Below are positions 1 through 64,000 of a DNA stretch of 64,000 nucleotides, one piece after another. Positions within the stretch are counted from its first letter, which is position 1; each line of letters opens with the position of its first letter. The translations under genes and the position numbers were made by a program. The stretch comes from an uncultured bacterium (GTDB lineage Bacteria > Desulfobacterota > Deferrimicrobia > Deferrimicrobiales > Deferrimicrobiaceae): assembly GCA_963764045.1 (NCBI GenBank), contig CAVXQW010000007.1, positions 173,630 to 237,629 of the forward strand, given 5' to 3'. The notes under the pieces were generated by a model. The model searched no databases. It saw nothing but the letters and a program-made list of their open reading frames with translations, and was not told the origin of the DNA.

Positions 1-575
1 GCTCCACGAGCAGTATGGTCACGCCGTCCTCCTGAAGTTTTCGTATGATCTCCATGATTTCGTGAACGATTTTCGGCGCGAGCCCTTCACTCGGCTCGTC
101 GATGAGCATCAGTTTCGGGTTGGCCATCAGGCCCCGGGCGATGGTGAGCATCTGCTGCTCGCCGCCGGAGAGCTTGCCGCCATCCTGCTTGAGCCGTTCC
201 TTGAGGCGGGGAAAATATCCGAAGATCGACTCCAGCAACTCATCCCAGTTCCTGATCTTCCCCTGGACCAGCGATCCCAGTTTCAGGTTCTCGTACACGG
301 TGAGGTTCGGGATGACCCGCCGGTCTTCGGGGATGAGGGAGATGCCCTTGCGCGCGATCCGATGCGGCGGCAGCCCGGAGATCTCTTCGCCGCGGAAAAC
401 GACGTTCCCGCTTCGGGGAGCCTGGACGCCCATGATGGTCTTCATGGTGGTGCTCTTGCCGACGCCGTTCCGTCCCAGGAGAACGACGATCTCCCCTTCC
501 TTCACCTCGAGGGAGAGGTCGTGCAGGACGTGGCTGTAGCCGTAGAACGTGTTGACGTTGCGCAAGCCTAAGCAT
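1..575 (-). CDS. livF: Branched-chain-type ABC transporter ATP-binding subunit (LivF-like); runs off the left edge; apparent frameshift in the first codons
   Basis: Minus-strand reading gives NVNTFYGYSHVL...GRNGVGKSTT (Walker A), LSGGEQQML (signature) and LIDEPSEGLAP (Walker B). The + strand ORFs here are antisense shadows. Confidence 0.9.
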
Positions 576-1317
576 GTTTCTCTTCCCCCAGGTAAACCCT
601 TTGCACCTCCTGGTTGTCGCTCACCTGCCGCGGCGTCCCTTCCGCGAGGACCTTCCCTTCGTTGAGCACGAGGATCTCGTCCGATATTCCCATGACAACG
701 CTCATGTCATGCTCGACCAGGACGATCGAAAGCTTCAGGTCCCGGTTCAATCTCTGGATCAATTCGGCGCACTGACGGGTTTCCGCGACGCTCATTCCCG
801 CGGTGGGTTCGTCGAGGAGCAGCACCTGCGGTTCCGTGGCCAGCGCGATGCCGATCTCCAGGTACCGGCGCTCTCCGTGGGACAGGGTGGATGCCAGCCA
901 GCTTCTTTTCTCCAGCAGCTCCACCTGTTCCAGGATGCCGAGGGCCTTTTCGTTCAGCGCGGAGAGGGAGTGGGTCGTCCGCCAGAAGTTGAAGGCGGTC
1001 AGCCGGGACTGGGCGGCGATGCGCACGTTTTCAAAAACGGTCAGCCCCGGGAAAATGTGGGTCACCTGGTACGTCTTGGTGATGCCGAGACGCGAGGTCT
1101 GGTGGAGCGACAGGTCGGTGATGTCCCGGTCCCGGAAGAACACCTTGCCGCCCGTCGCCTGGTGGACCCCTGCGATCAGGTTGAACAGCGTCGTTTTCCC
1201 GGCGCCGTTCGGGCCGATGATCGACTTCAGCTGCCCCGGTTTCAGCGTGAAATTCACCTGGTCGACGGCGCGGAGCCCGTCGAAATGCTTGGAAATTTTC
1301 TCCGTCCGCAGCGTCAT
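568..1317 (-). CDS. livG: Branched-chain-type ABC transporter ATP-binding subunit (LivG-like)
   Basis: GPNGAGKTT, LSHGE, LLLDEPTAG, VEHDM motifs. Confidence 0.93.
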   Translation of the reverse strand: MTLRTEKISKHFDGLRAVDQVNFTLKPGQLKSIIGPNGAGKTTLFNLIAGVHQATGGKVFFRDRDITDLSLHQTSRLGITKTYQVTHIFPGLTVFENVRIAAQSRLTAFNFWRTTHSLSALNEKALGILEQVELLEKRSWLASTLSHGERRYLEIGIALATEPQVLLLDEPTAGMSVAETRQCAELIQRLNRDLKLSIVLVEHDMSVVMGISDEILVLNEGKVLAEGTPRQVSDNQEVQRVYLGEEKHA

Positions 1318-1321
1318 GGCG

Positions 1322-2339
1322 TCACCCGTCCGAGGGGAGGGTGGCCGCCTTGTTCTGCAGCTTGGCCATCCTCCGGTCGCTCAATACCGCCTGGAGAGTG
1401 CCGATGATGCCGCCCGGGAACACCAGGATGATGACCACGAAGATCGTGCCGACGAAGAGCTCCCACCGGGGGGTGAAGAGGCTGATCGTATTCTGAAGGA
1501 AAAGGAACACGGCCGCTCCGACCAGGGGTCCCAGGAACGTCCCCTTCCCCCCGAGGATGGTCATCATGACGATGGTTCCCGAGGTGAACCAGAACAGCGT
1601 GGCCAGCGGCACGTAGTTCAGGTACAGGGTATTGAGGCCTCCGGCGAGGCCACCGTAAAAGGCGGACAGGACCAGCGTGAAGAACTTGACCAGTGCGGTG
1701 TTGTAGCCGCACGCCTTCGCCCGCTCCTCGTTCTCCCGGAACGCCCTCAGCAGCTTCCCGAACGGGGACTGGAGGATTCTCCAGGTGAGATAGAGGATGG
1801 CCACCGTGATCGCAAGGATGAAATAGTAGATGGGCCTCGGTTTGTGGAGGGCGATGAAGAACAGGTCGACCTGCGGGATATGGGTCAGGCCGTCCTCTCC
1901 CCGGGTGAGGTGTTTCAGCGGAGAGAGGGCGAGGAAATAGAGCATCTGCCCGAAGGCCAGGGAGATCATGGCGAAATAGACGCCGCGGCTGCGGATCGCC
2001 AGTACGCCGATCAGGCATGCCAGGAGCATCGACGCGACGATCCCGACGGCCAATCCGCCCAGGACGCCGACGTGCCAGGTACCGCAGGGCAAGCCCCATG
2101 CCGTACGCGCCCATGCCGAAATACGCGGAATGGCCGAAGGAGAGGACTCCCGTGTACCCCAGGAGGAGGTTGAAGCCGATGCCGAAAATGGCCCAGATCA
2201 GGATCTCGGTCGCCAGCGGCGTGGAGATGACGAAGGGGAGGGCGGCGAGGACCAGGGCGGTACCCCAGACGATGGTGGAACGCGGCTTCGGCGCCACATC
2301 CCGCAGCAGCGATTCCATGTTCTTGATCGAATCCTTCAT
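1322..2339 (-). CDS. livM: Branched-chain-type ABC permease (LivM-like), one apparent frameshift near 2090
   Basis: N-terminal part (LLLGYTGVLSFGHSAYFG) in ORF 1314..2339; C-terminal part (RGVYFAMISLAFGQM, SPFG..RAFRENEERA) in ORF 1322..2092. Confidence 0.9.
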
Positions 2340-2352
2340 CCCTGGCCCTTCG

Positions 2353-3237
2353 CTACTCCCGTCCGCTTTCCCCGAACAGCCCCCGGGGTCTGATCAGCAG
2401 GATGACCGCCATGCAGAAGTACATGGAGACGCTGGAATATTCGCCGGCGATCAGCGAGGTGAAGGCGACGATGACCCCGATCAGCAACCCCCCGACGATG
2501 GCGCCGCCCAGGCTCCCCAGGCCGCCGACCACCGTCACCACGAAGGCCACCATGGTCATATCGACCCCCATGTCGGGAGTGGCGGACATCATGGGGACGG
2601 AGATCGCGCCCGCCAGTCCGGCAAGCCCGGTGCCGATGGCGAAACCGATCGTCCAGATGCGGGAGGTGTTCGTGCCGAGGATCTGCACCATCTGGTTGTC
2701 CCGCGTCGCCGCCCGGATGATCATCCCCAGGTCGCTCTTCTTCAGGAACAGCCACAGGGAGATGAGGATGGCGAGGGTGAAGAAGATGATGAACAGGCGG
2801 TAGTTGGAGAAGATCATGTTTCCCGCGATCGTCGCCCCGGAGAGCATCGCCGGATAGGAAACCGGCTTCCCGGTGAGTCCGAAAACGATCTTTATCAGGT
2901 CGGGAACGGCCACGGAAAGACCGAACGTCAGGAGCAGCGGCAGGAGCGGATCCTTGCCGTACAAAGGCTTCAGGAGGAACAACTCGACGACCGTCCCGAT
3001 GATCGCGACGATGACCACGGCGCTCAGGATGCCGACCGCGAAGCTGCCGGATTGGCCCACGGCGACGAAGACCGCGTATGCCCCGAGCATGGCGAATGTC
3101 CCGTGGGCGAAATTGACCACGTCGAGCAGGCCGTAGATGATGGACAGCCCGCTGGCCAGGAGCACGAAGATCGAGCCGAGCGCCAGCCCGAAGAAGAGCT
3201 GCATGAGGATGGCGGTCCATGAGATGTCGCTGAACAT
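2353..3237 (-). CDS. livH: Branched-chain-type ABC permease (LivH-like)
   Basis: LASGLSIIYGLLDVVNFAHG, GMIIRAATRD, VVTVVGGLGS motifs; start taken at MFSDISW. Confidence 0.92.
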   Translation of the reverse strand: MFSDISWTAILMQLFFGLALGSIFVLLASGLSIIYGLLDVVNFAHGTFAMLGAYAVFVAVGQSGSFAVGILSAVVIVAIIGTVVELFLLKPLYGKDPLLPLLLTFGLSVAVPDLIKIVFGLTGKPVSYPAMLSGATIAGNMIFSNYRLFIIFFTLAILISLWLFLKKSDLGMIIRAATRDNQMVQILGTNTSRIWTIGFAIGTGLAGLAGAISVPMMSATPDMGVDMTMVAFVVTVVGGLGSLGGAIVGGLLIGVIVAFTSLIAGEYSSVSMYFCMAVILLIRPRGLFGESGRE

Positions 3238-3253
3238 ACACACCCTCTTGCCT

Positions 3254-3283
3254 CTCCGGAGGGGTGTCCCCACCCCTCCGGAG
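3254..3283. promoter_or_regulatory. Perfect 13-bp GC-rich hairpin between the SBP gene and livH
   Basis: CTCCGGAGGGGTG-tccc-CACCCCTCCGGAG; no U-tract. Confidence 0.6.
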
Positions 3284-3346
3284 GAAGGCCGCGAACTGCC
3301 AGGAACGGCCGGGCCTGGCGAAGGAACGTTTTCCCGAGGTTGTCCT

Positions 3347-4618
3347 CTAGGGAAGCTTTATATTGGCGAAGGGAAGTCTTTTCGCGTTCTGCTCGCAGGA
3401 CATGATGATCGAATCCCCGGGGATCTCGGCCACGATATCCGCCAGGTCCCAGCCCTTCGCCTTCGCGCCTTTTCCCTTCAGCAGAAGGTAGCTCTGCACC
3501 CTCTGGTGGTCGCAGGCGCGCACGGTCTCGGGGCCCTTGGTCAAGGTGTACTTGATCCCCTCCATGGCCGCGACGATCTTTTCCTTGTCGGTCACCGTTT
3601 TCGCCTTCTCCATCGCCATGAAGAGGACATTCGTCGCCACGTACCCGGATTCCCCGTCCTGCTCGATGGGCTGGCCGAACTTCTTCATGTAGGCGTCCAT
3701 GAACTTCCTGGCGCCGGGATATTTGTCCCGCAGTCCCCAGTAGAAGGTCATCCCCCCCATGATGTTCTCGTCGTACGCGGCCCCGGCCTCCTTCATCGTG
3801 GTCATGGCCGTCTTCGTGCAGACGATCTTCATCTTCTTGTTCAGGCCGAGTTCGCTCAACTGCTTGATCGCCGCCGTCTGGTCCGCCCCCAGGTTGTTCA
3901 TCACGAGGACTTCCGGGTTCGCCGCCATGATCTTGGTGAAGTAGGTCGAGAAGTCCGTGGCGCCGAGCGGCGCGTAGACGTTGCCGAGGAATTGGGCCCC
4001 CATCTGCTGGCTTTGCCAGATCCACCCTTCGAGAAGGCTCTGCCCCCAACGGTAATCCGCCGTGATCGAGAACCATTTTTTCCCGAGCTTCTCGAACGCG
4101 TATTTCGACGTCGCCAGCGCCGCGGAGTACGGGATCACCTGGAAGGCGAAACCGTACTTGCCCTGGTCCGTACCCAGCACCATGTCGCTCATGCAATACG
4201 CCATGTAGGGGATCTTGTTCTTGTTGGCGAATTCGTTGATCGCGAGGGAGATGGAGCCGGAAAGGGTTCCCCCGATGAAGTCGCACTTTTCCTCTTCCAC
4301 GAGCTCCTTGGCCCGGCGCAGCGCCACGGCGCCGTTCAGCTGGTCGTCCCGATGGACCCATTCGATCTTGTTCCCCAGGACGCCGCCCTTGGCGTTCCAT
4401 TCTTCCACCGCGAGTTGCGTGGCGTTCCGCTGGTCGGCGCCGAGCGCCGAATAAGGGCCGGTCAAGGGGTGCATCGTCCCGTACTTGATCACACCTTCCT
4501 TGGCGCCGGCCATTCTTGCGATGAATGGAATGCCGGCCCCCGCGAGCGCCGCGCCGCCAAGCGCCGCTCCTTTCAATACGTCCCTCCTGGATACTTTCGC
4601 GCCCATTTTCCTGTTCAC
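3347..4618 (-). CDS. Liv-type ABC periplasmic substrate-binding protein with twin-arginine signal
   Basis: SRRDVLK plus hydrophobic stretch; type I periplasmic binding fold pattern (PLTGPYSALG, DFIGGTLSG, DFSTYFTKI). Confidence 0.9.
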   Translation of the reverse strand: MNRKMGAKVSRRDVLKGAALGGAALAGAGIPFIARMAGAKEGVIKYGTMHPLTGPYSALGADQRNATQLAVEEWNAKGGVLGNKIEWVHRDDQLNGAVALRRAKELVEEEKCDFIGGTLSGSISLAINEFANKNKIPYMAYCMSDMVLGTDQGKYGFAFQVIPYSAALATSKYAFEKLGKKWFSITADYRWGQSLLEGWIWQSQQMGAQFLGNVYAPLGATDFSTYFTKIMAANPEVLVMNNLGADQTAAIKQLSELGLNKKMKIVCTKTAMTTMKEAGAAYDENIMGGMTFYWGLRDKYPGARKFMDAYMKKFGQPIEQDGESGYVATNVLFMAMEKAKTVTDKEKIVAAMEGIKYTLTKGPETVRACDHQRVQSYLLLKGKGAKAKGWDLADIVAEIPGDSIIMSCEQNAKRLPFANIKLP

Positions 4619-4706
4619 CTGGTGTTCCCCCTTTTCCTGGCGTTTTCCGCGGAATCTTCCCTATCCGACACCTGCTTGTCGCGAACGACCTTGCGGCCAG
4701 CCGGTT

Positions 4707-5486
4707 TCACTGAATCGTCCACCCCCCGTCGATGTACAGCACGTGCCCGGTCACCATGTCGGCGGCGGAAGAAGCCAGGTAGACCACGGCCCCCGTCACG
4801 TCCGACGGTTTCGCTATCCTGCCCAAGGGGATATTGGCGAGCACGTACCGGTGGAACTCCTCATTTTGGAACATCTGTTTGGTCCATTGCGTATCCAGGA
4901 ACGTCGGGGCGACGGCGTTGACGTTGATCTGGTGCGGCGCCCATTCCAGGGCGAGCAGCCTTGTCAGTTGGTTGACGCCCCCCTTGCTCGAGCAGTACGC
5001 GGCCCGCTGCGGAATCGCGACGGAACCGGCCTGTGAAGAGACGTTGATGATCTTGCCGTGGTTTTGCCGGATCATGATCTTGCCCACGGCCTGGGAGCAG
5101 AAAAAGACGGCTTTCAGGTTGACGGCAAGCACCGTGTCCCACGCCTGTTCCGTCACATCGACCGCCATTTGCGTGATATTGACGCCCGCGTTGTTCACCA
5201 GGATGTCGATGCGCCCGAACTCATCGACCGCCTTGGCGACCATGGCCTGGATCGCCGGAACGCTGGCGAGATCCGCCGCGACGGGGAACGACCGTCGACC
5301 CAGCGCCTTGACCGCTTCCCGGGTCTGTTCCGTTTCGGCAAGGGTCCGGTCGGCCACGATGACGTCCGAACCGTACGCGGCCAGCGCCAGCGCGATCTGG
5401 GCGCCCAACCCCCTGCCGGCACCCGTGACCAGGGCGACTTTTCCGGACAGGTCGAAACCGGGCGCGCCTGTTTTCTCGGGATCCAT
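4707..5486 (-). CDS. Short-chain dehydrogenase/reductase (KduD/gluconate-5-dehydrogenase-like)
   Basis: TGAGRGLG, NNAG, YCSSKGG (YxxxK), NAVAPT, DGGW. Confidence 0.9.
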   Translation of the reverse strand: MDPEKTGAPGFDLSGKVALVTGAGRGLGAQIALALAAYGSDVIVADRTLAETEQTREAVKALGRRSFPVAADLASVPAIQAMVAKAVDEFGRIDILVNNAGVNITQMAVDVTEQAWDTVLAVNLKAVFFCSQAVGKIMIRQNHGKIINVSSQAGSVAIPQRAAYCSSKGGVNQLTRLLALEWAPHQINVNAVAPTFLDTQWTKQMFQNEEFHRYVLANIPLGRIAKPSDVTGAVVYLASSAADMVTGHVLYIDGGWTIQ

Positions 5487-5499
5487 GCGGTGCCCCTCC

Positions 5500-6774
5500 C
5501 TATTTCTTGCCGTATTTTTCGATCCTCGCCCGGCAGGAGATGCCGTGGGCGAGCATGTTTTCATAATTGCAGGCTCTTTCGCAGACCTCGGCGATCTTGT
5601 ACGAGGCCTCTTTGGTGGCGTATTGATAGGTGACGGTCTTCACGAACTTCCCAACCGAAAGTCCACCCGTGTAGCGCGCCGCGCCCATCGTTGGCAATAC
5701 GTGGTTGGTGCCGATCGTCTTGTCGCCATACGCCACCGTGGTCTCCTCTCCCAGGAAGGCCGACCCGTAGTTCTTCAGATGGTCCAGATAGTACCGCCAG
5801 TCCCGGGTCTGGATTTCCACATGTTCGGGAGCCCATGCGTCGCTGACCTTCACCGCTTCCTCGGCGGAGTCGACCACCACGACCTCGCCGTTGTCTCTCC
5901 AGGCGACGGAAGCCACGTCCCGTGTCGGGAGATCGACCAGTTGCCGGTCCACCTCTTTCATGGCCGCCTTCGCGGTTTCCCTGGAAAGAGAGACAAGGCA
6001 TTGGCGCGCGTTGGGGTCGTGCTCCGCCTGCCCCAGGATATCCACCGCCAGCATGGCCGGATCGGCCGAGTCATCCGCGATGACCAGGATTTCGGTCGGG
6101 CCGGCCAGAAGGTCGATACCTACGGTGCCGAAGAGTTGCCGTTTCGCCTCCGCCACGTACTTGTTCCCCGCGCCGACGATCATGTCCACCGGGGCAAGGC
6201 CTTCCATGCCGTACGCCAGGGCGGCCAGGGCATGCACCCCGCCCATGCAATAGATCTCGTCCGCACCGGCCGCGACCATCGAGTAAAGCGTTGCCGGCCA
6301 CAGCCCCTGCCCTTTCACGGGGGGGGAACAGGCGACCACCCTCGAGACCCCGGCGACCTTCGGGGTGATCACCGTCATGTGGGCCGAGCCGAGCATGGGA
6401 TAGCGCCCTCCGGGAATGTAGGACCCGCTGGACGCGATCGGGATGATCTTCTGGCCCAGGTGTACGCCGGGAAGCGTTTCCACCTCGAAGTCGACCAGGC
6501 GCTCCATCTGTTCCCGGGCGAAATTGCGGATCTGCTTCTGGCAGAAATCGATATCGTCGACCTCGGTCGGAGGGAGTTTCCCCTTCACCGCTCGCATCTC
6601 GTCTTCGGAAACCTTGAACCTGTCGGGGGCCCAGCCGTCGAACTTGCCGGAATAGTACCGGACGGCCTCCGCTCCCTCTTTCCGGACCTTGTCGAGGATT
6701 TCGCGCACCGTGTCCTGAACGGCACGGATGTCTTCGATCTGCTTCACTGTCGGCTTTTTCAGATATTCCGCCAT
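5500..6774 (-). CDS. Histidinol-dehydrogenase-family paralogue (HpsN/sulfopropanediol dehydrogenase-like clade)
   Basis: YIPGGRYP, GQAEHD, APEH, GDKTIGTNHVLPT (GDK rather than the GDY of canonical HisD); not in a his operon. Confidence 0.85.
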   Translation of the reverse strand: MAEYLKKPTVKQIEDIRAVQDTVREILDKVRKEGAEAVRYYSGKFDGWAPDRFKVSEDEMRAVKGKLPPTEVDDIDFCQKQIRNFAREQMERLVDFEVETLPGVHLGQKIIPIASSGSYIPGGRYPMLGSAHMTVITPKVAGVSRVVACSPPVKGQGLWPATLYSMVAAGADEIYCMGGVHALAALAYGMEGLAPVDMIVGAGNKYVAEAKRQLFGTVGIDLLAGPTEILVIADDSADPAMLAVDILGQAEHDPNARQCLVSLSRETAKAAMKEVDRQLVDLPTRDVASVAWRDNGEVVVVDSAEEAVKVSDAWAPEHVEIQTRDWRYYLDHLKNYGSAFLGEETTVAYGDKTIGTNHVLPTMGAARYTGGLSVGKFVKTVTYQYATKEASYKIAEVCERACNYENMLAHGISCRARIEKYGKK

Positions 6775-6910
6775 GAACCGGCCTCCGATGCGGTCAGGAT
6801 GATCCTGCCGAAAATGGTGTTTTGTTCGCGAAGTGTAAACCGATATCCGCTACGCGATCAAGAATAATCCCCCGGCAGTCCGGCAACACCGATCCCGCCG
6901 CGCAGGAACT

Positions 6911-7558
6911 TCACCGGCCGCGCCGGTGGCTGTTGTTGATGATTCCCGCCACGAACGCCACTTGCGCCGTGTTTTCCACCAGATCGGCCAGATAATAAGC
7001 GGACTTGATGTCCGGACCCAGCGCCAGGACCCCGTGCTCCGCCATCAGCAGGACCTTGACCCCGGGATGACGCACGATCCCCCCCTTGACGAAATCGCAC
7101 AGTTCCCTCGACCCCGACGGGGCGCATTCGATCACCGGCACCTCCTTCAGGATCGCGCGGGCCGTGACGGTCGCCAGAGGGAGCGGTTTGCCCAGGTGCG
7201 AATAGGCCGTCGCGTACGCCGAGTGCACGTGGGCGATCGCCCCTACGTCCGGGCGAAGTTCGTAGACCGCCAGGTGGAAACCGGTTTCCTTCGACGGGAC
7301 CAGGTTCAAGGGATTTTCGAGGATGGTGCCGTCCAGCCGCACCAGGAGGTTGGTCTCGGGCTCCACGTCGGCCAGAGCCACTCCGGACGGCGTGATGAGG
7401 ACTTTGTCCGATCCGGGGATCCTGACGCTCATGTTCCCGCCGGTTCCGCCGACAAGGTTCCGGAGGAATGCGCGCTTCGAGAAATCGGACAGTTCATGCC
7501 GCAAACGGGATACGGTTTCCTCTTCCCGGATCATCATCTCGTCGATCTCCACGCTCAC
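6911..7558 (-). CDS. Class II aldolase/adducin family protein (FucA/AraD/MtnB-like)
   Basis: [28 protein letters not shown] (Zn-binding HxH), HGVL. Confidence 0.88.
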
Positions 7559-7649
7559 CTCTCTTTATCCATCTGGTACGATGATACCTTCTTCGCGATT
7601 TTATGGGAACGCGGGGAACCCGAATCGGAAAAAGAAGGGAGGGAAGAGG

Positions 7650-8135
7650 ATGCCGTCGTTCGATGTCGTATCGGTCGTGAACATGCAGGAGGTCGACAAC
7701 GCGGTCAACCAGGCGATCAAGGAGATCGGCCAGCGGTACGACTTCAAGGGGTCGAAGACGGAGATCACCCAGGACAAGGACGGCATCAAGGTTCTGACCG
7801 ACGACGACTTCCGGCTGAAGGCGGTCATCGACGTCCTCCAATCGAAGTTCGTGAAGCGCGGGGTCTCCCTCAAGGCCCTGCAGTACGGGAAGGTGGAGCC
7901 GGCATCCGGCGGTTGCGTCCGCCAGGTGATCACCATCCAGCAGGGGATCTCCACCGAGAAGGGGAAGGAGATCGTCGCCATCATCAAGCAGACGAAGCTG
8001 AAGGTCCAGTCCCAGATCCAGGACGAGCAGGTCCGCGTGACCGGGAAGAACATCGACGACCTCCAGACCGTCATCGGGCTGCTGAAGGGGAAGGACCTCG
8101 GCGTGGAGATGCAGTTCGTCAACCTCCGTCCGTAG
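7650..8135 (+). CDS. yajQ: YajQ family cyclic-di-GMP/nucleotide-binding protein
   Basis: [25 protein letters not shown]...[13 protein letters not shown]...QFVNLR. Confidence 0.95.
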
Positions 8136-8157
8136 GTGCTGCTCGGGGGAGATACCC

Positions 8158-8851
8158 ATGGCGGACGTCCCGTTTTACCGGGAATTGCGGGAAAAGACCG
8201 ACCCCTTGTGGAAGGCGATTTTCCATCACCCCTTCGTGAAAGGGATCGGAGACGGCACCCTGCCGCGGGACCGGTTCGAGTTCTATCTCAAGCAGGATTA
8301 CGTGTACCTGATCGATTTCAGCCGCATCTTCGCGCTGGCCTGCGCGAAATCCCGGACGCTGGCGGACATGGGAATCTTCGCCGCCTTGCTCCACGCCACG
8401 CTCAACACGGAAATGGAGCTCCACCGGAAAACGTGCGCCGCCTTCGGGATCGCGGAGGAGGAACTGGCGAAGACCATCAAGAGTCCGATCACCTCCGCCT
8501 ACACCGATCTGCTGGTGCGGACTGCCTATGAGGGCGGATTCTCCGACATATTGGCGGTGCTGCTGCCGTGCGCGTGCGGGTACGCGGAGATCGGGAAGAG
8601 GCTCGGATCGGAGGGGCTTCCGGAGGACCGGTTTTACCGGGATTGGATCGACACCTACTCCTCTCCGGAATTCCAGGGATTCGCCGATTGGCTCATCGAC
8701 AGGATGAATGAATGCGCCGCCGACGCTTCACGAGCACCGCAAGGAGCACTGGCATCGCCTGTACGAATCGAGTGCCCGCTACGAATACCTCTTCTTCGAC
8801 ATGAGCTGGAAAAAAGAAGGCGTGGCGGCGATCGGCGGGGAGGCGGAATGA
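8158..8851 (+). CDS. tenA: Thiaminase II / TenA, apparent frameshift near 8730
   Basis: HPFV, FYLKQDYVYL, LLPCACGY (catalytic Cys), WIDTYSS. The shifted frame continues SARYEYLFFDMSW and ends at an ATGA overlap with thiD. Confidence 0.85.
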
Positions 8852-9645
8852 AAAGGGCGCTTACCATCGCCGGCTCCGACAGCGGGGGAGGCGCCGGCAT
8901 CCAGGCGGACCTGAAGACGTTCATGGCCTTCGGCGTTCACGGGATGTCCGCCATCACCGCCCTCACGGCCCAGAACACGGTGGGCGTGCAGGGGATCTTC
9001 GAGGTTTCCCCCGAGTTCGTCCGGAAGCAGATCGAAAGCGTCATGACCGACATCGGGGCCGATGCCGCAAAGACCGGAATGCTGTCCAACGCAAAGATCG
9101 TCCGGACGGTGGCGGAAGCGATCCGGACCTTCCGCATCCCCAACCTGGTCGTCGACCCGGTGATGGTCGCCAAGAGCGGCGACCCCCTCCTGGCGGGGGA
9201 TGCGCGGCAGGCGATCCGCGACGAACTGCTGCCGCTGGCCACGGTCATCACGCCCAACGTTTTCGAAGCCGAAGCGCTCCTGGAGCGCAGGATCGAAGAT
9301 CTCGACGCCATGCGGGACGCGGCGCGGGAACTGAAAAAGTTCGGGTGCAGGTGGGTGGTCATCAAGGGAGCGAGCCTGGGGATCGACTCCCGGGCGGTGG
9401 ACGTGGTCTGCGACGGGGGGGAACCGATCCTCCTGACCTCCCCTCGAATCGAATCCAGGAATACCCAGGGCACCGGCTGCACCTTCGCCTCCGCCATCGC
9501 GGCCGGGCTCGCGAAGGGCGTCGCCCCGCTGGAAGCCATCAAGCGCGCCAAGGAATACATCACCGAGGCGATCCGGAGCGGGCCTCCGATCGGAAGCGGC
9601 CACGGTCCCGCGAACCACCTGACGGGCGTGCACAGCAAATGGTGA
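8848..9645 (+). CDS. thiD: Hydroxymethylpyrimidine/phosphomethylpyrimidine kinase
   Basis: LTIAGSDSGGGAGIQADLKT, KTGML, DPVMVAKSG, TPN, GTGCTFASA. Confidence 0.95.
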   Translation: MKRALTIAGSDSGGGAGIQADLKTFMAFGVHGMSAITALTAQNTVGVQGIFEVSPEFVRKQIESVMTDIGADAAKTGMLSNAKIVRTVAEAIRTFRIPNLVVDPVMVAKSGDPLLAGDARQAIRDELLPLATVITPNVFEAEALLERRIEDLDAMRDAARELKKFGCRWVVIKGASLGIDSRAVDVVCDGGEPILLTSPRIESRNTQGTGCTFASAIAAGLAKGVAPLEAIKRAKEYITEAIRSGPPIGSGHGPANHLTGVHSKW

Positions 9646-9882
9646 GGCGGCGAAACTCCCCTGACCGATGACGATGACTCACGAAGGCCTCGTCGGTTCA
9701 TGAACCTTTCCCCCGGATGAGATCCAATGACATGCGGGGAAGGCCGATCGAATCCCACGGAAGGGAATATTCTCCGGTCGGCTGAAGAATATCCTTCAGT
9801 CCCGCCTTGCCGCACCATGGCCTGCTCCTTGCCATTCTCGTAACCGCACGATAACTTTCAGGAAAAAATCTGCCCTGCCGCG

Positions 9883-9897
9883 TGGCGCAACTCGTGC
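9883..9897 (+). promoter_or_regulatory. Putative sigma-54 (-24/-12) promoter
   Basis: TGGCGCAACTCGTGC has GG-N10-GC spacing, about 35 nt upstream of the first ATG of the Cus cluster. Confidence 0.5.
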
Positions 9898-9931
9898 TTC
9901 ACCTATGCGTCGGACGTCCGGAAGGGACGGG

Positions 9932-10214
9932 ATGCAAATGATCCCGACGGGGATGGGGATGGGAGAGTCAACGGAATTCCATGGGGCGACGCGGGCCGAC
10001 GCAACGGGGGATCCGCACATCGCGGAAGGCCGGCGCGGCCCGACCTGGCGCGGATGGCTGCTCTCCATCCTCGTGGCGGTCATTCTGTCGGTGACGGCGA
10101 CCCTGCTTCTCGGCGGATACGAGGCGTTCCGGTCGGATCCGCGGGGCGGGGGCGGGCCACGCGGATCCGGAGCCGGAAGTCAGTTGCTGCCCGCCTTCGG
10201 AATCGGGAAAGTGA
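9932..10214 (+). CDS. Small single-TM hypothetical protein, probable CCPP C-terminus (needs one frameshift near 10190)
   Basis: RBS-like AAGGGACGG; TM segment WLLSILVAVILSVTATLLLGG; alternative frame ends TGC TGC CCG CCT TCG GAA TCG GGA AAG TGA. Confidence 0.5.
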
Positions 10215-10333
10215 GAGGAGTGCGTGGAATCCTTGGCATTGATAACCGTCATCCCATTGATTTCATGAATATATTTACGGTGCAACCCGGCAATCTTTTC
10301 TATCAAGAGAGGCTTGCAAGGAGGAGGAAGAGG

Positions 10334-11668
10334 ATGGTGAAGGATCGAACCGGCGGGCGGCGGGCGGTGACGATCCTTCTTCCGCTCCTTGTTGCCCTCG
10401 TCCTTGTCGGACCTTCCCTTCGTCGCTGCTGGCAGGGGAGCCCGCGACAGGGGACGGACGTTCTCCGTGACCTCGTCCGGGAATCCCTGGAGCGGAACCC
10501 CGAGCTCGCCGCTTTCCGGTCGACGGCGGAAGGTCTCGAACAGCGTGTTCTCCCCGCGGGCTCCCTGCCCGACCCGATGCTCCTCCTCTCCCTCTCGAAC
10601 GTCCCGGTGGATGATTTCTCCTTCAATAAGGCGGACATGACCTCGAAGGACATCGGGTTCACCCAGGCGATCCCGTTTCCCGGGAAGCTCTCCCTGAAGC
10701 AGGAGATCGCGCGGCTGTCGGCCGTCCAGGGATCGGACCGGGTGGAGAGCATGCGCAACCTGATCCGGTTCCGGGTCAAGCGGGACTTCTTCCTCCTGAT
10801 GGAGAACCGGGAAGTGACCCGCCTCACGGAGAAGAACAAGGCGCTCCTGGGGGAACTCCTGGAAGTAGCGAACTCCCGGTACTCGGTCGGGAAGACGCCC
10901 CAGCAGGACCTCTTCAAGGCCCAGGTGGAGATCTCCAGCCTGGGGAAGATGCTGATCGCCCTTCGGAAAAAGAGGGTGGAGCTCGTGGCGGATCTGAATA
11001 CCCTGCGCAACCGCCCGGTCACGGATCCGGTGGAACTGCCCGGTACCTTCGATTTGCCGGACATCCGGTACGACGAAGCACAGCTTCTGGAGATGGCGAA
11101 GACCTCGAATCCCGATCTTAAAAGGGAAGGGGACGCAATCCGTCAGAAAGAGACGGCGCTTGCGCTCGCGAGGAAGCAGATCCTGCCCGACTTCCAGATC
11201 GGCGGCGCCTACAAGGTGCGGGAGGACACCCCGACGGGCGGGGATCGGCCGGATTTCGTCAGCGCGACCGTCGGATTCACGCTCCCGCTCTGGCACGGGC
11301 GCAAGCAGGACAAGGAAGTGGAGGCGTCCGTGCGGGATCTCTCCTCGGAGAAGAGCAGCTACGAGAGCGCCTGGAACGCGATCCGGAACCGCCTCCAGGA
11401 GATCGCGGCGGACATCGCCGCGCAGCGTGAAACCCTCTCCCTGTTCGACACGGGCCTTCTCCCGCAGGCGAGGGAGTCCGTGAGCGCCTCCCGCTCCGCC
11501 TACGAGGTGGGGCAGGTCGAGTTCGCCTCCGTTCTCAACGGGCAGACTCTCCCTCTACCAGCAGGAGATCGAACGGGAACGGACCGCGGAAGCCTTCCGC
11601 ATCCGGGCCTCCGAGCTCGAGCTCGTCGTGGGGAAGGAACTTTTTTCCATGAAGGGAAACGGCGATGA
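10334..11668 (+). CDS. TolC-family outer membrane efflux protein (CusC-like); apparent frameshifts, end approximate
   Basis: ERNPELAA, LPDPML, QAIPFPGKL, RYSVG, TLPLWHGRKQ, AYEVG pattern; strong RBS GGAGGAGG upstream. Confidence 0.85.
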   Translation: MVKDRTGGRRAVTILLPLLVALVLVGPSLRRCWQGSPRQGTDVLRDLVRESLERNPELAAFRSTAEGLEQRVLPAGSLPDPMLLLSLSNVPVDDFSFNKADMTSKDIGFTQAIPFPGKLSLKQEIARLSAVQGSDRVESMRNLIRFRVKRDFFLLMENREVTRLTEKNKALLGELLEVANSRYSVGKTPQQDLFKAQVEISSLGKMLIALRKKRVELVADLNTLRNRPVTDPVELPGTFDLPDIRYDEAQLLEMAKTSNPDLKREGDAIRQKETALALARKQILPDFQIGGAYKVREDTPTGGDRPDFVSATVGFTLPLWHGRKQDKEVEASVRDLSSEKSSYESAWNAIRNRLQEIAADIAAQRETLSLFDTGLLPQARESVSASRSAYEVGQVEFASVLNGQTLPLPAGDRTGTDRGSLPHPGLRARARRGEGTFFHEGKRR

Positions 11669-13263
11669 ACGGTAGAAAGATCGTTCTCCAGATCCTCCTG
11701 GTCCTGGCGGCGGTGGCGCTCGGCGGGACAGGGATGTACGTCCTGATGAGCAGGGGCGGCGTATCCGCGATCCCGTGGCTGGCGAAGGGATCGACGTCGG
11801 AAGGGGTGAGCGTCCACAAGGACGCGGGGGAGAAGAAGCTGTACACCTGCCCGATGCACCCGTTCATCATCACCGACAAGCCCGGGACATGCCCTATTTG
11901 CGGGATGACCCTCGTCCCCGCGAAATCCGGTTCCGGACAGGCCCCGGCGGCGGCCGCTCCGGGTACCGGGGGCAAGGAACGGAAGATCAAGTACTGGGTG
12001 GCTCCGATGGACCCCAACTATCGCAGCGACAAGCCCGGGAAATCCCCCATGGGCATGGACCTGGTTCCCGTCTACGAGGATGAAGGAGAGGAGGCCGGAA
12101 CGGTCCGGGTCGACCCGAACACGATCCAGTCGATCGGGGTCCGGACGGCGCCGGTGACCGTGGGGGAACTCAAGAAGACGATCCGCACGGTGGGGCGGGT
12201 CGCCTACGACGAAAGCCGGATCGCATCGGTCAATTCGAAGGTGGCCGGCTGGATCGAAAAGCTCTACGTGGACACCACGGGGCAGGAAGTCCGGAAAGGA
12301 CAGCCGCTGATCGACATCTACTCCCCCGATCTCGTATCGGCGCAGCAGGAATACCTGATCGCACGGAAGCATTTCGAGGAGGTGAAGAACAGCCCGTTCC
12401 CGGACGTGGTGAGCAGCGCAAAGGAACTGCTCGCGTCCGCCGGGAAACGGCTGGACTACTGGGACATCAACGGGGCGCAGATCGAGAAACTTGAGAATAC
12501 CGGCGAGGTCCGGAAGACTCTCACCCTCTACTCCCCCTACCACGGCGTCGTGGTCTCCAAGGCGGTCTTCGACGGCACGAGGGTCATGCCGGGAATGGAG
12601 CTCTTCCGGATCGCGGACATCTCCCGCGTATGGGTGCAGGCGGACGTCTACGAATACGAGCTCCCGTGGGTGAAACAGGGAACTCCCGCCACGGTGACGC
12701 TGGATTACATCCCGGGAAGGAAGTTCCACGGAACCGTGTCGTACGTGTACCCCTACCTGGAGGGGAAGACGAGGACGGCGACCGCAAGGATCGAGCTGGT
12801 CAACCCCGGCGTCCTGCTCAAGCCCGACATGTACGCGCACGTGGAGCTGGCGCCGCGCGTGGCGGGAAAGACGGTCCTCATTCCGTCCGACGCGGTCATC
12901 CGTTCGGGCGTGCGCAACGTCGTGTTCCTCGCCAAGGGAGAAGGACGTTTCCAGCCCCGCGAGGTGCAGCTCGGGCTGGAAGGGGAGGAGGGGACGGTAC
13001 AGGTCCTTTCCGGCCTTTCCGGAAACGAGCGGATCGTGGTGTCGGCCCAGTTCCTCCTGGATTCGGAGAGCAACCTGAAGGAAGCCCTCAAGCAATTCCA
13101 GGGAGGGAGCGGGAACGGAACTCCCCCGCCTTCCCCGCCGTCTTCCCCGGCTCCTTCCCGAAGGGGGCGGGAGCGACGATGAAGGGGACGGATATGAAAG
13201 GCATGGACATGGGATCGCCCCGAAGGGGAGCGGGACCCCGGCAAACAGGGGACGGGGCGGTAG
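11665..13263 (+). CDS. cusB: CusB-family RND periplasmic adaptor with heavy-metal-binding domains and Met-rich tail (frameshifted tail)
   Basis: YTCPMHP..KPGTCPICGM, YWVAPMDP..SPMGMDLVP, IYSPDLVSAQQEYL, AQFLLDSES. Confidence 0.9.
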
Positions 13264-13266
13264 GGC

Positions 13267-16200
13267 GTGCTCGGAAGAATCATCGAAAAATCGGTCAAGA
13301 ACCGGTTCCTCGTCGTCCTGGCGATGTTTTTCCTGGCCGCGTGGGGAATCTGGGCGATGTACCGCATCCCGCTGGACGCGATCCCGGACCTCTCCGACGT
13401 CCAGGTCATCGTGTTCACGGAGTACCCTGGCCAAGGTCCTCGGATCGTGGAAGACCAGGTCACCTATCCGCTCACCACCGCGATGCTCGCCGTCCCGAAG
13501 GCGAAGGTGGTCCGCGGCTACTCCTTCTTCGGCTTTTCGTTCGTGTACATCATCTTCGAGGACGGCACCGACATCTATTGGGCGAGGAGCCGGGTCCTCG
13601 AATACCTGAACTACGTCTCCAAGCGCCTGCCCGCCGGGGTGACTCCCACCCTGGGGCCCGACGCGACCGGGGTCGGGCTGGGTGTACGAGTACGCCCTCG
13701 TGGACAAGACGGGGAAGCACGATCTCGCCCAGTTGCGGTCCCTCCAGGACTGGTTCCTCCGGTACGAGCTGACCGCCGTGGACGGGGTCTCCGAGGTCGC
13801 CTCCATCGGCGGGCTGGTGAAGCAGTACCAGGTGGTCGTCCACCCCGACCGGCTCGCCGCCTACGGGATCCCGATCCAGAAGGTCCGCATGGCGATCCAG
13901 CGCAGCAACAACGACGTGGGCGGACGACTCGTCGAGATGGGCGGAGACGGAGTTCATGGTCCGGGGTCTTGGATACATCAAATCCGTGGACGACCTGAGG
14001 GACATCCCCCTGGCGAGCGACCGGGGGACACCGGTTCTCCTGCGCGACGTGGCGGACGTGCGCCTCGGGCCCGAGCTGCGCCGGGGAATCGCCGATCTGA
14101 ACGGCGCAGGGGGACGTGGCCGGCGGCGTGGTCGTGATGCGCTATCGGGGAGAACGCGCTGCATACGATCCGGAACGTGAAGAAGAAGCTCGACGACCTG
14201 AAGGCGAGCCTTCCGGAAGGGGTGGAGATCGTCCCCACCTACGACCGGTCGGGCCTCATCGAGCGGGCGATCGAGACCCTGAAGGGGAAGCTCCTCGAGG
14301 AGTCCCTGGTCGTGGCGCTGGTCTGCGTCGTCTTCCTCCTTCACTTCCGGAGCGCTCTCGTGGCGATCCTGACGCTGCCGCTGGCGGTCCTCATGGCCTT
14401 CATCGTCATGTACTACCAGGGGCTCAACGCCAACATCATGTCGTTGAGCGGGATCGCGATCGCCATCGGCGCCATGGTGGACGCGGCGATCATCATGATC
14501 GAGAACATGCACAAGCACATGGAGCACGACACCGGGAACAGGAGCCACTGGGACCTCGTGGTCGACGCATCGAAAGAGGTGGGTCCCACCCTCTTCTACT
14601 CCCTGCTCGTGATCACGGTTTCCTTCCTGCCCGTGTTCACCCTGGAGGCGCAGGAAGGGCGGCTCTTCAAGCCCCTCGCCTTCACCAAGACCTACTCCAT
14701 GGCGGCCGCGGCCCTGCTCTCGATCACGATCGTCCCCGTCTGGATGGGCTTCTTCATCCGGGGGAAGATCCGGCCCGAGGAGAGGAATCCGATCAACCGG
14801 TTTCTCATCCGGATCTACCACCCCGTGCTCGACTGGGCGCTTAAGTATAAGAAATCGATCCTGATCGGGGCGGTCGCCCTGATCGCCGTCACTGCCTGGC
14901 CGGTGATGAAGATCGGCTCGGAGTTCATGCCTCCCCTGTACGAAGGGGATCTCCTCTACATGCCGACCACCCTTCCCGGGATCTCGATCACGAAGGCGAA
15001 GGAACTGCTCCAGCAGACCGACCGCATCATCCGCACCTTCCCCGAGGTGAAGACGGTCTTCGGGAAGATCGGACGGGCGGAGACGGCCACCGATCCGGCG
15101 CCCCTCACCATGCTCGAGACGACGATCACCCTGAAGCCGGAGAAGGAGTGGCGAAAGGGGATGACCCACGAGAAACTCGTGGAGGAGCTCGACGCGGCCA
15201 TCCGGTTCCCCGGCGTGACCAACGCCTGGACGATGCCCATCAAGACGCGCATCGACATGCTCGCCACGGGGATCAAGACGCCGGTGGGGATCAAGATCAT
15301 GGGGGACGATCTCGACACCCTCGTGAAGCTCGGAGAGCAGGTCGAGGCCGTCGTCTCCAAGGTCCCGGGCACCTTGTCGGCCTACGCCGAGCGGATCACG
15401 GGCGGGAACTACTTCGATTACGACATTCGGCGCAAGGAGGCGGCGCGGTACGGGCTCACCGTGGGCGACGTCCAGGACGTGATCTCGTCGGCCCTGGGCG
15501 GGATGAACGTGACCACCACCGTGGAGGGGCTGGAGCGGTACCCGGTGAACGTCCGGTACCCTGACGAACTGCGGGACAACATCGAGGCGATGCGGCGCAT
15601 CCTGGTCCCCACCCCCGGCGGGGCCCAGGTCCCGCTGGGACAACTCGCGGACATCACCATCCACAAGGGTCCGGCGATGGTCAAGAGCGAGAACGCGCGC
15701 CGGACGGTCTGGGTCTACGTGGACATCCGCGGAATCGACCTGGGGACCTACGTCAAGAACGCCCGGGAAGCGGTCCGGAAGAGCGTCAAGCTCCCCGCCG
15801 GCTACAGCCTGGTGTGGAGCGGCCAGTTCGAGTACATGGAGCGGGCGAGCAAGCGCATGATGGTCGTCATCCCCCTGACCCTGTTCATCGTGTTCCTGAT
15901 CATCTACATGAACACGAAGTCGTTGACGAAGACGTCCATCGTGCTTCTCGCGGTGCCGTTCTCCCTCGTGGGGGCCTTCTGGCTCATCTACCTTCTCGGC
16001 TACAACCTTTCGGTTGCGGTCTGGGTCGGGATCATCGCCCTCGCGGGCCTCGACGCCGAGACGGGCGTGGTCATGCTGCTGTATCTCGACGTGGCCTACG
16101 AGGGCATGAAGCGGAAGAAACTCATGAACACGATGGGGGATCTGAAGGAGGCGATCGTCGACGGGGCGGTGAAACGGATCCGCCCGAAGGTGATGACCGC

Positions 16201-16432
16201 TTCGGTCATCATCGCCGGCCTCCTCCCCATCATGTGGAGCACGGGGACCGGATCCGACGTGATGAAACGGATCGCGGCCCCGATGGTGGGGGGGGTGGTC
16301 ACCTCGGTCATCATGGAACTCCTCGTTTACCCGGTGATCTACGAGTTCCTGAAACAGAAAGGTCTGGACCGGTCCGAGGCGAGGACGTCCCTGGAGGCCA
16401 GGCCGGCCTCCCTGCCGGAGGATACCGAGTGA
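13267..16432 (+). CDS. cusA: CusA/CzcA-family heavy-metal (Cu/Ag) RND efflux pump; several apparent frameshifts at 13680-14170
   Basis: [68 protein letters not shown]. Confidence 0.93.
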
Positions 16433-16472
16433 TGGAGCAGACCGATAGGGCGTGGGCGAAGGGAGGGAGGAA

Positions 16473-17379
16473 ATGATGACGAGGAATCAAAGGGGCCTCT
16501 GTACGAAAGGGAGCGGTGGAATACCGGTTGCGGCCGTCGTCATCGCGATTTCTCTCGTCGCGCTTTCGGCGTGCACTGCACCTCCAGCGCCGTCGAAACC
16601 GGTGATCCACACGACGAAGGCATTCGACACCGTGTACGGAGAGCTTCCCCCCATCCCGGTGCAGAGCCCTGCCTACGCGACCGTCGTCTACTTCCCTGCG
16701 GCGAAGGCTCCCGGGCGATTCGTCACCGCCCCGATCTTCACCACGGAAGAGGCCAAGGTGGAATTCCTGACGGTCCGTACGGCAGTCCGCGGGATCGACC
16801 AGGAGGAGTTCAGAAAGGGGATCGCGCTTCCGTTTCCGGAAGGCTCGGACCTGATCTCCCTCGGACAGGAGCAGGGGAAGTCGATGATCCGGCTGGGCGG
16901 AACCTTCCGTGCGAATTCGATGTCGAAAAAAGAGAGAGAGAACGCCGCGTGCGTGCCTTTCTCTCACCTTGGAGCAGTTCGGGAAAGGGGCGTCGGTCGA
17001 CATCACCGATTCCAGGGGAGAGGTGGTTTTCAGCGGGGTGCCTGCAGCCTCGCAGGTGGCGGATCCGGGCAAGCCGCGGGTACTGGGGCTGCTGGCGGTT
17101 CAGGAGGAAAAGGGACGGCCGGCGACGGCATTGTCGGTGCTGTTCGACCGTCCGGTAGTCGTAGAGGAGATCGCCTTCTACCCACCGCACGGTGACGCCC
17201 CATACCCGGGAAAATCGTATGCCACCGGGTTCGGAATGAGCGTGGAATTCCACCCCGATCCGGGAATCCCCTTCGGGACGAAGGAGGCGTACCGGATCCG
17301 GTTCAAGGTGCGGGATGGCAAGGGAAGGACGACTGCCGGGGAGGAGCGGTGGGTCCCGAAGGAGATCGTCCGGTTATGA
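16473..17379 (+). CDS. Lipoprotein with GerMN-like domain plus C-terminal Ig-like domain (frameshift near 16950)
   Basis: Lipobox LSAC; VYFP...PEGSDL...LTLEQF...VDI GerMN-like pattern; beta-rich C-terminus in ORF 16909..17379. Confidence 0.6.
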
Positions 17380-17428
17380 AACCGGCAATTTCATTGCCGG
17401 TAACCCATAGGAAGAAAGGAGAAGTGTC

Positions 17429-18032
17429 ATGGGAATGAAACGGTTGGTCGCAGGTGCGGCGTTTCTGTCGATGCTCGCATTTCCGCTGATGGCTCAAACG
17501 GCGGACAACACCCAGGGAGGAATGCCCGGAACGATGATGCAAGGCCAGGGGATGCAAGGCCAAGGGATGCAAGGTCAAGGAATGATGCAGGGCCAGGGTA
17601 TGCAGGGCCAGGGTATGCAGGGCCAGGGCATGCAGGGGCAGGGCATGGTGCACGGCGGTAACGACATGATGAAGATGGGGACCCGGGTATACAGGGGGAA
17701 GATCGGGCAATGGCACAGCGAGGTCCGAATGATCGACATGAAGGCCCAGATGGCGGCCTCCGGGATGAAGGCGCAGGGGACCATGATGAATTCCCATCAC
17801 ATCGCCCTTCGCGCTGACCGACCCGAAAACGAAGGCGGCGGTCACCGAGGGGACCGGAACGGTCACGGTGATCGGGCCGGGCAAGAGCATGGCGACGTAC
17901 AACGTGACGGGCATGCAGGGGCACTTCGGCGCGGACATCAACCTGCCGAAACCCGGCAAGTACACATGCAACGTGAAACTGGAATCCGGGGGGAAGACCG
18001 GAACCGCTACCTTCCACTACACATTGAAGTAG
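17429..18032 (+). CDS. Secreted Met/Gln/Gly-rich protein with beta-sandwich-like C-domain (frameshift near 17808)
   Basis: Signal peptide (..FPLMA-Q), MQGQG repeats. The shifted frame gives LTDPKTKAAVTEGTGTVTVIGPGK...GMQGHFGADINLPKPGKY...ATFHYTLK*. Confidence 0.7.
17537..17644 (+). repeat. Coding 15-bp tandem repeat, 7 x MQGQG
   Basis: ATGCARGGNCARGGN units with synonymous variation and one inserted ATG. Confidence 0.9.
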
Positions 18033-18167
18033 GACGAACGAAACGGGAAGGGGGGCACGGGTCATCGTTCCGTTCCCCCCCCCGCATCAGTGGATGCGGC
18101 AGGAGCTCTACTCTAACCCGCACCGATGCCGGCGGAATCGTACCGGTCCAACACCGAAGGGGAGACA

Positions 18168-18705
18168 ATGGAAATCCGAACGATCGGGAAAGCGGTTCTT
18201 ACGGCGGTATGTGGTACGGCGTTGATGCTCATCGCCTTGCCGGGCATCTCTACGGGGGCGGAGCCCGGCGGGGCGTCCGGGATGAAGATGGAAGAGCACG
18301 GCGGAACGCCTGCGAAATCGGACGGTCAGAACGTGGACATGGGAGAAAACATTTTCTCCGGGAAGGTCGGCCCCTGGGCGGCGGAAGTCCGGCTGATCGA
18401 CATGAAGGCGCAGATGGATGAAGGCAGGGATGTCGGCCAAGACGACCGCCCGGTTCGCCGGCAAGCGCCACCTGATGCTGTTCCTCACCGATCCGAAGAC
18501 CGGGAAGCCCGCCGCGGGAGTGACGGGGAAGGTCGTCGTCACGGGGCCCGACAAGGCTTCCTCCTCGAAGCCCCCCTTCGTCATGATGGGCAATCACATC
18601 GGCGCGGACGTCGTCATGCGGACTCCGGGGACGTACACATTCAAGGCGGACGTCGTTTCAGGGTCGAAGAAAGGGAGCGCGACCTTTTCCTACCTGTTGA
18701 AGTGA
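18168..18705 (+). CDS. Secreted Met/His-containing protein, paralogue of 17429..18032 (frameshift near 18417)
   Basis: Shared motifs: GK(I/V)GxWxxEVRxIDMKAQM, H..LTDPKT, GP.K, M.(G/N)HxGAD, ATF.Y.LK*. Confidence 0.72.
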
Positions 18706-18721
18706 ACGGAGCGGAACAGGG

Positions 18722-19657
18722 TCACCCGGAGCCCTCACCGGAGGCTCCGGCCCGATTCTCCCTGCCGCCCAGCGTACCGATGCCCACTCCGAAGACCACG
18801 ATGCTCCCACCCGCCAGTTGGGATACCACCAGCGATTCGGATAGGATCAGCGCGGAGAGGAGGACGCCGAAGAGTGGCACGAGATTGACGAAGCCCGCGG
18901 CCCGGGAGGCGCCAAGCAGTTCCACCCCTTCGTACCACCAAACGAATCCGACGACGGTGCCGAGCAGGGCGAGCTGGAGGATTGCGATCCAGCCGTAGAT
19001 GGAGAGGCGGTGCAAACCCGTGGAAGCGAACCTTCCAGCGCGGCCGCCGGGAACAGCAGGACGGTTCCGATGAGGGACGCGTACGCCGTGGCCACGAGCG
19101 GCGGAAAGGTTCGCAGGACTTTTTTCCCCATGATGGTGTAGAGAGCCCAGGCGAGGGGCGCCCCGAGCATCAGCAGGTCTCCGGGGTTGAAGGAGAGGTT
19201 TCGGATCACCGCGATGGATCCGCGCGTGATCACCACTCCGACGCCGAGAAGTGCAAGAAGGAGACCTCCCGCCTGGACGGGACGGACGCGTTCCTTGAGC
19301 CACCAGGCCGAGAGGACGGCGGTGAGCAGGGGGTTGAACGCGACGATGAGCGAGCCGTTCGTGGCGCTGGTCCAGGAAAGCCCGGTGAGGAAGACGAAAT
19401 TGTAGAGGAACACGCCGGTGAGGCCGAGGGAAAACAGCCCCGCCCACTGGGCCCCGCCTTCCGGGAAGGGAAACCGATCGCTCCCGTCTGCGCCAGGCGA
19501 CGAGCGCCCAGAGGACGACCGATGCAATGGCGAACCGAAGAAATGCGACGAAGAAGGGGGGCGCCTCGCCGACGGCCCACTTCCCGGCGACGAACGTTCC
19601 TCCCCAGAAGAACGTGGTCATCACGAGCTTTATGTAAACAGCCCTCGTTCGTTGCAT
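18722..19657 (-). CDS. DMT/EamA-family transporter (two apparent frameshifts)
   Basis: TTFFWGGTFVAGK, LRFAIA, GSLIVAFNPLLT, GDLLML, NLVPLFGV. Confidence 0.87.
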   Translation of the reverse strand: MQRTRAVYIKLVMTTFFWGGTFVAGKWAVGEAPPFFVAFLRFAIASVVLWALVAWRRRERSVSLPGRRGPVGGAVFPRPHRRVPLQFRLPHRAFLDQRHERLAHRRVQPPAHRRPLGLVAQGTRPSRPGGRSPSCTSRRRSGDHARIHRGDPKPLLQPRRPADARGAPRLGSLHHHGEKSPANLSAARGHGVRVPHRNRPAVPGGRAGRFASTGLHRLSIYGWIAILQLALLGTVVGFVWWYEGVELLGASRAAGFVNLVPLFGVLLSALILSESLVVSQLAGGSIVVFGVGIGTLGGRENRAGASGEGSG

Positions 19658-19695
19658 AATCACAGTGTAGTCAATCAAACAGGAGGTGTCCCGAC

Positions 19696-19899
19696 ATGCC
19701 TTTCGTGAACATAAAGATCACCCGCGACGGCGTGACGCCGGAGAAAAAGGCGGAGGTGATCCGCGGCGTGACGAAGGTGCTCGTGGACGTGCTCGGGAAG
19801 AATCCCGCGACCACGATGGTGCTGATCGAAGAGGTCGAGACCGACAACTGGGGGGTCGCCGGGGAGACGGTCACGGTACGCAGAAAACAGGGGAAGTGA
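19696..19899 (+). CDS. 4-oxalocrotonate tautomerase family protein
   Basis: Pro-1 after Met, 67 aa, beta-alpha-beta pattern, NWGVAG; RBS AGGAGG. Confidence 0.88.
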   Translation: MPFVNIKITRDGVTPEKKAEVIRGVTKVLVDVLGKNPATTMVLIEEVETDNWGVAGETVTVRRKQGK

Positions 19900-19941
19900 G
19901 CGGGCGACCGGCCGGGGTGCGACAAATCTTTATCAGGAAGG

Positions 19942-19974
19942 AAAAAGGCCGGGCGACATCCCGTCCGCCCGGCC
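19942..19974 (-). terminator. Rho-independent terminator of the fumarase gene
   Basis: GGCCGGGCG...CGCCCGGCC stem with AAAAA on + strand (U-tract on minus), about 30 nt past the stop. Confidence 0.7.
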
Positions 19975-20004
19975 GCTTCATCGGTCCTTCGGCGCGCCGG
20001 GGGG

Positions 20005-21627
20005 TCAGCCCGCGCAGGCGATCTGCTGGAAGAAGTCGTTCCCCTTGTCGTCCACGAGGATGAACGCCGGGAAGTCCTCGACCTCGATCTTCCAGATCGC
20101 CTCCATCCCCAGCTCGGGGTATTCGAGCACCTCGACCTTCCGGATGTTCTCCTGCGCGAGCAGCGCCGCCGGGCCGCCGATCGAACCGAGGTAGAAGCCG
20201 CCGTGCTTCTTGCACGCGTCGGTCACCGCCTTGCTCCGGTTCCCCTTCGCGATCATGACGAGCGACCCCCCGTGGGACTGGAGCAGGTCGACGTAGGAGT
20301 CCATCCTTCCGGCGGTGGTGGGGCCGAAGGAGCCGGACGGCATCCCCTTCGGGGTCTTGGCGGGGCCGGCGTAGTAGATCGGGTGGTCCTTCACGTACTG
20401 CGGCAGCCCCTTCCCCTGGTCGATCCGCTCCTTCAGCTTCGCGTGGGCGATGTCGCGGCCGACGATGATCGTCCCGGTGAGGGAGAGCTGCGTGGTGACC
20501 GGGTACTTCGACAGCTCCGCGAGGATCTCCTTCATCGGCCGGTTCAGGTTCACCTTCACGACGCCGTGCTCGTGCTTCCCGCGGTACTTCGCCGGGATCA
20601 GCCGGCCCGGGTTCCGGTCGAGCTCCTCGAGCCAGATCCCGTCCTTGTTGATCTTCGCCTTCACGTTCCGGTCCGCCGAGCAGGAGACGCCCATCGCGAC
20701 CGGGCACGAGGCGCCGTGCCTGGGCAGGCGGACGACCCGGACATCGTGCGCGAAATGCTTCCCGCCGAACTGCGCCCCGTAGCCGGACTTCCGCGCGGCG
20801 GCAAGGAGTTTCCCCTCCATCTCGAGATCGCGGAACGCCTGGCCTCCCTGGTTCCCCTTCGTCGGAAGGAGATCGAGGTAGCCGGTGGAGGCGAGCTTGA
20901 CGGTTTTCAGGGCCGCCTCGGCCGACGTCCCGCCGACGACGAACGCGAGGTGGTACGGCGGGCACGCCGCGGTACCGAGCGTCTTCATCTTCTCGACGAG
21001 GAACTTCTCGAGCGAGGCGGGATTCAGCAGCGCCTTCGTCTCCTGGAAGAGGTACGTCTTGTTCGCGGACCCGCCTCCCTTGGCGACGAACAGGAACTTG
21101 TATTCCATCCCTTCCGTTGCGTAGAGGTCGATCTGGGCGGGGAGGTTCGTCCCCGAGTTGATCTCCTCGTACATGTCGAGGGGGATCGTCTGGGAGTACC
21201 GGAGGTTCTCCTCCGTGTACGTCTTGTGGACGCCCTTGGAGAGGTACTCCTCGTCGCGGGCGCCGGTCCACACCTGCTGCCCCTTCTTCCCGACGATCGT
21301 CGCGGTCCCCGTGTCCTGGCAGAACGGGAGGACGAAGTTCGCGGCCACCTCGGCGTTGCGCAGCAACGCGACCGCCACCCCGCGGTCGTTGGGGGACGCC
21401 TCGGGGTCGGACAGGATCGCGGCGACCTTCTCGTTGTGGGCGGGGCGCAGGAGGAAGGAGACGTCGCGCATCGCCTGGTTCGCCAGGAACGCGAGCCCCT
21501 CCGGGTCGACCTTCAGCATCTCCTTCCCGTCGAACGTCCCGACCGATACGTGCTCTTTCGTCAGGAGGCGATACTTGGCGTCGTCCTTCCCCAGCGGAAA
21601 CGGGTCCTGGTACGAAAATTCCGGCAT
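20005..21627 (-). CDS. fumA: Class I (Fe-S) fumarate hydratase
   Basis: [39 protein letters not shown]. Confidence 0.95.
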
Positions 21628-21794
21628 CGGGCGGCTCCTTCCGAGGATGGGATGAAGGGGGCGGAAAATATCCAGAAGATAGTCCCCCGAGGGCGAAACG
21701 TCAAGGAGGGAGAGGGATCGTCAGCCCGGCGGCGGGTGGACGGTCCGGGAGGAGGGAGGTTGCCCGACGGGCGCCGCGGTGGGAAGATGACGCG

Positions 21795-22070
21795 ATGGTC
21801 GGTGGAAACGGCAGGAAAACATGGTGGGTGTATATGATCTCCTGCCGGGGGGGGAGGATCTACACGGGAACCGCGATCGACCCCGAGGCGAGGTACAAGG
21901 CGCACCGCGCCGGAAAAGGGGCGGCGTTCACCCGGGCGAATCCGCCGGTGGCGCTGCTCCGGTCCGTCGCCTTCGAAAACCGGTCGGAAGCGTGCCGGGC
22001 GGAGGCGGCGCTCAAAAAATTGTCCCGGGAAGAGAAACTGGCCTGGGCCGGCAGCACACGGGTCTTGTAA
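21795..22070 (+). CDS. Stand-alone GIY-YIG nuclease family protein (UPF0213/YhbQ-like)
   Basis: WVYMISC..GRIYTGTA...RYKAH..GKGAAFTR...EAALKKL. Confidence 0.82.
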   Translation: MVGGNGRKTWWVYMISCRGGRIYTGTAIDPEARYKAHRAGKGAAFTRANPPVALLRSVAFENRSEACRAEAALKKLSREEKLAWAGSTRVL

Positions 22071-22124
22071 TAATATATCATTCAAAATTGGTTAGTTGAA
22101 TCACAACATGTAAAGTGGAGGAAC

Positions 22125-23645
22125 ATGATGATGCGAGGACAGCGGGTCAAGAACAAGGCGCTGCGGGAAAAGATCACCTACGCCACGGACGCGGCGGAGC
22201 TGATCAAGAACGGTTACAGGGTCGGCATGAGCGGCTTCACGGGCTCGGGGTACCCGAAGCTCGTCCCCCAGGCGCTCGCCGAGCACATCCTGCGGGAGCA
22301 CAGCAAGGGGGGGAAGTTCCGCATTTCCGTCATGACCGGAGCCTCCACCAGCAGCGAGCTCGACGGGGTGCTGGCGATGGTGGACGGGATCGAGCTGCGG
22401 ATGCCGTACAACTCCGACCCGATCGCGCGGGAGAAGATCAATTACGGGAAGATGGAGTACTTCGACTTCCACCTCGGGGCGGTCGCGCAGTACGTCCAGT
22501 GCGGCTTTTTCGGCGACATCGACCTGGCCATCATCGAGGTCGCCGGGATCACCGCGGACGGGAAGCTGATCCCCTCCACCTCCGTGGGGAACAACCAGGT
22601 CTTCATCGACGCCGCGCGGGAAGTCATCCTCGAGGTGAACAACTACCATCCGATCGAGCTCGAGGGGATGCACGACATCTACGAACCCGGGCTGCCGCCC
22701 AACGTGAAGCCCATCATGATCCTCACGCCGTCCGACCGGATCGGCACGCCGTACCTGACCTGTCCGGCGGAGAAGATCAAGGCGATCGTCGAGACGAACC
22801 AACCCGACCGGACGAACGTCTTCAAGGAGCCGGACCGCGACAGCAAGGCGATCTCGGAGCACATCCTGGACTTCCTGCGCCACGAGGTGGCCAAGGGGCG
22901 GATCCCGAAGAACCTGCTGCCGCTGCAGTCGGGCGTGGGGAACGTCGCGAACGCGGTCCTGTACGGGCTGCTCGACTCCGAGTTCGAGCACATGACCGTC
23001 TACACCGAGGTCATCCAGGACGGGATGCTGGCCCTCATCGACGCGGGGAAGGTCGACTTCGCCTCCTCCACGGCCTTCTCCGTCTCCCCGGAAATGATCG
23101 AGAAGTTCAACAAGAACATCGGGGCCTACAAGGACAAGATCCTCCTGCGGGCCCAGTCCATCAGCAACCACGTGGGAGTCATCAAGCGGCTGGGCGTGAT
23201 CGCGATGAACGGGTGCGTGGAGTTCGACCTGTACGGGAACGTGAACTCCACCCACATCAACGGGACGCGGATCATCAACGGCATCGGCGGCTCCGGCGAC
23301 TTCGCGCGGAACTCCTTCATCTCCATCTTCACCACCTCCTCGGTGGCGGGGAGGAACGGGAGCATCTCCTGCGTCGTGCCGATGGTGTCCCACGTGGACC
23401 ATTGCGAACACGACGTGGACGTGGTCGTCACGGAGCAGGGGCTGGCGGACCTGCGGGGCACCTCGCCCAAGCAGCGCGCCGTCCAGGTCATCGAAAAGTG
23501 CGTCCACCCCGACTACCGGCCGATGCTGAAGGATTACTACCGGCGCGCGCTGGACAGCTCGCCGGGAAAGCACACCCCGCACCTGATCGACGAGGCGTTC
23601 GCGTGGCACCTCCGGTTCCAGCGGACCGGGTCGATGAAAGTGTGA
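22125..23645 (+). CDS. Acetyl-CoA hydrolase/transferase family (succinyl-CoA:acetate CoA-transferase type)
   Basis: SGFTGSGYPK, LQSGVGNVANA, YTEVIQD, EFDLYGNVNSTH, GIGGSGDFARN, VSHVDH. Confidence 0.92.
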   Translation: MMMRGQRVKNKALREKITYATDAAELIKNGYRVGMSGFTGSGYPKLVPQALAEHILREHSKGGKFRISVMTGASTSSELDGVLAMVDGIELRMPYNSDPIAREKINYGKMEYFDFHLGAVAQYVQCGFFGDIDLAIIEVAGITADGKLIPSTSVGNNQVFIDAAREVILEVNNYHPIELEGMHDIYEPGLPPNVKPIMILTPSDRIGTPYLTCPAEKIKAIVETNQPDRTNVFKEPDRDSKAISEHILDFLRHEVAKGRIPKNLLPLQSGVGNVANAVLYGLLDSEFEHMTVYTEVIQDGMLALIDAGKVDFASSTAFSVSPEMIEKFNKNIGAYKDKILLRAQSISNHVGVIKRLGVIAMNGCVEFDLYGNVNSTHINGTRIINGIGGSGDFARNSFISIFTTSSVAGRNGSISCVVPMVSHVDHCEHDVDVVVTEQGLADLRGTSPKQRAVQVIEKCVHPDYRPMLKDYYRRALDSSPGKHTPHLIDEAFAWHLRFQRTGSMKV

Positions 23646-23735
23646 TGCGGCAATAATGCTGTGGGAACGGGACTGTTGCTCCCGGGGATGAAGATGAAGC
23701 GGGTTCCGTGCGTCTATAGTCTATAAGGGGGAAGA

Positions 23736-24413
23736 ATGAGGCTTCCATCCCGGCGGAGGGGGAGTGCGGCCGTTTCGGCACTGATCCTCGTTTCGGTCCT
23801 CCTGACCGCATCGGGCTGCGGGGGGAGGAAGGAGGTCCGTCCGGAGCCCCCGCCGGCGGCCCTCCCGACGGGGCCGAAGGTCGCCGTGGCGCCGATGGAG
23901 AACATGAGCAACGATCTCTCGGCCTCCGACATCATCCGCGACGCGTTCGTGGAGGGGGTGGCCCGGAAGGGGTTCGCGGTGGTGCCGGTGGCCGACAGCG
24001 ACCGGATCCTGCGCGAGACGCTGGGGATCAACTACGGGGGGCAGCTCGAGCTTCCCTCCACCACGCCGGAGGAGGTTTGCAAGGCGTTGGGGGTCGAGGC
24101 GGTCTTCTACGGCGATGTGCTGGAGTGGAACAAGACGACGACGGGAATCTTCAACAGCTCCACCGCCTCGGCGGTGTTCCGGATGTACCGGAAAGACGGA
24201 GTGCTCCAGTGGGAGGGGAACGACCGCCAGGTTCGCCAGGACATCGCTCGCGGGGGACAGAACCTGGGGGCCGAGATCATCGCGGGGGCGTTGGGCAACC
24301 TGTTGCTGAACCCGATGACGCCGCAAGGAAAGCGCGTCGGGTGGAACATCGCAAGGAAACTCCCGGCGGGCGTGCTGGACAATGTCGTCGTGCAGGACAA
24401 TATAGTGAAGTGA
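23736..24413 (+). CDS. DUF799/GNA1162-like lipoprotein
   Basis: Lipobox ASGC; VAVAPMEN, KGFAVVP, LGVEAVFYGDV pattern. Confidence 0.65.
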   Translation: MRLPSRRRGSAAVSALILVSVLLTASGCGGRKEVRPEPPPAALPTGPKVAVAPMENMSNDLSASDIIRDAFVEGVARKGFAVVPVADSDRILRETLGINYGGQLELPSTTPEEVCKALGVEAVFYGDVLEWNKTTTGIFNSSTASAVFRMYRKDGVLQWEGNDRQVRQDIARGGQNLGAEIIAGALGNLLLNPMTPQGKRVGWNIARKLPAGVLDNVVVQDNIVK

Positions 24414-24462
24414 GCTGCCTTGTCCCGAGGGTAGTTGCAACCATATCGAAAGGGGTGGACCG

Positions 24463-25425
24463 ATGAGGAAACGGCTTCTTTTGGGAGGGATCCTGATCCT
24501 GGGCGTCGCGGTCTCCGGGTGCGCGACGGCGCCGCCGTACACGGGACCGTCCACGCGGGAATCCGCGCCCGCCGCGGAGTCCGGTTACCGGCAGCCGGCG
24601 CAGACGGCGCCGATCGTTTCGAAGGGGCCGAAATTGCGGGTTGCCGTCGTCAAGTTCCAGGACAAGAGCCCCTACGGCCGCGGCAAGCTCGGGGCCGTTG
24701 TCCAGGACATCCTCACGACCGAACTCGCGCGCACCGGCCTGTTCATCATGGTGACGCGCCAGGACCTCGACCTGATCCTGGACGAGCAGGACCTGGCGAA
24801 GAGCGGGGTGATCAAGGCGGGGACGGGGCCGAAGTCCGGCGAGGTGCTGGGGGTCAACGCGATCGTGACCGGGATCATTTCCCAGTACGGAGTGAAGCAG
24901 AAATCGGCCACCTATCTCCTGGGGGCGAGCAAGACGCAGACGGCGGAGGCGACCGTGGACGTGCGGGTGGTCGACGCCACCTCCGGCCGGATCATCTACG
25001 CCGAGAGCGGAAACGGCGCCACCGAAACCTCCTCCACGGAGGTCCTCGGGATCGGCGGCCGGACCGGGTACGACGAGACGATCGAGGGGAAGGCGTTGCG
25101 GGCGGCCATCTCCAAATTCATCGACAACCTGATCGGCAAGATGGCGTCGATGGAGTGGACCGGCAAGATCGCCTCGGTGGAGGGGGGCGAGGTCACGGTG
25201 AACGCCGGGAAGAAGACCGGGCTCGTCATCGGCGACCGGCTGCGGGTGTACGGGGAAGGACGCGAGGTGATCGACCCCGACACGAAGGTTTCCCTCGGCC
25301 GCCGGCCCGGCGCCGAGAAGGGCGAAATCCAGATCGTCGACTTCTTCGGCGAGGACGCCGCGATCGGCAAGGTGCTCCAGGGGCGGGGGTTCGCCGTCAA
25401 CGACATCGTCCGGTTCGGGAAATAG
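24463..25425 (+). CDS. CsgG/HfaB-family lipoprotein with C-terminal beta-domain (FlgT-C-like)
   Basis: Lipobox VSGC; RVAVVKF, TELARTGLF, RQDLDLILDEQ, VDVRVVDATSGRII, VTVNAG...GDRLRV. Confidence 0.8.
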   Translation: MRKRLLLGGILILGVAVSGCATAPPYTGPSTRESAPAAESGYRQPAQTAPIVSKGPKLRVAVVKFQDKSPYGRGKLGAVVQDILTTELARTGLFIMVTRQDLDLILDEQDLAKSGVIKAGTGPKSGEVLGVNAIVTGIISQYGVKQKSATYLLGASKTQTAEATVDVRVVDATSGRIIYAESGNGATETSSTEVLGIGGRTGYDETIEGKALRAAISKFIDNLIGKMASMEWTGKIASVEGGEVTVNAGKKTGLVIGDRLRVYGEGREVIDPDTKVSLGRRPGAEKGEIQIVDFFGEDAAIGKVLQGRGFAVNDIVRFGK

Positions 25426-25437
25426 GGGGAGGCGGCC

Positions 25438-25777
25438 ATGGGGAAATCGTCCGTTCGTTCCGTTCCGATCCTGCCGCTCGCCGCGGTGCTGCTGGCCGCC
25501 ATCGTCCTGCTCGGGGGGTGCTACCCGAAGGGCCAGACGTACGGCGTCAGCAACGACGGCGGGCTCGTCTTCAACGTGAACCCGCCGGAGGCCGAGGTGT
25601 TCCTCGACGGCGTGGGGCAGGGGGCCTCTTCGCTGTTCACGCAGGAACGGTACCTGAAGGTGCCCGCGGGGAAGCACCTGCCTGGAGCTGAAGTTCCCGG
25701 GATACGAGACGTACTCGAGGGAGATCTTCGTGTCGAATTCCCTGCTGCGGATCGAGGCGGGGCTGATCAGGCGGTAA
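25438..25777 (+). CDS. Small PEGA-domain lipoprotein (frameshift near 25680)
   Basis: Lipobox LGGC; VNPPEAEVFLDGV; shifted frame KH.LELKFPGYETY...IEAGLIRR*. Confidence 0.7.
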
Positions 25778-25802
25778 ACCGGAAGAGGTGCGATGGGGCG
25801 GG

Positions 25803-27098
25803 CTACTTCCTGCCGCCCCACCAGTTCTTGAGGCGGTCGGCGATCACCTTCTCGTGGCCCGCCTCGGACGGCTCGTAATATTTCCGGCGGCCGAGCGTCT
25901 CGGGGAAGTAGTTCTCGGGGACGAAGCCGTCGGCGAAGTCGTGCGGGTACTTGTACTCCTTCCCGTACCCGAGTTCCTTCATCATCCGCGTGGGGGCGTT
26001 CCGCAGGTGCAGCGGCACCGGGGCGGCCCCCTCCGTCTCCGCGTCCCGCGTTGCCTTCCCCCATGCGATGTAGACCCGGTTGCTCTTCGGGGCGGTCGCG
26101 AGGTACACGGCCGCCTGCGCCAGCGCAAGCTCTCCCTCGGGGGATCCGAGCCGTTCGTACGTTTCCGCGGCCGCGATCGTCAGCTGCAGCGCCCCCGGCG
26201 CGGCGTTGCCGATATCCTCCGAGGCGAACCGGATCATCCTGCGGGCGACGTAGAGCGGGTCCTCTCCCGCGGAGAGCATCCGCGCCAGCCAGTAGAGGGC
26301 GGCGTCCGGGTCCGACCCCCGCAGGCTCTTGTGGAGGGCGGAGATCAGGTTGTAATGCTCCTCCCCGTCCTTGTCGTACAGGAGCGCCTTCTTCCGAAGC
26401 GCCTCCTCCGCCGTCGCCATGTCGACGTTGGAAAGCCGCTTGTGCTCCGCGATGGCGACCGCCGCCTCGAGCGCGTTCAGCGCCACCCGGGCGTCGCCGT
26501 CCGCCACCGCGACGATGTGCCGCAGCGCCTCCGGGGCAAGGAACGTTTCCGGCTTCCCCAACCCCCGGTCCGCGTCGGTCAGCGCCCGCCGGAGGATCGT
26601 CTCGAGGTGGGAAGGGAGCAGGGGGGAAAGGACCAGCACGCGGCTGCGGGAAAGGAGCGCGTTCCGGATCTCGAAGGACGGGTTCTCGGTGGTCGTCCCG
26701 AACAGGGTGACGATGCCTTCCTCGACGGACGGCAGCAGCGCGTCCTGCTGCGCCTTGTTCCACCGGTGGATCTCGTCGATGAAGAGGATGGCGGGGCGCG
26801 ATGCCGCCGGACCGCCGCCGGCGCGCGTGCGCGAAAGATTGGCCAGCGCCTCGCGGATCTCCTTGATCCCCGAAAGGACGGCGGAATAGGGAAGGAAGAC
26901 GGCGTCCGTTTCCGCGGCGAGGATCCGGGCGAGCGTCGTCTTCCCCGACCCCGGCGGTCCCCAGAAGATGAGCGAGGGGAGCGGGCGCGCGGAGAGGATC
27001 GAGGAGAGGAACTTCCCCTCCCCCAGCAGGTCCTCCTGCCCGACGAAGTCGGAGAGGGTGGCCGGGCGCATCCGGTCGGCGAGGGGCGCGATCATCAC
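25803..27098 (-). CDS. rarA: Replication-associated recombination protein A (AAA+)
   Basis: PLADRMRP, GPPGSGKTT, DEIHR, TTENP, ISALHKSLRGSDPD, ASEDIG. Confidence 0.96.
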   Translation of the reverse strand: MMIAPLADRMRPATLSDFVGQEDLLGEGKFLSSILSARPLPSLIFWGPPGSGKTTLARILAAETDAVFLPYSAVLSGIKEIREALANLSRTRAGGGPAASRPAILFIDEIHRWNKAQQDALLPSVEEGIVTLFGTTTENPSFEIRNALLSRSRVLVLSPLLPSHLETILRRALTDADRGLGKPETFLAPEALRHIVAVADGDARVALNALEAAVAIAEHKRLSNVDMATAEEALRKKALLYDKDGEEHYNLISALHKSLRGSDPDAALYWLARMLSAGEDPLYVARRMIRFASEDIGNAAPGALQLTIAAAETYERLGSPEGELALAQAAVYLATAPKSNRVYIAWGKATRDAETEGAAPVPLHLRNAPTRMMKELGYGKEYKYPHDFADGFVPENYFPETLGRRKYYEPSEAGHEKVIADRLKNWWGGRK

Positions 27099-27136
27099 CT
27101 TTCCCTTTTTCTTCCGATATATTATCCTACCACCTG

Positions 27137-27991
27137 ATGAAGTGCGCAGGAATCATCGTCAAGCACACGGACCCTCGGGCCGAATCGATCGTTTCGGATC
27201 TATGCCGGTGGCTGGAGGACCACGGGAAGGGCGTCGTCCTCGACCGGGAGACGGCGGCCCTGATCGGCCGTCCGGATTCCGTCGTCCGCTCGAAAATACC
27301 CGACCTCTGCAACTTCCTGATCGTGATCGGCGGGGACGGCACGCTGCTTTCCGCCGCGCGCGTCGTGGGGACCTCCGGGAAACCGATCCTCGGGGTCAAC
27401 ATGGGGTCGCTGGGCTTCATGACGGCGATCACCCTCGACGAGCTCTACCCCGCGCTGGAGAGGATCTTCCGGTACGACTTCGACTACGAAGAGCGGATGA
27501 TGCTGGTCGCGCACGTCCACCGCCTGGGCGAACGGGTCGCCAACTACACGGTGCTGAACGACGTGGTGATCAACAAGGGGGCGCTCGCCAAGATCATCGA
27601 CATCAAGGTGACGGTGGGCGACATGTACCTCTCCACCTTCAAGGCGGACGGGCTCATCATCTGCACCCCCACCGGCTCCACCGGCTACTCTCTCGCGGCG
27701 CAGGGGCCGATCATCTACCCCACCATGAACACGATCCTCATCACCCCGATCTGCCCCCACACCCTCACCTTTCGCCCCCTGGTCGTGCCCGACGGGCTGG
27801 TCGTCTGCTCGGAACTGATGTCGAAGGAGACCGACGTCTTCCTGACCATCGACGGCCAGGTGGGGTTCGGATTGCGCCAGGGGGACGTGATCGAGGTGAA
27901 GCGCGCCGAGGCGCCGTTGCGGTTTTTCCGCTCGCCCTTCCGGGATTACTTCACCGTCCTGCGCACCAAGCTGAAGTGGGGAGAGCGGTGA
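27137..27991 (+). CDS. nadK: NAD+ kinase
   Basis: GGDGTLL, GVNMGSLGF, LNDVV, TPTGSTGY, IDGQ. Confidence 0.95.
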   Translation: MKCAGIIVKHTDPRAESIVSDLCRWLEDHGKGVVLDRETAALIGRPDSVVRSKIPDLCNFLIVIGGDGTLLSAARVVGTSGKPILGVNMGSLGFMTAITLDELYPALERIFRYDFDYEERMMLVAHVHRLGERVANYTVLNDVVINKGALAKIIDIKVTVGDMYLSTFKADGLIICTPTGSTGYSLAAQGPIIYPTMNTILITPICPHTLTFRPLVVPDGLVVCSELMSKETDVFLTIDGQVGFGLRQGDVIEVKRAEAPLRFFRSPFRDYFTVLRTKLKWGER

Positions 27992-28004
27992 CCGTCCCCC
28001 CGCG

Positions 28005-29684
28005 ATGCTGATCGAGCTCACCGTCCGCAACCTGGCCATCTTCGAGGACGTCCGCGTCCCGTTCTCCGCGGGTCTGAACGTGGTCACGGGGGAGACGGGC
28101 GCGGGGAAGTCCCTCCTGGTCGAGGCGATCCGCCTTGCCCTCGGGGAGAAGGCCGATCCCGTGGCGGTGCGCACCGGGGAGACGGAGGCGGAGGTGACCG
28201 CCCTGTTCGACCTGTCCGGCCGCGACGACCTGCGCGACGCGTGGGAGGAGGCGGGGCTGCCGTGGGAGGAGGAGGTCGTGCTGCGGCGCGTCCTGCCTGC
28301 CGCCGGGCGGAGCCGGGCCTACCTGAACGGGCGTCCCGTGGCCCAGCCCGTGCTTGGGGCGCTCTCCCCCCTTCTCCTCACGATGGTCGGGCAGCACAGC
28401 GTGCCGCAACTTCTGTCCCGCGCCGCGGCGCTGTCGGCCGTCGACGACTTCGCCGGCGCGGGGGCGCTCTCCTCGGAGATGCGGAAACGGTATCGACGCG
28501 TGGCGGCGCTGCGCCGGCAGGCCGCGGAGGCGGCGGACCGCGGGGCCGGCGCCCGGAGCCGGACGGAGACCCTCGACTTCGAGATCGGGGAGCTGTCGAA
28601 GGCGGCGCTTACCCCCGGCGAGGAGGAGGAGCTCGCCGCGGATCTTTCGCTGCTGCGCAACGCGGCGAAGGTTCGCGAGGCGCTCCAGGCGGCGGACGAC
28701 GCGATCGCGTCGTCGGAGAACGCCGCGCTCGTCTCGATGGCGTTCGCCCTCGCGCGCCTGCGGGAGGCGGCCGCGGTCGACCCGCGGCTCGCCGAATCCG
28801 CCGAGCGGCTCCGCTCCGCCCGCGAGGAGATGCAGGATCTCTCCCGGGAGCTCGGATCCCTCGCGGCCCGGGTGACGGAGGATCCGGAGCGCCGCGAGCG
28901 CGTCGAGGAGCGGCTCAGCGCGATCCGGCGCCTCAAACGGAAGTACGGCAAGGAGGTTCCCGAGCTCGTTTCCCACCTCGATTCCCTGAAGTCGGAACGG
29001 GCGTCGCTGGAGGGGGCGCTCGAGGAGGAGGCGCGGCTGCGGAAAGAGCTCCTCGACGAGGAGGAGGGCGCGGTCGTGGCGGCGAAAAAACTCTCCGCGA
29101 CCCGCCGGAAGGCGGCGGCGGCGATGGGACCGGCGGTGGAAAAGGAGCTCGCGCGGGTCGCGCTCGCCGGTGCGCGTTTCCGGGCGGAGGTTTCCTCCCG
29201 CGAGGCGGTCCCCGCGGCGCTTTCGGCGTCGGGGATCGACGAGTCGGAGCTCCTCTTCTCGGCGAACCCGGGGCAGGAGCTTCGACCGCTCGCGCAGACC
29301 GCTTCGGGCGGGGAGCTCTCCCGCGTGATGCTTTGCCTGCGAAACGCCGTCTCCCGGGGGGGCGCGGGAAAGACGCTCGTGTTCGACGAGATCGACACGG
29401 GGATCGGGGGCCAGGTGGCAGAACGCGTGGGGGCGCGGTTGAAAAGCCTCTCCGTCGCCGCGCAGGTCGTCTGCGTCACGCACCTGCCGCAGGTCGCGGC
29501 CTTCGCCGACCACCATCTCCAGGTCGTGAAGAAGGCGGCGGCCGGGACGGTCGCCACCGGCGTGAAATCATTGTCGAAACAGGATAGGATAGGGGAACTC
29601 GCCCGGATGATCTCCGGCGCGGAGATCACGGAGAAAGCGAAAGCGCACGCGAAGACGCTGATCGAGAAGGCGGCGGGGGAATGA
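28005..29684 (+). CDS. recN: DNA repair protein RecN
   Basis: GETGAGKS, coiled coil, ASGGELSR, FDEID, THLPQVA. Confidence 0.95.
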   Translation: MLIELTVRNLAIFEDVRVPFSAGLNVVTGETGAGKSLLVEAIRLALGEKADPVAVRTGETEAEVTALFDLSGRDDLRDAWEEAGLPWEEEVVLRRVLPAAGRSRAYLNGRPVAQPVLGALSPLLLTMVGQHSVPQLLSRAAALSAVDDFAGAGALSSEMRKRYRRVAALRRQAAEAADRGAGARSRTETLDFEIGELSKAALTPGEEEELAADLSLLRNAAKVREALQAADDAIASSENAALVSMAFALARLREAAAVDPRLAESAERLRSAREEMQDLSRELGSLAARVTEDPERRERVEERLSAIRRLKRKYGKEVPELVSHLDSLKSERASLEGALEEEARLRKELLDEEEGAVVAAKKLSATRRKAAAAMGPAVEKELARVALAGARFRAEVSSREAVPAALSASGIDESELLFSANPGQELRPLAQTASGGELSRVMLCLRNAVSRGGAGKTLVFDEIDTGIGGQVAERVGARLKSLSVAAQVVCVTHLPQVAAFADHHLQVVKKAAAGTVATGVKSLSKQDRIGELARMISGAEITEKAKAHAKTLIEKAAGE

Positions 29685-30155
29685 TCCGGAAAGCGAGGAT
29701 GTCGGACGTCAAGGGGATCCACGCAGCTGATTGCCGAATACGCGCGGAAGGGGGACATGCTGCCGCGGCTCCCTGGCCGACATCTACGAAAACTTGCGGG
29801 ATTACTTCGTCTTCCTGAGGAGGACGACGGGGAACTGGTCGGCTCCGCGGCGATCCACATCATGTGGGAGGACCTGGCGGAGGTGCGCTCCCTCGCCGTG
29901 CGCGAAGGGAAGATGCGCCGCGGGGTCGGGACGCAGCTGGTGGAGTCGTGCATCTCCGAGGCGATCATGCTCGGGATCGAACGCGTCTTCGCGCTGACGT
30001 ACAAGCCGGAGTTCTTCGAGAAGCTCGGATTCCACGTCGTGGACAAGGCCGAACTCCCCCAGAAGATCTGGACCGATTGCCTGAAGTGCTCCAAGTTCCC
30101 CGACTGCGACGAGGTGGCGCTGGTCGCCGACTTCTCGGGGAGGCGGCGTGGCTGA
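29681..30155 (+). CDS. argA: Short GNAT-type amino-acid N-acetyltransferase (ArgA-like); apparent frameshifts in the 5' part
   Basis: MIRKA.., IYENLRDYFV, WEDLAEVRSLAV, FALTY, LPQKIWTDCLKCSKFPDCDE. Confidence 0.78.
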
Positions 30156-31486
30156 TCCCGGGTTCGACATCGTCCTGCGCTACGTTGCGGGGAGGGGAGG
30201 GGGCGACACCGAACTGTGCGTGACGCGCACGCGGGATCGCCGGTACGAGGCGCGCGAGGGGCGTCTCGACGGGATCGCGCTCGCGGAAACCGTTGCCCTC
30301 GGGTTGCGCGTCTTTCGCGCCGGGCGGATGGGGTTCTCCTACGGGTTCCGGGGCGACGCGGCCGACCTGGCCCGGATGGTGGAAGAGGCGATCTTCTGCG
30401 CGGAGGCGTCCGACCCGGATGCCGCGTACGGCCTGCCGGACGCGGCGGGGCCGGCGACGGACCTTCCGCTGTACGACCCCTCCGTTGAAACGGTTCCGGA
30501 AGCGGAGAAGGGGGAGTTCGCCCGCATTCTCGAGGCGCAGGCCCTCGCCCGGGATCCCCGGATGAAGCGCGTGCGCACCGCCTCGCTGCGCGAGACGGTC
30601 GCCACCGTGTCGCTGTTCCATTCCCGTGGGTTCACGGCGACGCGGCGGGAGTCCCTCTGCTCGGCGCACGTGGAGACGGTGGCCGAGGAAAACGGGGAGG
30701 GACAGACCGGGTACGGGTTCGGGGTCGCCCGATCGCTGCGGGGGCTGAACGCTGCCGCGATCGCCGGGGAGGGCGCGGCCCGGGCGCTGCGGATGCTCGG
30801 GGCGGTCCGCCCGAAGACCGGGGAGTACAGGGTGGTCCTCGAAAACGGCGCGGCGGCCGAGTTGCTCGAGGTGCTGATCCCGTCGTTCCTCTCCTCGCAG
30901 GTCGTCAAGGGGAAGTCGATGTTCGCCGGAAAGGTCGGCGAAGAGGGTGGCGTCGAAGGCGGTCACGATCGAGGACGACCCGCTGGATCCCGGCGGGTCC
31001 GGAGCCGAGCCGTTCGACGCCGAGGGGACGCCGACGCGGCGGCGGGAGCTGATCGCGAAGGGGGAATTGCGCGGCTTCCTCGCGGACGCGTACTGGGGCA
31101 GGAAGATCGGGATCGGGATCGACCGGCGCCTGCCGCCGTCCGGGGCCGAAAGCGCCCCCCACGGTGGGGATCTCCAACCTGCGCATCGATCCCGGGGAGC
31201 GCATTCGCCGTCCGAACTGTTCGCGGCAGTCGGGAACGGCATCCTCCTCACGGAGTTCCTCGGGATCCACACGGCGGACCCGGTGTCGGGGGATTTCTCG
31301 GTGGGGGCGTCCGGGATCCGTATCGCGGGCGGGTCGCTGGCCGAGCCGCTCCACGGATTCGCCGTCGCGGGCAACATCCTCGGCCTGCTGGAAAAGGTCG
31401 AAGCGGCCGGTTCCGATTTCCGCTGGTTCGGGAACGTCGGCGCCCCCTCCCTGATGGTGAGCGCGATCTCCGTGGGAGGGGAGTGA
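30148..31486 (+). CDS. pmbA: TldD/PmbA-family protein (PmbA/TldE-like), frameshift near 30940
   Basis: GLRVFRAGRMGF, PFDAEGTP, HTADPVSGDFSVG, AVAGN, APSL. Confidence 0.85.
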
Positions 31487-31490
31487 CCGG

Positions 31491-32207
31491 ATGTCGAACG
31501 CGCCGCTCTTCATCTTCGATCTCGACAACACGCTCTACCCGCCGGAAGTCGCCTTGTGGCGGATCGTCGACGCGCGGATCGAGGAGTACGTCCGCAGGAA
31601 GCTCGGGACCGACCCCGAGACGGCCCACCGGATGCGGAAGGCGTTTCTCGCCGAGTTCGGTACGACGCTTCGGGGGCTGATGCACCACCACGGCGTCTCC
31701 CCCGACGACTACCTGGAGTTCGTCCACGACGTGCCGATCGAGGAGATCGTCCCCCCGCGCCCCGAGCTGCGGGAGATGCTCTCGGGCCTCCCCGGGCGGT
31801 GCGTCGTGTTCACCAACGGATCGGAAGAGTACGCCGGCCGGGTGCTCGACGCCCTGGGCGTGGCCGACATGATGGAAGGGGTTTACGGGATCGAGTTCAT
31901 GGAATACATCGCCAAGCCGTCGCCTTACCCGTACGCGAAGCTTCTGCGGGTGACGGGAGCCCGCGGCGAGGATTCCCTCTTCTGCGAGGACAGCCGGAAG
32001 AACCTGCTGCCCGCGCGCGACCTGGGGATCTTCACCGTGTGGGTGGGAGGGAACGAGAAGGAGTCTCCGGCGCACGCCGTCGTGAAAGACGTGTGCGACC
32101 TGCCGGGCGTGCTCCACGGTTTCCCCCCCATGTCCCGGTGGAACGGCGGCGCGGCCCGAGGGGCGCCCGGAAACGGCGCGTCCCGGAAAGAGAGAGGAAC
32201 GGAATGA
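31491..32207 (+). CDS. HAD-family pyrimidine 5'-nucleotidase
   Basis: FDLDNTLYP, VFTNG, AKP, EDSRKNL. Confidence 0.88.
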   Translation: MSNAPLFIFDLDNTLYPPEVALWRIVDARIEEYVRRKLGTDPETAHRMRKAFLAEFGTTLRGLMHHHGVSPDDYLEFVHDVPIEEIVPPRPELREMLSGLPGRCVVFTNGSEEYAGRVLDALGVADMMEGVYGIEFMEYIAKPSPYPYAKLLRVTGARGEDSLFCEDSRKNLLPARDLGIFTVWVGGNEKESPAHAVVKDVCDLPGVLHGFPPMSRWNGGAARGAPGNGASRKERGTE

Positions 32208-34499
32208 CGGAAGGAAAACCGAAACGAAGCTATTGGCGACGCGGACCCCGGAAGAAGAAAGGCGCGGAGGACGCGGCGGGAACCGCCGCGGCGACCCCGC
32301 CGGCAACCGAAGGGGGGGATCCGGAAGCCGGAAAGCGGCGCCGTGGCCGCCGGAACCGGGGGAGTCGTTCGCGCCGCCGCCCGCCGCCGGAGTCCGGGGA
32401 AGAGGCCTTCGTCGAAACGCCGCCCCCGGGGAGGCGGCGGCGGGAGCGCACCGGACGGGGAGCGCCCCGCCGAAGGGGCGGCGAAGGTCGCGGCGGCGGG
32501 GGAAGAAGAAGCCGGGAGACGCGCCCGCCCAGGAGCTGTCGGAAGAATCCGGCGAGACGCGGGCCCCGGTCCCGCCCCCGGCGGAGGAGCCCAAGTCGTT
32601 CGATGTCGTGGGATGGGGTGGGCTGGAGTCGCCCGCCCGGGCTCCGTTCGAGGCCCCGGCGGCCGTCGAGTCGGAGCCGGCGGATGGGGAGATGCCGCCC
32701 GCGCCGGCGGAGGCCCCACCCGGGACTGCGCGGAGCCGGTCGGAGCCGGCGGGGAGCAGGCGGAGAGCCGGGAGAACCCGGGAAGAGGCGCCGCCGCAGG
32801 CGCCGCCGCCGCCGCGGGAAAGGGAAAGGACCGGCGCAGGGCGAGGCCGGCGGCACGACCCCGACGGAGGCCGGCGACGAGGAGCCGGAGGCGGACGACG
32901 ATGGGAGCCCTGGCCGCGGGCGGCACGGAGCCCGAGGAGCCGGACGCCGACCTGGAGCCGATGAACGAGGCGGACGAGGACGAGGAAGAGTACGTCCCCG
33001 AGGAGGGGACCGGCGCGAAGAAGGTGATGCTGATCGACGGCCTCCACTCCGAGGAGAACCGGGTGGCGATCGTCGCCGAAGGGAACCTCGACTACTACGA
33101 GGTCGAGAACCAGCGCCGGAAGGCGTTCAAGGGGAACATCTACAAGGCGAAGGTCGTCAACATCGCCCACGCCATCGAGGCGGCGTTCGTCGAGTTCGGG
33201 GGCGGCCGCCACGGCTTCATGCCGCTGAACGAATATTGCGCCGGCGCCCTGATGGAGCACCTCGGGACGTGGAACGAGGGGGACAAGCGGCCTCCGCTGC
33301 GCCCCGGCATGGAGATCCTCGTCCAGGTGACGAAGGAGGAGTCCACGATCAAGGGGGCCGCGGTCACTTCCTACATCAGCATCGCCGGCCGCTACATGGT
33401 GATGATGCTCGGGATGAAGCGGTACGGCATCTCGAAGAAGATCACGGGAGAGAAGGAGCGCGAGCGGATCCGGAAGCAGATGGAGAAGCTCGAATACCCC
33501 GACCACCTCGGGTTCATCGTCCGCACGGTCGGCGCCGCCCGGCCGCTGAAGGACCTGAAGGCCGACCTCACCAACCTGCTGAAGCTGTGGGACCGCACCG
33601 TGGACGGGGCGCGGGCGAACAAGGCCCCGGCGCTGCTGTACGAAGAGCAGGACATCGTCATCCGGACGCTGCGGGACAACTACAGCGCCGACGTCACGGA
33701 AGTGCTGATGAACTCCGAGGCCGCCTACCGCAAGGCGTCCGCCTTCTTCGACGTCTACTATCCGAAGGAGAAGGGGAAGCTCAAGATGTACCGGAACAAG
33801 CGGCCCCTGTTCGGCAAGTTCAACCTCGAGGAGCAGGTGGAGCGGGGGATGCAGCGCAAGGTGCCGCTCCCCTCGGGGGGGCACATCGTCATCGACCGCT
33901 CGGAAGCGCTGTGGTCGATCGACGTCAACTCCGGCCGCTCCTCCAAGGACCGGGACATCGAGGACACCGCCTTCCGCACGAACGGGGAGGCGGCCGCGGA
34001 GGTGACCCGGCAGCTGCGCCTGCGCGACATCGGCGGCCTCATCGTCATCGACTTCATCGACATGGAGAGCAAGTCCCACAACAAGGAGGTCGAGCGGATC
34101 CTCAAGGACGGGCTGAAGCGGGACAAGGCGAAGAGCGACGTCACGTCCCTCGGGAAGTTCGGGCTGGTGGCGATCAGCCGGCAGCGGATGGGGACCTCCT
34201 TCTACGACATCCTCCTGAAAGGGTGCGATCTTTGCGGGGGGACGGGCGTCATCCCGACGCAGGACGCCGCCACGGTGCGGCTGCTGCGCCGGCTGCACGA
34301 CGAGCTTTCGAAGGAGGGAAGGGAAGCGGGCAAGGAGGTCTCCGTGCGCGTGGCCCCGGGGCTCCTCGAGACGCTGCTCAACCAGAAGCGGGACGACATC
34401 AACCGGCTCGAGAAGCTGTGCGGCGGGAAAGTGGCGTTCCACGCGGACCCCGCGCTGCTGGCGTCCTCGTTCTCCATCGAAAACGGGGCGGCGAAGTAG
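32204..34499 (+). CDS. rne: Rne/Rng-family ribonuclease with long N-terminal disordered region (several frameshifts in the GC-rich 5' part)
   Basis: GNIYKAKV, AAFVEFG, QVTKEE..KGA, DVNSG, LRLRDIGGLIVIDFIDM, CDLCGGTG. Confidence 0.88.
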
Positions 34500-34523
34500 C
34501 GTGCGGGAACGCCCGTCGGACCG

Positions 34524-34961
34524 ATGAGCGGAACCGCCGGGGGCGAGCCGTTCCGGCGCATCGCGCGGCGTTTCTTCCGCGTGGCCCTGTTCTACCTCGC
34601 CCTCGGGCTTCTCCTGGGCGCCGCGATGCTCTGGTTCGGGAACGACAACTTCCAGTTCCTCCACGGCCACATGCTGCTGGTGGGCGTGGGGCTCTTCGGC
34701 GCCTACGGCGCGGGGTTCTGGTGGATCGCCGGGCGGTCGGACGGGGAACCGCTGCCCCGCGTCTCCCCGTCCGTTGCCAATGCGCAGTTCTGGCTCGCCA
34801 ATGTCGGTCTGCCCGGCATGCTGGGCGGGTCGGTGCTGCCGGTCGGATTGGGTCTGGACCGGATCGGCGTCCTCTTCGGGTTCCTCGAAGCGGTCGCCGG
34901 ATTCCTCTTCGCGACCCTCTTAACCCGCGCCCTTAAGGCAGCAACGGCTCGCCGGGCTTGA
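34524..34961 (+). CDS. Hypothetical 4-TM membrane protein with HGH motif
   Basis: Four hydrophobic segments; FLHGHMLLVG; QFWLANVG. Confidence 0.65.
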   Translation: MSGTAGGEPFRRIARRFFRVALFYLALGLLLGAAMLWFGNDNFQFLHGHMLLVGVGLFGAYGAGFWWIAGRSDGEPLPRVSPSVANAQFWLANVGLPGMLGGSVLPVGLGLDRIGVLFGFLEAVAGFLFATLLTRALKAATARRA

Positions 34962-35703
34962 ACGCGCGGAAGCCGTACGCCCCTTCGGCCGTGAGGTAGA
35001 AGTATCGCCACTGGTCCTTCCACGACGGCAGGACCGCGACGATCTTCGTCGATCCCTCCTTGGAAAACCGGCTTAACCGCTCCTGGTGGAAGTGTCCGAG
35101 GACGACGAAGTCGATCCCCTCGCGGAAGAGGCGCAACGCGTATTCCCGGCACTCCCTCTCCGGAAAAGAACCCCTGTGCCTCCGGTTGGAACGCTTCAGG
35201 TTCCGCTCGATCCGCTCCGCCATGGGAAGGATGATCGAGGGAGGCAGGTGGGCGACCGCTTCGTTGGCGAAGCGGCTTTTCGAGATCCCCTTCCAGAACC
35301 GGTAGGTGAAATCAGCGCGGTTCACCGTGTCCCCGTGGGACAGGACCAGCCTCTTCTCCCCGACGGCCGCCCGCATCTCTCCCTCCGAAACGACGTCGAA
35401 GGTCGTTCCTTCGTGTTCCCGCTTCAGGTAAAAGTCCCGATTCCCCTCCACGTAGTACAGGCGCAGCCCCCCCCGCCGCAATTCCCGCAAATGTTCGACG
35501 ATCGGCTTCTGGAAGGCGAAGGTGAGCGCGGAGCTGCCGAACCAGAGATCGAACACGTCCCCCAGGAGGAACAGGGGGACCTTTTCCGCCGCCGCCCGGT
35601 CGGCGAGGGCGAGGAAGTTCCGGCTGTGGATGTCGTCCTGGGTCAAGTGGGCGTCCGCGAGGAAGATCGCCCGGTCCGGAGAGATCGGAAACCCTTTTTC
35701 CAT
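34933..35703 (-). CDS. lpxH: UDP-2,3-diacylglucosamine diphosphatase (metallophosphoesterase)
   Basis: DAH, GDVFDLW, GNRD, HGD, GHFH. Confidence 0.85.
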   Translation of the reverse strand: MEKGFPISPDRAIFLADAHLTQDDIHSRNFLALADRAAAEKVPLFLLGDVFDLWFGSSALTFAFQKPIVEHLRELRRGGLRLYYVEGNRDFYLKREHEGTTFDVVSEGEMRAAVGEKRLVLSHGDTVNRADFTYRFWKGISKSRFANEAVAHLPPSIILPMAERIERNLKRSNRRHRGSFPERECREYALRLFREGIDFVVLGHFHQERLSRFSKEGSTKIVAVLPSWKDQWRYFYLTAEGAYGFRAFKPGEPLLP

Positions 35704-35748
35704 AGGAGATAATAAGATAGCACAAGAGATTTCAAGGGGGGATCGGGG

Positions 35749-36937
35749 ATGACGCTGCTCTCGGGAGTCCGTGTCCTGGACCTTTCGCTCCAGCTGCCGG
35801 GGCCGTTCTGCACGATGATGATGGCGGACTACGGGGCGGACGTCGTGAAGATCGACGAGCCGGAGCCGAGGGCCCGCAACCCGTTCGCGGCCGACGATCC
35901 CGGCACCGGACCGCTCGACCGGTACCTGAACCGCGGGAAGAAGAGCGTCACCCTGAACCTGAAATCCGCCGAGGGGCAGGAGATCTTCCGGAAGATGGCG
36001 GCGACCGCCGATGTCGTCGTGGAAGGGTTCCGCCCGGGGGTGGTGAAGCGCCTCGGCGTGGATTTCGATTCGCTTTCCGCGGCAAACCCGGGGCTGGTGT
36101 ACTGCTCGATCTCCGGATACGGGCAGACGGGGCCGATGCGCGACGTCGCCGGGCACGACGTGAACTACCTCTCTTACGCCGGGGTCCTGGGACTTTCGGG
36201 ACGCCCGGAGGAGCCTCCGGCGCTGCTCCCCGTCCAGGTGGGGGATGTGTACGGCGGGTCGATGATGGCGCTCACCGGGATCCTGATGGCGCTGCTTTCC
36301 CGGCAGCGGACGGGGAAGGGGGCGTGGATCGACATCTCGATGACCGATGGTACGGTCGCGTCGCTGGCGATCCCCGCGTCCAACCTTCTCGGGGGGGGAA
36401 TCCCCCAGGAGCGGGGCTCCCTGCCGCTGGCCGGGATGCTTCCCTGCTACGACACATACCGGTGCGCGGACGGGGCGTATGTGAGCCTCGGGGGGCTGGA
36501 GCCGTGGTTCTGGAAAAAGCTCGTCACCCGCCTGGGGAAGGAAGATTTCCGCGAAAGGCAGTACGCGGTGGGGGAGTCGGCGCGAGGAGGTGCGGAGGGA
36601 TCTCCAGGCGATCTTCCTTGGAAAGACGCGGGACGAATGGATCCGCCACTTCGAGGGGGAGGACGTCTGCATCTCCCCCGTCCTTTCGCTCGACGAAGCG
36701 CTGTCCCACCCCAATACCCTCGCGCGCCGCATGGTCGTGGACGTCGGTTCCCCTCTCGGGGGGACGGAGCGGCAGCTCGGCCTTCCGATCAAGATCGCGG
36801 GGGAGGAAGGGCGCGCTCCCGGGAGGGCGCCCCGCCTCGGGGAACACGACGACCAGGTCCTCGCGGAGCTGGGGTATTCGGGTGACGAAATCGCCGACCT
36901 GCGCGCGAAGGGCGTGATCCGGAAGCGGGGGACGATC
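35749..36937 (+). CDS. CoA-transferase family III (CaiB/BaiF); frameshift near 36590, end approximate
   Basis: RVLDLS..LPGP, DYGADVVKI, LNRGKKS, EGFRPG, YCSISGYGQTGP, GHDVNY, APRLGEH. Confidence 0.9.
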
Positions 36938-38014
36938 ATGACGGACGCGAATATCCTGTCGGTCCTTCGTCCGGACGGTACGGTCGACCCGGTGCACGAT
37001 CCGGGACTGCCCGATCCGGAGATGCTGTCTCTCTACCGGCACATGGTGCTGTTGCGGGCGATCGACGAGAAGGCGATCACCCTTCAGCGCTCCGGCCGGA
37101 TCGGTTTCTTCGTCCCTTCGACCGGCCAGGAGGCGTGTTCGATCGGGGCGGGACACGCCGTGCGCGAAGGGGACTGGATCTTCCCGGCGTACCGGGACCA
37201 CGGGGTGGGGCTGATGCGGGGGTACCCGCTCGCCGCCCTGATCGGCCAGATGGTCGGGAACTCGACGGACGCGACGCGGGGGCGGCAGATGCCGAACCAT
37301 TGGTGCGACCGGTCGATCCGCCTGGTGTCGGTCTCCTCCCCGGTGGCCACGCAACTTCCCCACGCCGTCGGGGCGGCCTACGCGGCGAAGGTGCGCGGGG
37401 AGCGGGTCGCCGTCCTCACCACCTTCGGCGACGGCGGGACCTCCACGGGGGATTTCCACGCTGCGATGAACTTCACCGGGGTCTTCCGGCTGCCGGTGGT
37501 CTTTTTCTGCGAGAACAACCGGTTCGCCATCTCCTATCCGGTGGAGCACCAGACGGCCGCCGGGACGTTGGCGGAGAAGGGCCCGGCGTACGGGCTTCCC
37601 GGTGTCCGCGTCGACGGCAACGACGTGCTGGCGGTCCGCAAGGTGGTCGGAGACGCGATGGACCGCGCGCGGGCCGGGGAGGGGGGCACGCTGATCGAGG
37701 CGCTCACGTATCGAATCGGGCCGCACTCGACCTCCGACGACCCGACCGTCTACCGGTCGGAAGAGGAGGTGGCGACCTGGCGGGGGAAGGACCCGATCCG
37801 ACGGTTCGCCGCGTTCCTCAAAGGGCGGGGCCTGCTCGAGGACCCGGCCGCGGAGGAGGCGGCGATGGAGGCGAAGGAGAACGTGCGCAGGGCGGTCGAG
37901 GCGGCGGAAGGAGCGCCCCCCGTGCCGCTGTCCAGCATGTTCGAGGATGTCTACGCGGAGATCCCGTGGCACCTCGCCGAGCAGCGCGACTCCCTGCTCT
38001 CCGGGAAGGGGTGA
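36938..38014 (+). CDS. 2-oxoacid dehydrogenase E1 alpha subunit (PDH/BCKDH type)
   Basis: GQEA, YRDHG, GDGGTSTGDFHAAMN (TPP motif), ENNRFAIS, HSTSDDPTVYR. Confidence 0.92.
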   Translation: MTDANILSVLRPDGTVDPVHDPGLPDPEMLSLYRHMVLLRAIDEKAITLQRSGRIGFFVPSTGQEACSIGAGHAVREGDWIFPAYRDHGVGLMRGYPLAALIGQMVGNSTDATRGRQMPNHWCDRSIRLVSVSSPVATQLPHAVGAAYAAKVRGERVAVLTTFGDGGTSTGDFHAAMNFTGVFRLPVVFFCENNRFAISYPVEHQTAAGTLAEKGPAYGLPGVRVDGNDVLAVRKVVGDAMDRARAGEGGTLIEALTYRIGPHSTSDDPTVYRSEEEVATWRGKDPIRRFAAFLKGRGLLEDPAAEEAAMEAKENVRRAVEAAEGAPPVPLSSMFEDVYAEIPWHLAEQRDSLLSGKG

Positions 38015-38018
38015 CGCG

Positions 38019-38995
38019 ATGGCCGAAGTGACGCTCATCAAGTGCGATCCACGATGCGCATCGCGACGGAGATGGCGCGGGACCCGTCGGTATGCGTCCT
38101 CGGGGAGGACGTCGGCCGCGACGGCGGGGTCTTCCGGGCGACGGAAGGATTGCTCGGCCGGTTCGGGCCGGAGCGGGTGATCGACACGCCGCTGAACGAG
38201 GTCGGGATCGTCGGGATGGCGATCGGGATGGCGATGAACGGCCTGCGACCGGTCGCCGAGATCGAGTTCTCCGATTTCATCTACCCGGCGTTCGACCAGA
38301 TCGTCTCGGAGATGGCCAAGATGCGGTACCGCTCCGCGGGGCAGTTCACGGCGGCGGTCGTGCTGCGCGCCCCCTCCGGCGGGGGGATCCGGGGCGGGCA
38401 CTACCACTCCCAGAGCCCGGAGACGTACTACATCCACACGGCGGGACTGGTCGTGGTGATGCCGTCGACGCCGGCGGACGCGAAGGGGCTCCTCTCCTCG
38501 GCGATCCGCGGGGAAGACCCGGTGATCTTCCTCGAGCCGAAGTTGCTCTACCGGACCGTGAAGGGGGAGGTGCCGCAGGGGGAGTACCTCGTTCCGCTCG
38601 GGAAGGGGCGGATCGTCCGGCCCGGGACCGACGTAACGCTCATCACGTGGGGGGCGATGGTGCCGGTCGCCGAGAGGACGGCCGCCGCCGCCGCGTCGGA
38701 GGGGGTCGACGTCGAGATCATCGACCCGCGCACCCTGTGGCCGCTGGACATCGCGATGATCGAGGCGTCGGTCAAGCGGACGGGCCGGGCCGTCGTCCTC
38801 CACGAGGCGCCCCGGACATGCGGTTTCGGCGCGGAGATCTCCGCGCTCATCCAGGAACGGTGCTTCCTGCATCTGAAGGCGCCCGTCGCGCGCGTGACGG
38901 GGTTCGACACCCCGTTTCCCTACGCCCTCGAAAAATCGTACCTGCCGGACCCGGAGAGGACGCTGCGGGCGATTCGCGCGTCGATGTCGTTCTGA
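38019..38995 (+). CDS. 2-oxoacid dehydrogenase E1 beta subunit (frameshift near 38040)
   Basis: [49 protein letters not shown]. Confidence 0.92.
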
Positions 38996-39083
38996 TACTT
39001 GTCCTGTAAGGGACGTACCTCTTCCCGAAACGGCGTTTTGTTGTATGATCTGCGAATGTAAATTATTCCCAAGGGAGGAGCCT

Positions 39084-40381
39084 ATGAAAAAGAGGGGGAT
39101 GAACCGACGGGATTTCCTGAAGCTCACGGGGGCCGGTTCCCTGGCCGCGGCGGCGGGGGGGCTGGGCGGCGGCCTGCTCACCCCGAAGTGGGTGTGGGGG
39201 GCCACGCCCTCGGTCAAGGGGCCGATCCGGATCGGCTACCAGGCGATCCTGTCCGGCACGCTCGCCGGGTACGGGGAGTTCCACAAGATGGGCGCGGTCA
39301 TGGCCATCGAGGAGATCAACGCGAAGGGGGGGATCGCCGGGCAGAAGGTCGAGATGGAGTTCCGCGACTCGACCCGAAGCCGGACGACGCGATCAAGAAC
39401 GCCCGCTACTTCGTCGACAGCTGGGGCGCCGACTTCCTCGCCGGCATCGACTCCTCGGGGCAGGCGCTGGCGCTGGCCCCGGTCATGGCCCAGCTCGACC
39501 GGCCCATGATGGTCACCCACGCGGCCACCGAGAAGCTGACCGAGGAGTTCGTCTTCAAGAAGGGGGTCAGGCAGATCTTCCGGAACTGCATGCCCACCTA
39601 CAACGACGGGCACGCGGCGGCCTTCATCGCGAAGGACTTTCCCGCCGTGAAGTGGGCCACGGTGAGCCCCAAGTACGAATACGGCTTCACCTGCTGGAAG
39701 ATGTTCCAGGAGACGCTGACAAGGGCTGAAGCCGTCCGCCCAGTTCGTCGCCGAGTCGTTCGCCCCCTTCGGGACGACGGATTTCCGCTCCCACATCAAC
39801 ACGATCATGGACGCCAAGCCCGACGGGCTCTATTCGACCGAGTGGGCCGGGGAGCTCATCTCCTTCGTGCGAGCAGGGGAAGGAAGCGGGCCTCTTCGAC
39901 AAGGTCAAGTACGTCATGTTCCCGGTCGGGGCCGCCATGGACGTCCTCGAGGGGCTCGGGAAGGACATGCCCGACAACCTCTGGGTCTCGGCCCGGTACT
40001 ACTTCCAGTACCCGAACAACAAGGAGAACAACGACTGGGTGGCGCGCTTCCACAAGCGGTGGGGCCATTACCCGGCGTACGTCTCCGAGACGGCCTATTC
40101 CGCGATCTACGCGTACAAGGCGGCCGTGGAGAAGGCGGGGTCGAAGGACACGAAGGCGGTCATCGCCGCGCTGGAGGGGATGGAGCAGAACTAGCCCGGC
40201 GGGGCACCGGGTCTTCCGGAAAGAGGACCACCAGGCGATCTACGACGTCCCCTGGGGGAAGACGAAGTCCGACCCGAAATACCCGTTCAAGGTCATGGGG
40301 GACATGAAGGTCATCCCGGCGAAAGAGTATTTCAACCGGCCGCCGTTCGAGGGGCCGGGGACGACGCCACCGTTCAAATAA
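39084..40381 (+). CDS. Liv-type ABC substrate-binding protein with twin-arginine signal (about 4 frameshifts)
   Basis: NRRDFLK; LSGTLAGYG, EEINAKGG; segments spread over three frames; TAATG overlap with livH. Confidence 0.85.
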
Positions 40382-41247
40382 TGCAGTCGTACGTTCACGT
40401 GATCCTCGCGGGGCTGTCCAGCGGGATGTTCATCTGGCTCGTGGCCAGCGGGCTGACGCTGATCTTCGGCGTCCTCGGGGTGCTGAACTTCGCCCACGGC
40501 AGTTTCTACATGCTGGGGGCGTACTGCTCCTTCACCGTCCTCAAGTACCTGGGGGCGGGGTTCTGGGCGGGGCTCCTTCTGGGGCCCCTGGCGGTCTGCG
40601 CGGCCGGGTTCGTGGTGGAGCGGTTCTTCCTTCGCCACGTCTACCGGATCGCGCTGCCGTACCAGCTTCTGCTCACGTTCGCGTTCGTCCTGATCTTCGA
40701 CAACCTGGTGAAGATCGTCTGGGGAGGGGGGGCGCTCTCGCCCCCCTCCCTTTCCTTCCTCGGAGGGTCCGTCCCGATCCTGGGGCGGAACTTCCCGGTC
40801 TATAACCTGTTCATCATCGCCGTGGGGCCCGCGGTGGCGCTCCTCCTGTGGGCCCTGCTGGAGAAGACGTGGTACGGGCGGATCATCCGGGCGTCCTCCT
40901 CGGACCGCGAAATGGCGTCCAGCCTTGGCGTGCGGGTCCCGGCCCTCTTCACCGGCGTCTTCGTCTTCGGCACCTGGCTCGGCGCCCTGGGCGGGGGGCT
41001 GGCGGTCCCCTACGTGGGGCTGCTGACCCCCGGCATGGGGGAAACGATCATCATCGAGGCGTTCATCGTCGCCGTGATCGGGGGGCTGGGGAGCCTGAAA
41101 GGCGCGTTCGTCGGGGCCCTGGTGATCGGCGTCCTGTCCGCCTTCGGGACCCGGTTCTTCCCCTCCTTCGACATGGCCCTCACCTTCATCCTGATGGGGG
41201 GAGTCCTGCTGTGGCGGCCGCAGGGGCTCTTCGGCGCGACCCGGTGA
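40381..41247 (+). CDS. livH: Branched-chain-type ABC permease (LivH-like)
   Basis: ASGLTLIFGVLGVLNFAHG, GRIIRA, VIGGLGS. Confidence 0.92.
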   Translation: MQSYVHVILAGLSSGMFIWLVASGLTLIFGVLGVLNFAHGSFYMLGAYCSFTVLKYLGAGFWAGLLLGPLAVCAAGFVVERFFLRHVYRIALPYQLLLTFAFVLIFDNLVKIVWGGGALSPPSLSFLGGSVPILGRNFPVYNLFIIAVGPAVALLLWALLEKTWYGRIIRASSSDREMASSLGVRVPALFTGVFVFGTWLGALGGGLAVPYVGLLTPGMGETIIIEAFIVAVIGGLGSLKGAFVGALVIGVLSAFGTRFFPSFDMALTFILMGGVLLWRPQGLFGATR

Positions 41248-41254
41248 GCGGCCG

Positions 41255-42225
41255 ATGAAGGCGCAGACGCGGAACGCGGTCGCGGCGGCGGTCGTCCTCC
41301 TGGGCCTGTGCGCGGTGCCGTTCCTCGCCGGAAAGTTCGCGATCTACCTCACGATGCGGATCATGCTCCTGGGGATCTTCGCCGTCGGGTACAACCTCCT
41401 CCTGGGGCAGACGGGGCTCCTCTCCTTCGGGCACGGCGCGTTCTACGCCGCCGGCGCCTACGGGCTCGGGCATTTTCGGGGCCCACGTCTCCACCCACCC
41501 CCTTCTCGGGGTGGCGGCGGGGGTCGTCGCGGCGGTCCTCCTCGCGCTCCTGGTCGGCTACCTCTGCGTCCGCCACACGGAGATCTACTTCGCGATGCTG
41601 ACCCTGGCGTGCGGGATGATGGCCTTCTCCTTCTTCTGGAACGCCCGGGAGATCACCGGCGGCGACGACGGGCTGATCGGCATCATGCGCGCCCCCGTCT
41701 CCCTCTTCGGCGGGATCAGCGATCCCGATCGGAAAGGACGAACAGTTCTATTTCTTCGTGCTCTTCTTCTTCGCCCTGAGCGTGTGGGCCGTCCACCGGA
41801 TCCGGCAATCCCCCTTCGGGCTGGCCCTCGCCGGGATCCGGGAGAACGCGCGGCGCAGCGAATTCGCCGGCGTTCCGGTGCGGCGCTACCGCCTGGCCGT
41901 CTTCGTTCTGAGCGGGGCGTTCGCGGGCCTTGCCGGATCGCTGGAAGCGCTCCTGGAGAGCAACGCGCGCCCCTTCATGGCCCACTGGACCCATTCCGCG
42001 GAGCCGGTCCTGGTCAGCCTGCTGGGCGGGCTGTCGTCGCTCACGGGCCCCCTGGTCGGCAGCGCGATCTACATCGCGATGCGCGAGATCATCCAGCGGT
42101 TCACCGAGAACTGGATGCTGGGGTTCGGGATCGTCCTCCTGGTGATCATCATGGGATTCCGCGGCGGGGTCATGGGGACCCTGTCGGCCCTGTTCCGGAA
42201 GGCCGCCGCCCCGGGGGAGGGATAA
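41255..42225 (+). CDS. livM: Branched-chain-type ABC permease (LivM-like), frameshifted
   Basis: LLLGQTGLLSFGHGAFY, IYFAMLTLA, TGGDDG, SPFG..GIREN. Confidence 0.88.
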
Positions 42226-42231
42226 CGCGGG

Positions 42232-43014
42232 ATGGGCGAGCCCCTGCTCACGACGCAAAGGCTGTCGAATCATTTCGGGATGGTCTGCACGGCGCGGGAG
42301 CTCGACCTGCGGTTCGAGCAGGGCGTCCTCACCTCCATCATCGGGCCGAACGGAGCGGGAAAGTCGACGCTGATCAACCTCCTCACGGGGCACCTCCCGG
42401 TGCAGGCCGGGAAGATCCGCTTCCAGGGGCGGGACATCACCCGCCTCCCCATCCACAAGCGGGTCCGCATGGGGATCTGCCGTTCGTTCCAGATCGTCAA
42501 CGTCTTCCCGGAGCTCACCGTCGCGCAGAACGTGATGATCCCGGTGCTGGCGCGGACGGGAAGGTCGTGGAGGCCGATCCGGAGCCTCTCGCGGGAGACC
42601 GCGGCCCTGCGGGAGACGGATGCGATCCTGGAGAAGGTCGCACTGCTTCCGGAACGCGACACGCCCGCCACCGCGCTGTCCCATGGAGACCTTCGCCTTC
42701 TGGAGGTCGGCGTTGCGCTCGCCGCCGCCCCGACGCTGCTGTTTCTCGACGAGCCCACCGCGGGGATGAATCCCGTGGAGCGGGTCCGCCTCCTCGACAA
42801 CATCCGCCAGCTCGCGCGCGAGGGGCGCACCACCTTCGTGGTGGTGGAGCACGACATGGACGTGGTGTTCTCCCTGTCCGAGCGGATCGTCGTCCTCCAC
42901 CGCGGGGAGATCCTCTGCGACGGCACCCCCGCGCAGGTCCGGGCCGACGCGAAGGTGCGCGAAGTGTACCTGGGCGACGACGTGTCCGAACTCTTCAGGT
43001 ACCAGGAGGAGTGA
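42232..43014 (+). CDS. livG: ABC ATP-binding subunit (LivG-like)
   Basis: GPNGAGKS, LSHGD, LDEPTAG, VEHDM. Confidence 0.93.
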   Translation: MGEPLLTTQRLSNHFGMVCTARELDLRFEQGVLTSIIGPNGAGKSTLINLLTGHLPVQAGKIRFQGRDITRLPIHKRVRMGICRSFQIVNVFPELTVAQNVMIPVLARTGRSWRPIRSLSRETAALRETDAILEKVALLPERDTPATALSHGDLRLLEVGVALAAAPTLLFLDEPTAGMNPVERVRLLDNIRQLAREGRTTFVVVEHDMDVVFSLSERIVVLHRGEILCDGTPAQVRADAKVREVYLGDDVSELFRYQEE

Positions 43015-43018
43015 TCCC

Positions 43019-43721
43019 TTGATCCTCGAAGCGGCGAACGTCAATACGTTCTATGGGACGAGCCACATCCTCCAGGATGTTACCCTCTCCGTCGGGGAGG
43101 GGGAGGTGGTCGCCCTGCTGGGCAGGAACGGCGTCGGCAAGACCACGACGCTGAGGTCGATCATGGGGCTTTCCCCGCCGAAGCGGGGGTCGATCCGCCT
43201 GCGCGGGAAGGAGATCGCCGGCCTTCCACCGTACGAGGTCGCCCGCCTCGGGGTGGCGTACGTCCCCGACGATCTGCGGATCTTTCCCGACCTCACCGCG
43301 GAGGAGAACCTGGAGATCGCGCAAAAACTCTCGGGGCGGCAGGGGCACTGGAACCGGGAGCGGGTGTACGAGCTGTTCCCGAAGCTTGTCGGATCTCGCC
43401 TCCGCGAAAGGGATCAACCTGTCGGGTGGAGAGAAGAAGATGCTGGGGATCGGCCGGGCGCTGATGGCGAACCCTTCGCTGATCCTGCTCGACGAGCCGT
43501 CCGAGGGGCTCGCGCCGCTGGTGGTCGCGAACCTGGTGGAAGTGCTCGGTCGCATCCACGCGCAGGGGGTGACGATCCTGCTCGCCGACCAGAACCTGAA
43601 ATTCTGCCGGAAGGTATGCGGCCGGGGATACATCATCGAGAAGGGGGCGGTCCGGTTCGGCGGAGGGATGGAGGAGATCTGGGGGAACGAAGAGGTCATC
43701 CGGAAATACCTGGTGGTGTAA
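43019..43721 (+). CDS. livF: ABC ATP-binding subunit (LivF-like), frameshift near 43390
   Basis: GRNGVGKTT, LSGGE, LLDEPSEGLAP. Confidence 0.9.
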
Positions 43722-43731
43722 GGAGCGCAAC

Positions 43732-44496
43732 GTGGGTGCGGACCTGTTCGACCTGACGGGGAAAACGGCGCTGGTCACCGGCGCATCGAAGGGGTTGGGG
43801 CGCGCCATGGCGCTGGGCCTGGCGAAGGCCGGGTGCGGCCTGGCGCTGTGCGCCCGGGACGCGGGGGGGCTTCGGGAAACCCGCGCGGCGGCCGAGGCGT
43901 TGGGGGTCCGGGCGGAGACGTTCGCGATGGACGTTCTGCGCCGGGAGAGCGTGGCGGAGACGGTCGAAGCGGTCGCCGGCTCGTTCGGCGGGATCGACAT
44001 CCTGGTGAACAACGCCGGGGTGAACGTCCGCAAGACCACCCTCGACCTGTCGGAGGAGGAGTGGGACCGCGTCCTCGACACGAACCTGAAGGGGTACTTT
44101 TTCGTCGCGCAGGCCGTGGCCCCGCACATGATCCGGCGGAAACGGGGGAAGGTCATCCATATCTCCTCGATCTTCGGCGCCGTGGGGATGAACAACCAGC
44201 TCGCGTACGCCTGCAGCAAGGGCGGCATCAACCAGATGACGAAGGTGATGGCGATCGAGTGGGCGCCGCACAACGTCCAGGTGAACGCCATCGGGCCGAC
44301 GTACTTCGAGACCCCCCTGGTGGCGACGCTGCGGGACGACCCGGAGCGGTTCCGGTTCATCAACGAGCGCACGCCGATGGGCCGCTGGGGGCAGCCGGAG
44401 GAGCTCGAGGGGACGGTGGTCTTCCTCGCCTCGAAGGCGTCGGATTTCATCACGGGGCAGACGATCTACGTCGACGGCGGATGGACGATCTGGTGA
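43732..44496 (+). CDS. Short-chain dehydrogenase/reductase (KduD/Gno-like)
   Basis: TGASKGLG, NNAG, YACSKGG, NAIGPTY, DGGW. Confidence 0.9.
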   Translation: MGADLFDLTGKTALVTGASKGLGRAMALGLAKAGCGLALCARDAGGLRETRAAAEALGVRAETFAMDVLRRESVAETVEAVAGSFGGIDILVNNAGVNVRKTTLDLSEEEWDRVLDTNLKGYFFVAQAVAPHMIRRKRGKVIHISSIFGAVGMNNQLAYACSKGGINQMTKVMAIEWAPHNVQVNAIGPTYFETPLVATLRDDPERFRFINERTPMGRWGQPEELEGTVVFLASKASDFITGQTIYVDGGWTIW

Positions 44497-44513
44497 CCGG
44501 CAAAGGAGCTCCC

Positions 44514-45044
44514 ATGGAGGCGATGGAGGCGATCCTGTCCCGCAGGAGCATCCGCCGGTACATGCCGGATCCATTGCCGGAGGAGGCGATCCGGCGGGTC
44601 CTGGAGGCGGGGATGGCCGCTCCGTCCGCGGGGGACGAACGTCCGTGGCACTTCGTGGTGATCACCGACAAGGGAATGCTCGCGGGGATCCCGGGATTTC
44701 ATTCCCTTTCCCGGTTCGTGCCGAACGCGGCGGCGGCGATCCTCGTGTGCGCGGACCTTACCCGTTCGAAATACCCGCCGGCCGATTACTGGGTCCAGGA
44801 CTGTTCCGCCGCGACGCAGAACATCCTGCTGGCCGCCCACGCGACGGGGCTCGGTGCGACCTGGCTCGGCGTGCATCCCGAGAAGGTGCGGATCGACGGT
44901 TTCCGCGCGCTGTGCGGCCTTCCCGAATCGATCGTCCCCTTTTCCCTGGTGTCCCTCGGTTTCCCGGCGGTGCGGAAAGAGAGGGAGGCCCGGTTCGACC
45001 TCTCGAGGGTCCACCGGGAACATTGGGCGGGGATGGAAGTGTGA
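44514..45044 (+). CDS. Nitroreductase-family flavoprotein
   Basis: RRSIRRY, APSAG, QDCSAATQNILLAAHATGLGATWLG. Confidence 0.9.
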   Translation: MEAMEAILSRRSIRRYMPDPLPEEAIRRVLEAGMAAPSAGDERPWHFVVITDKGMLAGIPGFHSLSRFVPNAAAAILVCADLTRSKYPPADYWVQDCSAATQNILLAAHATGLGATWLGVHPEKVRIDGFRALCGLPESIVPFSLVSLGFPAVRKEREARFDLSRVHREHWAGMEV

Positions 45045-46598
45045 TGCTCTCCGTAGACTCAGTTCCGCGCGATCGCCGACATCCCGTACCTCCAGGCGCG
45101 TCAAAGGGGCGGGAAGGCCGCCGTCGTCAGCGACGCGGGGGAGACGTTGTCGTATGCCGCGCTGGACGACCGTTGCCGCAGGTTCGCCGCCTTCCTTCGG
45201 TCCCGCTCTGTCGCTCCGGGGGAACGCGTCGCCCTCCTCCTCCAGAACGTTCCGGAGTTCGTCATCGCGTATTTCGGGGCGATCGCGGCCGGGTGCGTGG
45301 CGGTGCCGGTGAATTACCGGCTTTCCCCTCCCGAAATCGCCTACATCCTGTCGGATTGCGCCGCCTCCGTCGTCGTGACGACCTCGGCGCAGTTCGAAAA
45401 GATCGCCGGACAGGAAGGTGCGCGGGAGGTGGGAAACTGGCTCCTTGTGGATGGCCCGCGGGAAGGATCCGTTCCCTTCGGAAACGCCCTCTCTCCGGAG
45501 CCCATCTCCGCGCCGACGTTGGTGGCTCCCGACGACGTGGCCGTACTCCTGTACACGTCGGGGACCACGGGGTTTCCCAAGGGGGCGATGATCTCCCACC
45601 GGAACACCTTGTTCAACGTCGACTCCTGCCGTGCCACCCTCGGGTACGAGGAGAAGGACGTCGGTCTGATCACACTGCCGCTTTTCCATGTGACGGGGCT
45701 CCACTCCCAGCTGGTGGCCCTCCTGGCGTGCGGCGCGACCGTGGTGCTGCAGAAGGAGTACGACACGGGACAGGTTCTCGAGCGGATCGCCCGGAACCGC
45801 GTCACGGCGCTCTTTTTCGTCCCCGCGATCTACAAGCTGTTCACGCTCCGGAACGACATCGACCGCTTCGACCTCTCGTCGGTGAGGATCGCGGCGTACG
45901 GCGGCGCCCCGATGGCGCCGGAGACGATCGAGGCGCTGAACCGGGTGATGGCCGCCCGGCTCCACAACTGCTACGGGCTGACGGAGTGCTCGTCGCTGGG
46001 GACCGTCCTCCCGTCGGAGTACGCCCTCACCCGGTCCGATTCGGTGGGGCTCCCTGTCCCGGAAACGGAGGCCGAGGTGCGCGGCCCCGACGGGGGGACG
46101 CTTCCGCCCGGGGAGCCCGGGGAGCTGTACCTCCGGGGGCCGCACATCGTGCAGGGGTACTTCGGCGCGCCGGATAAGACGCGGGAAGCGATCGGGGACG
46201 GGTGGCTCAAGACCGGGGACATCGCCCGGATCGACGGGGACGGTTTCGTATACATCCTGGACCGGGCCAAGGACATGATCAACCGGGGCGGGGAGAAGAT
46301 CTACAGCCTCGAGGTGGAGAACGTCCTCTACATGTGCCCGGGGGTTGCGGAAGCGGCGGTGTTCGGCATCCCTCACCCCGTGTTCGGAGAGGTGCCGGCG
46401 GCCCGCCTGGTTCCGTTGCCCGGGGCGACGATCGACCCGGAGAAGATCCGGGCCTTCTGCCGCGCCCGTCTCGCGGACTACAAGGTCCCGGTACAGGTGG
46501 GGATCGCGGATCGGATCCCCCGGAACCCCGGGGGTAAAATATTGAAGAAGGAATTACGGAAAGAGTGGGAGAACCGCTCGCGGGAGGATGTCCGATGA
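45044..46598 (+). CDS. AMP-forming acyl-CoA synthetase (class I adenylate-forming), frameshift near the start
   Basis: YTSGTTGFPKG, YGLTE, TGD, GGEKIY, GKILK. Confidence 0.9.
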
Positions 46599-48043
46599 TG
46601 AACGGCGCGCAATACCTGGAAAGCCTGAAAAAGCGAAAGCCGAGAATTTTCTACCGCGGGAAGCGGCTGGACAGCCCGTATGACCATCCCGCGCTTGCAC
46701 CTCACGTCCGGACCGCGGCGGCGACGTACGACCTGGCGGTGGGCGGGCAGCACGACGAGGTCATGACGGCGACGTCGAACCTGGACGGGGCGAAGATCTC
46801 CCGGTTCACGCACCTGTTCTGGAGCGTGGACGACCTGATCCGGAAGATCGCCATGCTGCGGCTCATCGGGCGGGAGACGGGGACCTGCTTCCAGCGGTGC
46901 GTGGGGCTTGACGCGATCAACGCCCTCTGGTCGGTGACGTACGACGTCGACAAGGCGAAGGGGACGGAGTACCACCAGCGATTCCGGAAGTTCCTGGCAC
47001 GGCTGCAGCGGGAGGACCTCATGTCGGCCGGGGCGATGACCGATCCGAAGGGCGACCGGTCCCTCGCCCCCTGGCAGCAGACCGATCCCGACCTGTACGT
47101 CCACATCGTCGACCGGCGGCCCGACGGTGTCGTGATCCGGGGCGCCAAGACGCATATCACGGGGGCGGCGAACTCCCACGAGATCTTCGTGATGCCCACG
47201 CTCGGGCTTCCGCCGGAGGGGGCCGACTACGCGGTCGCCTGCGCCGTCCCGATCGACGCTCCGGGGCTTTCGCTCGTCTTCGGCCGGCAGAGCAACGACG
47301 AGCGGAAGGAGGAGACCGGCACGATCGACTGCGGCACGGAGTGGGGGGTGGTCGGCGGGGAGAGCACGCTGATCTTCGAGGACGTATTCGTTCCCACCGA
47401 GCGGGTCTTCATGGACGGGGAAGGGGACTTCGCGGGATCGCTCGTCGACCGGTTCTCGGCGTGGCACCGGGCGAACTACGGCGGCTGCAAGGGGGGGAAC
47501 GCCGACGTCCTCCTCGGCGCGACCGCCCTGCTGGCCGAGATCCACGGGACGATCAAGAACAGCATCGTGCGCGACAAGCTCACCGAGATCGTCCACCTCG
47601 TGGAGACGAACTTCGCGGGGGCGATCGGTTCCTCCGCGCTGGGGAAACAGCTCCCCGCGGGGAACTGGCTGGTGGATCCGCTCCTCGCGAACACGGTGAA
47701 GCAGAACGTGACCCGCTTCGTGTACCAGGTGGGGCGGCTCACGCACGACATCGCGGGGGGGCTCCTGTCCACCCTGCCGTCCGACGCCGATTTCCAGAGC
47801 AGCGAGGTGGGCGGCCTGCTGGAGAAATATTTCGCCGGGAAGCAGGGGTTCTCGACGGAGGACAAGCGGAAGCTGTGCCGGTACATCGAGGGGATGACGT
47901 CGGTGTCCACGCTGGTGGAGGCGCTGCACGGGGCCGGCTCCCCGCAGGCGCAGCGGATCGTGATGCTGCGGCAGGCGGACCTGCCGGAGAAGACGCGCCA
48001 GGCGAAGAAGGTGATCGGATCCGGGAGGAAGGATCGCAAATAA
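46595..48043 (+). CDS. abfD: 4-hydroxybutyryl-CoA dehydratase / vinylacetyl-CoA isomerase (FAD, [4Fe-4S])
   Basis: CFQRC, HRANYGGC and EALHGAGSPQAQ match the cluster-ligand and catalytic motifs of AbfD, not HpaB monooxygenases. Confidence 0.82.
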   Translation: MMNGAQYLESLKKRKPRIFYRGKRLDSPYDHPALAPHVRTAAATYDLAVGGQHDEVMTATSNLDGAKISRFTHLFWSVDDLIRKIAMLRLIGRETGTCFQRCVGLDAINALWSVTYDVDKAKGTEYHQRFRKFLARLQREDLMSAGAMTDPKGDRSLAPWQQTDPDLYVHIVDRRPDGVVIRGAKTHITGAANSHEIFVMPTLGLPPEGADYAVACAVPIDAPGLSLVFGRQSNDERKEETGTIDCGTEWGVVGGESTLIFEDVFVPTERVFMDGEGDFAGSLVDRFSAWHRANYGGCKGGNADVLLGATALLAEIHGTIKNSIVRDKLTEIVHLVETNFAGAIGSSALGKQLPAGNWLVDPLLANTVKQNVTRFVYQVGRLTHDIAGGLLSTLPSDADFQSSEVGGLLEKYFAGKQGFSTEDKRKLCRYIEGMTSVSTLVEALHGAGSPQAQRIVMLRQADLPEKTRQAKKVIGSGRKDRK

Positions 48044-48065
48044 GCGGGCAGGGGCGGGACCCGAT

Positions 48066-49001
48066 CTAACCGTCCCGCTTCAACTTCAGCAGCCGGATGA
48101 AATTCGTGTCCCGTTCCCTGATTTTCTCCGGCACGGAGACGTCGGAATACGAATAGATTCCCTTCCCCGTCTTCGTCCCCAGGTTTCCAGCGCGCACCGA
48201 TTCCACCATCCGCTCGGGTGCCGATTCCATCTTGTTCAGCTCGGGAGCCAGGTTGTCGATGACCCGTTTCCACGTGTCCAGTCCGCCGAAATCCGCCGTC
48301 TCGATCGGGCCGATGAAGGCCCAGCGGAAACCTGGCCCGGCCGTGATGGCGGCGTCGATGTCCCGCGCGTCCGCCACCCCTTCGTTCAGAAGGTGGAAGG
48401 CCTCCCGCACGATCGCGGCCTGCAGCCGGTTGGCGATGAAGCCGGGGACTTCCTTCTTCAGGAGGACGGGATGTTTGCCGATCTTCCGCATCAATTCCGT
48501 GGTGGTCTCGACGACCTGCCCGGAGGTCTTCTCGTGTTTCACGATCTCCACCAGCGGCACGAGTTGGGCGGGGTTGAAGAAATGGGTGATGATCATCCGG
48601 TGCGGCGTGGCCGAATGCTTCGCCATCCTCGAGATCGGCAGCGTGGAGGTATTGGAGGCGATGATCGCGTCGGGCTTCGCGATCCGCTCCAGCGTCCCGA
48701 ACAGCTCCCACTTCATCTCCAGGACTTCCGGGATCGCCTCCGTGATGAAATCCGCCTCTTTCACCGCCTCTTCCAGGTCCGTCGTCCGGGAAACCCGCCG
48801 AGGGCTTCCTTCTTCCGCGCCTCGGTGACGAATTTCTCCTTCACAAGAAGGGAGAGGCTGTCTTCCATCGCCCGGAACGCCCTGTCAAGGTAGCTCCTCG
48901 CGAACGTCGTGGAGGGAGACGGGAAACCCGGCAAGCGCATACAGCTGAGCGATCCCGTGGCCCATCACTCCCGCTCCGATAACGGCGACTTTCCTGATCA
49001 T
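48066..49001 (-). CDS. 3-hydroxyacyl-CoA dehydrogenase family protein (frameshifts at 48770-48890)
   Basis: VIGAGVMGHG, EAIPE, ASNTS, HFFNP, GFIANRLQ. Confidence 0.87.
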
Positions 49002-49063
49002 GAGGCGAAATCCTCCTTGGTTCCCGCTGGCCGGCGATTGACGGGTTCGATCCCGGGAGCGAC

Positions 49064-49708
49064 TCACGTCCGGCTGACCACCCCGCGGTCGATGCGGAAG
49101 ACCCGGTCCAGCATGCCGGAGGAGTGCTTAAGATCGGACTCCGAGAGGATGATCGAAATCCCCTCCTTCTTCAGCGCGGACACGACCTCCACGAGGCGCA
49201 TGGAAAGAGCGGGCGCCACGCCCTCGAAAGGCTCGTCGAGCAGCAGGAGCTTCGTCCCGCTCATCAGGGCCCGGCCGAGCGCCACCAGCTTCTGCTGGCC
49301 TCCCGAGAGCTGCATCGCCTTTCGATCCGCGGAGGCTTTTACCTCGGGGATCATCCAGTAGACCAGCTCCAGGCGTTTTTCCATCTCCGGGGATCCGACC
49401 GCCCATGCCGGGACCAGGATGTTCTCCTCCACGGTCAGTTCCGGGACGAGCCGCCGGTCTTCCGGCATGAAGCCGAAGCCGAGCCGGCTGATCGCGTACG
49501 TCGGAACGGTTTTCAGGTCCTTCCCCTGGAACCGGATGGAGCCCCGGCGGTACCCGAGCAGCCCCATGATCGTCCGCATGAGGGTGGTCTTCCCCGCCCC
49601 GTTGCGTCCGATCAGGCCGGCCATCGCCCCGTCGGGAAGATCGAGCTCGACCCCGCGCAGGATCTCCACCGCGTGGATGGAAACGTCGAGATCCCTGATT
49701 TCAAGCAT
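49064..49708 (-). CDS. livF: ABC ATP-binding subunit (LivF-like)
   Basis: GRNGAGKTT, LSGGQ, LLDEPFEG. Confidence 0.9.
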   Translation of the reverse strand: MLEIRDLDVSIHAVEILRGVELDLPDGAMAGLIGRNGAGKTTLMRTIMGLLGYRRGSIRFQGKDLKTVPTYAISRLGFGFMPEDRRLVPELTVEENILVPAWAVGSPEMEKRLELVYWMIPEVKASADRKAMQLSGGQQKLVALGRALMSGTKLLLLDEPFEGVAPALSMRLVEVVSALKKEGISIILSESDLKHSSGMLDRVFRIDRGVVSRT

Positions 49709-50508
49709 GACCGGAACTCCCCGTATCCTGAGCGATGTTTCTTCTTGCGGCCGATCACCAGATCGAGCACTTCCTCGTCCGCCAGCACGTACTCCGGTTT
49801 CGCGTCGGCGATGATCCGGCCGTCGTAGAACGCCAGGGCGCGGTCGGCATAACGGGCCACGATGTCCATGTCATGCTCCACGAAGATCACCGTGATGCCA
49901 TCGGCCCGCACCGCCTCCATGACCATGTCCATGATTCCGAACTTCTCCTCGGCGCTTACCCCGCTCGTCGGTTCGTCCAGCAGCAGGATCCGCGGCTTCA
50001 CGATCATCGCCATCGCAATGTCCAGCAGCTTGCGGACCCCGCCGGGCAACGTCTTCGCCGGCTGGTCCCCGTACTCGGTCAATGCGAACCGCCCCATCAT
50101 GGTCCGGGCCGCCTCCGTGGCGGTGCCCTTGTGTCCCGGAATCGTTTTCTTGCCGCGGGAAAAGATCCCCCTCTTCATGTTCAACCGGGCGATCCCGAGC
50201 CCGATCAACAGATTTTCCTCCACGGAAAGGGTGTCGTAGAGCTGCGGGATCTGGAAGGACCGGCAGATCCCCAGCCGTGTGATCTCGCGCGGAAGAAGGG
50301 GGGTGATATCCCGATCGAGGAAGTGAATCGTACCGGAGGTCGGCTTCAGGTATCCCGTGATCATGTTGATGAAGGTGGTCTTCCCGGCGCCGTTGGTGCC
50401 GATCAGGCCGACCACGGCGTCTTTCTTGAACTGCACGGAAATATTCTCCGCCGCCGTCACGGCGCCGAAGTTCTTGTGGACGCTTTTCGACTCGAGGATC
50501 ACTTCCAT
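49612..50508 (-). CDS. livG: ABC ATP-binding subunit (LivG-like); the 3' overlap with livF is probably an indel artefact, true end near 49700
   Basis: GTNGAGKTT, LPGG, LLDEPTSG, VEHDM. Confidence 0.88.
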   Translation of the reverse strand: MEVILESKSVHKNFGAVTAAENISVQFKKDAVVGLIGTNGAGKTTFINMITGYLKPTSGTIHFLDRDITPLLPREITRLGICRSFQIPQLYDTLSVEENLLIGLGIARLNMKRGIFSRGKKTIPGHKGTATEAARTMMGRFALTEYGDQPAKTLPGGVRKLLDIAMAMIVKPRILLLDEPTSGVSAEEKFGIMDMVMEAVRADGITVIFVEHDMDIVARYADRALAFYDGRIIADAKPEYVLADEEVLDLVIGRKKKHRSGYGEFRSCLKSGISTFPSTRWRSCAGSSSIFPTGRWPA

Positions 50509-50509
50509 T

Positions 50510-51451
50510 TCAAGCCCTCTTTCGGCGGGAGGCGAAGACGGACCACATCCCCGCCGGCAGGAATACGATGACCACCAGCATGGAGGTCCCGAGGACCATC
50601 TGCCAGGTATTGGGGGAATATTCGTAGGCGTAGCTTCGGATCGTCTCGAAGATCAGGGATCCGAGGAACGGCGCGACCACGCTCCCGGTTCCGCTGAGGA
50701 TCGTCACGAAGACGAATTCGCCGGAGGTGGTCCAGTACGCCATTTCCGGATCGATGTGCCCGACCGTCATCCCGGTGAGCGCCCCTCCCAGACCGGCGAG
50801 GGCTGCCGCGATCACGAACTTGACGTGGATGGCGTGACGGACGGAGGCGCCCATGTATTCCACCCGCAGTTCGTTGTCCTTGATCGCCGGGGAGAGGCTT
50901 CCCAGCGGGGTCTTCTGGTACCAATGGACGGCCAGGGCGACGAGAAAGGTCGCGACGACCGCCACGGCGAACACCATGTACCGCGTCGAGGCCTCCACCA
51001 GCTTGGCCCCGAACAGGGTGGGCACCGGAACGTTGAAGCCGTCGCTGCTGCCCAATGCCGCCGTTTTCACCAGCAGCCCGTACAGGATCATGGAAAAGGC
51101 CATGCTCAACATCGCGAAGAAGATGTCCCGGTATTGCGCGACGAGGAACCCCAGGATGAAGGCGAGCAGGGCGGCGGCGGCGGCGCCGGTGACGAGCAGC
51201 AGAAAGACGTCCGATACGTCGAATGCCGTCCCCATGCCCCCGGCCGCGTAGGCGCCGAGGCAGTAGAAAAGCCCCTGTCCGAACGACACCAGGCCGGTTC
51301 GCAGCAGCAGCATCAGGCCCAGGACCACGAACCCCTTTCCGATCGAGAGGGTGACCAGGAAGAGGACCCACTGCGGCAGGAAAGGCCCCGCCGCCAGCAG
51401 GATCGCGAGCGGGAGGCCCAACGCCAGGAGGGTCGGATCGATTCGCTTCAT
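50510..51451 (-). CDS. livM: ABC permease (LivM-like)
   Basis: LRTGLVSFGQG, IFFAMLSMAFS, GSSDG, IKDNELR. Confidence 0.9.
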   Translation of the reverse strand: MKRIDPTLLALGLPLAILLAAGPFLPQWVLFLVTLSIGKGFVVLGLMLLLRTGLVSFGQGLFYCLGAYAAGGMGTAFDVSDVFLLLVTGAAAAALLAFILGFLVAQYRDIFFAMLSMAFSMILYGLLVKTAALGSSDGFNVPVPTLFGAKLVEASTRYMVFAVAVVATFLVALAVHWYQKTPLGSLSPAIKDNELRVEYMGASVRHAIHVKFVIAAALAGLGGALTGMTVGHIDPEMAYWTTSGEFVFVTILSGTGSVVAPFLGSLIFETIRSYAYEYSPNTWQMVLGTSMLVVIVFLPAGMWSVFASRRKRA

Positions 51452-52344
51452 ATCTTGCGGGCCTCCGCGCTGCTGAACAGTCCCTTGGGGCGGAAAAGGA
51501 GCACGAGGACCATGACCAGGTAGATGCTGAAAAGCTCCACCTGCGGCAGGAAATGCACCGACGCGGACCGCACCAGTCCGACCATCAGCGCTCCGAGCGC
51601 CGCTCCCTTCAGGCTTCCCAGCCCGCCGATGACCACCACCGCGAACGCCAGAACGATCACCTCGACCCCCATGCCCGGGACGACGGAAACCATGGGCGCG
51701 GTGAACGCCCCGCCGACCGCGGCGAGCATGGCCCCGACCGTGAACGTGATGAGGTAGAAACGGGGCACCCGGATCCCCATCACCGCGCTCATTTCGCTGT
51801 CGTGGATCACCGCGATCAGCAATTTCCCCTGACGGGTGCGCTGGAGCACCCACGCAAGCGCGATTCCCGCCACCGCCGAGACCGCCAGGAGGATGAAGCT
51901 ATAGACGGGATAGGTCAGCCCGGCGAAATCGATGCTCCCGAGCATCCCGTACGGCTCCGAGATGGACAGGGAATCCACTCCCCATATGAGCTTGATCACG
52001 TCTTCCAGGATCAGGAACACGGAATAGGTCGCCAGCAGCAGGACGACCTCGTCCTTGCCGTACATGAAGCGGAGAAGACCCCGCTCGATCAGCGGCCCCA
52101 TCACCAGGCCGACCAGGACCGCCGACAGGGCAAGCATCCCGTAGCTCCCCAGGGGGGGATATCCGTGCGCCAGCCAGTATCCCGCCAGGGAGGCCGCCGT
52201 GTAGGCCCCGAGCGCGTACAGGCTGCCGTGTGCGATATTCAGGATCTTCATGACGCCGTAGATGAGCGTGAGCCCGACGGCCACGATGAACAGCCAGGAA
52301 GAATAGATGATCCCGTCCACGACCGTTGACAGCAACTCGACCAT
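51448..52344 (-). CDS. livH: ABC permease (LivH-like)
   Basis: AVGLTLIYGVMKILNIAHG, VVIGGLGS. Confidence 0.92.
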   Translation of the reverse strand: MVELLSTVVDGIIYSSWLFIVAVGLTLIYGVMKILNIAHGSLYALGAYTAASLAGYWLAHGYPPLGSYGMLALSAVLVGLVMGPLIERGLLRFMYGKDEVVLLLATYSVFLILEDVIKLIWGVDSLSISEPYGMLGSIDFAGLTYPVYSFILLAVSAVAGIALAWVLQRTRQGKLLIAVIHDSEMSAVMGIRVPRFYLITFTVGAMLAAVGGAFTAPMVSVVPGMGVEVIVLAFAVVVIGGLGSLKGAALGALMVGLVRSASVHFLPQVELFSIYLVMVLVLLFRPKGLFSSAEARKI

Positions 52345-52358
52345 TCGGCGCTCCGGAA

Positions 52359-52387
52359 GCGGCCGGGGCGAAATCCGCCCCGGCCGC
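52359..52387. promoter_or_regulatory. Perfect 12-bp GC-rich hairpin between the SBP gene and livH
   Basis: GCGGCCGGGGCG-aaatc-CGCCCCGGCCGC. Confidence 0.6.
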
Positions 52388-52417
52388 AGGATGAAAACTG
52401 CGAAGATTACGGTAAGA

Positions 52418-53724
52418 TTACTTGGTGCGCTTGAATCCCGATTCGATCCAGTCCTTGCTCATCACGCCTTCGGGCGGGTTCACCTTTTCCTTCGGGATAC
52501 GTCTTGATGTTCGTGATGGTCAGCTTCCCCTTCACCACCTTGGTCGTGCCGTAGGAGATCCCCGTCACCGCCTGGTGTCCCTTTCCGAGCCCCATTTCGA
52601 CTTTCCCGCTCGGCGTGTCGAAGGTGAGATGCTCGAAGGAGGCGATCACCTGGTCCTGCGTCGGCGCCTCTCCCTTGTTCGCGGCCATCGCCTTCTCGTA
52701 CGCGGCCTTCACCCCCAGGAACGCCTGCACCATCCGGTAGGAGGGATAGGTGGGGGGAACGTCGTACCGCTCCGAGTATACCTTCTGGAACCAGCGGTTG
52801 AGCTCCGTATTGGGCGCGAAAACCCCGACGGTTCCCTTCCCGCCGAGGACCGTCCCGTCGGGAATCTTGTTCCCCAGGCGGTACATGATGTGCTCGCCGC
52901 ACGTCAGGACCACCGTGCTCTTCTTGAACAGGCCCCGCGGAGCCGCCTGCAGGACGAAACTTTCCGTGTCGCCTCCCCAGAAACTGGAATGGATGACATC
53001 CGAGTTGCTGGCGAGCAGCACGGAGATCTCGGCCCCGAACTGGCCCGACATGAGCTTCGTCATCTGGGAGGTGCCGACGTGTCGCCTTCGGCGCGAGGAT
53101 CTTCATGGCCGCCTCGAAATCGGACCAGGAATCCTGCCCCCACGCGTAGTTCTGGTTGATGCCGGAGTACTTCTTGATGTTGGGCTTCATCTCCGTCACG
53201 TAGAGCGCGGCCCCGACGCTGTCCATCGTCGAATGGCTGCCGGTGCGGAACACGTACTTGTAGCTCGCATCCTCGAAGATGCGCGGCGTCCCGCTGTCGA
53301 AGAACACGGTCAGCTTTTTCAGTTCCTCGGCGACCGGCGCGATCGCAAGCGTATCGCCGCTCGAAATGTAGCCGATCACGAGGTCCACGTTTTGCCGCTG
53401 GACCAGGTTCCGGTACTCCGTCACCTGCTTCGTGGTCCCGCCGGCTTCGTCGAGGTACACCACTTCGATGGGCGCCCCGCCGAGTCCCTTGGTCGCGTAG
53501 CCGGGAATCTTGCCGCCCGCGTTGAGGGCCTCGACAAGGACTTCCGCGCCGTTCCGGGCCGGCACGCCGAACGGGCCCGCGGCGGGTCCCGAAAGGAAGG
53601 TGACGATCCCGATCTTGATCGGCTTCTGCTCATCGGCGGGCGCGGATATGGCGAACCCCACTGCGATGAGAACCGTTACGAACGCGACGAAAAGAATCCT
53701 TCCCGAACCGGACCGTTTCTGCAT
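52418..53724 (-). CDS. Liv-type ABC substrate-binding protein (Sec-type signal; frameshifts near 53070 and 52490)
   Basis: IGIVTFLSGPAAGPFG, DLVIGYISSG, SSFWGGD, TFDTPSG; C-terminus ...KDWIESGFKRTK*. Confidence 0.87.
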
Positions 53725-53775
53725 CGTTTCATCCCTCCCTTTCAGTGGTGAGCGGATTGCCTCCCCCGCACCAAC

Positions 53776-53791
53776 TTCCACTCGAGTGGAA
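53776..53791. promoter_or_regulatory. Perfect 16-bp palindrome, candidate operator in a divergent promoter
   Basis: TTCCACTCGAGTGGAA, 52 nt upstream of the SBP start. Confidence 0.5.
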
Positions 53792-54028
53792 TTGCATTGG
53801 CGGGAAATTGTTCAGGACGATAGCATGCCCTCGAAGGATGCTCAATATCCTTAATGCGGGGGAAGTCACTTCCGGACTTCCTCCGTTGTTTCATGCTGTT
53901 TACAACTCCTGCTGATCCTTGGTACCCTCCTATCGACCGTCTCTTTGACATCAAGGGATTCGTAGAGGACGAGCGGGTGCGGAAACGGTACCTGGCCGTC
54001 CGAGCCGTTTCCGCGAGAGGAGGAAGGA

Positions 54029-55194
54029 ATGGACCAGAACTGGATATTCCGGACGACGCCGAGGATCGTTTTCGGGTCCGGGTCGGTCGGGCAGGCGGGG
54101 ACCGAGGCGAAAGCGGCGGGGATCTCCCGCGCCCTGCTGGTGACGGACCCGGGGGTCAAGGCGGCGGGGATCAGCGGCGCGGTGGAAAAGGCGCTGCGCT
54201 CCGCGGGGATCGAGGTCGTCGTGTACGACGCCGTGGAGTCCGACCCCCGGATCGAGGTCGTCGAGAAGTGCGCTTCGGCCGCCCGCGACGGGAAATGCGA
54301 CGGCGTGGTGGCCGTCGGCGGCGGGAGCGCCCTCGACATCGGGAAACTGGCCGCGGTGATGCGGACGAACGAGGGACCCATCGGGAAATATTTCGGGATC
54401 GACCTCGTCCCGTCCCCCGGGTTGCCCATGGTCCTCCTGCCCACCACGTCGGGGACCGGGTCGGAGGTGACTCCCATCGCCGTCCTGTCCGACGAGGGCG
54501 AACACTTGAAGAAAGGGGTGGTGAGCCCGTACCTGTTCCCGAGGGTGGCGATCCTGGACCCGTCACTGACGCTCGGGTGCCCCCCGGGCGTGACGGCGGC
54601 GTCGGGCATGGACGCCCTCATCCACGGGATCGAGTCGTACACGTCGATCCACGCGAGCCGGTTCACCGAATTTCTCGCCTACAAGGCGGTCGAAACGATC
54701 GCGGGGAGCCTGCGCACCGCCTACGCCAACGGGGCGGACCTGGAGGCCCGGACCCGGATGATGGAAGGGAGCTTGTGGGCCGGGATGGCGTTCGCGAACT
54801 CCGGTGTGGCCGCGGTCCACGCCTTCGCCTACCCGCTGGGCGGGGAGTACCACGTCCCGCACGGAATCGCGAACACGGTGATGCTGCCGTACGTCATGCG
54901 GTTCAACATGGTCGGGTCGCTGAAGCGGTACGCCGACCTCGGCCCCGCGCTGGGCGCCGCGGAGGCTGCGGTCGCGGGATGACCGACACCGACCGGGCCG
55001 AGGCGGCGATCGCGGCCGTCGAGCGGCTGGCCGACGACATACGGGTGCCGAGACGGCTTCGGGACCTGAACATTCCGGAGTCGGGAATCCCCGTCATGGC
55101 CGAGGGCGTGATGAAGGTGACCCGGCTGCTGGCGAACAATCCGCGAACGATGACCGTCCAGGATGCGGAGGCCATCTACCGAAACGCGTACTGA
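54029..55194 (+). CDS. Iron-containing alcohol dehydrogenase (frameshift near 54975)
   Basis: GGGSALD, PTTSGTGSE, DALIHGIE, HAFAY, HVPHG; C-terminus LANNPR. Confidence 0.9.
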
Positions 55195-55230
55195 TCCGCA
55201 ACCGGAGATCCCAAGGAGGAGCGAGACGCC

Positions 55231-56665
55231 ATGGCTACAGTAGCGAAGACCTACCGGCTGTACATCGACGGGAAATGGGAAGACGGCAAGGAGACGATGC
55301 CGGCGATCGACAAGTTCACCGGCGAGACGATCGGACTGGTCCCCCTCGCCGACAAGGCGGCGGTCGACCGTGCGATCGCGGCCGCCCACAAGGCGTTCCC
55401 CGCCTGGTCGCGGACGCCCGCCCACAAACGGTACCAGATCCTGAGCAAGGCGTGCCAACTCCTCGAGAAGCAGCAGGAGGAGATCGCCGCGATCATCTGC
55501 CGGGAGGCGGGGAAGGCGTGGAAATATTCGATGGGTGAAGTCTCCCGGTCGATCGAGACGTACCGGTTCTCCGCCGAGGAGGCGAAGCGGATCCACGGCG
55601 AGACGGTGCCGATGGACGCCAGCGCGGCCGGCGAGGGCCGGGTCGGGTTCTGGCTCCGCTCCCCTCTGGGCGTGGTCTCGGCGATCACCCCCTTCAACTT
55701 TCCACTGAACCTGGTGGCCCACAAGGTGGGGCCCGCGTTGGCGGTCGGGAACACGATCGTCCTGAAGCCCGCGTCCACGACGCCGCTGTCGGCGATCAAG
55801 CTGGCGGAGATCCTGGAGGAGGCGGGGGTCCCCGCAGGGGTCTTCAACGTCGTCGTCGGGTCGGGCGGCACGGTGGGCGAGTGGCTGACGGTGGACCCGC
55901 GGATCGCCAAGATCTCCTTCACCGGCTCGCCCCCCGTGGGAGAGCAGATCATCCGGAAGGCGGGCCTGAAAAAAGTGACGATGGAACTGGGGAACAACTC
56001 CGGCACGATCATCGAGCCGGACGCCGACCTTTCGGCGGCGGTTCCCCGGTGCGTGATGAGTTCCTTCGCCAACTCCGGGCAGGTGTGCATCTCCCTGCAG
56101 CGGCTCTACGTCCACAAGGCGGTCGCGGCGGAGTTCACGAAGCGGTTCGTCGAGGAGACCGAAGAAGCTGAAAGTGGGCAATCCGCTCGAGAAGGATTGC
56201 GACGTGGGCCCGATGATCGAGGAGAAGGAGGCGATCCGGGCGGAGGAGTGGGTGAAGGAGGCGGTCAAGGAAGGGGCGAAGGTGCTGATCGGCGGGAAGC
56301 GCGAGGGGCGGATGATGCACCCCACGGTGCTGGTGAACGTGCGCTCCGAGATGAAGGTGATGTGCCAGGAGGCGTTCGCCCCGCTGGTCTCCATCTACGA
56401 GTACGAGTCGTTCGAGGATGCGGTGGCGATGGTCGAGAATTCCCCGTACGGGCTGCAGGCGGGGGTCTACACCAACGATCTGAAAAAGGCGATGTACGCC
56501 GTGGACCGGATCAACGTCGGCGGAGTGATGATCAACGACACCTCCATCTTCCGCGTGGACCACATGCCGTACGGAGGGAACAAGCTCTCGGGCCTCGGCC
56601 GCGAGGGCGTCCGCTTCGCCTGCGAGGAGATGACCAGCATCAAGATGGTGATGATCAAGCCGTAA
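55231..56665 (+). CDS. NAD(P)-dependent aldehyde dehydrogenase (frameshift near 56160)
   Basis: ITPFNFPLNL, FTGS, ELG, GQVC, EAFAP, PYGGNKLSGLGREG. Confidence 0.92.
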
Positions 56666-56698
56666 ATCCGCGGGTCGCTTTCCACGGGGCGGGTTCCC

Positions 56699-56743
56699 AT
56701 GGCGTCCAATGGTCCCGGATGGGACCATTTGGACGCCATTTTT
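56699..56743 (+). terminator. Rho-independent terminator after the ALDH gene
   Basis: ATGGCGTCCAATGGTCCC-ggat-GGGACCATTTGGACGCCAT stem (one-base asymmetry) followed by TTTT. Confidence 0.72.
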
Positions 56744-56771
56744 ATGGAATAATTGCCATGCCATCCAGGTT

Positions 56772-56789
56772 TCGGAATATCATTTCCGA
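56772..56789. promoter_or_regulatory. Inverted repeat, candidate operator upstream of the E2-E3-E1 operon
   Basis: TCGGAA-N6-TTCCGA, 36 nt before the ATG. Confidence 0.35.
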
Positions 56790-56825
56790 TAGGCGCGCTC
56801 GCGTCCGAAAGGGGCTTGGCGGACC

Positions 56826-58027
56826 ATGCCGATCGAACTGAAGCTCCCCGACGTGGGGGAGGGGATTGCGGAGGGGGAAGTCGTCCGCTGGCTGGTGGCG
56901 GAAGGGGACCAGGTCAAGGAGGACGACCCGCTGGTAGAGATCCTGACCGACAAGGCGAACATCGAGATCCCTTCGCCGGTGACCGGGACCGTGGTGACGA
57001 TCCTCGCGGCCCCCGGCCAGATCGTGAAGGTGGGCGGGCCCCTCGTCCTGATCGAGCCCGCTGCGGGGCAGGCCGTCTCCACGCATCCCATTGCACCCGT
57101 CCCGGATTCTCCGCGGCATATCCCACGGGCAAGACCGGATCCATGGAGGACCCCCTTTCGGCGAAGAGTCGCCCCGCCTCCGGCGACGTGCTCGCCATTC
57201 CCGTCGTTCGGAAACTGGCGAAGGACCTCGGCGTGGCGCTCGAAGATGTCCCTGGAAGCGGCCCCGGCGGCCGGATCCTCGAGGAGGACGTGCGGCGGGC
57301 GGCGGGGTCGAAGGGATCGGCGGGGGTCCCCGCGGAGTCGGCGTCGGAGGAGCGGATTCCCTTCAGGGGAAAGCGCAGAATGATCGCGCGGAAGATGGTG
57401 GCCGCGAAGACCCGTGTTCCCCACGCCCTGCTGGTGGACGAGGCCGACGTCTCGGGTCTCCTGGCCGAGCGCACGAGGATTCGGGAGACCGGCGAATGGG
57501 CGGGGGTGCGGATCACCATCCTCCCCTTCATCATGAAGGCGGTCGCAGGGGCGCTCCAGCGGCATCCCGCCCTCAATGCCTCTCTCGACGAGGACCGCGA
57601 GGAGATCATCCTCAAGAAGAGGATCGACGTCGGGATGGCCGTGGACGCCCGGGATGGATTGGTCGTCCCGGTCGTCCGCAACGCCGACGCGAAATCGCTC
57701 ATCGAACTGGCCAGGGAGATCGAACGTCTCTCGGAGGCGTCCCGGGAGGGGACCCTCGCCCCCGGGGACCAGACCGGCGGCTCCTTCACGATCTCCAGCG
57801 TCGGCTCGATCGGGGGGCTGTTCAGCTACCCCATCATCAATGTTCCGGAGGCGGCCATCCTGGCGGCGCACAAGATCGTGACCAGGCCCGTGGTCCGCGA
57901 CGGGGAGATCGTCCCCCGCGAGATGATGTACTTGAGCCTCTCCTTCGATCACCGTATCGTGGATGGCGGGGAAGCGACGCGATTCCTGAACGAGGTCGTC
58001 CGGCGCATCGAGGCGTCGGCGATATGA
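56826..58027 (+). CDS. Dihydrolipoamide acyltransferase E2, single lipoyl domain (frameshift near 57090)
   Basis: LPDVGEG, TDKA (lipoyl-Lys), PVVRKLA, SFDHRIVDG. Confidence 0.9.
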
Positions 58028-58043
58028 CGGAAAGGATCTCCCG

Positions 58044-59414
58044 ATGAAGCAATTCGACCTGGTGGTGATCGGCGCGGGCCCCGGCGGCTACGTGGCGGCG
58101 ATCCGCGCGGCCCAGCTGGGGATGCGCGTGGCGGTGGCCGAACGCGACAAGCCCGGCGGGGTGTGCGTCAACTGGGGGTGCATCCCGTCCAAGGCGATCC
58201 TCACCTCCGCGGGATTGTTCGAGGATATGCGCAACGCCGAGGCGTTCGGGATCCGCTGCCAGGGGCTTTCCGCGGATTACGGCGCCGTCATCCGGCGAAG
58301 CCGGAAGGTGGCGGACCGGATGTCCCGCGGCGTGACGTACCTCTTCAAGAAGAACGGGATCACGCTCTTTACCGCGGGCGCGACGGTTCTCTCGCCGACT
58401 ACCGTTCGGGTAGGGGAGGAGGAGCTCTCGGTGAAGAACATCCTCGTGGCCTCCGGAACGTCGGTGCGGGGGCTTCCGGGGATCGAGCCCGACGGACGGG
58501 AGATCCTGACCAGCGACGATGCCCTCGCGCAGGAGACGCTTCCAGGCTCCGTGATCGTCCTCGGGGGCGGCGCGGTGGGGGTGGAGTTCGCCTACGTCTA
58601 CCGGTCGTTCGGCGCCGACGTGGCGATCGTCGAGATGGAGGACCAGCTTCTCCCGCGCACCGACCGCGAAGTGGCGAAGGAGCTGGAGAAGATCCTCGGG
58701 AAGCAGGGGATCCGGGTGCTGACCTCCGCCCCGGCGAAAGGATTCGACAAGGCGACCCGGACGTTGACGGTTTCCTCAGGTGGCAAAGAGGAGACCCTCA
58801 CCGCCGAGAAACTCCTCGTCGCCGTTGGGCGCAAGGTGCTCTCCGCCGAGATGGGGCTGGAAGCGTGCGGAGTGGAGATCGAGCGCGGCTTCGTCAAGGT
58901 GGACGACCGGCTCCGGACCGCCTGTCCCACGATCTGGGCGATCGGCGACGTGATCGGCGGGATGATGCTGGCCCACAAGGCGTCCGCGGAAGGCGTCGTC
59001 GTGGCCGAGGCGATCGCGGGGAAGGAAGTTCGCCGCCCCGACCCGGACCGGATTCCCTCGTGCGTCTACTGCCGTCCCGAGGTGGCCACGATCGGCCTGT
59101 CCGAGGAGGAGGCGAAGCGGCGCGGGATCGAATACAAGGTGTCGAAGTTCCCCTTCACCGCGCTCGGGAAGGCGGTCGCATCCGGACACACCGACGGATT
59201 CGTCAAGATGATCGCGGACGCGAAATACGGCGAGGTGATCGGCTGCCACATCCTCGGCGTCGGCGCGCCGGACATGATCGCGGAGCTCTCCCTCGCGCGT
59301 TCCCTCGAGGCGACGTTCCGCGAGATCGGCCGCACCGTCCATGCGCACCCCACCCTCCCGGAGGCGATCCGGGAGGCGGCGCTCATGCTCGGCGGCGAGT
59401 CGATCGATATATAA
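58044..59414 (+). CDS. lpdA: Dihydrolipoamide dehydrogenase E3
   Basis: GAGPGGY, GGVCVNWGCIPSK, GGGAVG, HAHPTLPE. Confidence 0.95.
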   Translation: MKQFDLVVIGAGPGGYVAAIRAAQLGMRVAVAERDKPGGVCVNWGCIPSKAILTSAGLFEDMRNAEAFGIRCQGLSADYGAVIRRSRKVADRMSRGVTYLFKKNGITLFTAGATVLSPTTVRVGEEELSVKNILVASGTSVRGLPGIEPDGREILTSDDALAQETLPGSVIVLGGGAVGVEFAYVYRSFGADVAIVEMEDQLLPRTDREVAKELEKILGKQGIRVLTSAPAKGFDKATRTLTVSSGGKEETLTAEKLLVAVGRKVLSAEMGLEACGVEIERGFVKVDDRLRTACPTIWAIGDVIGGMMLAHKASAEGVVVAEAIAGKEVRRPDPDRIPSCVYCRPEVATIGLSEEEAKRRGIEYKVSKFPFTALGKAVASGHTDGFVKMIADAKYGEVIGCHILGVGAPDMIAELSLARSLEATFREIGRTVHAHPTLPEAIREAALMLGGESIDI

Positions 59415-59433
59415 CTTTTCACGAGAGGGCGCC

Positions 59434-60411
59434 ATGACCGAGCAGAAAGACCGGGAGCTGTACCGCTGGCTCCGCCTCATCCGCGGGTTCGAGGACCGGG
59501 TTTCCGCGCTGGACAAGCAGGGGAAGCTCATGGGCGGGGTCTACTCGGGGAAAGGACAGGAGGCGGTGACGGTCGGTATCTGCCACGACCTGCGGTTGGA
59601 CGACTGGATCTTCCCGCTGCACCGGGACCTGGGAGCCTATCTCGTCAAGGGGGCCGACCCGAAGCGGCTGATGGCGCAGATCTTCGGCAAGCGGGACGGC
59701 TTCGCGAAGGGAAAAGACTCCTACCTTCACGGCGGGGACATCGCGAACGGGATCTTCGGCGCGACCTCCATGCTGGCTGCGACCTTGCCGGTCGCGGCCG
59801 GGATGGCGTACAAGTTCAAGATCCGCAAGGAGGACCGCGTCGCGATCGCCTTCTTCGGAGAGGGGGCGAGCAGCCGGGGCGACGTCCACGAGGCGATGAA
59901 CTTCGCCGGCGTGCACAAGCTCCCCGTGATCTTCGTCTGCGAGAACAATTTCTACGCCTACTCCACGCCGAACGAACTGCAGTTCGGCGTGGACGACGTG
60001 GCGGACCGCGCGGTGGGTTATGGCTTCAAGGGCGAGGTGGTCGTCGGGAACGATCTCCACGCCGTGATGAAGTCGGCCGGGAAGGCGATCGACCGCGCGC
60101 GGAGGGGAGACGGCCCGACGTTGATCGAGTGCAAGACGTACCGGTACCATGGACACTCCGAGCACGACCGGGCCGACTACCGGTCGGAGGAAGAGGTGAT
60201 CACCTGGGAGAGCCGTGACCCGATCTTCCTGTGGGAGAACTACCTCGAAAAGAGAAAGTACGACATCGCCGCCATCCGGAAAGAGACGACCGAGGAGGTG
60301 ACGCGGATCGTGGACGAGGCGGTCGCGTTCGCGGAAGGAAGCCCCGCTCCGGCGGGGCCCGAGGCGATGGAAGACCTGTACGCCATGCCGATCGACACGG
60401 AGGCCCGGTAA
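59434..60411 (+). CDS. 2-oxoacid dehydrogenase E1 alpha subunit
   Basis: GQEA, GEGASSRGDVHEAMN, ENNFYAYS, YRYHGHSEHD. Confidence 0.92.
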   Translation: MTEQKDRELYRWLRLIRGFEDRVSALDKQGKLMGGVYSGKGQEAVTVGICHDLRLDDWIFPLHRDLGAYLVKGADPKRLMAQIFGKRDGFAKGKDSYLHGGDIANGIFGATSMLAATLPVAAGMAYKFKIRKEDRVAIAFFGEGASSRGDVHEAMNFAGVHKLPVIFVCENNFYAYSTPNELQFGVDDVADRAVGYGFKGEVVVGNDLHAVMKSAGKAIDRARRGDGPTLIECKTYRYHGHSEHDRADYRSEEEVITWESRDPIFLWENYLEKRKYDIAAIRKETTEEVTRIVDEAVAFAEGSPAPAGPEAMEDLYAMPIDTEAR

Positions 60412-60413
60412 CG

Positions 60414-61388
60414 ATGCTCGTCACCTACATCGAGGCGATCCGGCAGGCCATGGACGAGGAGCTGGCGCGGGACGGGAATGTCCTGCTGATGGGGGAGGAC
60501 GTCGGGGTGCTGGGCGGCGCCTTCAAGGCGTCCGCGGGACTCCAGGAGAAGCACGGCGCCGACCGGGTGGTCGACATGCCCATCTCCGAGTCGCTGATCG
60601 TCGGTGCCGGCGTCGGACTCGCGGTCCAGGGGATGCGCCCGATCCTCGAAATGCAGTTCATCGACTTCATCTCCTGCGGCTTCGACCAGATCGTGAACTC
60701 GGCCGCGACGCTTCGTTACCGCCACGGCGGGCAAACCGCCTGCCCGATCGTGGTCCGGGGTCCGTCGGGCGGCGGGGTCCACGGCGGCCTGTACCACTCC
60801 CAGAACCCGGAGGCGTGGTTCTGCCACGTCCCCGGCCTCAAGGTGGTGGCTCCGGCGACGGCGTACGACGCGAAGGGACTGCTCAAGTCCGCCATCCGGG
60901 ACGACGACCCGGTGATCTACTTCGAGCACAAGTTCCTCTATCGGCGGATCAAGGAAGAGATTCCCGTGGAGGAGTACCTGGTCCCCATCGGGAAAGCGGC
61001 GCTGCGCAAGGAGGGGCGGGACCTCACCGTCATCACCTACGGCGCCCCGGTCCACGCGGTGATGAAGGCGGCGCGGGACATGGCCGCGGAGGTGGACATC
61101 GAGGTGATCGACCTGCGGACCCTCCTGCCGATCGACTGGGCGACGGTGAAGGCTTCCGTGCGGAAGACGGGAAAGGCGCTGATCGTCCACGAGGCGCGCC
61201 TGACCGGGGGGATCGGGGGGGAGGTCGCCGCGCGGATCGCGCAGGATTGCTTCGAGGAGCTGGACGGGCCGGTCATGCGCCTGGCGGCGCGGGATGCCCA
61301 CACACCGTTCGCCCCGGCGATGGAGGACTACGTCCTGCCGAACCAGGAGAAGATCACCGAGGCGATCCGGAAACTCGCCGCGTATTAA
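60414..61388 (+). CDS. 2-oxoacid dehydrogenase E1 beta subunit
   Basis: GEDVG, DMPISE, FDQIVN, GGLYHSQNPE, VIDLRTL. Confidence 0.93.
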   Translation: MLVTYIEAIRQAMDEELARDGNVLLMGEDVGVLGGAFKASAGLQEKHGADRVVDMPISESLIVGAGVGLAVQGMRPILEMQFIDFISCGFDQIVNSAATLRYRHGGQTACPIVVRGPSGGGVHGGLYHSQNPEAWFCHVPGLKVVAPATAYDAKGLLKSAIRDDDPVIYFEHKFLYRRIKEEIPVEEYLVPIGKAALRKEGRDLTVITYGAPVHAVMKAARDMAAEVDIEVIDLRTLLPIDWATVKASVRKTGKALIVHEARLTGGIGGEVAARIAQDCFEELDGPVMRLAARDAHTPFAPAMEDYVLPNQEKITEAIRKLAAY

Positions 61389-61405
61389 AGAAGGAGCGTG
61401 AAGCG

Positions 61406-62711
61406 ATGCTCATCGACGTCGTGATGCCGCAGCTCGGGGAAAGCGTGGTGGAAGGGGTCGTGGTGAAGTGGCTCGTGGAAGTGGGGGAGCTGGTCTCCAA
61501 GGACCAGCCCCTGCTCGAGATCTCCACGGACAAGGTGGACGCGGAGATCCCCTCGCCGTCCGCGGGGCGGGTCGCGCAGATCCTGGTCAAGCCGGGAGAG
61601 ACGGTCCCCATTCTGGCGGTGCTGGCGAAACTCGAGACGGACCCGGCGGCCTCCCAGCCCGCCCCCGAATCGGCGCCGAAATGGGACGAGGAGACCGAGG
61701 GGTTCCCCGGCCACATGGCGCGGAAGACGGAACCGCCAATCCCGGCGCCCCCGCGCATCGAGCCGTCCGCCTCCCCGCCCCCGCCGCCTCCGACGACCGG
61801 GCGGATCCGGATCACCCCGGTGGTGGGCCGGATGGCCGCCGAGCATGACCTGGATCTGTCGATGATTCCAGGCACCGGCATCGACGGGCGGGTGACGCGG
61901 AAGGATGTGGAAGGATACCTTGCGTCCCCCGCCGCGGGTTCCGCCGTGTCGGCGAAGAAGCCCAAATCCGCGGAGGCCAGGGGGGCGCTCCCGAGGGTTC
62001 CGAAAGTTCCGCCTCCATCCCTTAGCGAAGGGGACCAGGTCGTGCCGTGGACGCCGATCCGGAAGAAGATCGTCGAGCACATGGTCCGGAGCAAGCAGAC
62101 ATCGCCCCACGTCCACATCTTCGCCGAGGTGGACATGCACGCGGTGGTGGCGATTCGGGCCAAAGCGAAAAAGGAGGGCATGAACCTCACCTACCTTCCG
62201 TTCGTGATCCACGCCGCCGCGAAGGCGCTGCGTGAAACTCCGGTCATGAACGCCATCGTGTCCGGAGAGAACACGGTATTGAAAAAGGATATCCACATCG
62301 CCGTCGCGGTCGACACGGAGAAGGGTCTGCTCGTCCCGGTGCTGCGCCACGCGGACCGGATGTCCCTGAAGGAGATCTCCGCCGCGATGGACGACTTCGG
62401 CGCGCGGGCGAAGTCGGGGAAGATCTCCCCGGACGAACTCTCGGGGGGCACCTTCAGCATCACCAACCCGGGGATCAGGGGGAACCTCTTCGGCACCCCG
62501 ATCATCAACCAGCCGCAGGTGGGGATTCTCCGACTCGGGCCAGATCGTGAAGCGTCCGGTGGTGATCGACGTGGACGGCGATGATTCCATCGCGATCCGG
62601 CCGATGATGTATCTCTGCTGCGCGTACGATCACCGCGTCATCGACGGCGTGGCGGGAAACGGCTTCCTGTACCGTGTCCGGGAGATCCTCGAAGCCGGGG
62701 ATTTCCCTTAG
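61406..62711 (+). CDS. Second dihydrolipoamide acyltransferase E2 (frameshift near 62540)
   Basis: [12 protein letters not shown] (lipoyl-Lys), [17 protein letters not shown]. Confidence 0.9.
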
Positions 62712-62728
62712 AGTCGAAAGGGCGCTCC

Positions 62729-63355
62729 GTGGAGATCGTCTGGCTGGGAGAGGTCGGGTACCGGGAGGCGCTCGATCTCCAGCTTTCCTGCCTGGATCGC
62801 AGGGCGGCCCGGCGGATCCGGGACACCCTGCTTCTTCTCACCCACCCGCATGTGTACACCCTGGGCCGCGGCGGAGACGAGGCGAACCTGCTCGTCCCGA
62901 GGGAATCGCTCGCGGCGGAGGGGATCGCGGTGGAGCGCGTCGGACGGGGCGGAGACATCACCTACCATGGTCCGGGGCAGCTGGTCGGCTACCCGATCGT
63001 CCTGATGGAGAAGCCGGACGTCCACAAGTTCGTCCGGTCGATCGAGGCGGCGCTGATCGACGCCGTGCGCGTGTTCGGCGTCGAGTCCCGGCGGATCGAG
63101 GGGCTGACAGGCGTGTGGGCGGGGGAGCGGAAGATCGCCTCCATCGGCGTCGGCATCAGGAAGTGGGTCACCTACCACGGCTTCGCGCTGAACGTGACGA
63201 CCGATCTATCCCGGTTCCGGCGTATCCACCTGTGCGGCCTCAAGGGACGGGAGGCGACGTCGATCGCCGAGGAGACAGGGAACGTCCCGACGATGGAGGC
63301 GGTGCGCGACGAGGTGGCCGCGGCGTGCAACCGCCACCTGGAGGGGTTCGCATGA
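62729..63355 (+). CDS. lipB: Lipoyl(octanoyl) transferase
   Basis: [37 protein letters not shown]. Confidence 0.94.
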
Positions 63356-64000
63356 ACCCGGGCCGGGCCCCGCGCCCCGACTGGCTGAAAGTCCGCGCTC
63401 CCTCGGGGAAACGCGTGGAGGAGGTTTCGGGGACGCTCGCCAGGCTCGGACTGCGGACGGTTTGCCGGGAGGCCAGGTGCCCCAACGTCGGGGAGTGCTG
63501 GGGAGCGGGGACGGCGACCGTGATCCTGCTGGGCGACGTTTGCACGCGAGGATGCGCATTCTGCGGCGTGACCGCCGGAGTCGCCCGCGCCGCCGGATCC
63601 CTCCGAGCCCGATCGCGTGGCGAAGGCGGCCGCGGAACTCTCCTGGCGGCACGTGGTCGTCACCTCCGTGACCCGGGACGATCTCCCCGACGGGGGGGCG
63701 GAGCACTTCGCCTCGGTGGTCCGCGCGCTGCGGCGGGAAGCTCCGGCGGCCACGGTCGAACTGCTGGTTCCGGACTTCGGCGGAAGCGTCGACGCGTTGC
63801 GATGCGTCGTTGACGCCGCCCCCGACATCCTCGCCCACAACGTGGAGACCGTCCCGCGCCTCTATCCGGTGGTTCGGAAAGGTGCGGTATACGACCGATC
63901 CCTCGATCTTTTCCGGCGCGCCGCAGCGATCCGTCCCTCCCTGTTGCTGAAATCCGGGATCATGCTCGGGTTCGGGGAGACCGAAGGGGAGGTGGCGGCG
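63352..64000 (+). CDS. lipA: Lipoyl synthase (radical SAM); frameshift near 63595, runs off the right edge
   Basis: [26 protein letters not shown]; then [15 protein letters not shown] and HNVETV in the shifted frame. Confidence 0.93.

Follow-up and report, generated by a model that had tools for sequence, protein, structure and literature searches.

The window, the whole 64,000-nucleotide stretch of DNA analyzed here, holds eight of the 11 genes of a predicted uptake-and-breakdown operon; the other three lie just outside it. The operon is very probably catabolic, and the HisD paralogue that it encodes very probably is neither a histidinol dehydrogenase nor a true HpsN. Judged from sequence comparison, the best explanation for the operon as a whole, with a probability of roughly 0.55, is that it would import and degrade one small polar compound by a kinase/aldolase route resembling the Otn pathway. 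The features are as follows:

7581..7609, minus strand: candidate promoter-like site upstream of the aldolase gene, a match to the consensus (TTCCCA-17-TATCAT) and weak evidence, such matches being no more frequent in the region than in shuffled sequence
6911..7558, minus strand: class II aldolase/epimerase/decarboxylase-family protein (PF00596, 143.7 bits)
5500..6774, minus strand: HisD-family protein of 424 aa, an HpsN-sister putative four-electron dehydrogenase of the G-R-Y-P-M / Asp-Lys type (PF00815, 450 bits; TIGR00069, 445.7 bits)
4707..5486, minus strand: partner short-chain dehydrogenase (SDR) of 259 aa (adh_short_C2, 217 bits)
3347..4618, minus strand: Tat-exported Peripla_BP_6 substrate-binding protein (SBP) of the Liv/urea/aromatic-acid type (PF13458, 269.5 bits)
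2353..3273, minus strand: LivH-type permease (PF02653, 116.7 bits)
1322..2339, minus strand: LivM-type permease in two frames, with a one-base frameshift near 2079-2085
568..1317, minus strand: LivG-type ATPase (ABC_tran and BCA_ABC_TP_C domains)
2..565, minus strand: LivF-type ATPase (ABC_tran), cut by the window edge
about 172718-173475 of contig C7 (genome G000), outside the window and directly downstream of livF: MBL-fold hydrolase
171380-172705 of the same contig, outside the window, downstream: UPF0261 protein
about 170704-171402 of the same contig, outside the window, downstream: cyclase-family hydrolase

The co-oriented run of aldolase, HisD-like, SDR, Tat-SBP and livHMGF genes described in the earlier note was thus found at or near the positions given there, all eight on the minus strand. 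The corrections are the frameshift in livM, the truncation of livF by the window edge (the gene ends ~142 bases before window position 1, its 3' end being read in locus L083) and the three further genes with which the run continues in the same direction.

The HisD-family protein carries the motifs QAEH (residues 249-252), APEH (315-318), GDK (350-352) and NHVLPT (357-362). Gln248, His251, Asp352, His411, Glu318, His319, Asp46 and Lys353 are kept, while His126 is replaced by Met and Ser226 by Thr, so that its sequence predicts a Zn/NAD-type HisD-fold dehydrogenase with all catalytic and metal residues intact. The earlier description of a non-biosynthetic, HpsN-like paralogue agrees with these motifs, with GDK in place of GDY and with a score of 407 bits to CpHpsN (8v35) compared to 255 bits to E. 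coli HisD (1k75). In the phylogenetic tree it falls inside the Asp-Lys superclade (100% SH-aLRT), which contains HpsN, in a clade of its own (97% support) that is sister to the HpsN clade, and the genome's own HisD groups with canonical HisD proteins. The NCBI annotation would make the protein a redundant histidinol dehydrogenase that lies beside a transporter by chance; its TIGR00069 score exceeds the cut-off of 243.8 and NCBI gives relatives that name. This is nevertheless extremely improbable. The second HisD-family gene of the genome scores better (493 bits) and sits on another contig in a hisD-hisB-hisH locus, and no his genes are near the paralogue; the paralogue is neither the only copy nor a member of the canonical branch, its motifs are GDK and G-R-Y-P-M rather than GDY and G-x-A-x-Y/L, 17 species of the same genus possess the canonical copy only, and its neighborhood is conserved and catabolic.

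JGI/KEGG-style annotation points instead to a true HpsN, a DHPS (or cysteinolate) 3-dehydrogenase of a sulfonate pathway, and many members are named 'sulfopropanediol 3-dehydrogenase' by JGI. In accordance with this the protein is 48% identical to CpHpsN and keeps Lys353, which hydrogen-bonds the sulfonate in that enzyme, an SDR adjoins it as HpsO adjoins HpsN, and one relative adjoins sulfatases and an anaerobic sulfatase maturase. However, HpsN is defined by the motif G-R-Y-A/S-H, in which His126 binds the sulfonate (PMC11382572), and although the anion-facing Lys353 is common to both proteins this histidine is Met in the paralogue and in all its close homologues; PGGRYPM is present in 120/120 of the closest ones, and position 126 is Met or Leu across the clade loci with a readable motif. 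The lack of the sulfonate-binding histidine means that the substrate is probably not a sulfonate. The clade is also distinct from that of the His-bearing HpsN proteins, HpsO is a more distant relative of the SDR than KduD and GolD are, and the cluster has no HpsP-type MDR. Sulfolyase genes were found in none of the clusters, SuyAB, CuyA and Xsc genes in no type-A cluster, and neither dsrA nor a glycyl-radical enzyme in the 75%-complete genome, whose sole SuyB/UxaA-family gene sits on another contig. We consider a true HpsN highly unlikely, and a sulfonated substrate, one of the options of the earlier note, unlikely.

The partner SDR has a reading frame open up to 5564, and a start at the methionine at 5486 agrees with its relatives. 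Its closest NCBIfam families (score against cut-off) are GolD/DthD (262/286), glucose 1-DH and KduD (246/339), and in the PDB it matches KduD (4z9y) with 211 bits and HpsO (8wwf) with 158 bits. These matches suggest an SDR of the polyol/sugar-acid type, which almost always lies beside the HisD-like gene: in about 56/67 assessable related loci (about 84%) the two are <=1.5 kb apart, in support of their pairing. The set of cyclase, HisD-like, SDR, SBP, LivHMGF, UPF0261, MBL and aldolase genes, in some cases with a LacI regulator, is found, with its order shuffled, in about 15 loci that belong to several phyla (this genome's own, L003, L004, L005, L013, L024, L025, L030, L036, L040, L064, L069, L085, L087 and L094), which indicates that the arrangement is more than chance and that the cluster is conserved. 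The LacI-family regulators of the relatives are of the PurR/RbsR type.

The idea that aldolase, HisD-like protein and SDR form a conserved triad did not hold. In most relatives the aldolase gene lies at the far end of the cluster, beside the UPF0261 kinase-family gene to which it is adjacent in type-A clusters. In six relatives it is followed by a gene for a tartronate-semialdehyde reductase near-equivalog (327/341 bits). The aldolase encoded first in this operon is only 35-44% identical to those of other type-A clusters and 66-73% identical to one from an independent operon with the order LacI-creatininase-UPF0261-AldII-ZnADH-AP_endonuc_2-TctCBA, where UPF0261 and aldolase genes overlap translationally; these identities point to a lineage-specific replacement descended from that second lineage. 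The genome assembly contains one UPF0261 gene and, according to tblastn with the queries used, no further close homologue of this aldolase. As homologues are 208 aa long, translation probably begins at the ATG at 7537 (208 aa). The best NCBIfam matches, the Ru5P-epimerase subfamily (123.7/251) and OtnC (89.8/250), are all under their cut-offs. In the alignment to E. coli FucA the three Zn histidines, Glu73 and the phosphate-site residues N29, T/S43-G44 and S71 are kept and S72 is replaced by K, so the Zn site is intact and the DHAP-phosphate site mostly intact.

The SBP has a Tat signal with the motif SRRDVLK (TIGR01409, 23 bits, cut-off 16.7). It shares 52-89% identity among type-A clusters but no more than 27-34% with SBPs found in other HisD-like contexts, and since the PDB structure that it matches best (4maa, 130 bits) is an uncharacterised SBP this gives no clue to the ligand. 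In livM the frame of 1322-2092 encodes the C-terminal part and that of 2339 the N-terminal part; combined they span all 338 residues of an intact relative, compared to which there is an extra C (TAC-C-TGG). This indel is either a sequencing error or the mark of a pseudogene, and if it is real this organism may lack a working importer. The livM of a related long-read MAG is broken too, at a different spot.

Of the genes outside the window, the UPF0261 protein matches the MarK structure 9mpy with 224 bits and has the native Lys at the ATP-site position; kinase activity, the phosphorylation of phenol, has been reported for this family (PMC12624787). The MBL hydrolase is AiiA-like with an intact HxHxDH motif, and the cyclase/isatin-hydrolase-family protein keeps its metal motif. 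The pathway of SDR oxidation, aldol cleavage and HisD-type oxidation proposed from the window was therefore incomplete, as these genes add phosphorylation and ring or ester opening. From family membership we infer that the two hydrolases would open the compound that is imported or its ring or ester form, that the HisD-like enzyme would take a terminal -CH(OH or NH2)-CH2OH group through two NAD+-dependent oxidations to give the 2-hydroxy (or 2-amino) acid, and that the SDR would oxidize a neighboring secondary alcohol to a ketone. UPF0261 would then phosphorylate the hydroxymethyl group adjoining the ketone, and the class II aldolase-family enzyme would cleave or decarboxylate the product to dihydroxyacetone phosphate. 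The logic is that of the Otn and Ltn3D pathways for acid sugars, with a dehydrogenase, a kinase and an Aldolase_II decarboxylase (PMC12540250, PMC12994016), except that UPF0261 takes the place of their DUF1537 kinase.

We give this kinase-then-aldolase back end about an even chance, and suggest only tentatively that the substrate may be a C4-C6 polyol, acid sugar or lactone. Several observations count against this reading: polyols and sugar acids are not usually taken up by Liv-type (Peripla_BP_6) importers, the conservation of Lys353 would favor a substrate with a negative charge, and a plain polyol has none, and aldolase and SDR fall below every curated NCBIfam cut-off (OtnC 90 bits vs 250). 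The demonstrated activity of UPF0261 is on phenol only, which speaks against a sugar-phosphorylating step. This type of substrate also does not explain well why HisD-like proteins of equal similarity (77-82% identity) are found in quite different contexts, with corrinoid O-demethylase genes, a 3,5-dioxohexanoate BKACE equivalog, 3-hydroxyacyl dehydrogenases or sulfatases.

An alternative, which we regard as unlikely, is a polyphenol or cyclic-diketone route, in which the cluster would degrade a compound with an aromatic or alicyclic ring, such as a phloroglucinol-type, methoxylated or lignin/tannin-derived acid. The SDR would here act like phloroglucinol reductase, the cyclase-family protein would open the ring by retro-Claisen cleavage like dihydrophloroglucinol cyclohydrolase, UPF0261 would phosphorylate a phenolic hydroxyl in the manner of MarK, the aldolase-family protein would be a (de)carboxylase, and the HisD-like enzyme would oxidize either a side chain that ends in a hydroxymethyl group or a diol formed by ring opening. 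The phloroglucinol pathway uses four families, SDR, 'cyclase', 3-hydroxyacyl-CoA-DH-like and BKACE (PMC10470551). A cyclase-family gene is present in 20 clade loci (immediately preceding the HisD-like gene in about 15), a 3HCDH-family gene in 13 and BKACE in 11, the BKACE-group representative scoring 452.7 (cut-off 430) as the NCBIfam 3,5-dioxohexanoate (triacetate) equivalog. In L090 the HisD-like/SDR pair lies within a complete corrinoid O-demethylase operon (URO-D-like MT, B12-binding protein, pterin-binding MT, RACo). No activity other than aromatic phosphorylation is known for UPF0261, the SBP has several PDB relatives with aromatic acids as ligands (weak matches, about 75 bits or less), and the hosts are anaerobes of peat, soil and sediment. 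On the other hand, this organism's own cluster is without BKACE, 3HCDH and demethylase, the only matches of the cyclase, weak ones, are to arylformamidase and isatin hydrolase, and phloroglucinol reductase is absent among the SDR's 58 best PDB matches. The aldolase retains a sugar-phosphate-type phosphate site, the LacI regulators and the SDR's nearest families indicate carbohydrate-like ligands, and HisD chemistry requires a 2-OH or 2-NH2 beside the alcohol, which benzylic alcohols do not have.

The HisD family acts on both 2-amino and 2-hydroxy alcohols, histidinol in the case of HisD and L-cysteinolate in that of Bilophila HpsN (PMC12814064), so the enzyme might turn a 2-amino alcohol into an amino acid. 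The Liv-type system would then import a zwitterion, such as a reduced amino acid or a carboxylate-bearing amino-polyol, and the hydrolases would strip an N-acyl or N-formyl group. Peripla_BP_6/LivHMGF importers are typical for amino acids, amides and urea, and formamidases and amide hydrolases are among the members of the cyclase family. Residue 126 is hydrophobic (Met or Leu), and in HisD this position is predominantly Leu (PMC11382572); the genome's own canonical HisD has Tyr there. This proposal is quite unlikely, as it leaves the kinase, the class II aldolase, the lactonase-like MBL and the tartronate-semialdehyde-reductase-like gene unexplained, the conserved genes of the cluster include no aminotransferase, deaminase or racemase, and amino-acid catabolism is not typically under LacI-type regulators.

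In the literature we found no description of a conserved catabolic importer operon with this HisD paralogue, in agreement with the earlier suggestion that the combination is undescribed. The database names 'histidinol dehydrogenase' and 'sulfopropanediol dehydrogenase' are probably both wrong for this protein. The operon is distributed patchily among anaerobic soil and sediment bacteria, and the lack of the paralogue in all 17 sister species of the genus (0/17) indicates that the cluster, two thirds of which lies in the window, is accessory; it was probably acquired horizontally.

All eight genes that the earlier note had read between positions 1 and 7558 were recovered on the minus strand, at or near where it had placed them. 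Its proposal that they form an undescribed catabolic operon centred on a paralogue akin to HpsN is supported in part. The operon is larger than proposed: three further genes lie beyond the window, one of them for a predicted kinase step. The operon comprises the following eleven genes.

6911-7558, minus strand, class II aldolase-family gene, first in transcription order
5500-6774, minus strand, HisD-family gene
4707-5486, minus strand, SDR
3347-4618, minus strand, Tat-signal Peripla_BP_6 binding protein (SBP)
2353-3273, minus strand, livH
1322-2339, minus strand, livM, split over two frames
568-1317, minus strand, livG
up to 565, minus strand, livF, which crosses the window edge and ends 142 bases outside the window
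outside the window after livF, minus strand, MBL-fold hydrolase, about 252 aa, HLHWDH motif intact
outside the window after the MBL gene, minus strand, UPF0261 protein, 441 aa
outside the window after the UPF0261 gene, minus strand, "cyclase"-family (PF04199) metal hydrolase, about 232 aa, HGPTHIDSVSH motif

Intergenic gaps in the window part of the operon are 4-136 nt, and the three genes beyond livF, read from the 12 kb before window position 1 (L083; L-numbers denote fetched loci), keep the same orientation, either overlapping slightly or separated by about 11-12 nt. As homologues of the aldolase are 208 aa long, its start is probably the ATG at 7537. The livM gene has one extra base near 2079-2085 (TAC-C-TGG), and its two frames jointly span all 338 residues of an intact relative. 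An assembly error seems more likely than a true pseudogene, since livM of the closest long-read relative (L084) is also broken, but at another position. The nearest matches of the MBL hydrolase, AiiA-type lactonases and 4-pyridoxolactonase, are far under the cut-off, and the cyclase-family hydrolase weakly matches isatin hydrolase and arylformamidase. By eye, no convincing operator-like palindrome was seen in the two 5' intergenic regions, and the 30-kb stretch of the genome's own contig that was examined holds no LacI gene.

The neighboring yajQ (7650-8135) and fused tenA-thiD (8158-9645, plus strand) are divergent and lie outside the operon unit. The fused gene adjoins yajQ and encodes TenA (thiaminase II) joined to ThiD (HMP/HMP-P kinase) in 495 aa; at L094, from a close relative, tenA and thiD are unfused and a thiL-like AIRS gene separates them. 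Directly after the cyclase gene, at L083 8565-8957 on the minus strand, comes a small gene encoding a DAHP-synthase ferredoxin-like domain; in L094 (7496-8001) the same small gene, together with a chorismate-mutase (CM_2) gene, stands directly upstream of the aldolase. About 1 kb past the operon end, L083 6788-8146 (plus strand) encodes a Wadjet JetD C-terminal/DUF2399 Toprim-like domain; this ORF may belong to a Wadjet-type defence system or be what is left of one.

The source MAG (2.73 Mb, 75% complete) contains two HisD-family genes. The product of the operon gene matches the family over its full length (PF00815, 450.3 bits, residues 13-417; TIGR00069, 445.7 bits), and the motifs QAEH, APEH, GDK and NHVLPT, which the earlier note had listed, occur at residues 249, 315, 350 and 357. 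In the alignment, numbered here and below after HpsN of Cupriavidus pinatubonensis (CpHpsN, PDB 8v35), it keeps the zinc ligands Gln248, His251, Asp352 and His411', the catalytic Glu318/His319 and the NAD-binding Asp46. With biosynthetic HisD (EC 1.1.1.23) it shares these full-length matches, the metal and catalytic residues and a hydrophobic residue at position 126, but it is only 38% identical to the genome's own HisD, is not part of a his operon, and has GDK and G-R-Y-P-M where HisD has GDY and G-x-A-x-[YL]. The second HisD-family gene, on contig C11, scores higher with the hisD model (493 vs 446 bits), and hisB (IGPD) and hisH (GATase) come after it. Canonical HisD was rejected for the operon protein on the grounds of its clade, its motifs and this hisB-hisH-linked copy elsewhere, and that it is simply a redundant histidine enzyme is, for all the shared residues, hardly credible. 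A genome search found no such paralogue in 17 other species of the same genus, which carry canonical hisD alone (about 40% identity to the query), nor in 12 more distant relatives. The paralogue, and by implication the whole cluster, is thus an accessory, patchily distributed trait of this lineage.

Among solved structures, the operon protein matches HpsN (8v35), the (R)-2,3-dihydroxypropanesulfonate (DHPS) 3-dehydrogenase (EC 1.1.1.308), with 407 bits and 48% identity and E. coli HisD with 255 bits. Fold, length, zinc ligands, Glu318/His319, Asp46 and Lys353 (the Lys of GDK) are the same as in HpsN, and an SDR is likewise encoded beside it. Its reaction is probably the same as well, a four-electron oxidation of an alcohol to an acid with NAD+. 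HpsN is defined by the motif G-R-Y-A/S-H, in which the last residue, His126, binds sulfonate, and Lys353, beside the zinc-binding Asp352, also hydrogen-bonds the sulfonate; HisD proteins carry G-S-A-P-L-like motifs in its place (PMC11382572). His126 of HpsN binds zinc in the free enzyme. In the operon protein the motif reads G-R-Y-P-M, with His126 replaced by Met, and Ser226 is replaced by Thr. Met occupies position 126 in all 120 closest database proteins, and the position is Met or Leu in the related clade loci with a readable motif. Unlike HpsN systems, the operon lacks both HpsP and a sulfolyase, and its transporter is of another type. Because of these differences, and because the protein belongs to a separate clade, its substrate is probably not a sulfonate, contrary to one of the options in the earlier note. 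True HpsN was rejected, with Met in place of His126 and a position outside the HpsN clade. A genuine sulfonate pathway of the HpsN kind, to which the shared residues and the adjacent SDR might point, is quite improbable: His126 is missing, no sulfolyase (SuyAB, CuyA, Xsc) occurs in any cluster of the conserved type A described below, and in the genome, which is only 75% complete, neither dsrA nor a glycyl-radical enzyme was found. The genome's one SuyB/UxaA-family gene is on another contig, the cluster contains no MDR (HpsP-type), and its SDR scores lower with HpsO (158 bits) than with KduD (211 bits). We conjecture that Lys353 kept together with His126 lost fits a third substrate group with a non-sulfonate anion, for example a carboxylate placed like the sulfonate of DHPS.

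These distinctions are reflected in a maximum-likelihood tree of 115 sequences, comprising 50%-identity cluster representatives from an all-library search, the loci, CpHpsN and the genome's own HisD. An "Asp-Lys" superclade (100% SH-aLRT) holds the His-bearing HpsN clade, a G-[RV]-Y-P-[ML] clade and a G-K-Y-P-L clade, the last with members from Cupriavidus and marine Gammaproteobacteria. CpHpsN clusters (97-99% support) with further sequences that carry the His. The operon protein falls outside that group, in the G-[RV]-Y-P-[ML] clade (97% support), which is joined to the HpsN clade at just 81%. The genome's own HisD branches apart from it, among canonical HisD proteins. Judged by its sequence, the operon protein therefore fits neither of its database names: it is not the histidine enzyme (NCBI) and lies outside the HpsN clade (JGI). 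The clade is widespread and mis-annotated. In the literature we found no characterised member of clade or cluster beyond the papers on HpsN, cysteinolate, MarK, phloroglucinol and threonate.

Scanning species-representative genomes yielded 80 loci, and the census of ORF clusters covers 70 clade loci (69 fetched and the genome's own). About 56 of the 67 assessable loci have a homologous SDR no more than 1.5 kb from the HisD-like gene, directly downstream in 40, upstream on the same strand in 10 and on the opposite strand in 6. Some 15 loci carry, in shuffled order, a set that we call type A: cyclase, HisD-like gene, SDR, SBP, LivHMGF, UPF0261, MBL and class II aldolase, with LacI in places. Six of these add a near tartronate-semialdehyde-reductase equivalog (327/341 bits). 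Type-A hosts are Desulfomonilaceae, Desulfobaccales, other Thermodesulfobacteriota and unclassified lineages. HisD-like proteins of equal similarity (77-82% identity) also occur in other settings. In a Desulfomonilaceae genome (L090 3108-17218) the HisD-like/SDR pair sits inside a same-strand cluster of 12 genes with an SBP-Liv importer, LacI, a 3HCDH-family dehydrogenase and a complete corrinoid O-demethylase system (URO-D-like methyltransferase, B12-binding protein, pterin-binding methyltransferase, RACo activase). At L092 (2587-12763) and L093 a clade member of 80% identity lies amid two sulfatases, MFS transporters and a ROK regulator, flanked directly by a Zn-ADH upstream and by a radical-SAM/SPASM anaerobic sulfatase maturase downstream. 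Members of the sister G-K-Y-P-L/Asp-Lys clade (54-55% identity) lie in aerobic contexts, exemplified by LysR - HpcH/HpaI aldolase - HisD-like - SDR - TctC in Cupriavidus respiraculi (L088 8031-13123) and by a LacI-linked operon of Halieaceae (L091, marine Gammaproteobacteria), rich in SnoaL/NTF2 domains and containing MetE-like, HpcH aldolase, Amidohydro_2 and cupin genes. In the contexts of this sister clade an aldolase again goes with the pair, but it is of another family.

A BKACE gene lies within 10 kb of the HisD-like gene in L006, L012, L015, L032, L044, L045, L049, L056, L058, L060 and L070, often together with a dehydrogenase of the 3HCDH family. A single representative, that of L060, was scanned; it exceeds the NCBIfam equivalog cut-off for 3,5-dioxohexanoate:acetyl-CoA transferase (452.7 vs 430 bits), the triacetate-cleaving enzyme of phloroglucinol degradation. 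These contexts, along with the O-demethylases, are what recommends the strongest alternative, a polyphenol or cyclic-diketone route, as the families of the phloroglucinol pathway (PGR, DPGC, TfD and TAL in Clostridium scatologenes) are exactly SDR, cyclase, 3HCDH and BKACE (PMC10470551), and an SDR adjoins a "cyclase"-family hydrolase there as well. However, 3HCDH and the equivalog-passing BKACE belong to other loci of the clade; the operon itself has no BKACE, 3HCDH or demethylase genes, its aldolase has a sugar-phosphate-type site, and the phloroglucinol pathway includes no HisD-family enzyme, kinase or aldolase. We regard this route as rather unlikely for the operon.

Solved structures gave no clue to the ligand of the SBP, as the top matches are uncharacterised proteins and urea or aromatic-acid binders match weakly. 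The SBPs of the O-demethylase, BKACE and sulfatase-type contexts are just 27-34% identical to that of the operon; different compounds are therefore imported alongside an unchanging HisD-like/SDR pair, which suggests that the substructure or intermediate on which the pair acts is common to them. An amino alcohol as the imported compound would suit a Liv-type importer, and Bilophila HpsN sets a precedent by also oxidising L-cysteinolate (PMC12814064), but such a route leaves the kinase and the aldolase unexplained and we consider it improbable.

These two proteins are informative in themselves. The UPF0261 protein contains both PF06792 and PF23189 and scores 452.6 bits with NF002674 (cut-off 335). 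It matches the structure of MarK (9mpy) with 224 bits, at about 40% identity by eye, and a Lys is aligned to MarK residue 16. MarK, the multiple aromatic kinase of Novosphingobium aromaticivorans, was in 2025 the first UPF0261 member shown to be an ATP-dependent kinase (PMC12624787). The two-domain architecture is common to both, and the ATP-site Lys that is native here was created in MarK by E16K. The partners of MarK are acetovanillone carboxylase and a phosphatase, whereas the gene coupled to UPF0261 here is of the class II aldolase family. This pairing points to a phosphorylation substrate other than those of MarK; neither the biotin carboxylase AcvCDE nor the phosphatase AcvF has a family member in the neighborhoods read.

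Aligned with E. coli FucA, the aldolase keeps H92, H94, H155, E73, N29, T43 (as Ser), G44 and S71, while S72 is changed to Lys; we take these to be the three zinc histidines, the catalytic Glu73 and the residues that bind the phosphate of DHAP. With a FucA-type zinc site and most of the phosphate site kept, the enzyme probably acts on a phosphorylated substrate of the hydroxyacetone type, with DHAP as product. A pathway of the vitamin-B6 type (SDR, MBL 4-pyridoxolactonase, 3HCDH-family FHMPC dehydrogenase, Aldolase_II decarboxylase), brought up by weak NCBIfam and PDB matches, was rejected on this enzyme, which scores 86 bits with FucA vs 34 with Mlr6791 and retains the phosphate site.

The history of the aldolase gene also ties it to UPF0261. 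Most type-A loci have their aldolase at the far end, beside UPF0261 and MBL. The other operon genes are 73-89% identical to their counterparts in L003, L004 and L069, the aldolase just about 35%. Its true relatives (66-73% identity) belong to a second conserved operon, in which the aldolase start overlaps the UPF0261 stop. This second operon (L095, L096, L097; about 4.6-13.9 kb each) reads LacI - creatininase-family hydrolase - UPF0261 - aldolase - Zn-ADH - AP_endonuc_2 - TctCBA, and looks like an apparently uncharacterised acid-sugar pathway of the Otn type with UPF0261 as kinase and AP_endonuc_2 as the OtnI-like TIM barrel. In the genome assembly UPF0261 occurs once, and the operon's aldolase has no second close homologue there; both genes lie in this cluster, and L094 has the same layout. 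From these identities, the aldolase of one UPF0261-coupled operon has evidently been replaced by that of another, the second operon being the source lineage. This speaks for UPF0261 and the aldolase acting jointly, and for an aldolase of this kind being required by the cluster.

The pathway that we propose would begin with uptake through the ABC system, after which the MBL and cyclase-family hydrolases would open a lactone, cyclic or esterified form. The HisD-like enzyme would then carry out a four-electron oxidation of a terminal -CH(OH/NH2)-CH2OH group, and the SDR, whose nearest families are the polyol 2-dehydrogenases GolD/DthD and KduD, would oxidise the neighboring secondary alcohol. UPF0261 would phosphorylate the product, and the aldolase-family enzyme would cleave a C-C bond or decarboxylate it to give DHAP. 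The order of dehydrogenase, kinase and Aldolase_II-family enzyme yielding DHAP is that of the Otn/Ltn pathways, in which the dehydrogenase is LtnD or Ltn3D and the substrates are small polyhydroxy acids. [quoted passage not shown] As far as sequence comparison goes, the likeness to the Otn pathway lies in its logic alone and the proteins are not equivalogs of Otn enzymes. The operon's aldolase has the Aldolase_II domain but reaches 89.8 bits with the OtnC model (cut-off 250; 86-90 bits for its relatives' aldolases), and the SDR is unrelated to PlLtn3D. The Otn/Ltn kinase is a DUF1537 protein (3-OtnK), and no cluster has a DUF1537 gene, its position being taken by UPF0261. The operon further differs by adding the HisD-type four-electron oxidation and two hydrolases, and by its Liv-type ABC importer. 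A route from ascorbate or dehydroascorbate over threonate to tartrate would give every enzyme a role and is one possible instance of an acid-sugar substrate.

The most far-reaching, still tentative reading, to which we give a probability of roughly 0.3, is that the G-R-Y-P-[ML]/Asp-Lys clade represents a third activity of the HisD fold, an NAD+-dependent four-electron oxidation of a vicinal diol that is neither a sulfonate nor an imidazole. This would most plausibly be the terminus of a small polyol or hydroxy acid, with a carboxylate in place of the sulfonate of DHPS, and the product would feed an unrecognised module of UPF0261 kinase and class II aldolase/decarboxylase, the anaerobes' counterpart of the DUF1537/OtnC pathways. 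Thousands of public entries named "histidinol dehydrogenase" (NCBI) or "sulfopropanediol 3-dehydrogenase" (JGI/KEGG) fail the defining test of either enzyme, so that a substrate for the clade would mend a widespread mis-annotation, and a third chemistry for the HisD fold could emerge. As the hosts live anaerobically in peat, soil and sediment, the substrate is likely to be a relevant carbon source in these habitats. The tie between UPF0261 and the class II aldolase is a concrete, testable hypothesis on a second function of a very widespread family; if true, UPF0261 would gain, besides its first, a carbohydrate-type kinase function, and a new DHAP-yielding catabolic route would be added.

Follow-up and report, generated by a model that had tools for sequence, protein, structure and literature searches.

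The locus raises the question of what two adjacent genes, A and B, contribute to a Cus-type efflux pump whose gene cluster contains no cusF. Both genes lie within the window, the 64,000-nucleotide stretch of DNA from an uncultured bacterium of the Deferrimicrobiaceae that was analysed here, and both encode predicted secreted proteins rich in Met and His. We propose, with a probability of roughly 0.6, that A and B are periplasmic proteins which capture Cu(I)/Ag(I) for the adjoining CusCBA-type pump or deliver it there. The position of the genes after those of a Cu/Ag efflux pump and the copper-protein fold of their common domain together make them probable copper-handling helpers of that pump.

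The pump genes and the A/B pair

All genes described here are on the forward (+) strand. An OEP/CusC-like outer-membrane factor (10331..11668, the start being approximate), with frame breaks near 10427-10449 and 11547, is followed by a cusB-type membrane fusion protein (11665..13182) that has an N-terminal Cys-type HMBD and keeps a three-Met site, the equivalent of M49/M64/M66 of E. coli CusB. The next gene encodes a cusA-type HME-RND permease (13267..16432), interrupted by four single-base insertions (at ~13678, 13939, 14107 and 14144), whose product shares 55-57% identity with E. coli CusA and retains the Met triad (M573/M623/M672) as well as the transmembrane Met residues. Its sequence marks the pump adjoining A and B as one for Cu(I)/Ag(I). 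A frame-broken lipoprotein gene (16473..17379), with a weak, sub-threshold Germane (GerMN) match, is situated between cusA and A; it is intact in the closest intact cluster (G162), and among the loci compared only the window and G162 have it. No convincing terminator or sigma-70 promoter was found in the operon interior, and the predicted folding of the A-B intergenic region is no stronger than that of shuffled controls (z -0.53).

Gene A (17429..18032) encodes a protein of ~200 aa after one extra base near 17805 is dropped. Its signal peptide is followed by a disordered (MQGQG)n arm and a beta-sandwich domain like that of P19/FetP. A 15-nt tandem repeat (17536..17647, 7.3 copies) encodes the MQGQG pentapeptides of the arm, and the number of repeats varies among the homologues P0121, P0122 and P0129. 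Alignment with the intact G162 orthologue (L036) traces the frame switch to one surplus C (17805..17805; tcacatcg[C]ccttcgcg), the removal of which gives ...NSHHIAFALTDPKTK..., equal in length to NSHHLAFALTDPKTK of the G162 orthologue; the domain shares 90% identity with that of the intact homologue P0121 (184 aa). Gene B (18169..18705), a paralogue of A, starts with MEIRTIGK and encodes ~178 aa after one extra base near 18418 is dropped. Its product combines a signal peptide and a short Met/His arm with the beta-sandwich domain shared with A, and is 83% identical to the intact P0001 (176 aa). Here too, alignment with the intact G162 orthologue shows one surplus base (18418..18418; gcagatgg[A]tgaaggca), without which the gene reads KAQMVKAGMSAKTT, the G162 orthologue being KAQMVKSGVSAKT.

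The C-terminal domains of A and B share 44.8% identity over 116 aligned residues, the disordered arms contain ~14% Met and ~10% His, and both N-termini are Sec signal-like, with a K/R n-region, a hydrophobic core and an AxA-like end. Motifs common to the two proteins are GQWHSEVRMIDMKAQM in A and GPWAAEVRLIDMKAQM in B, HH/RH....LTDPKT in both, MQGHFGAD in A and MGNHIGAD in B, and ATFHYTLK in A and ATFSYLLK in B. The initial annotation had placed a tandem pair of this content at 17429-18705, with one indel in each gene, and had attributed to both products a signal peptide, a Met-rich arm, a common domain of ~120 aa and a set of conserved motifs. The alignments with the G162 orthologues confirm the coordinates and the single indel per gene, the proposed architecture is present in both proteins after base removal, and the motifs were all located.

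Origin of the frame breaks

The frame breaks in A and B are probably assembly errors, the genes being intact in the organism. Indels were counted by global alignment against the G162 cluster, blastn against many loci being too noisy in divergent stretches. All nine non-3n indels found in well-aligned stretches are 1-2-base insertions in the window, none of them in a long homopolymer, and no deletion was found there. The essential rpoB is likewise split across two frames in this genome, the assembly of which consists of 18 contigs with an estimated completeness of only 75%. The insertions only, the split rpoB and such an assembly argue for artefacts.

Alternatively, A, B and the whole cus island could be true pseudogenes, with real mutations in a decaying accessory island. 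The breaks are indeed concentrated there: ~13 lie in 10.3-19.7 kb (four in cusA, the others in the OEP, lipoprotein, A, B and EamA genes) versus ~2 in the next 10 kb, which corresponds to ~1.3 indels per kb over 10-19.7 kb and ~0.2 per kb downstream. Within the genus, moreover, the island site varies, being occupied by one or the other of two pump types. However, a strain-variable island is expected to have a lower effective read coverage and hence a higher error density, and natural gene decay usually favours deletions, whereas an excess of insertions suits long-read consensus errors, as do the contig number and completeness of what would be an indel-rich long-read MAG. The only premature stops in the cus island are those derived from the shifts, no large deletions were found in it, and the frame-split rpoB speaks against decay as well. 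We therefore regard the loss of these genes as quite improbable. Programmed frameshifting was rejected: the relatives are all single-frame, and insertions of the same type break cusA, the OEP gene and rpoB. The expectation that standard ORF calling would miss A and B holds for the error-rich assembly of the window, whereas elsewhere the genes are called intact and labelled 'hypothetical protein'.

The family and its fold

Database searches at E<=1e-3 retrieved 636 homologues with B and 391 with A as the query, nearly all of 165-190 aa and full length, which places the A/B pair far beyond chance. The family comprises 515 clusters at 50% identity, with two or three paralogues per genome. By a crude rule (not SignalP), signal-like N-termini were counted in 223/232 close and 69/71 distant relatives. 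The arms are repetitive and variable in length, with (MQGQG)n and MKMEGHGG repeats, and over ~300 members they average 13-14% Met and 10-11% His, compared with 1.1% and 3.6%, respectively, in the long ORFs of this genome (a crude baseline), i.e. an enrichment of about ten-fold for Met and three-fold for His.

Within the domain itself are a helical insert rich in Met and an HH motif. In 110 representatives, H99 is kept in 104, M138 in 96, H98 in 92, D145 in 91, D76 in 87 and M81 in 78, while the position of W68 is aromatic (W/Y/F) in 56. The conservation of Met/His residues assumed in the initial annotation thus stands for the HH motif and M138, which are strongly kept, and falls short for H141, the second His of the M..H motif, which is present in 44/110 of the wider members (only ~40%) and replaced by Gly or another residue in ~60%. 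By a topology argument, the sandwich may carry its conserved His, Met and Asp residues in two places, at opposite ends.

Searches of Pfam and NCBIfam with the reconstructed A and B gave only sub-threshold matches (DUF1842, PF10634, DUF6941, MxKDx repeat), a profile search against PDB sequences found nothing beyond chance matches (GAPDH and others at E>=0.13), and a literature search for any description of the family yielded nothing usable. Neither A nor B matches the YtkA-like PF13115 (cut-off 25.9 bits), and distant members stay below its threshold (P0278, 22.8 bits; P0285, 18.1 bits; the G005 member, 14.7 bits).

The AF2 model is a beta-sandwich of eight strands and ~120 aa (pLDDT 91.5, pTM 0.82), and the model of P0001 has a pLDDT >94 across residues 57-176. 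In a Foldseek comparison of the domain-only model with the PDB, (i) the top 18-25 matches all belong to the P19/FetP/FtrA family, the first 18 being Cu-binding FtrA/P19/FetP proteins (TMq 0.67-0.73, E 4e-5 to 6e-4); (ii) the second-best family is CrdA from Helicobacter pylori (TMq 0.56-0.61, TMt 0.61-0.74); and (iii) CopC (5icu) has a TM of 0.48, the fold similarity to CrdA and CopC being moderate. FN3 and filamin domains were found among the lower matches. In E-value, the generic Ig domains trail the copper proteins by two orders of magnitude, and no CusF is among the matches. The earlier guess of an Ig-like fold proved sound, and every one of the nearest solved relatives (P19/FetP/FtrA, then CrdA) is a Cu-binding protein of the periplasm.

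P19, FetP, FtrA, HftA and Tp34 (PF10634 'Iron_transport') are periplasmic Cu-binding partners of the Ftr1/FetM iron permeases and, similarly to the A/B family, are secreted Ig-like beta-sandwich proteins of ~160-180 aa. We take the Cu site of P19 to consist of His42, Met88 and His95 with His132 from the partner subunit, and the adjacent acidic Fe/Mn site to consist of Glu3, Glu44 and Asp92, a numbering of the ligands that is consistent with the invariant columns of the P19-family alignment (A2). Comparison of the family with P19 by hhalign (probability 77%, E 2e-5, over 27-34 columns) pairs H141-x-G-x-D...PGKY with H-Y-G-D-N...GKY of P19 and M138 with Met88, i.e. the M...H-x-G-x-(D/N)...G-K-Y segment of the family aligns with the segment that carries the Cu ligands Met88 and His95. 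For His42, hhalign gave no confident equivalent (low mact, global mode, alternative alignments); one low-confidence alignment puts it beside W68 of the family. A by-eye pairing of H99 with His42 is unsupported by hhalign, and strand topology speaks against it.

Against PF10634 itself, A scores 14.8 bits (E 0.034) with a gathering score of 21 bits, and B has no match; with the hhalign probability of 77% over 27-34 columns, the sequence link to P19 is weak. Ten further family members and the window genome likewise gave no match to this model. The family, presented as new in the initial annotation, is indeed covered by no Pfam or NCBIfam model; it is, however, probably a distant branch of the fold group of P19 and FetP, as the hhalign probability of 77% suggests, and not an unrelated invention. 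Unlike P19, it has an N-terminal arm rich in Met and His, the Met-rich helical insert and the HH motif, and it has no counterpart of the C-terminal GRH arm, from which P19 draws His132 as its fourth Cu ligand across the dimer.

Given these closest solved folds (P19/FetP/FtrA/HftA/Tp34), A and B might act in metal uptake or iron redox chemistry, that is in a Cu-dependent binding or oxidation of Fe(II), their adjacency to the pump being incidental. The homologue P0212 carries the NCBI label 'iron transporter', and PMC9386147 predicts iron respiration for the lineage of the nearest named relatives. Such a role is extremely unlikely. The invariant E25, E69, D71 and D117 of the P19 family (alignment A2) and its H150, which represent the acidic iron site and the GRH arm, have no conserved counterpart in the A/B family, and where P19 has the four-residue stretch with Asp92 hhalign shows a gap. 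The family sits after cusA, in synteny with efflux pumps, no Ftr1/FetM-type permease was found in any family neighbourhood listed, and the PF10634 score is below threshold.

Association with Cus-type pumps and proposed function

A family gene lies directly 3' of the OEP-CusB-CusA genes in 15 loci of the same genus (the window, L001 and 13 more), which hold two pump types with CusA proteins only ~50% identical between types. The same order was found in G005, from another family of the same phylum, and in four of the six distant representatives (P0285, P0292, P0366 and P0380). Members without an adjoining RND pump are P0321, the same-class locus L048 and second copies such as L040. The link to the CusBA operon, suggested at the outset for the window, is thus borne out within the genus as well as among distant members.

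As synteny alone is firmly shown, A and B could also be accessories of the tripartite pump unrelated to metal (assembly, anchoring or regulatory periplasmic adaptors), with an incidental richness in Met and His. Ig-like sandwiches are common protein-protein modules, as the FN3 and filamin matches recall, and the GerMN-like lipoprotein gene adjoins A/B in the window and in G162. The strong Met and His enrichment of the arms over ~300 members, the conservation of HH, M and D, which are classic soft-metal ligands, and the lead of the copper proteins over generic Ig domains among the structural neighbours make this very improbable.

The initial annotation regarded A and B as replacing CusF, none being encoded in the cluster. 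No CusF domain (PF11604) reaches threshold anywhere in the window genome (75% complete), and CusF is absent from 22 of the 29 genus genomes searched. The family is, however, also present in all six CusF-bearing genus genomes searched for both (the seventh, G181, was left out). The two are thus not mutually exclusive, and the idea of replacement is only partly borne out; the co-occurrence within the genus implies that the role of the family may differ from that of CusF.

Similarly to E. coli CusF, A and B are small, predicted to be secreted and encoded with cusCBA; their candidate ligands are His and Met with a conserved aromatic residue (W68), and the pump partner retains the three-Met acceptor site of CusB. 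In E. coli, CusF passes Cu(I) to this M49/M64/M66 site (review PMC7558416). A and B differ from CusF in their eight-strand sandwich (CusF is an OB-like five-strand barrel), in being about twice as large, with a disordered Met-rich arm, and in the place of the gene after cusA, cusF being located between cusC and cusB. They have no sequence similarity to CusF, and hmmscan gave no PF11604 match for either.

CrdA of H. pylori, a CopC-like protein (PDB 9ll2 and 9ll4, apo and Ag-bound), resembles the family as a secreted Met-rich beta-sandwich encoded beside an RND pump. It is encoded with an RND metal efflux pump (crdB-czcBA), is required for copper tolerance, is devoid of His and uses a Met-rich loop, MMxEMPGMxxMxEM, for binding (PMC9182242). 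The A/B family, in contrast, would rely on the conserved HH and M(..H) positions and has a separate disordered arm. An MPGM-type motif as in CopC/PcoC/CrdA is present in some homologues (e.g. P0122), but within the disordered arm, and no CopC (PF04234) match was found in A, B or the further members tested.

A third kind of Cu/Ag resistance protein, the PcoE/SilE sponges, has no folded beta-sandwich domain. Like them, A and B are Met/His-rich, partly disordered, multi-site proteins encoded in Cu/Ag resistance clusters (PcoE: PMC9182242); no sequence similarity between PcoE/SilE and the family was detected. A and B might accordingly buffer Cu(I)/Ag(I) with arm and Met-rich helical insert, so that less free metal is present during pump induction, without docking on CusB or CusA or delivering to them. 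The disordered, repetitive arms of variable length, the two or three paralogues in each genome, the copies away from any pump and the presence of CusF and the family together within the genus would all agree with buffering. We nevertheless consider it rather unlikely, since a sponge would not need a well-folded domain of 120 aa that is so strongly conserved and whose HH, M and D residues hardly vary, and the tight position after cusA across divergent pumps and lineages suggests a pump-specific partner.

The best explanation of the data is that A and B capture Cu(I)/Ag(I) or deliver it to the pump, and that they correspond in function to CusF and CrdA. The genes, the family, the fold, the residue conservation, the synteny and the pump type follow from the present analysis; that A and B bind metal, which metal this is and that it passes from them to the pump is what we infer. 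A and B would be exported via the Sec signal peptide, and the soft ligands of the Met/His arm would collect periplasmic Cu(I)/Ag(I). The metal would then move to the conserved candidate His/Met site on the sandwich (HH motif, D-M motif and M..H hairpin), and the loaded protein would pass it on for export, either to the three-Met site at the CusB N-terminus or to the CusA cleft with its Met triad.

A broader proposal, possible in our view though somewhat short of likely, is that the family constitutes an undescribed group of Cu(I)/Ag(I) metallochaperones, in which a P19/FetP-type sandwich has lost its iron site, gained a Met/His arm and an HH site, and does the job of CusF for CusCBA in lineages that are anaerobic and for the most part uncultured (MAGs of Deferrimicrobia and 'Deltaproteobacteria'). 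On this proposal the metal may be relayed through two sites, from the arm to the sandwich and on to the CusB Met triad.

Cus-type pumps are the main Gram-negative route of periplasmic Cu(I)/Ag(I) export, and many cusCBA operons have no cusF. The A/B family, with its ~500 clusters at 50% identity, is a concrete candidate for the missing CusF-like partner. The broken ORFs of the window are probably not a biological feature and would reflect the indel-rich assembly. The practical result would be a new domain model with which metal-resistance loci of environmental genomes could be annotated, and, if the proposed function is true, a copper-binding sandwich of the P19/FetP type, known from iron uptake, would have been re-used in metal efflux.

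Reconstruction of genes A and B

Genes A (17429-18032) and B (18169-18705) are co-oriented, and each occupies two frames in the window. Alignment with the intact cluster of the same-genus genome G162 (locus L036) shows exactly one surplus base in each gene, at ~17805 in A (tcacatcg[C]ccttcgcg) and at ~18418 in B (gcagatgg[A]tgaaggca). With the extra bases taken out, A encodes ~200 aa and B ~178 aa, and both proteins align colinearly with their intact orthologues, every residue around the joins included. The initial annotation had placed one indel in each ORF; comparison with the G162 orthologues recovered both full-length proteins, and the conserved motifs, signal-peptide-like N-termini and Met-rich arms it had described were all found in them. 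The arm of A is encoded by a 15-nt repeat (7.3 copies) specifying (MQGQG)n, and the C-terminal domains of A and B share 44.8% identity.

The frame breaks in this region are probably not real, because only insertions occur, an essential gene is also split, the assembly is incomplete and relatives are intact. All nine non-3n indels in well-aligned stretches (10300-18760 compared with G162) are insertions in the window; four fall in cusA (single bases at ~13678, ~13939, ~14107 and ~14144) and none in a long homopolymer. Single-base insertions in the gene of the outer-membrane factor (OEP) lie at ~10427-10449 and ~11547. A lipoprotein gene and EamA are likewise frame-split, and tblastn with a relative's proteins places frame switches downstream of the cus island in a GIY-YIG gene (~21741) and a PEGA gene (~25680). 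Elsewhere in the genome (2.73 Mb, 18 contigs, only 75% 'complete') the essential rpoB lies in two frames (G000:C17:150266-154334). Family members (homologues of A and B) span the whole profile without a frame break in 18 of 24 further genomes of the genus. Real decay of the cus island, which the denser indels there (~1.3 per kb over 10-19.7 kb vs ~0.2 per kb downstream) would favour, is the improbable reading, since a pattern of insertions alone is better explained by errors in a long-read consensus. We interpret the higher density as a sign that effective coverage was lower over this strain-variable island, a site which two different pump types hold in the genus. Single-base insertions are many in this assembly, and ORF-based readings of the genome should allow for them.

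The Cus pump and its gene neighbourhood

The CusA permease of the window is 55-57% identical to that of E. coli; its periplasmic Met triad (M573/M623/M672) is conserved, as are the transmembrane Met residues and a TM4 motif of the CusA type. CusB (11665-13182) carries two metal-binding modules in series: a Cys-type N-terminal domain (HMBD; YTCPMHP...CPICGM), followed by a three-Met segment which aligns with the E. coli M49/M64/M66 site, the receiver of Cu(I) from CusF (PMC7558416). On the strength of the CusA Met residues and the CusB three-Met site, we assign the pump to the Cu(I)/Ag(I) type; it has the means to take over metal from a chaperone.

The gene order is small CC-motif protein, OEP, CusB, CusA, lipoprotein, A, B, with no strong terminator found within this run; a convergent EamA gene, a tautomerase and a fumarase follow 3' of B. 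In G162 the order is identical and every gene is intact. The lipoprotein gene (16473-17379) occurs, among the loci compared, in the window and G162 only; the intact G162 orthologue (~300 aa) has a sub-threshold Germane/GerMN match (E 0.0019). Most genus loci have one or two small genes 5' of the OEP gene (window 9956-10213; L001 1169-1731), encoding a ~93-aa membrane protein that ends in GGCCPP..GK and a ~88-aa His-rich membrane protein, SGHSHMSAMHGG. No Pfam match was obtained for either, and these genes may be further metal-related members of the operon.

A family member follows cusA by ~50-150 bp in locus L001 and 13 more loci of the genus, which comprise two pump types with only ~50% CusA identity between them. 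Comparison of window 9900-19700 with L001, L035, L037, L043-L046 and L052 places two different CusCBA clusters at one chromosomal site, beside the conserved tautomerase-fumarase genes, which looks like island replacement; in one of the two types, CusA is missing several transmembrane Met residues. The paralogues are non-adjacent in most other genomes of the genus, where an opposite-strand cytochrome c'-like gene (C-terminal CxxCH) and a gene for a 93-aa secreted protein separate them (L001 8632-9658 and the corresponding stretches of L033-L037); the window has neither of these genes.

The linkage to Cus reaches well beyond the genus. Four of six distant representatives (P0285, P0292, P0366, P0380) are encoded directly after OEP-CusB(HMBD)-CusA, the other two lying at a contig edge and elsewhere. 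In genome G005 the gene between cusA and the family member (L051 10866-11483) encodes a DUF2231 membrane protein whose C-terminal tail is rich in His, Met and Asp; in L054 this position is taken by a P-II-like gene. One isolated member, from the same class (L048), is located close to an M48/M56 peptidase.

Conservation and fold of the family

In database searches B retrieved 636 relatives and A 391. Almost all span 165-190 aa, align over their full length, are annotated as 'hypothetical' and lack a recorded Pfam domain; where a source is named, it is Candidatus Deferrimicrobium or a 'Deltaproteobacteria' MAG. When 1.84 billion representatives were searched with a profile, 515 clusters were obtained at E<=1e-3 (166 at E<=1e-10), and no significant match was found in Pfam, NCBIfam or the PDB sequence profile search. 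Genomes of the genus typically hold two copies; a sister family has weaker single copies, as do, in rare cases, other parts of the phylum. On average, Met makes up 13-14% of the N-terminal arms and His 10-11%. Among 110 representatives of the wider family (numbered after P0001, an intact 176-aa relative of B), conservation is highest for H99 (104/110), M138 (96), H98 (92), D145 (91), D76 (87) and M81 (78), and P125, G143, G152, Y154 and F171 are also highly conserved. H141 is found in 44, and the branch without it has M-x-M-x-x-G-F-G-A-D in its place.

An Ig fold had been suspected, and a sandwich was indeed predicted. In AlphaFold2 models built from a 62-63-sequence alignment, P0001 has a disordered 56-residue N-terminus and then an eight-strand sandwich that is modelled confidently (pLDDT >94) and contains a small helical insert; P0168, a domain-only protein of 118 aa from the A-search homologues, gave pLDDT 91.5 and pTM 0.82. 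Foldseek against the PDB ranked FtrA, P19 and FetP at 1-18 (E 4e-5 to 6e-4, TMq 0.67-0.73), then H. pylori CrdA, apo and Ag-bound, and lower down the copper-linked sandwiches PmoD, CopC and the cbb3 assembly complex, with generic Ig/FN3 domains. Against a P19 alignment of same-phylum members and their database relatives, hhalign (probability 77%, E 2e-5) pairs M138....H141-x-G-A-D-V...P-G-K-Y-T-F with P19 M-P-M-V-A-N-D-G-P-H-Y-G-D-N-V...G-K-Y-K. The aligned P19 positions are the Cu ligands Met88 and His95, consistent with invariant columns of the P19 alignment. The acidic iron site and C-terminal His arm of P19 have no counterpart in the family, and the loop with Asp92 is deleted in the alignment. 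We accordingly regard the family as remotely related to the P19/FetP sandwich, in re-modelled form, and as lying outside PF10634. A P19-like iron function, to which the shared fold might point, is unlikely for A and B. Judged by strand direction, W68, M138 and H141 would lie at one end of the sandwich, and D76, M77, H98 and H99 with the arm at the other, which would suggest two sites.

Relation to CusF and proposed role

The initial annotation proposed a new copper chaperone or storage family replacing CusF. CusF (PF11604) was not found in the window's genome and is missing from 22 of 29 genomes searched in the genus; all six CusF-bearing genomes also searched for the family carry it, however (the seventh, G181, was outside that search), so the family is not a strict replacement. 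In two same-genus genomes, G169 (C17:12409-12615) and G154 (C141:19216-19428), the contig with the cus cluster and a family member also bears a CusF-domain gene a few kb away from them, which shows that both candidate chaperones can be present together in one region.

We propose, with a probability of roughly 0.6, that A and B work in the periplasm to capture Cu(I)/Ag(I) for the Cus pump or to deliver it there. CusF and CrdA would then be functional analogues, from which A and B differ in their P19/FetP-like scaffold with a Met/His arm. Pure buffering, and no more, is a role that sequence cannot separate from capture or delivery, and we hold it to be rather improbable; a non-metal adaptor, set beside arms so rich in Met and His, is unlikely. 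Under the favoured capture or delivery role, the family and its operon context are new, while the periplasmic copper-binding sandwich is of an already known kind. The finding is not a categorically new system; it would be of interest to specialists in metal homeostasis and would improve annotation.

Follow-up and report, generated by a model that had tools for sequence, protein, structure and literature searches.

A conserved gene unit joining an ABC importer, an SDR, an AMP-forming ligase, and an AbfD-type dehydratase homologue in a Candidatus Deferrimicrobium-type genome

Gene content and conservation of the unit

The 64,000-nucleotide stretch of DNA analysed in the present study (the window) derives from an uncultured Candidatus Deferrimicrobium-type MAG from a wetland, which is only 75% complete and consists of 18 contigs. 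At 39084-48043, genes encoding an SBP, LivHMGF-type transporter components, an SDR, a nitroreductase-family flavoprotein, an AMP-forming acyl-CoA ligase, and an AbfD-type dehydratase homologue follow one another in this order, all on the plus strand (Table 1). The tight junctions described in an earlier sequence-only reading of this DNA were observed again (TAATG, GTGTGATG, and CGATGATGA), and abfD, whose start overlaps the ligase stop, is translationally coupled to the ligase gene.

Table 1. Features at the AbfD locus and its flanks, with positions counted from the first nucleotide of the window
Feature	Position	Strand	Matches and remarks
Family III (CaiB/BaiF-type) CoA-transferase	35749..36930	+	Sub-threshold NCBIfam matches
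E1 alpha, 2-oxoacid dehydrogenase	36935-38014	+	TIGR03181, 415.7 bits (cut-off 411)
E1 beta, 2-oxoacid dehydrogenase	38042-38995	+	PRK09212, 309 bits (cut-off 321)
SBP gene	39084..40381	+	Tat-signal, Peripla_BP_6; five collinear pieces as assembled
livH-type permease	40381..41247	+	PF02653; intact
livM-type permease	41255..42225	+	Two 1-nt insertions, ~41472 and ~41718
livG-type ATPase	42232..43014	+	PF00005, BCA_ABC_TP_C; intact
livF-type ATPase	43019..43721	+	TTG start; one 1-nt insertion, ~43386
Classical SDR oxidoreductase	43732..44496	+	adh_short_C2 at 1.3e-66; conserved unit member
Nitroreductase-family flavoprotein, 175 aa	44517..45044	+	PF00881; variable insert in the slot between SDR and ligase
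AMP-forming acyl-CoA ligase (ANL superfamily)	45043..46598	+	AMP-binding, AMP-binding_C; open frame 45057-46598
AbfD-type [4Fe-4S]/FAD 4-hydroxybutyryl-CoA dehydratase/vinylacetyl-CoA isomerase homologue	46592..48043	+	HpaB_N/HpaB; intact
3-Hydroxyacyl/3-hydroxybutyryl-CoA dehydrogenase	48066..48884	-	PRK08269, 208 bits, profile positions 92-317 only

The importer and the SDR-ligase-AbfD genes are conserved together. A compact SBP-livH-livM-livG-livF-SDR-ligase-AbfD operon with unrelated genes on both flanks was observed in L025, and the same eight-gene order is shared with Deferrimicrobiaceae MAGs and one Anaeromyxobacteraceae-labelled MAG. Elsewhere in the phylum, in distantly related families, this order is collinear in L034, L036, and L037, and in L028 and L029, which are also distant members of the phylum, the importer is divergent and adjoins SDR-ligase-AbfD. 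These recurrences support the tie between the importer and the ligase-AbfD pair that the sequence-only reading had proposed. Between the window and the distant-genome units, the SDR shows the highest conservation among the enzymes, at 63-68% identity, followed by AbfD (52-54%) and the ligase (36-45%). Fe-ADH, ALDH, or AOR genes are recurrent flankers of the unit across loci. Judged by gene order in these genomes, the conserved unit is the set of eight genes SBP-livHMGF-SDR-ligase-AbfD, from which the nitroreductase is excluded. The nitroreductase, listed within the run in the sequence-only reading, is lacking in 11 relatives or more. The alignments of L004, L008, L011, and L021 show a 543-564-nt gap exactly at the nitroreductase, and the BLAST alignments of L002, L006, L007, L014, L018, and L023 skip it. 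L005 and L015 have the gene, with 90% and only 38% amino acid identity, respectively, and it recurs beside abfD in other loci. On this distribution, the nitroreductase is an optional accessory and not a core component. Moreover, this AbfD is absent altogether from the same-genus representative genome, suggesting that the locus is dispensable or accessory in the genus.

The SDR is nearest to gluconate-5-DH/KduD-like families and PDB entries, in all cases below the family cut-offs, and its TGASKGLG...CARD motifs, which we take to be of the NADP(H) type according to SDR motif classification, suggest NADP(H) as the coenzyme. The SDR was not discussed in the sequence-only reading; plain 4-hydroxybutyrate would need no such enzyme, which counts against 4-hydroxybutyrate as the substrate. 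The ligase contains PF00501 (2.2e-98) and PF13193 (2.7e-17) domains, marginally passes the model of a generic subfamily (NF004837, 481 bits against a cut-off of 476), and is nearest to the PDB entries 8WEU/8WEV (1e-100), which are annotated as fatty-acyl/feruloyl-CoA synthetases. An AbfT-type transferase was not found in the genome; the sole gene of the AbfT family (PF13336) scores as a ScpC-type succinyl-CoA:acetate CoA-transferase, which makes the activation of the substrate by the ligase plausible.

Upstream of the importer, the family III CoA-transferase shows sub-threshold matches to succinate-glutarate and succinyl-CoA:mesaconate CoA-transferases, and its synteny with the operon was observed in L008, L011, L015, and L016. 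The gene is broken at ~36582 (phase switch), and its fusion to the E1 alpha gene is only apparent, as comparison with L021, L011, and L008 points to a 1-nt insertion near 36921. The upstream E1 pair shows synteny in relatives as well, and in L016 and L017 it sits directly before ligase-abfD. E2/E3 genes and a second E1 pair lie downstream.

The AbfD homologue and candidate substrates

The AbfD homologue matches PF11794 (1.3e-91) and PF03241 (1.1e-53) and aligns over its full length with the structures 1U8V (3e-143) and 6VJR (2e-136). The motif set reported in the sequence-only reading was confirmed (residue numbering as in 1U8V): the [4Fe-4S] ligands C99, C103, H292, and C299 occur in the window protein as well as in every relative, and T190, E257, Y296, K300, E455, and A460 complete the set. 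Eight of these residues (the full set minus K300 and A460), T190, E257, Y296, and E455 among them, have been named as essential (10.1101/2020.02.05.935528). When the wider family was represented at 50% identity by 85 full-length sequences, only four of these retained the full set, which the window AbfD retains too.

The AbfD tree included two characterised enzymes, 1U8V and 6VJR. In this tree, the window protein falls in a separate, strongly supported clade (SH-aLRT 100) that contains neither of the two, and 6VJR groups with 1U8V and L039-L042, not with the window clade. The subgroup of the window protein carries an eight-position signature (H38 A42 I182 N235 E237 +V N295 V454). The changes fixed at 295 and 454 are located next to the catalytic Y296 and E455, and further differences of the subgroup are found at 235 and 237. 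For the N. maritimus structure, a tunnel behind the cluster has been described that is lined by a nearby residue, Q237 in that enzyme (10.1101/2020.02.05.935528); positions 235 and 237 may or may not fall on this tunnel. In a small sample, the subgroup pairs with ligase and SDR, and an AbfT-type CoA-transferase was observed in two of the six canonical-type loci (L039 and L042 of the same phylum, the latter also with an Fe-ADH).

Herein, we propose, with confidence slightly above even, that the unit is a catabolic "import, activate, dehydrate" operon, in which 4-hydroxybutyrate or a related 4-oxo/4-hydroxy acid would be taken up and converted to crotonyl-CoA. The high-affinity scavenging of 4-hydroxybutyrate put forward in the sequence-only reading likewise remains a conjecture. 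The genes present, their conservation together, and the catalytic residues of AbfD were observed directly, whereas the substrate, what the SDR does, and the sequence of steps are inferred as follows. First, the Tat-exported SBP and the LivHMGF-type ABC transporter would take up a small carboxylate, the candidates being 4-hydroxybutyrate or a close 4-oxo/4-hydroxy C4-C5 acid. Second, the SDR, probably NADP(H)-linked, might interconvert the 4-oxo and 4-hydroxy forms, acting on either the free acid or the CoA ester. Third, the AMP-forming ligase would generate the CoA thioester at the expense of ATP. Fourth, the AbfD-type radical dehydratase would remove the unactivated gamma-hydroxyl, yielding crotonyl-CoA (or a 2-enoyl-CoA). 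Finally, the adjacent 3-hydroxyacyl-CoA dehydrogenase, a likely downstream enzyme, could carry the product on to acetyl-CoA together with crotonases and thiolases whose genes lie in other parts of the genome. The gene of this dehydrogenase is convergent with abfD and ends 22 nt past it; as assembled, the region for the N-terminus is disturbed, and the L010 orthologue is 93% identical. Nine ECH_1 and four Thiolase_N matches over the family cut-off were observed in the genome, all of them outside the window, consistent with the previous statement that the window holds no crotonase or thiolase.

The conservation of the SDR argues that the imported compound might be other than plain 4-hydroxybutyrate, or that the redox step is obligatory. 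That the unit serves specifically a 4-oxo/4-hydroxy acid of five or more carbons, e.g. levulinate/4-hydroxyvalerate, is conceivable but unlikely. In that case, levulinyl-CoA would be formed by the ligase and converted by the SDR to 4-hydroxyvaleryl-CoA, as by LvaD of P. putida, and radical dehydration to 2-pentenoyl-CoA would replace the kinase/ACAD-type phospho-elimination carried out by LvaABC. The obligatory and highly conserved SDR, with motifs suggestive of an NADPH reductase, would suit these steps, as would the fixed changes beside the catalytic residues and at 235 and 237, and the different partners of the two subgroups in the small sample, i.e. ligase and SDR or AbfT. No tie of AbfD to 4-hydroxyvaleryl-CoA was found in the literature searched, which does not count against this reading. 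However, all known catalytic residues are unchanged, and the pocket would have to accept a C4 substituent. The Fe-ADH/ALDH neighbours are explained no less well by C4 chemistry (4-hydroxybutyrate/succinic semialdehyde).

The importer and its reading frames

The importer shows the five-component architecture of the HAAT (LivJHMGF/Urt) importers, i.e. an SBP, two permeases, and two ATPases, all five collinear and of the same Pfam families. It differs from these systems in the Tat signal of the SBP and in the scores of the SBP and permeases, which are far below the Leu/Ile/Val and urea equivalog cut-offs. The SBP pieces cover positions 1-50, 53-148, 164-213, and 206-312 of the Pfam profile, with an additional match to TAT_signal; the nearest NCBIfam models are urea- and Leu-binding proteins, and the best solved match shows weak similarity (3I45, 6e-38). 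The best NCBIfam match of LivH is UrtB-like and below the cut-off. We consider it quite improbable that the importer is an ordinary branched-chain amino-acid system for the neighbouring 2-oxoacid dehydrogenase and that ligase-AbfD is a separate pair that happens to lie beside it. Such a role would be consistent with the E1 alpha and beta genes before the SBP gene, the E2/E3 genes and second E1 pair downstream, and the genome of Ca. Deferrimicrobium borealis, where 11 liv clusters were reported and one of them is associated with an operon for a branched-chain 2-oxoacid dehydrogenase (PMC9386147). However, the units of L025, L034, L036, and L037 are without any E1 genes, the SBP and LivH are 76-80% identical between eight-gene units of this type despite their different flanks, and the SBP falls far below the cut-off of every Leu/Ile/Val-binding family.

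The sequence-only reading described the genes as an unbroken co-oriented run. The co-orientation and gene order stand, but in this assembly the run is interrupted: the SBP gene, livM, and livF carry indels, and an in-frame start is lacking for the ligase. Seven single-base indels were located using codon-phase tracking and alignment to five relatives, namely a deletion at ~39374 and insertions at 39720, 39872, 40193, 41472, 41718, and 43386; four of these are in the SBP gene (five pieces), two in livM (three pieces), and one in livF (two pieces). Thus, the importer genes are not all intact open reading frames in this assembly, but all five are intact in L025 and in L004, an Illumina relative with an intact SBP gene and livM. 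For the ligase, the first in-frame ATG, GTG, or TTG after the stop at 45054-45056 is the TTG at 45147. The ligase ORF does not share the frame of the coupled ATG at 45043, and the ligases of L004 and L005 have coupled ATG starts in frame; comparison of this region with L005, L015, and L004 makes a further 1-nt insertion in 45046-45062 probable.

Single-base errors in an indel-prone long-read MAG assembly are the most likely cause of the frameshifts in the SBP gene, livM, and livF and at the start of the ligase. All seven indels are unique to this genome with respect to the five relatives, approximately 669 frameshift-like junctions were observed genome-wide (Illumina relatives show ~0.6 per 10 kb), and dN/dS is 0.14-0.21 in the broken genes compared with 0.13-0.22 in the intact genes. 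Against assembly errors, the ratio of six insertions to one deletion, none of them in a homopolymer, is unlike the classic nanopore error pattern. Gene decay is probably not the cause of these frameshifts, and it is very unlikely that the SBP gene, livM, and livF are pseudogenes of a truly decaying importer, leaving only SDR-nitroreductase-ligase-AbfD functional. Several observations would suit decay: the seven indels are packed in 4.1 kb, with 43.4-48.0 kb free except for the ligase start; none of the seven lies in a homopolymer; ahead of the SBP gene, a conserved palindrome has been lost through a 49-nt deletion; and the absence of AbfD from the same-genus representative genome shows the locus to be dispensable. 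However, more than a dozen separate regions of the genome contain at least five frameshift-like junctions inside 4.1 kb, completeness is only 75% for 18 contigs, and in the related long-read MAG L015 these genes carry other indels, specific to that MAG. In addition, the broken genes show no elevated dN/dS, and insertions outnumber deletions 6:1, opposite to the usual bacterial indel bias, which is towards deletions.

Relation to known systems and wider meaning

Clostridial 4-aminobutyrate fermentation genes comprise abfD, the AbfT CoA-transferase, and an Fe-type 4-hydroxybutyrate dehydrogenase. The dehydratase of the window belongs to the same radical family as that of the Clostridium aminobutyricum system (1U8V), with identical cluster ligands and catalytic residues, and the catabolic direction towards crotonyl-CoA would be the same. 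In contrast to that system, the window unit uses an AMP-forming ligase, not a CoA-transferase, has an SDR that would replace or supplement Fe-ADH, includes a dedicated ABC importer, and carries a dehydratase of a separate signature subgroup. The lvaABCDE levulinate genes of Pseudomonas putida presumably provide another parallel, in that they comprise an acyl-CoA synthetase and an SDR for a short-chain acid of the 4-oxo/4-hydroxy type and feed beta-oxidation. In lva, the 4-hydroxyl is removed by phosphorylation and an ACAD-type enzyme, whereas the window unit, which has no kinase or ACAD, would use an AbfD-type radical dehydratase without ATP.

The combination of a ligase and a dehydratase is the archaeal arrangement. 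The synthetase-then-dehydratase logic of the archaeal DC/HB and HP/HB pair (N. maritimus 4HBD, 6VJR) is the same, but the archaeal pair is anabolic, whereas the window pair is located in the uptake operon of a heterotroph; moreover, the window ligase is a generic FadD13/feruloyl-CoA-synthetase-like ANL enzyme, which can be likened to the archaeal synthetases by arrangement only. A role of ligase-AbfD in an autotrophic CO2 fixation cycle of the DC/HB or HP/HB type, as suggested by this arrangement and by the use of AbfD in wetland surveys as a marker of 4-HB cycles (PMC11784365), is highly improbable given the embedding of the pair in an uptake operon, the description of the lineage as organoheterotroph (PMC9386147), and the accessory nature of the locus in the genus.

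The SBP-livHMGF-SDR-ligase-AbfD set is conserved yet unstudied. As a doubtful extension of the catabolic operon proposed herein, the AbfD subgroup (H38/N235/N295/V454, always with the full catalytic set) might represent a distinct specificity class, which together with the conserved NADPH-type SDR, the AMP ligase, and the importer would constitute an ATP-sparing anaerobic route for 4-oxo/4-hydroxy acids, e.g. levulinate, 4-hydroxyvalerate, or longer gamma-hydroxy acids, with the sporadically present nitroreductase-family flavoprotein acting as the keeper of the dehydratase redox state. If true, the kinase-dependent Lva/ACAD10-type pathway would have a counterpart that relies on a radical enzyme.

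Organization of the operon and its frame switches

Because the G+C content of the window is 62-71% (2-kb windows), raw ORF lists were noisy, and the coding frame was therefore followed using third-position G+C together with a Viterbi model of codon phase that had been trained on the source genome. Genes were assigned from Pfam and NCBIfam scans of the window. These scans bore out the gene order, plus-strand co-orientation and coordinates proposed in the sequence-only reading, and the tight ATGA/GTGATG-type overlaps it described were recovered as the junctions TAATG, GTGTGATG and CGATGATGA. That reading also called the run unbroken, which did not hold: phase tracking revealed four frame switches in the SBP gene, two in livM and one in livF. 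No match to the sigma-54 motif TGGCAC-N5-TTGCW was observed near the operon, and the matches in the window were fewer than expected by chance.

Features of the operon and nitroreductase loci compared (window coordinates unless a relative's locus is named)
Feature	Coordinates	Strand	Assignment
Tat-signal Peripla_BP_6 binding protein (SBP)	39084-40381	+	Pfam/NCBIfam
livH	40381-41247	+	Pfam/NCBIfam
livM	41255-42225	+	Pfam/NCBIfam
livG	42232-43014	+	Pfam/NCBIfam
livF	43019-43721	+	Pfam/NCBIfam
Classical SDR	43732-44496	+	Pfam/NCBIfam
Nitroreductase-family protein, 175 aa	44517-45044	+	Pfam/NCBIfam
AMP-binding ligase (open frame)	45057-46598	+	Pfam/NCBIfam
HpaB_N/HpaB protein (AbfD homologue)	46592-48043	+	Pfam/NCBIfam
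Nitroreductase locus compared	L015:7960-8460
Nitroreductase locus compared	L042:7631-8185
Nitroreductase locus compared	L052:6084-6851

The five pieces of the SBP gene match successive stretches of a single Pfam profile. Upon alignment with five relatives, one base was missing at approximately 39374, and one surplus base was present at each of 39720, 39872, 40193, 41472, 41718 and 43386; all seven indels were peculiar to the source genome among the aligned sequences, and none lay in a homopolymer. An eighth 1-nt insertion is probable at the start of the ligase gene, where the ATG at 45043, overlapping the nitroreductase stop, lies in a different frame from the ligase ORF, no start codon was found for this ORF upstream of the TTG at 45147, and the coupled ATG is in frame in the ligase genes of relatives.

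The frameshifts in the operon are most likely assembly errors, for several reasons. First, in the source genome the phase model counted 669 places (2.45 per 10 kb) at which the frame changes on the same strand with no stop codon, compared with approximately 0.6 per 10 kb in six Illumina-assembled relatives; set against ordinary, stop-containing boundaries, these switches numbered 669:938 in the former and 6:62 in the latter. Second, more than 12 separate regions of the genome contained at least five frameshift-like junctions inside 4.1 kb. Third, the same operon genes also contain indels in a related long-read MAG (L015), distinct from those of the window, and the operon is intact throughout in an Illumina-assembled relative (L004). 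Fourth, the dN/dS values against L004 were 0.21 for the SBP gene, 0.14 for livM and 0.21 for livF, compared with 0.13-0.22 for intact genes. The dN/dS values and the genome-wide distribution of junctions both disfavour a very recent, genuine decay of these genes into pseudogenes, to which we assign a small probability. The source MAG comprises 2.73 Mb in 18 contigs and is only 75% complete; with hundreds of single-base indels in this assembly, its "broken" or "fused" genes are no guide to biology.

Inside the window, 25 frameshift-like junctions, often clustered, were observed, counting six within the operon; the others lie at 2075, 3250, 4640, 8708, 13680, 13939, 14106, 17808, 18418, 19033, 19488, 30936, 36582, 49735, 53081, 56162, 57106, 62526 and 63576. 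Many genes of the source MAG appear split, among them the second Liv SBP, ALDH, E2 and family III CoA-transferase genes. The ORF at 36590-38014 (474 aa) is an apparent fusion of the C-terminus of a family III CoA-transferase to E1 alpha, explained by one extra base relative to L021, in which an overlapping TCATGA stop/start separates the two genes; the extra base abolishes the stop. The window and L021 also have in common a 58-nt deletion of an intergenic hairpin relative to L011 and L008 (window 36860-36940). The E1 alpha/beta pair at 36935-38995 has no adjacent E2, and 2-oxoacid dehydrogenase genes are densely packed at positions 56822-64000, where E2, E3, another E1 alpha/beta pair and another E2 precede lipB and lipA. 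In relatives, a conserved intergenic element, likely an operator, precedes the SBP gene (L004:1030-1150); it contains the perfect palindrome ATGCATCGATGCAT in L004, near-identical in L008 and L011. The window lacks 49 nt at this place (38996-39083) and has an unrelated A+T-rich stretch.

A conserved eight-gene unit and its accessory genes

The AbfD relatives with 92-97% identity belong to Candidatus Deferrimicrobium and Deferrimicrobiaceae MAGs, formerly the MBNT15 group. A published genome analysis of this lineage (PMC9386147) portrays it as organoheterotrophic and facultatively anaerobic and counts 11 liv clusters, of which one is tied to a branched-chain 2-oxoacid dehydrogenase; AbfD goes unmentioned there. 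The locus is considered accessory because the same-genus representative genome showed no match to AbfD. The conserved unit consists of eight genes, SBP-livHMGF-SDR-ligase-AbfD. In L025, this unit forms a compact operon amid unrelated genes (AbfD 78% identical), and it is also carried by an Anaeromyxobacteraceae-labelled MAG (L018). In three distant genomes of the same phylum (L034, L036 and L037), the unit is collinear, with identities of approximately 52% for AbfD, approximately 45% for the ligase, 63-66% for the SDR and 76-80% for SBP/LivH. In L028 and L029, the importer is divergent from SDR-ligase-AbfD (SDR 67-68%, ligase 36-37% and AbfD 54% identical). L016 and L017 lack the SDR, and in them a family III CoA-transferase and E1 alpha/beta separate the importer from ligase-AbfD. 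A further locus (L026; JGI 3300064367, Ga0610037_000049) encodes an AbfD 77% identical to that of the window in a different operon, comprising IclR, two AtuA plus AtuA_ferredoxin pairs, a cyclase, a Liv-type importer, an OYE flavoprotein and two family I CoA-transferase pairs. Across these settings, the activating enzyme is thus interchangeable, with the importer/SDR/AbfD association persisting. In a literature search, no paper describing the eight-gene unit was found, and abfD was nowhere linked with an acyl-CoA synthetase plus ABC transporter, nor with 4-hydroxyvaleryl-CoA.

The nitroreductase had been regarded as a possible built-in redox partner of the pathway, a proposal weakened by the absence of its gene from most relatives. 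A 543-564-nt gap exactly matching this gene was present in the multiple alignment for L004, L008, L011 and L021, the BLAST alignments of L002, L006, L007, L014, L018 and L023 skip it, and L025 lacks it. A nitroreductase occupies the slot between SDR and ligase only in the window, L005 (90% amino acid identity) and L015, and the slot protein of L015 is merely 38% identical to that of the window between flanks of approximately 90-95% identity. Because it is absent in most relatives and replaced by a 38%-identical protein in L015, the nitroreductase is an accessory, replaceable gene. Of the five orthologues nearest to it in the sampled phylum, four lie in unrelated contexts (M16 peptidase, NMO, DUF6599), which, together with the absence in most relatives, rules out an obligate partnership. 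In G054 (L042), which belongs to another family, the gene immediately after a canonical Fe-ADH - AbfT - AbfD cluster encodes a nitroreductase of 49-50% identity, and a distant AbfD paralogue in G045 is likewise preceded by a nitroreductase. By a rough estimate, the adjacency of nitroreductase and AbfD would be expected by chance approximately 0.2 times among roughly 140 homologues; the association is not random, and it is recurrent yet non-obligate.

Two types of AbfD with a full catalytic residue set

The window AbfD matched the C. aminobutyricum (1U8V, 3e-143) and N. maritimus (6VJR, 2e-136) enzymes over its full length. The cluster ligands, T190, E257, Y296 and E455 are reported to be essential in AbfD (10.1101/2020.02.05.935528), and the window protein retains all four ligands together with T190, E257, Y296, K300, E455 and A460 (1U8V numbering), so that the motif set reported from the sequence is indeed complete. 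The wider family comprised 322 representatives at E <= 1e-30. Most of the 50%-identity representatives lack at least one catalytic residue, and the full residue set was observed in only 4 of the 85 full-length ones; because the set is so rare, its residues place the window protein with the "true AbfD" enzymes in a family otherwise rich in divergent paralogues. AbfD-family homologues were present in 49 of the 151 sampled genomes of the phylum, in up to 10 copies each (G037, G075, G109, G138 and G142 among them).

The AbfD phylogeny suggested as a check was constructed, and the window AbfD fell in a well supported clade separate from that of both crystallised enzymes. In the alignment, the AbfDs with a full catalytic set split cleanly into two types. 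The canonical group, which includes 1U8V and 6VJR, has S, V, V, C, T, S and T at positions 38, 42, 182, 235, 237, 295 and 454, respectively, and no insertion. The second type has H38, A42 (V in one sister group), I182, N235, an acidic or polar residue at 237, N295 and V/A454, with an inserted aliphatic residue (V, once I) after about 255; this signature is common to the window clade, a second module-linked clade and several others. In the 50%-identity representative library, the window's subgroup merges with the canonical clusters. Positions 295 and 454 adjoin the catalytic Y296 and E455. The N. maritimus structure has a tunnel behind the cluster, lined by a named residue (10.1101/2020.02.05.935528); positions 235 and 237 are near this residue in sequence. 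An AbfT-type CoA-transferase, the partner of abfD in clostridial 4-hydroxybutyrate fermentation, lies beside canonical-type abfD in two of six loci (L039 and L042), and the second subgroup is accompanied by ligase plus SDR, by a thiolase together with an acyl-CoA dehydrogenase (L043), or by no related gene. In this small sample, the partner genes parallel the split between AbfD subgroups, which points to a functional split.

A proposed uptake and dehydration route

Among solved structures, the SBP, SDR and ligase showed only distant or generic matches that gave no ligand clue: the SBP matches were weak, the nearest structures to the ligase are annotated as fatty-acyl/feruloyl-CoA synthetases, and the SDR resembles gluconate-5-DH/KduD-type enzymes below every cut-off. 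Under the published SDR motif classification, the TGASKGLG and ...CARD motifs of the SDR suggest NADP(H) as the coenzyme. The possibility that the genome encodes an AbfT-type transferase at another site was rejected, as its sole PF13336 gene (window 22074-23645, plus strand), the only AbfT-superfamily member there, scores as a ScpC/YgfH-type succinyl-CoA:acetate CoA-transferase (TIGR03458, 757 bits; NF053853, 724 bits). Crotonases and thiolases are encoded elsewhere in the genome; the window holds none, as the sequence-only reading had stated. A 3-hydroxyacyl-CoA dehydrogenase gene is convergent with abfD, and Fe-ADH, ALDH or AOR genes lie beside the unit in many genomes. The region downstream of abfD (48066-56665), variable among relatives, encodes this dehydrogenase, another, minus-strand Liv importer, and then Fe-ADH and ALDH; ALDH directly follows abfD in L005, L008, L011 and L015, a co-oriented second importer intervenes in L004, and L010 has a 2.2-kb insert.

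Herein, the best supported mechanism comprises five steps. First, the ABC importer would take up a small carboxylate. Second, the SDR would carry out a 4-oxo/4-hydroxy redox step. Third, the ligase would form the thioester in an ATP-dependent manner. Fourth, radical dehydration by AbfD would give crotonyl-CoA or a homologue. Fifth, the product would enter beta-oxidation. The proposal that ligase, AbfD and importer form a catabolic route is supported. The default substrate is 4-hydroxybutyrate, and room is left for a 4-oxo or C5 substrate in its place because of the obligatory SDR and the AbfD subgroup signature.

In metagenomes of wetlands and sediments, AbfD is widely taken to mark archaeal-type CO2 fixation (PMC11784365). 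In the present study, heterotrophic Deferrimicrobia, along with other members of their phylum, were observed to carry a fully "catalytic" AbfD within an uptake operon, and such abfD genes would push estimates of autotrophy too high. Moreover, a possible functional split of the AbfD subgroups could expose a route for the use of gamma-hydroxy/gamma-oxo acids by peat anaerobes.
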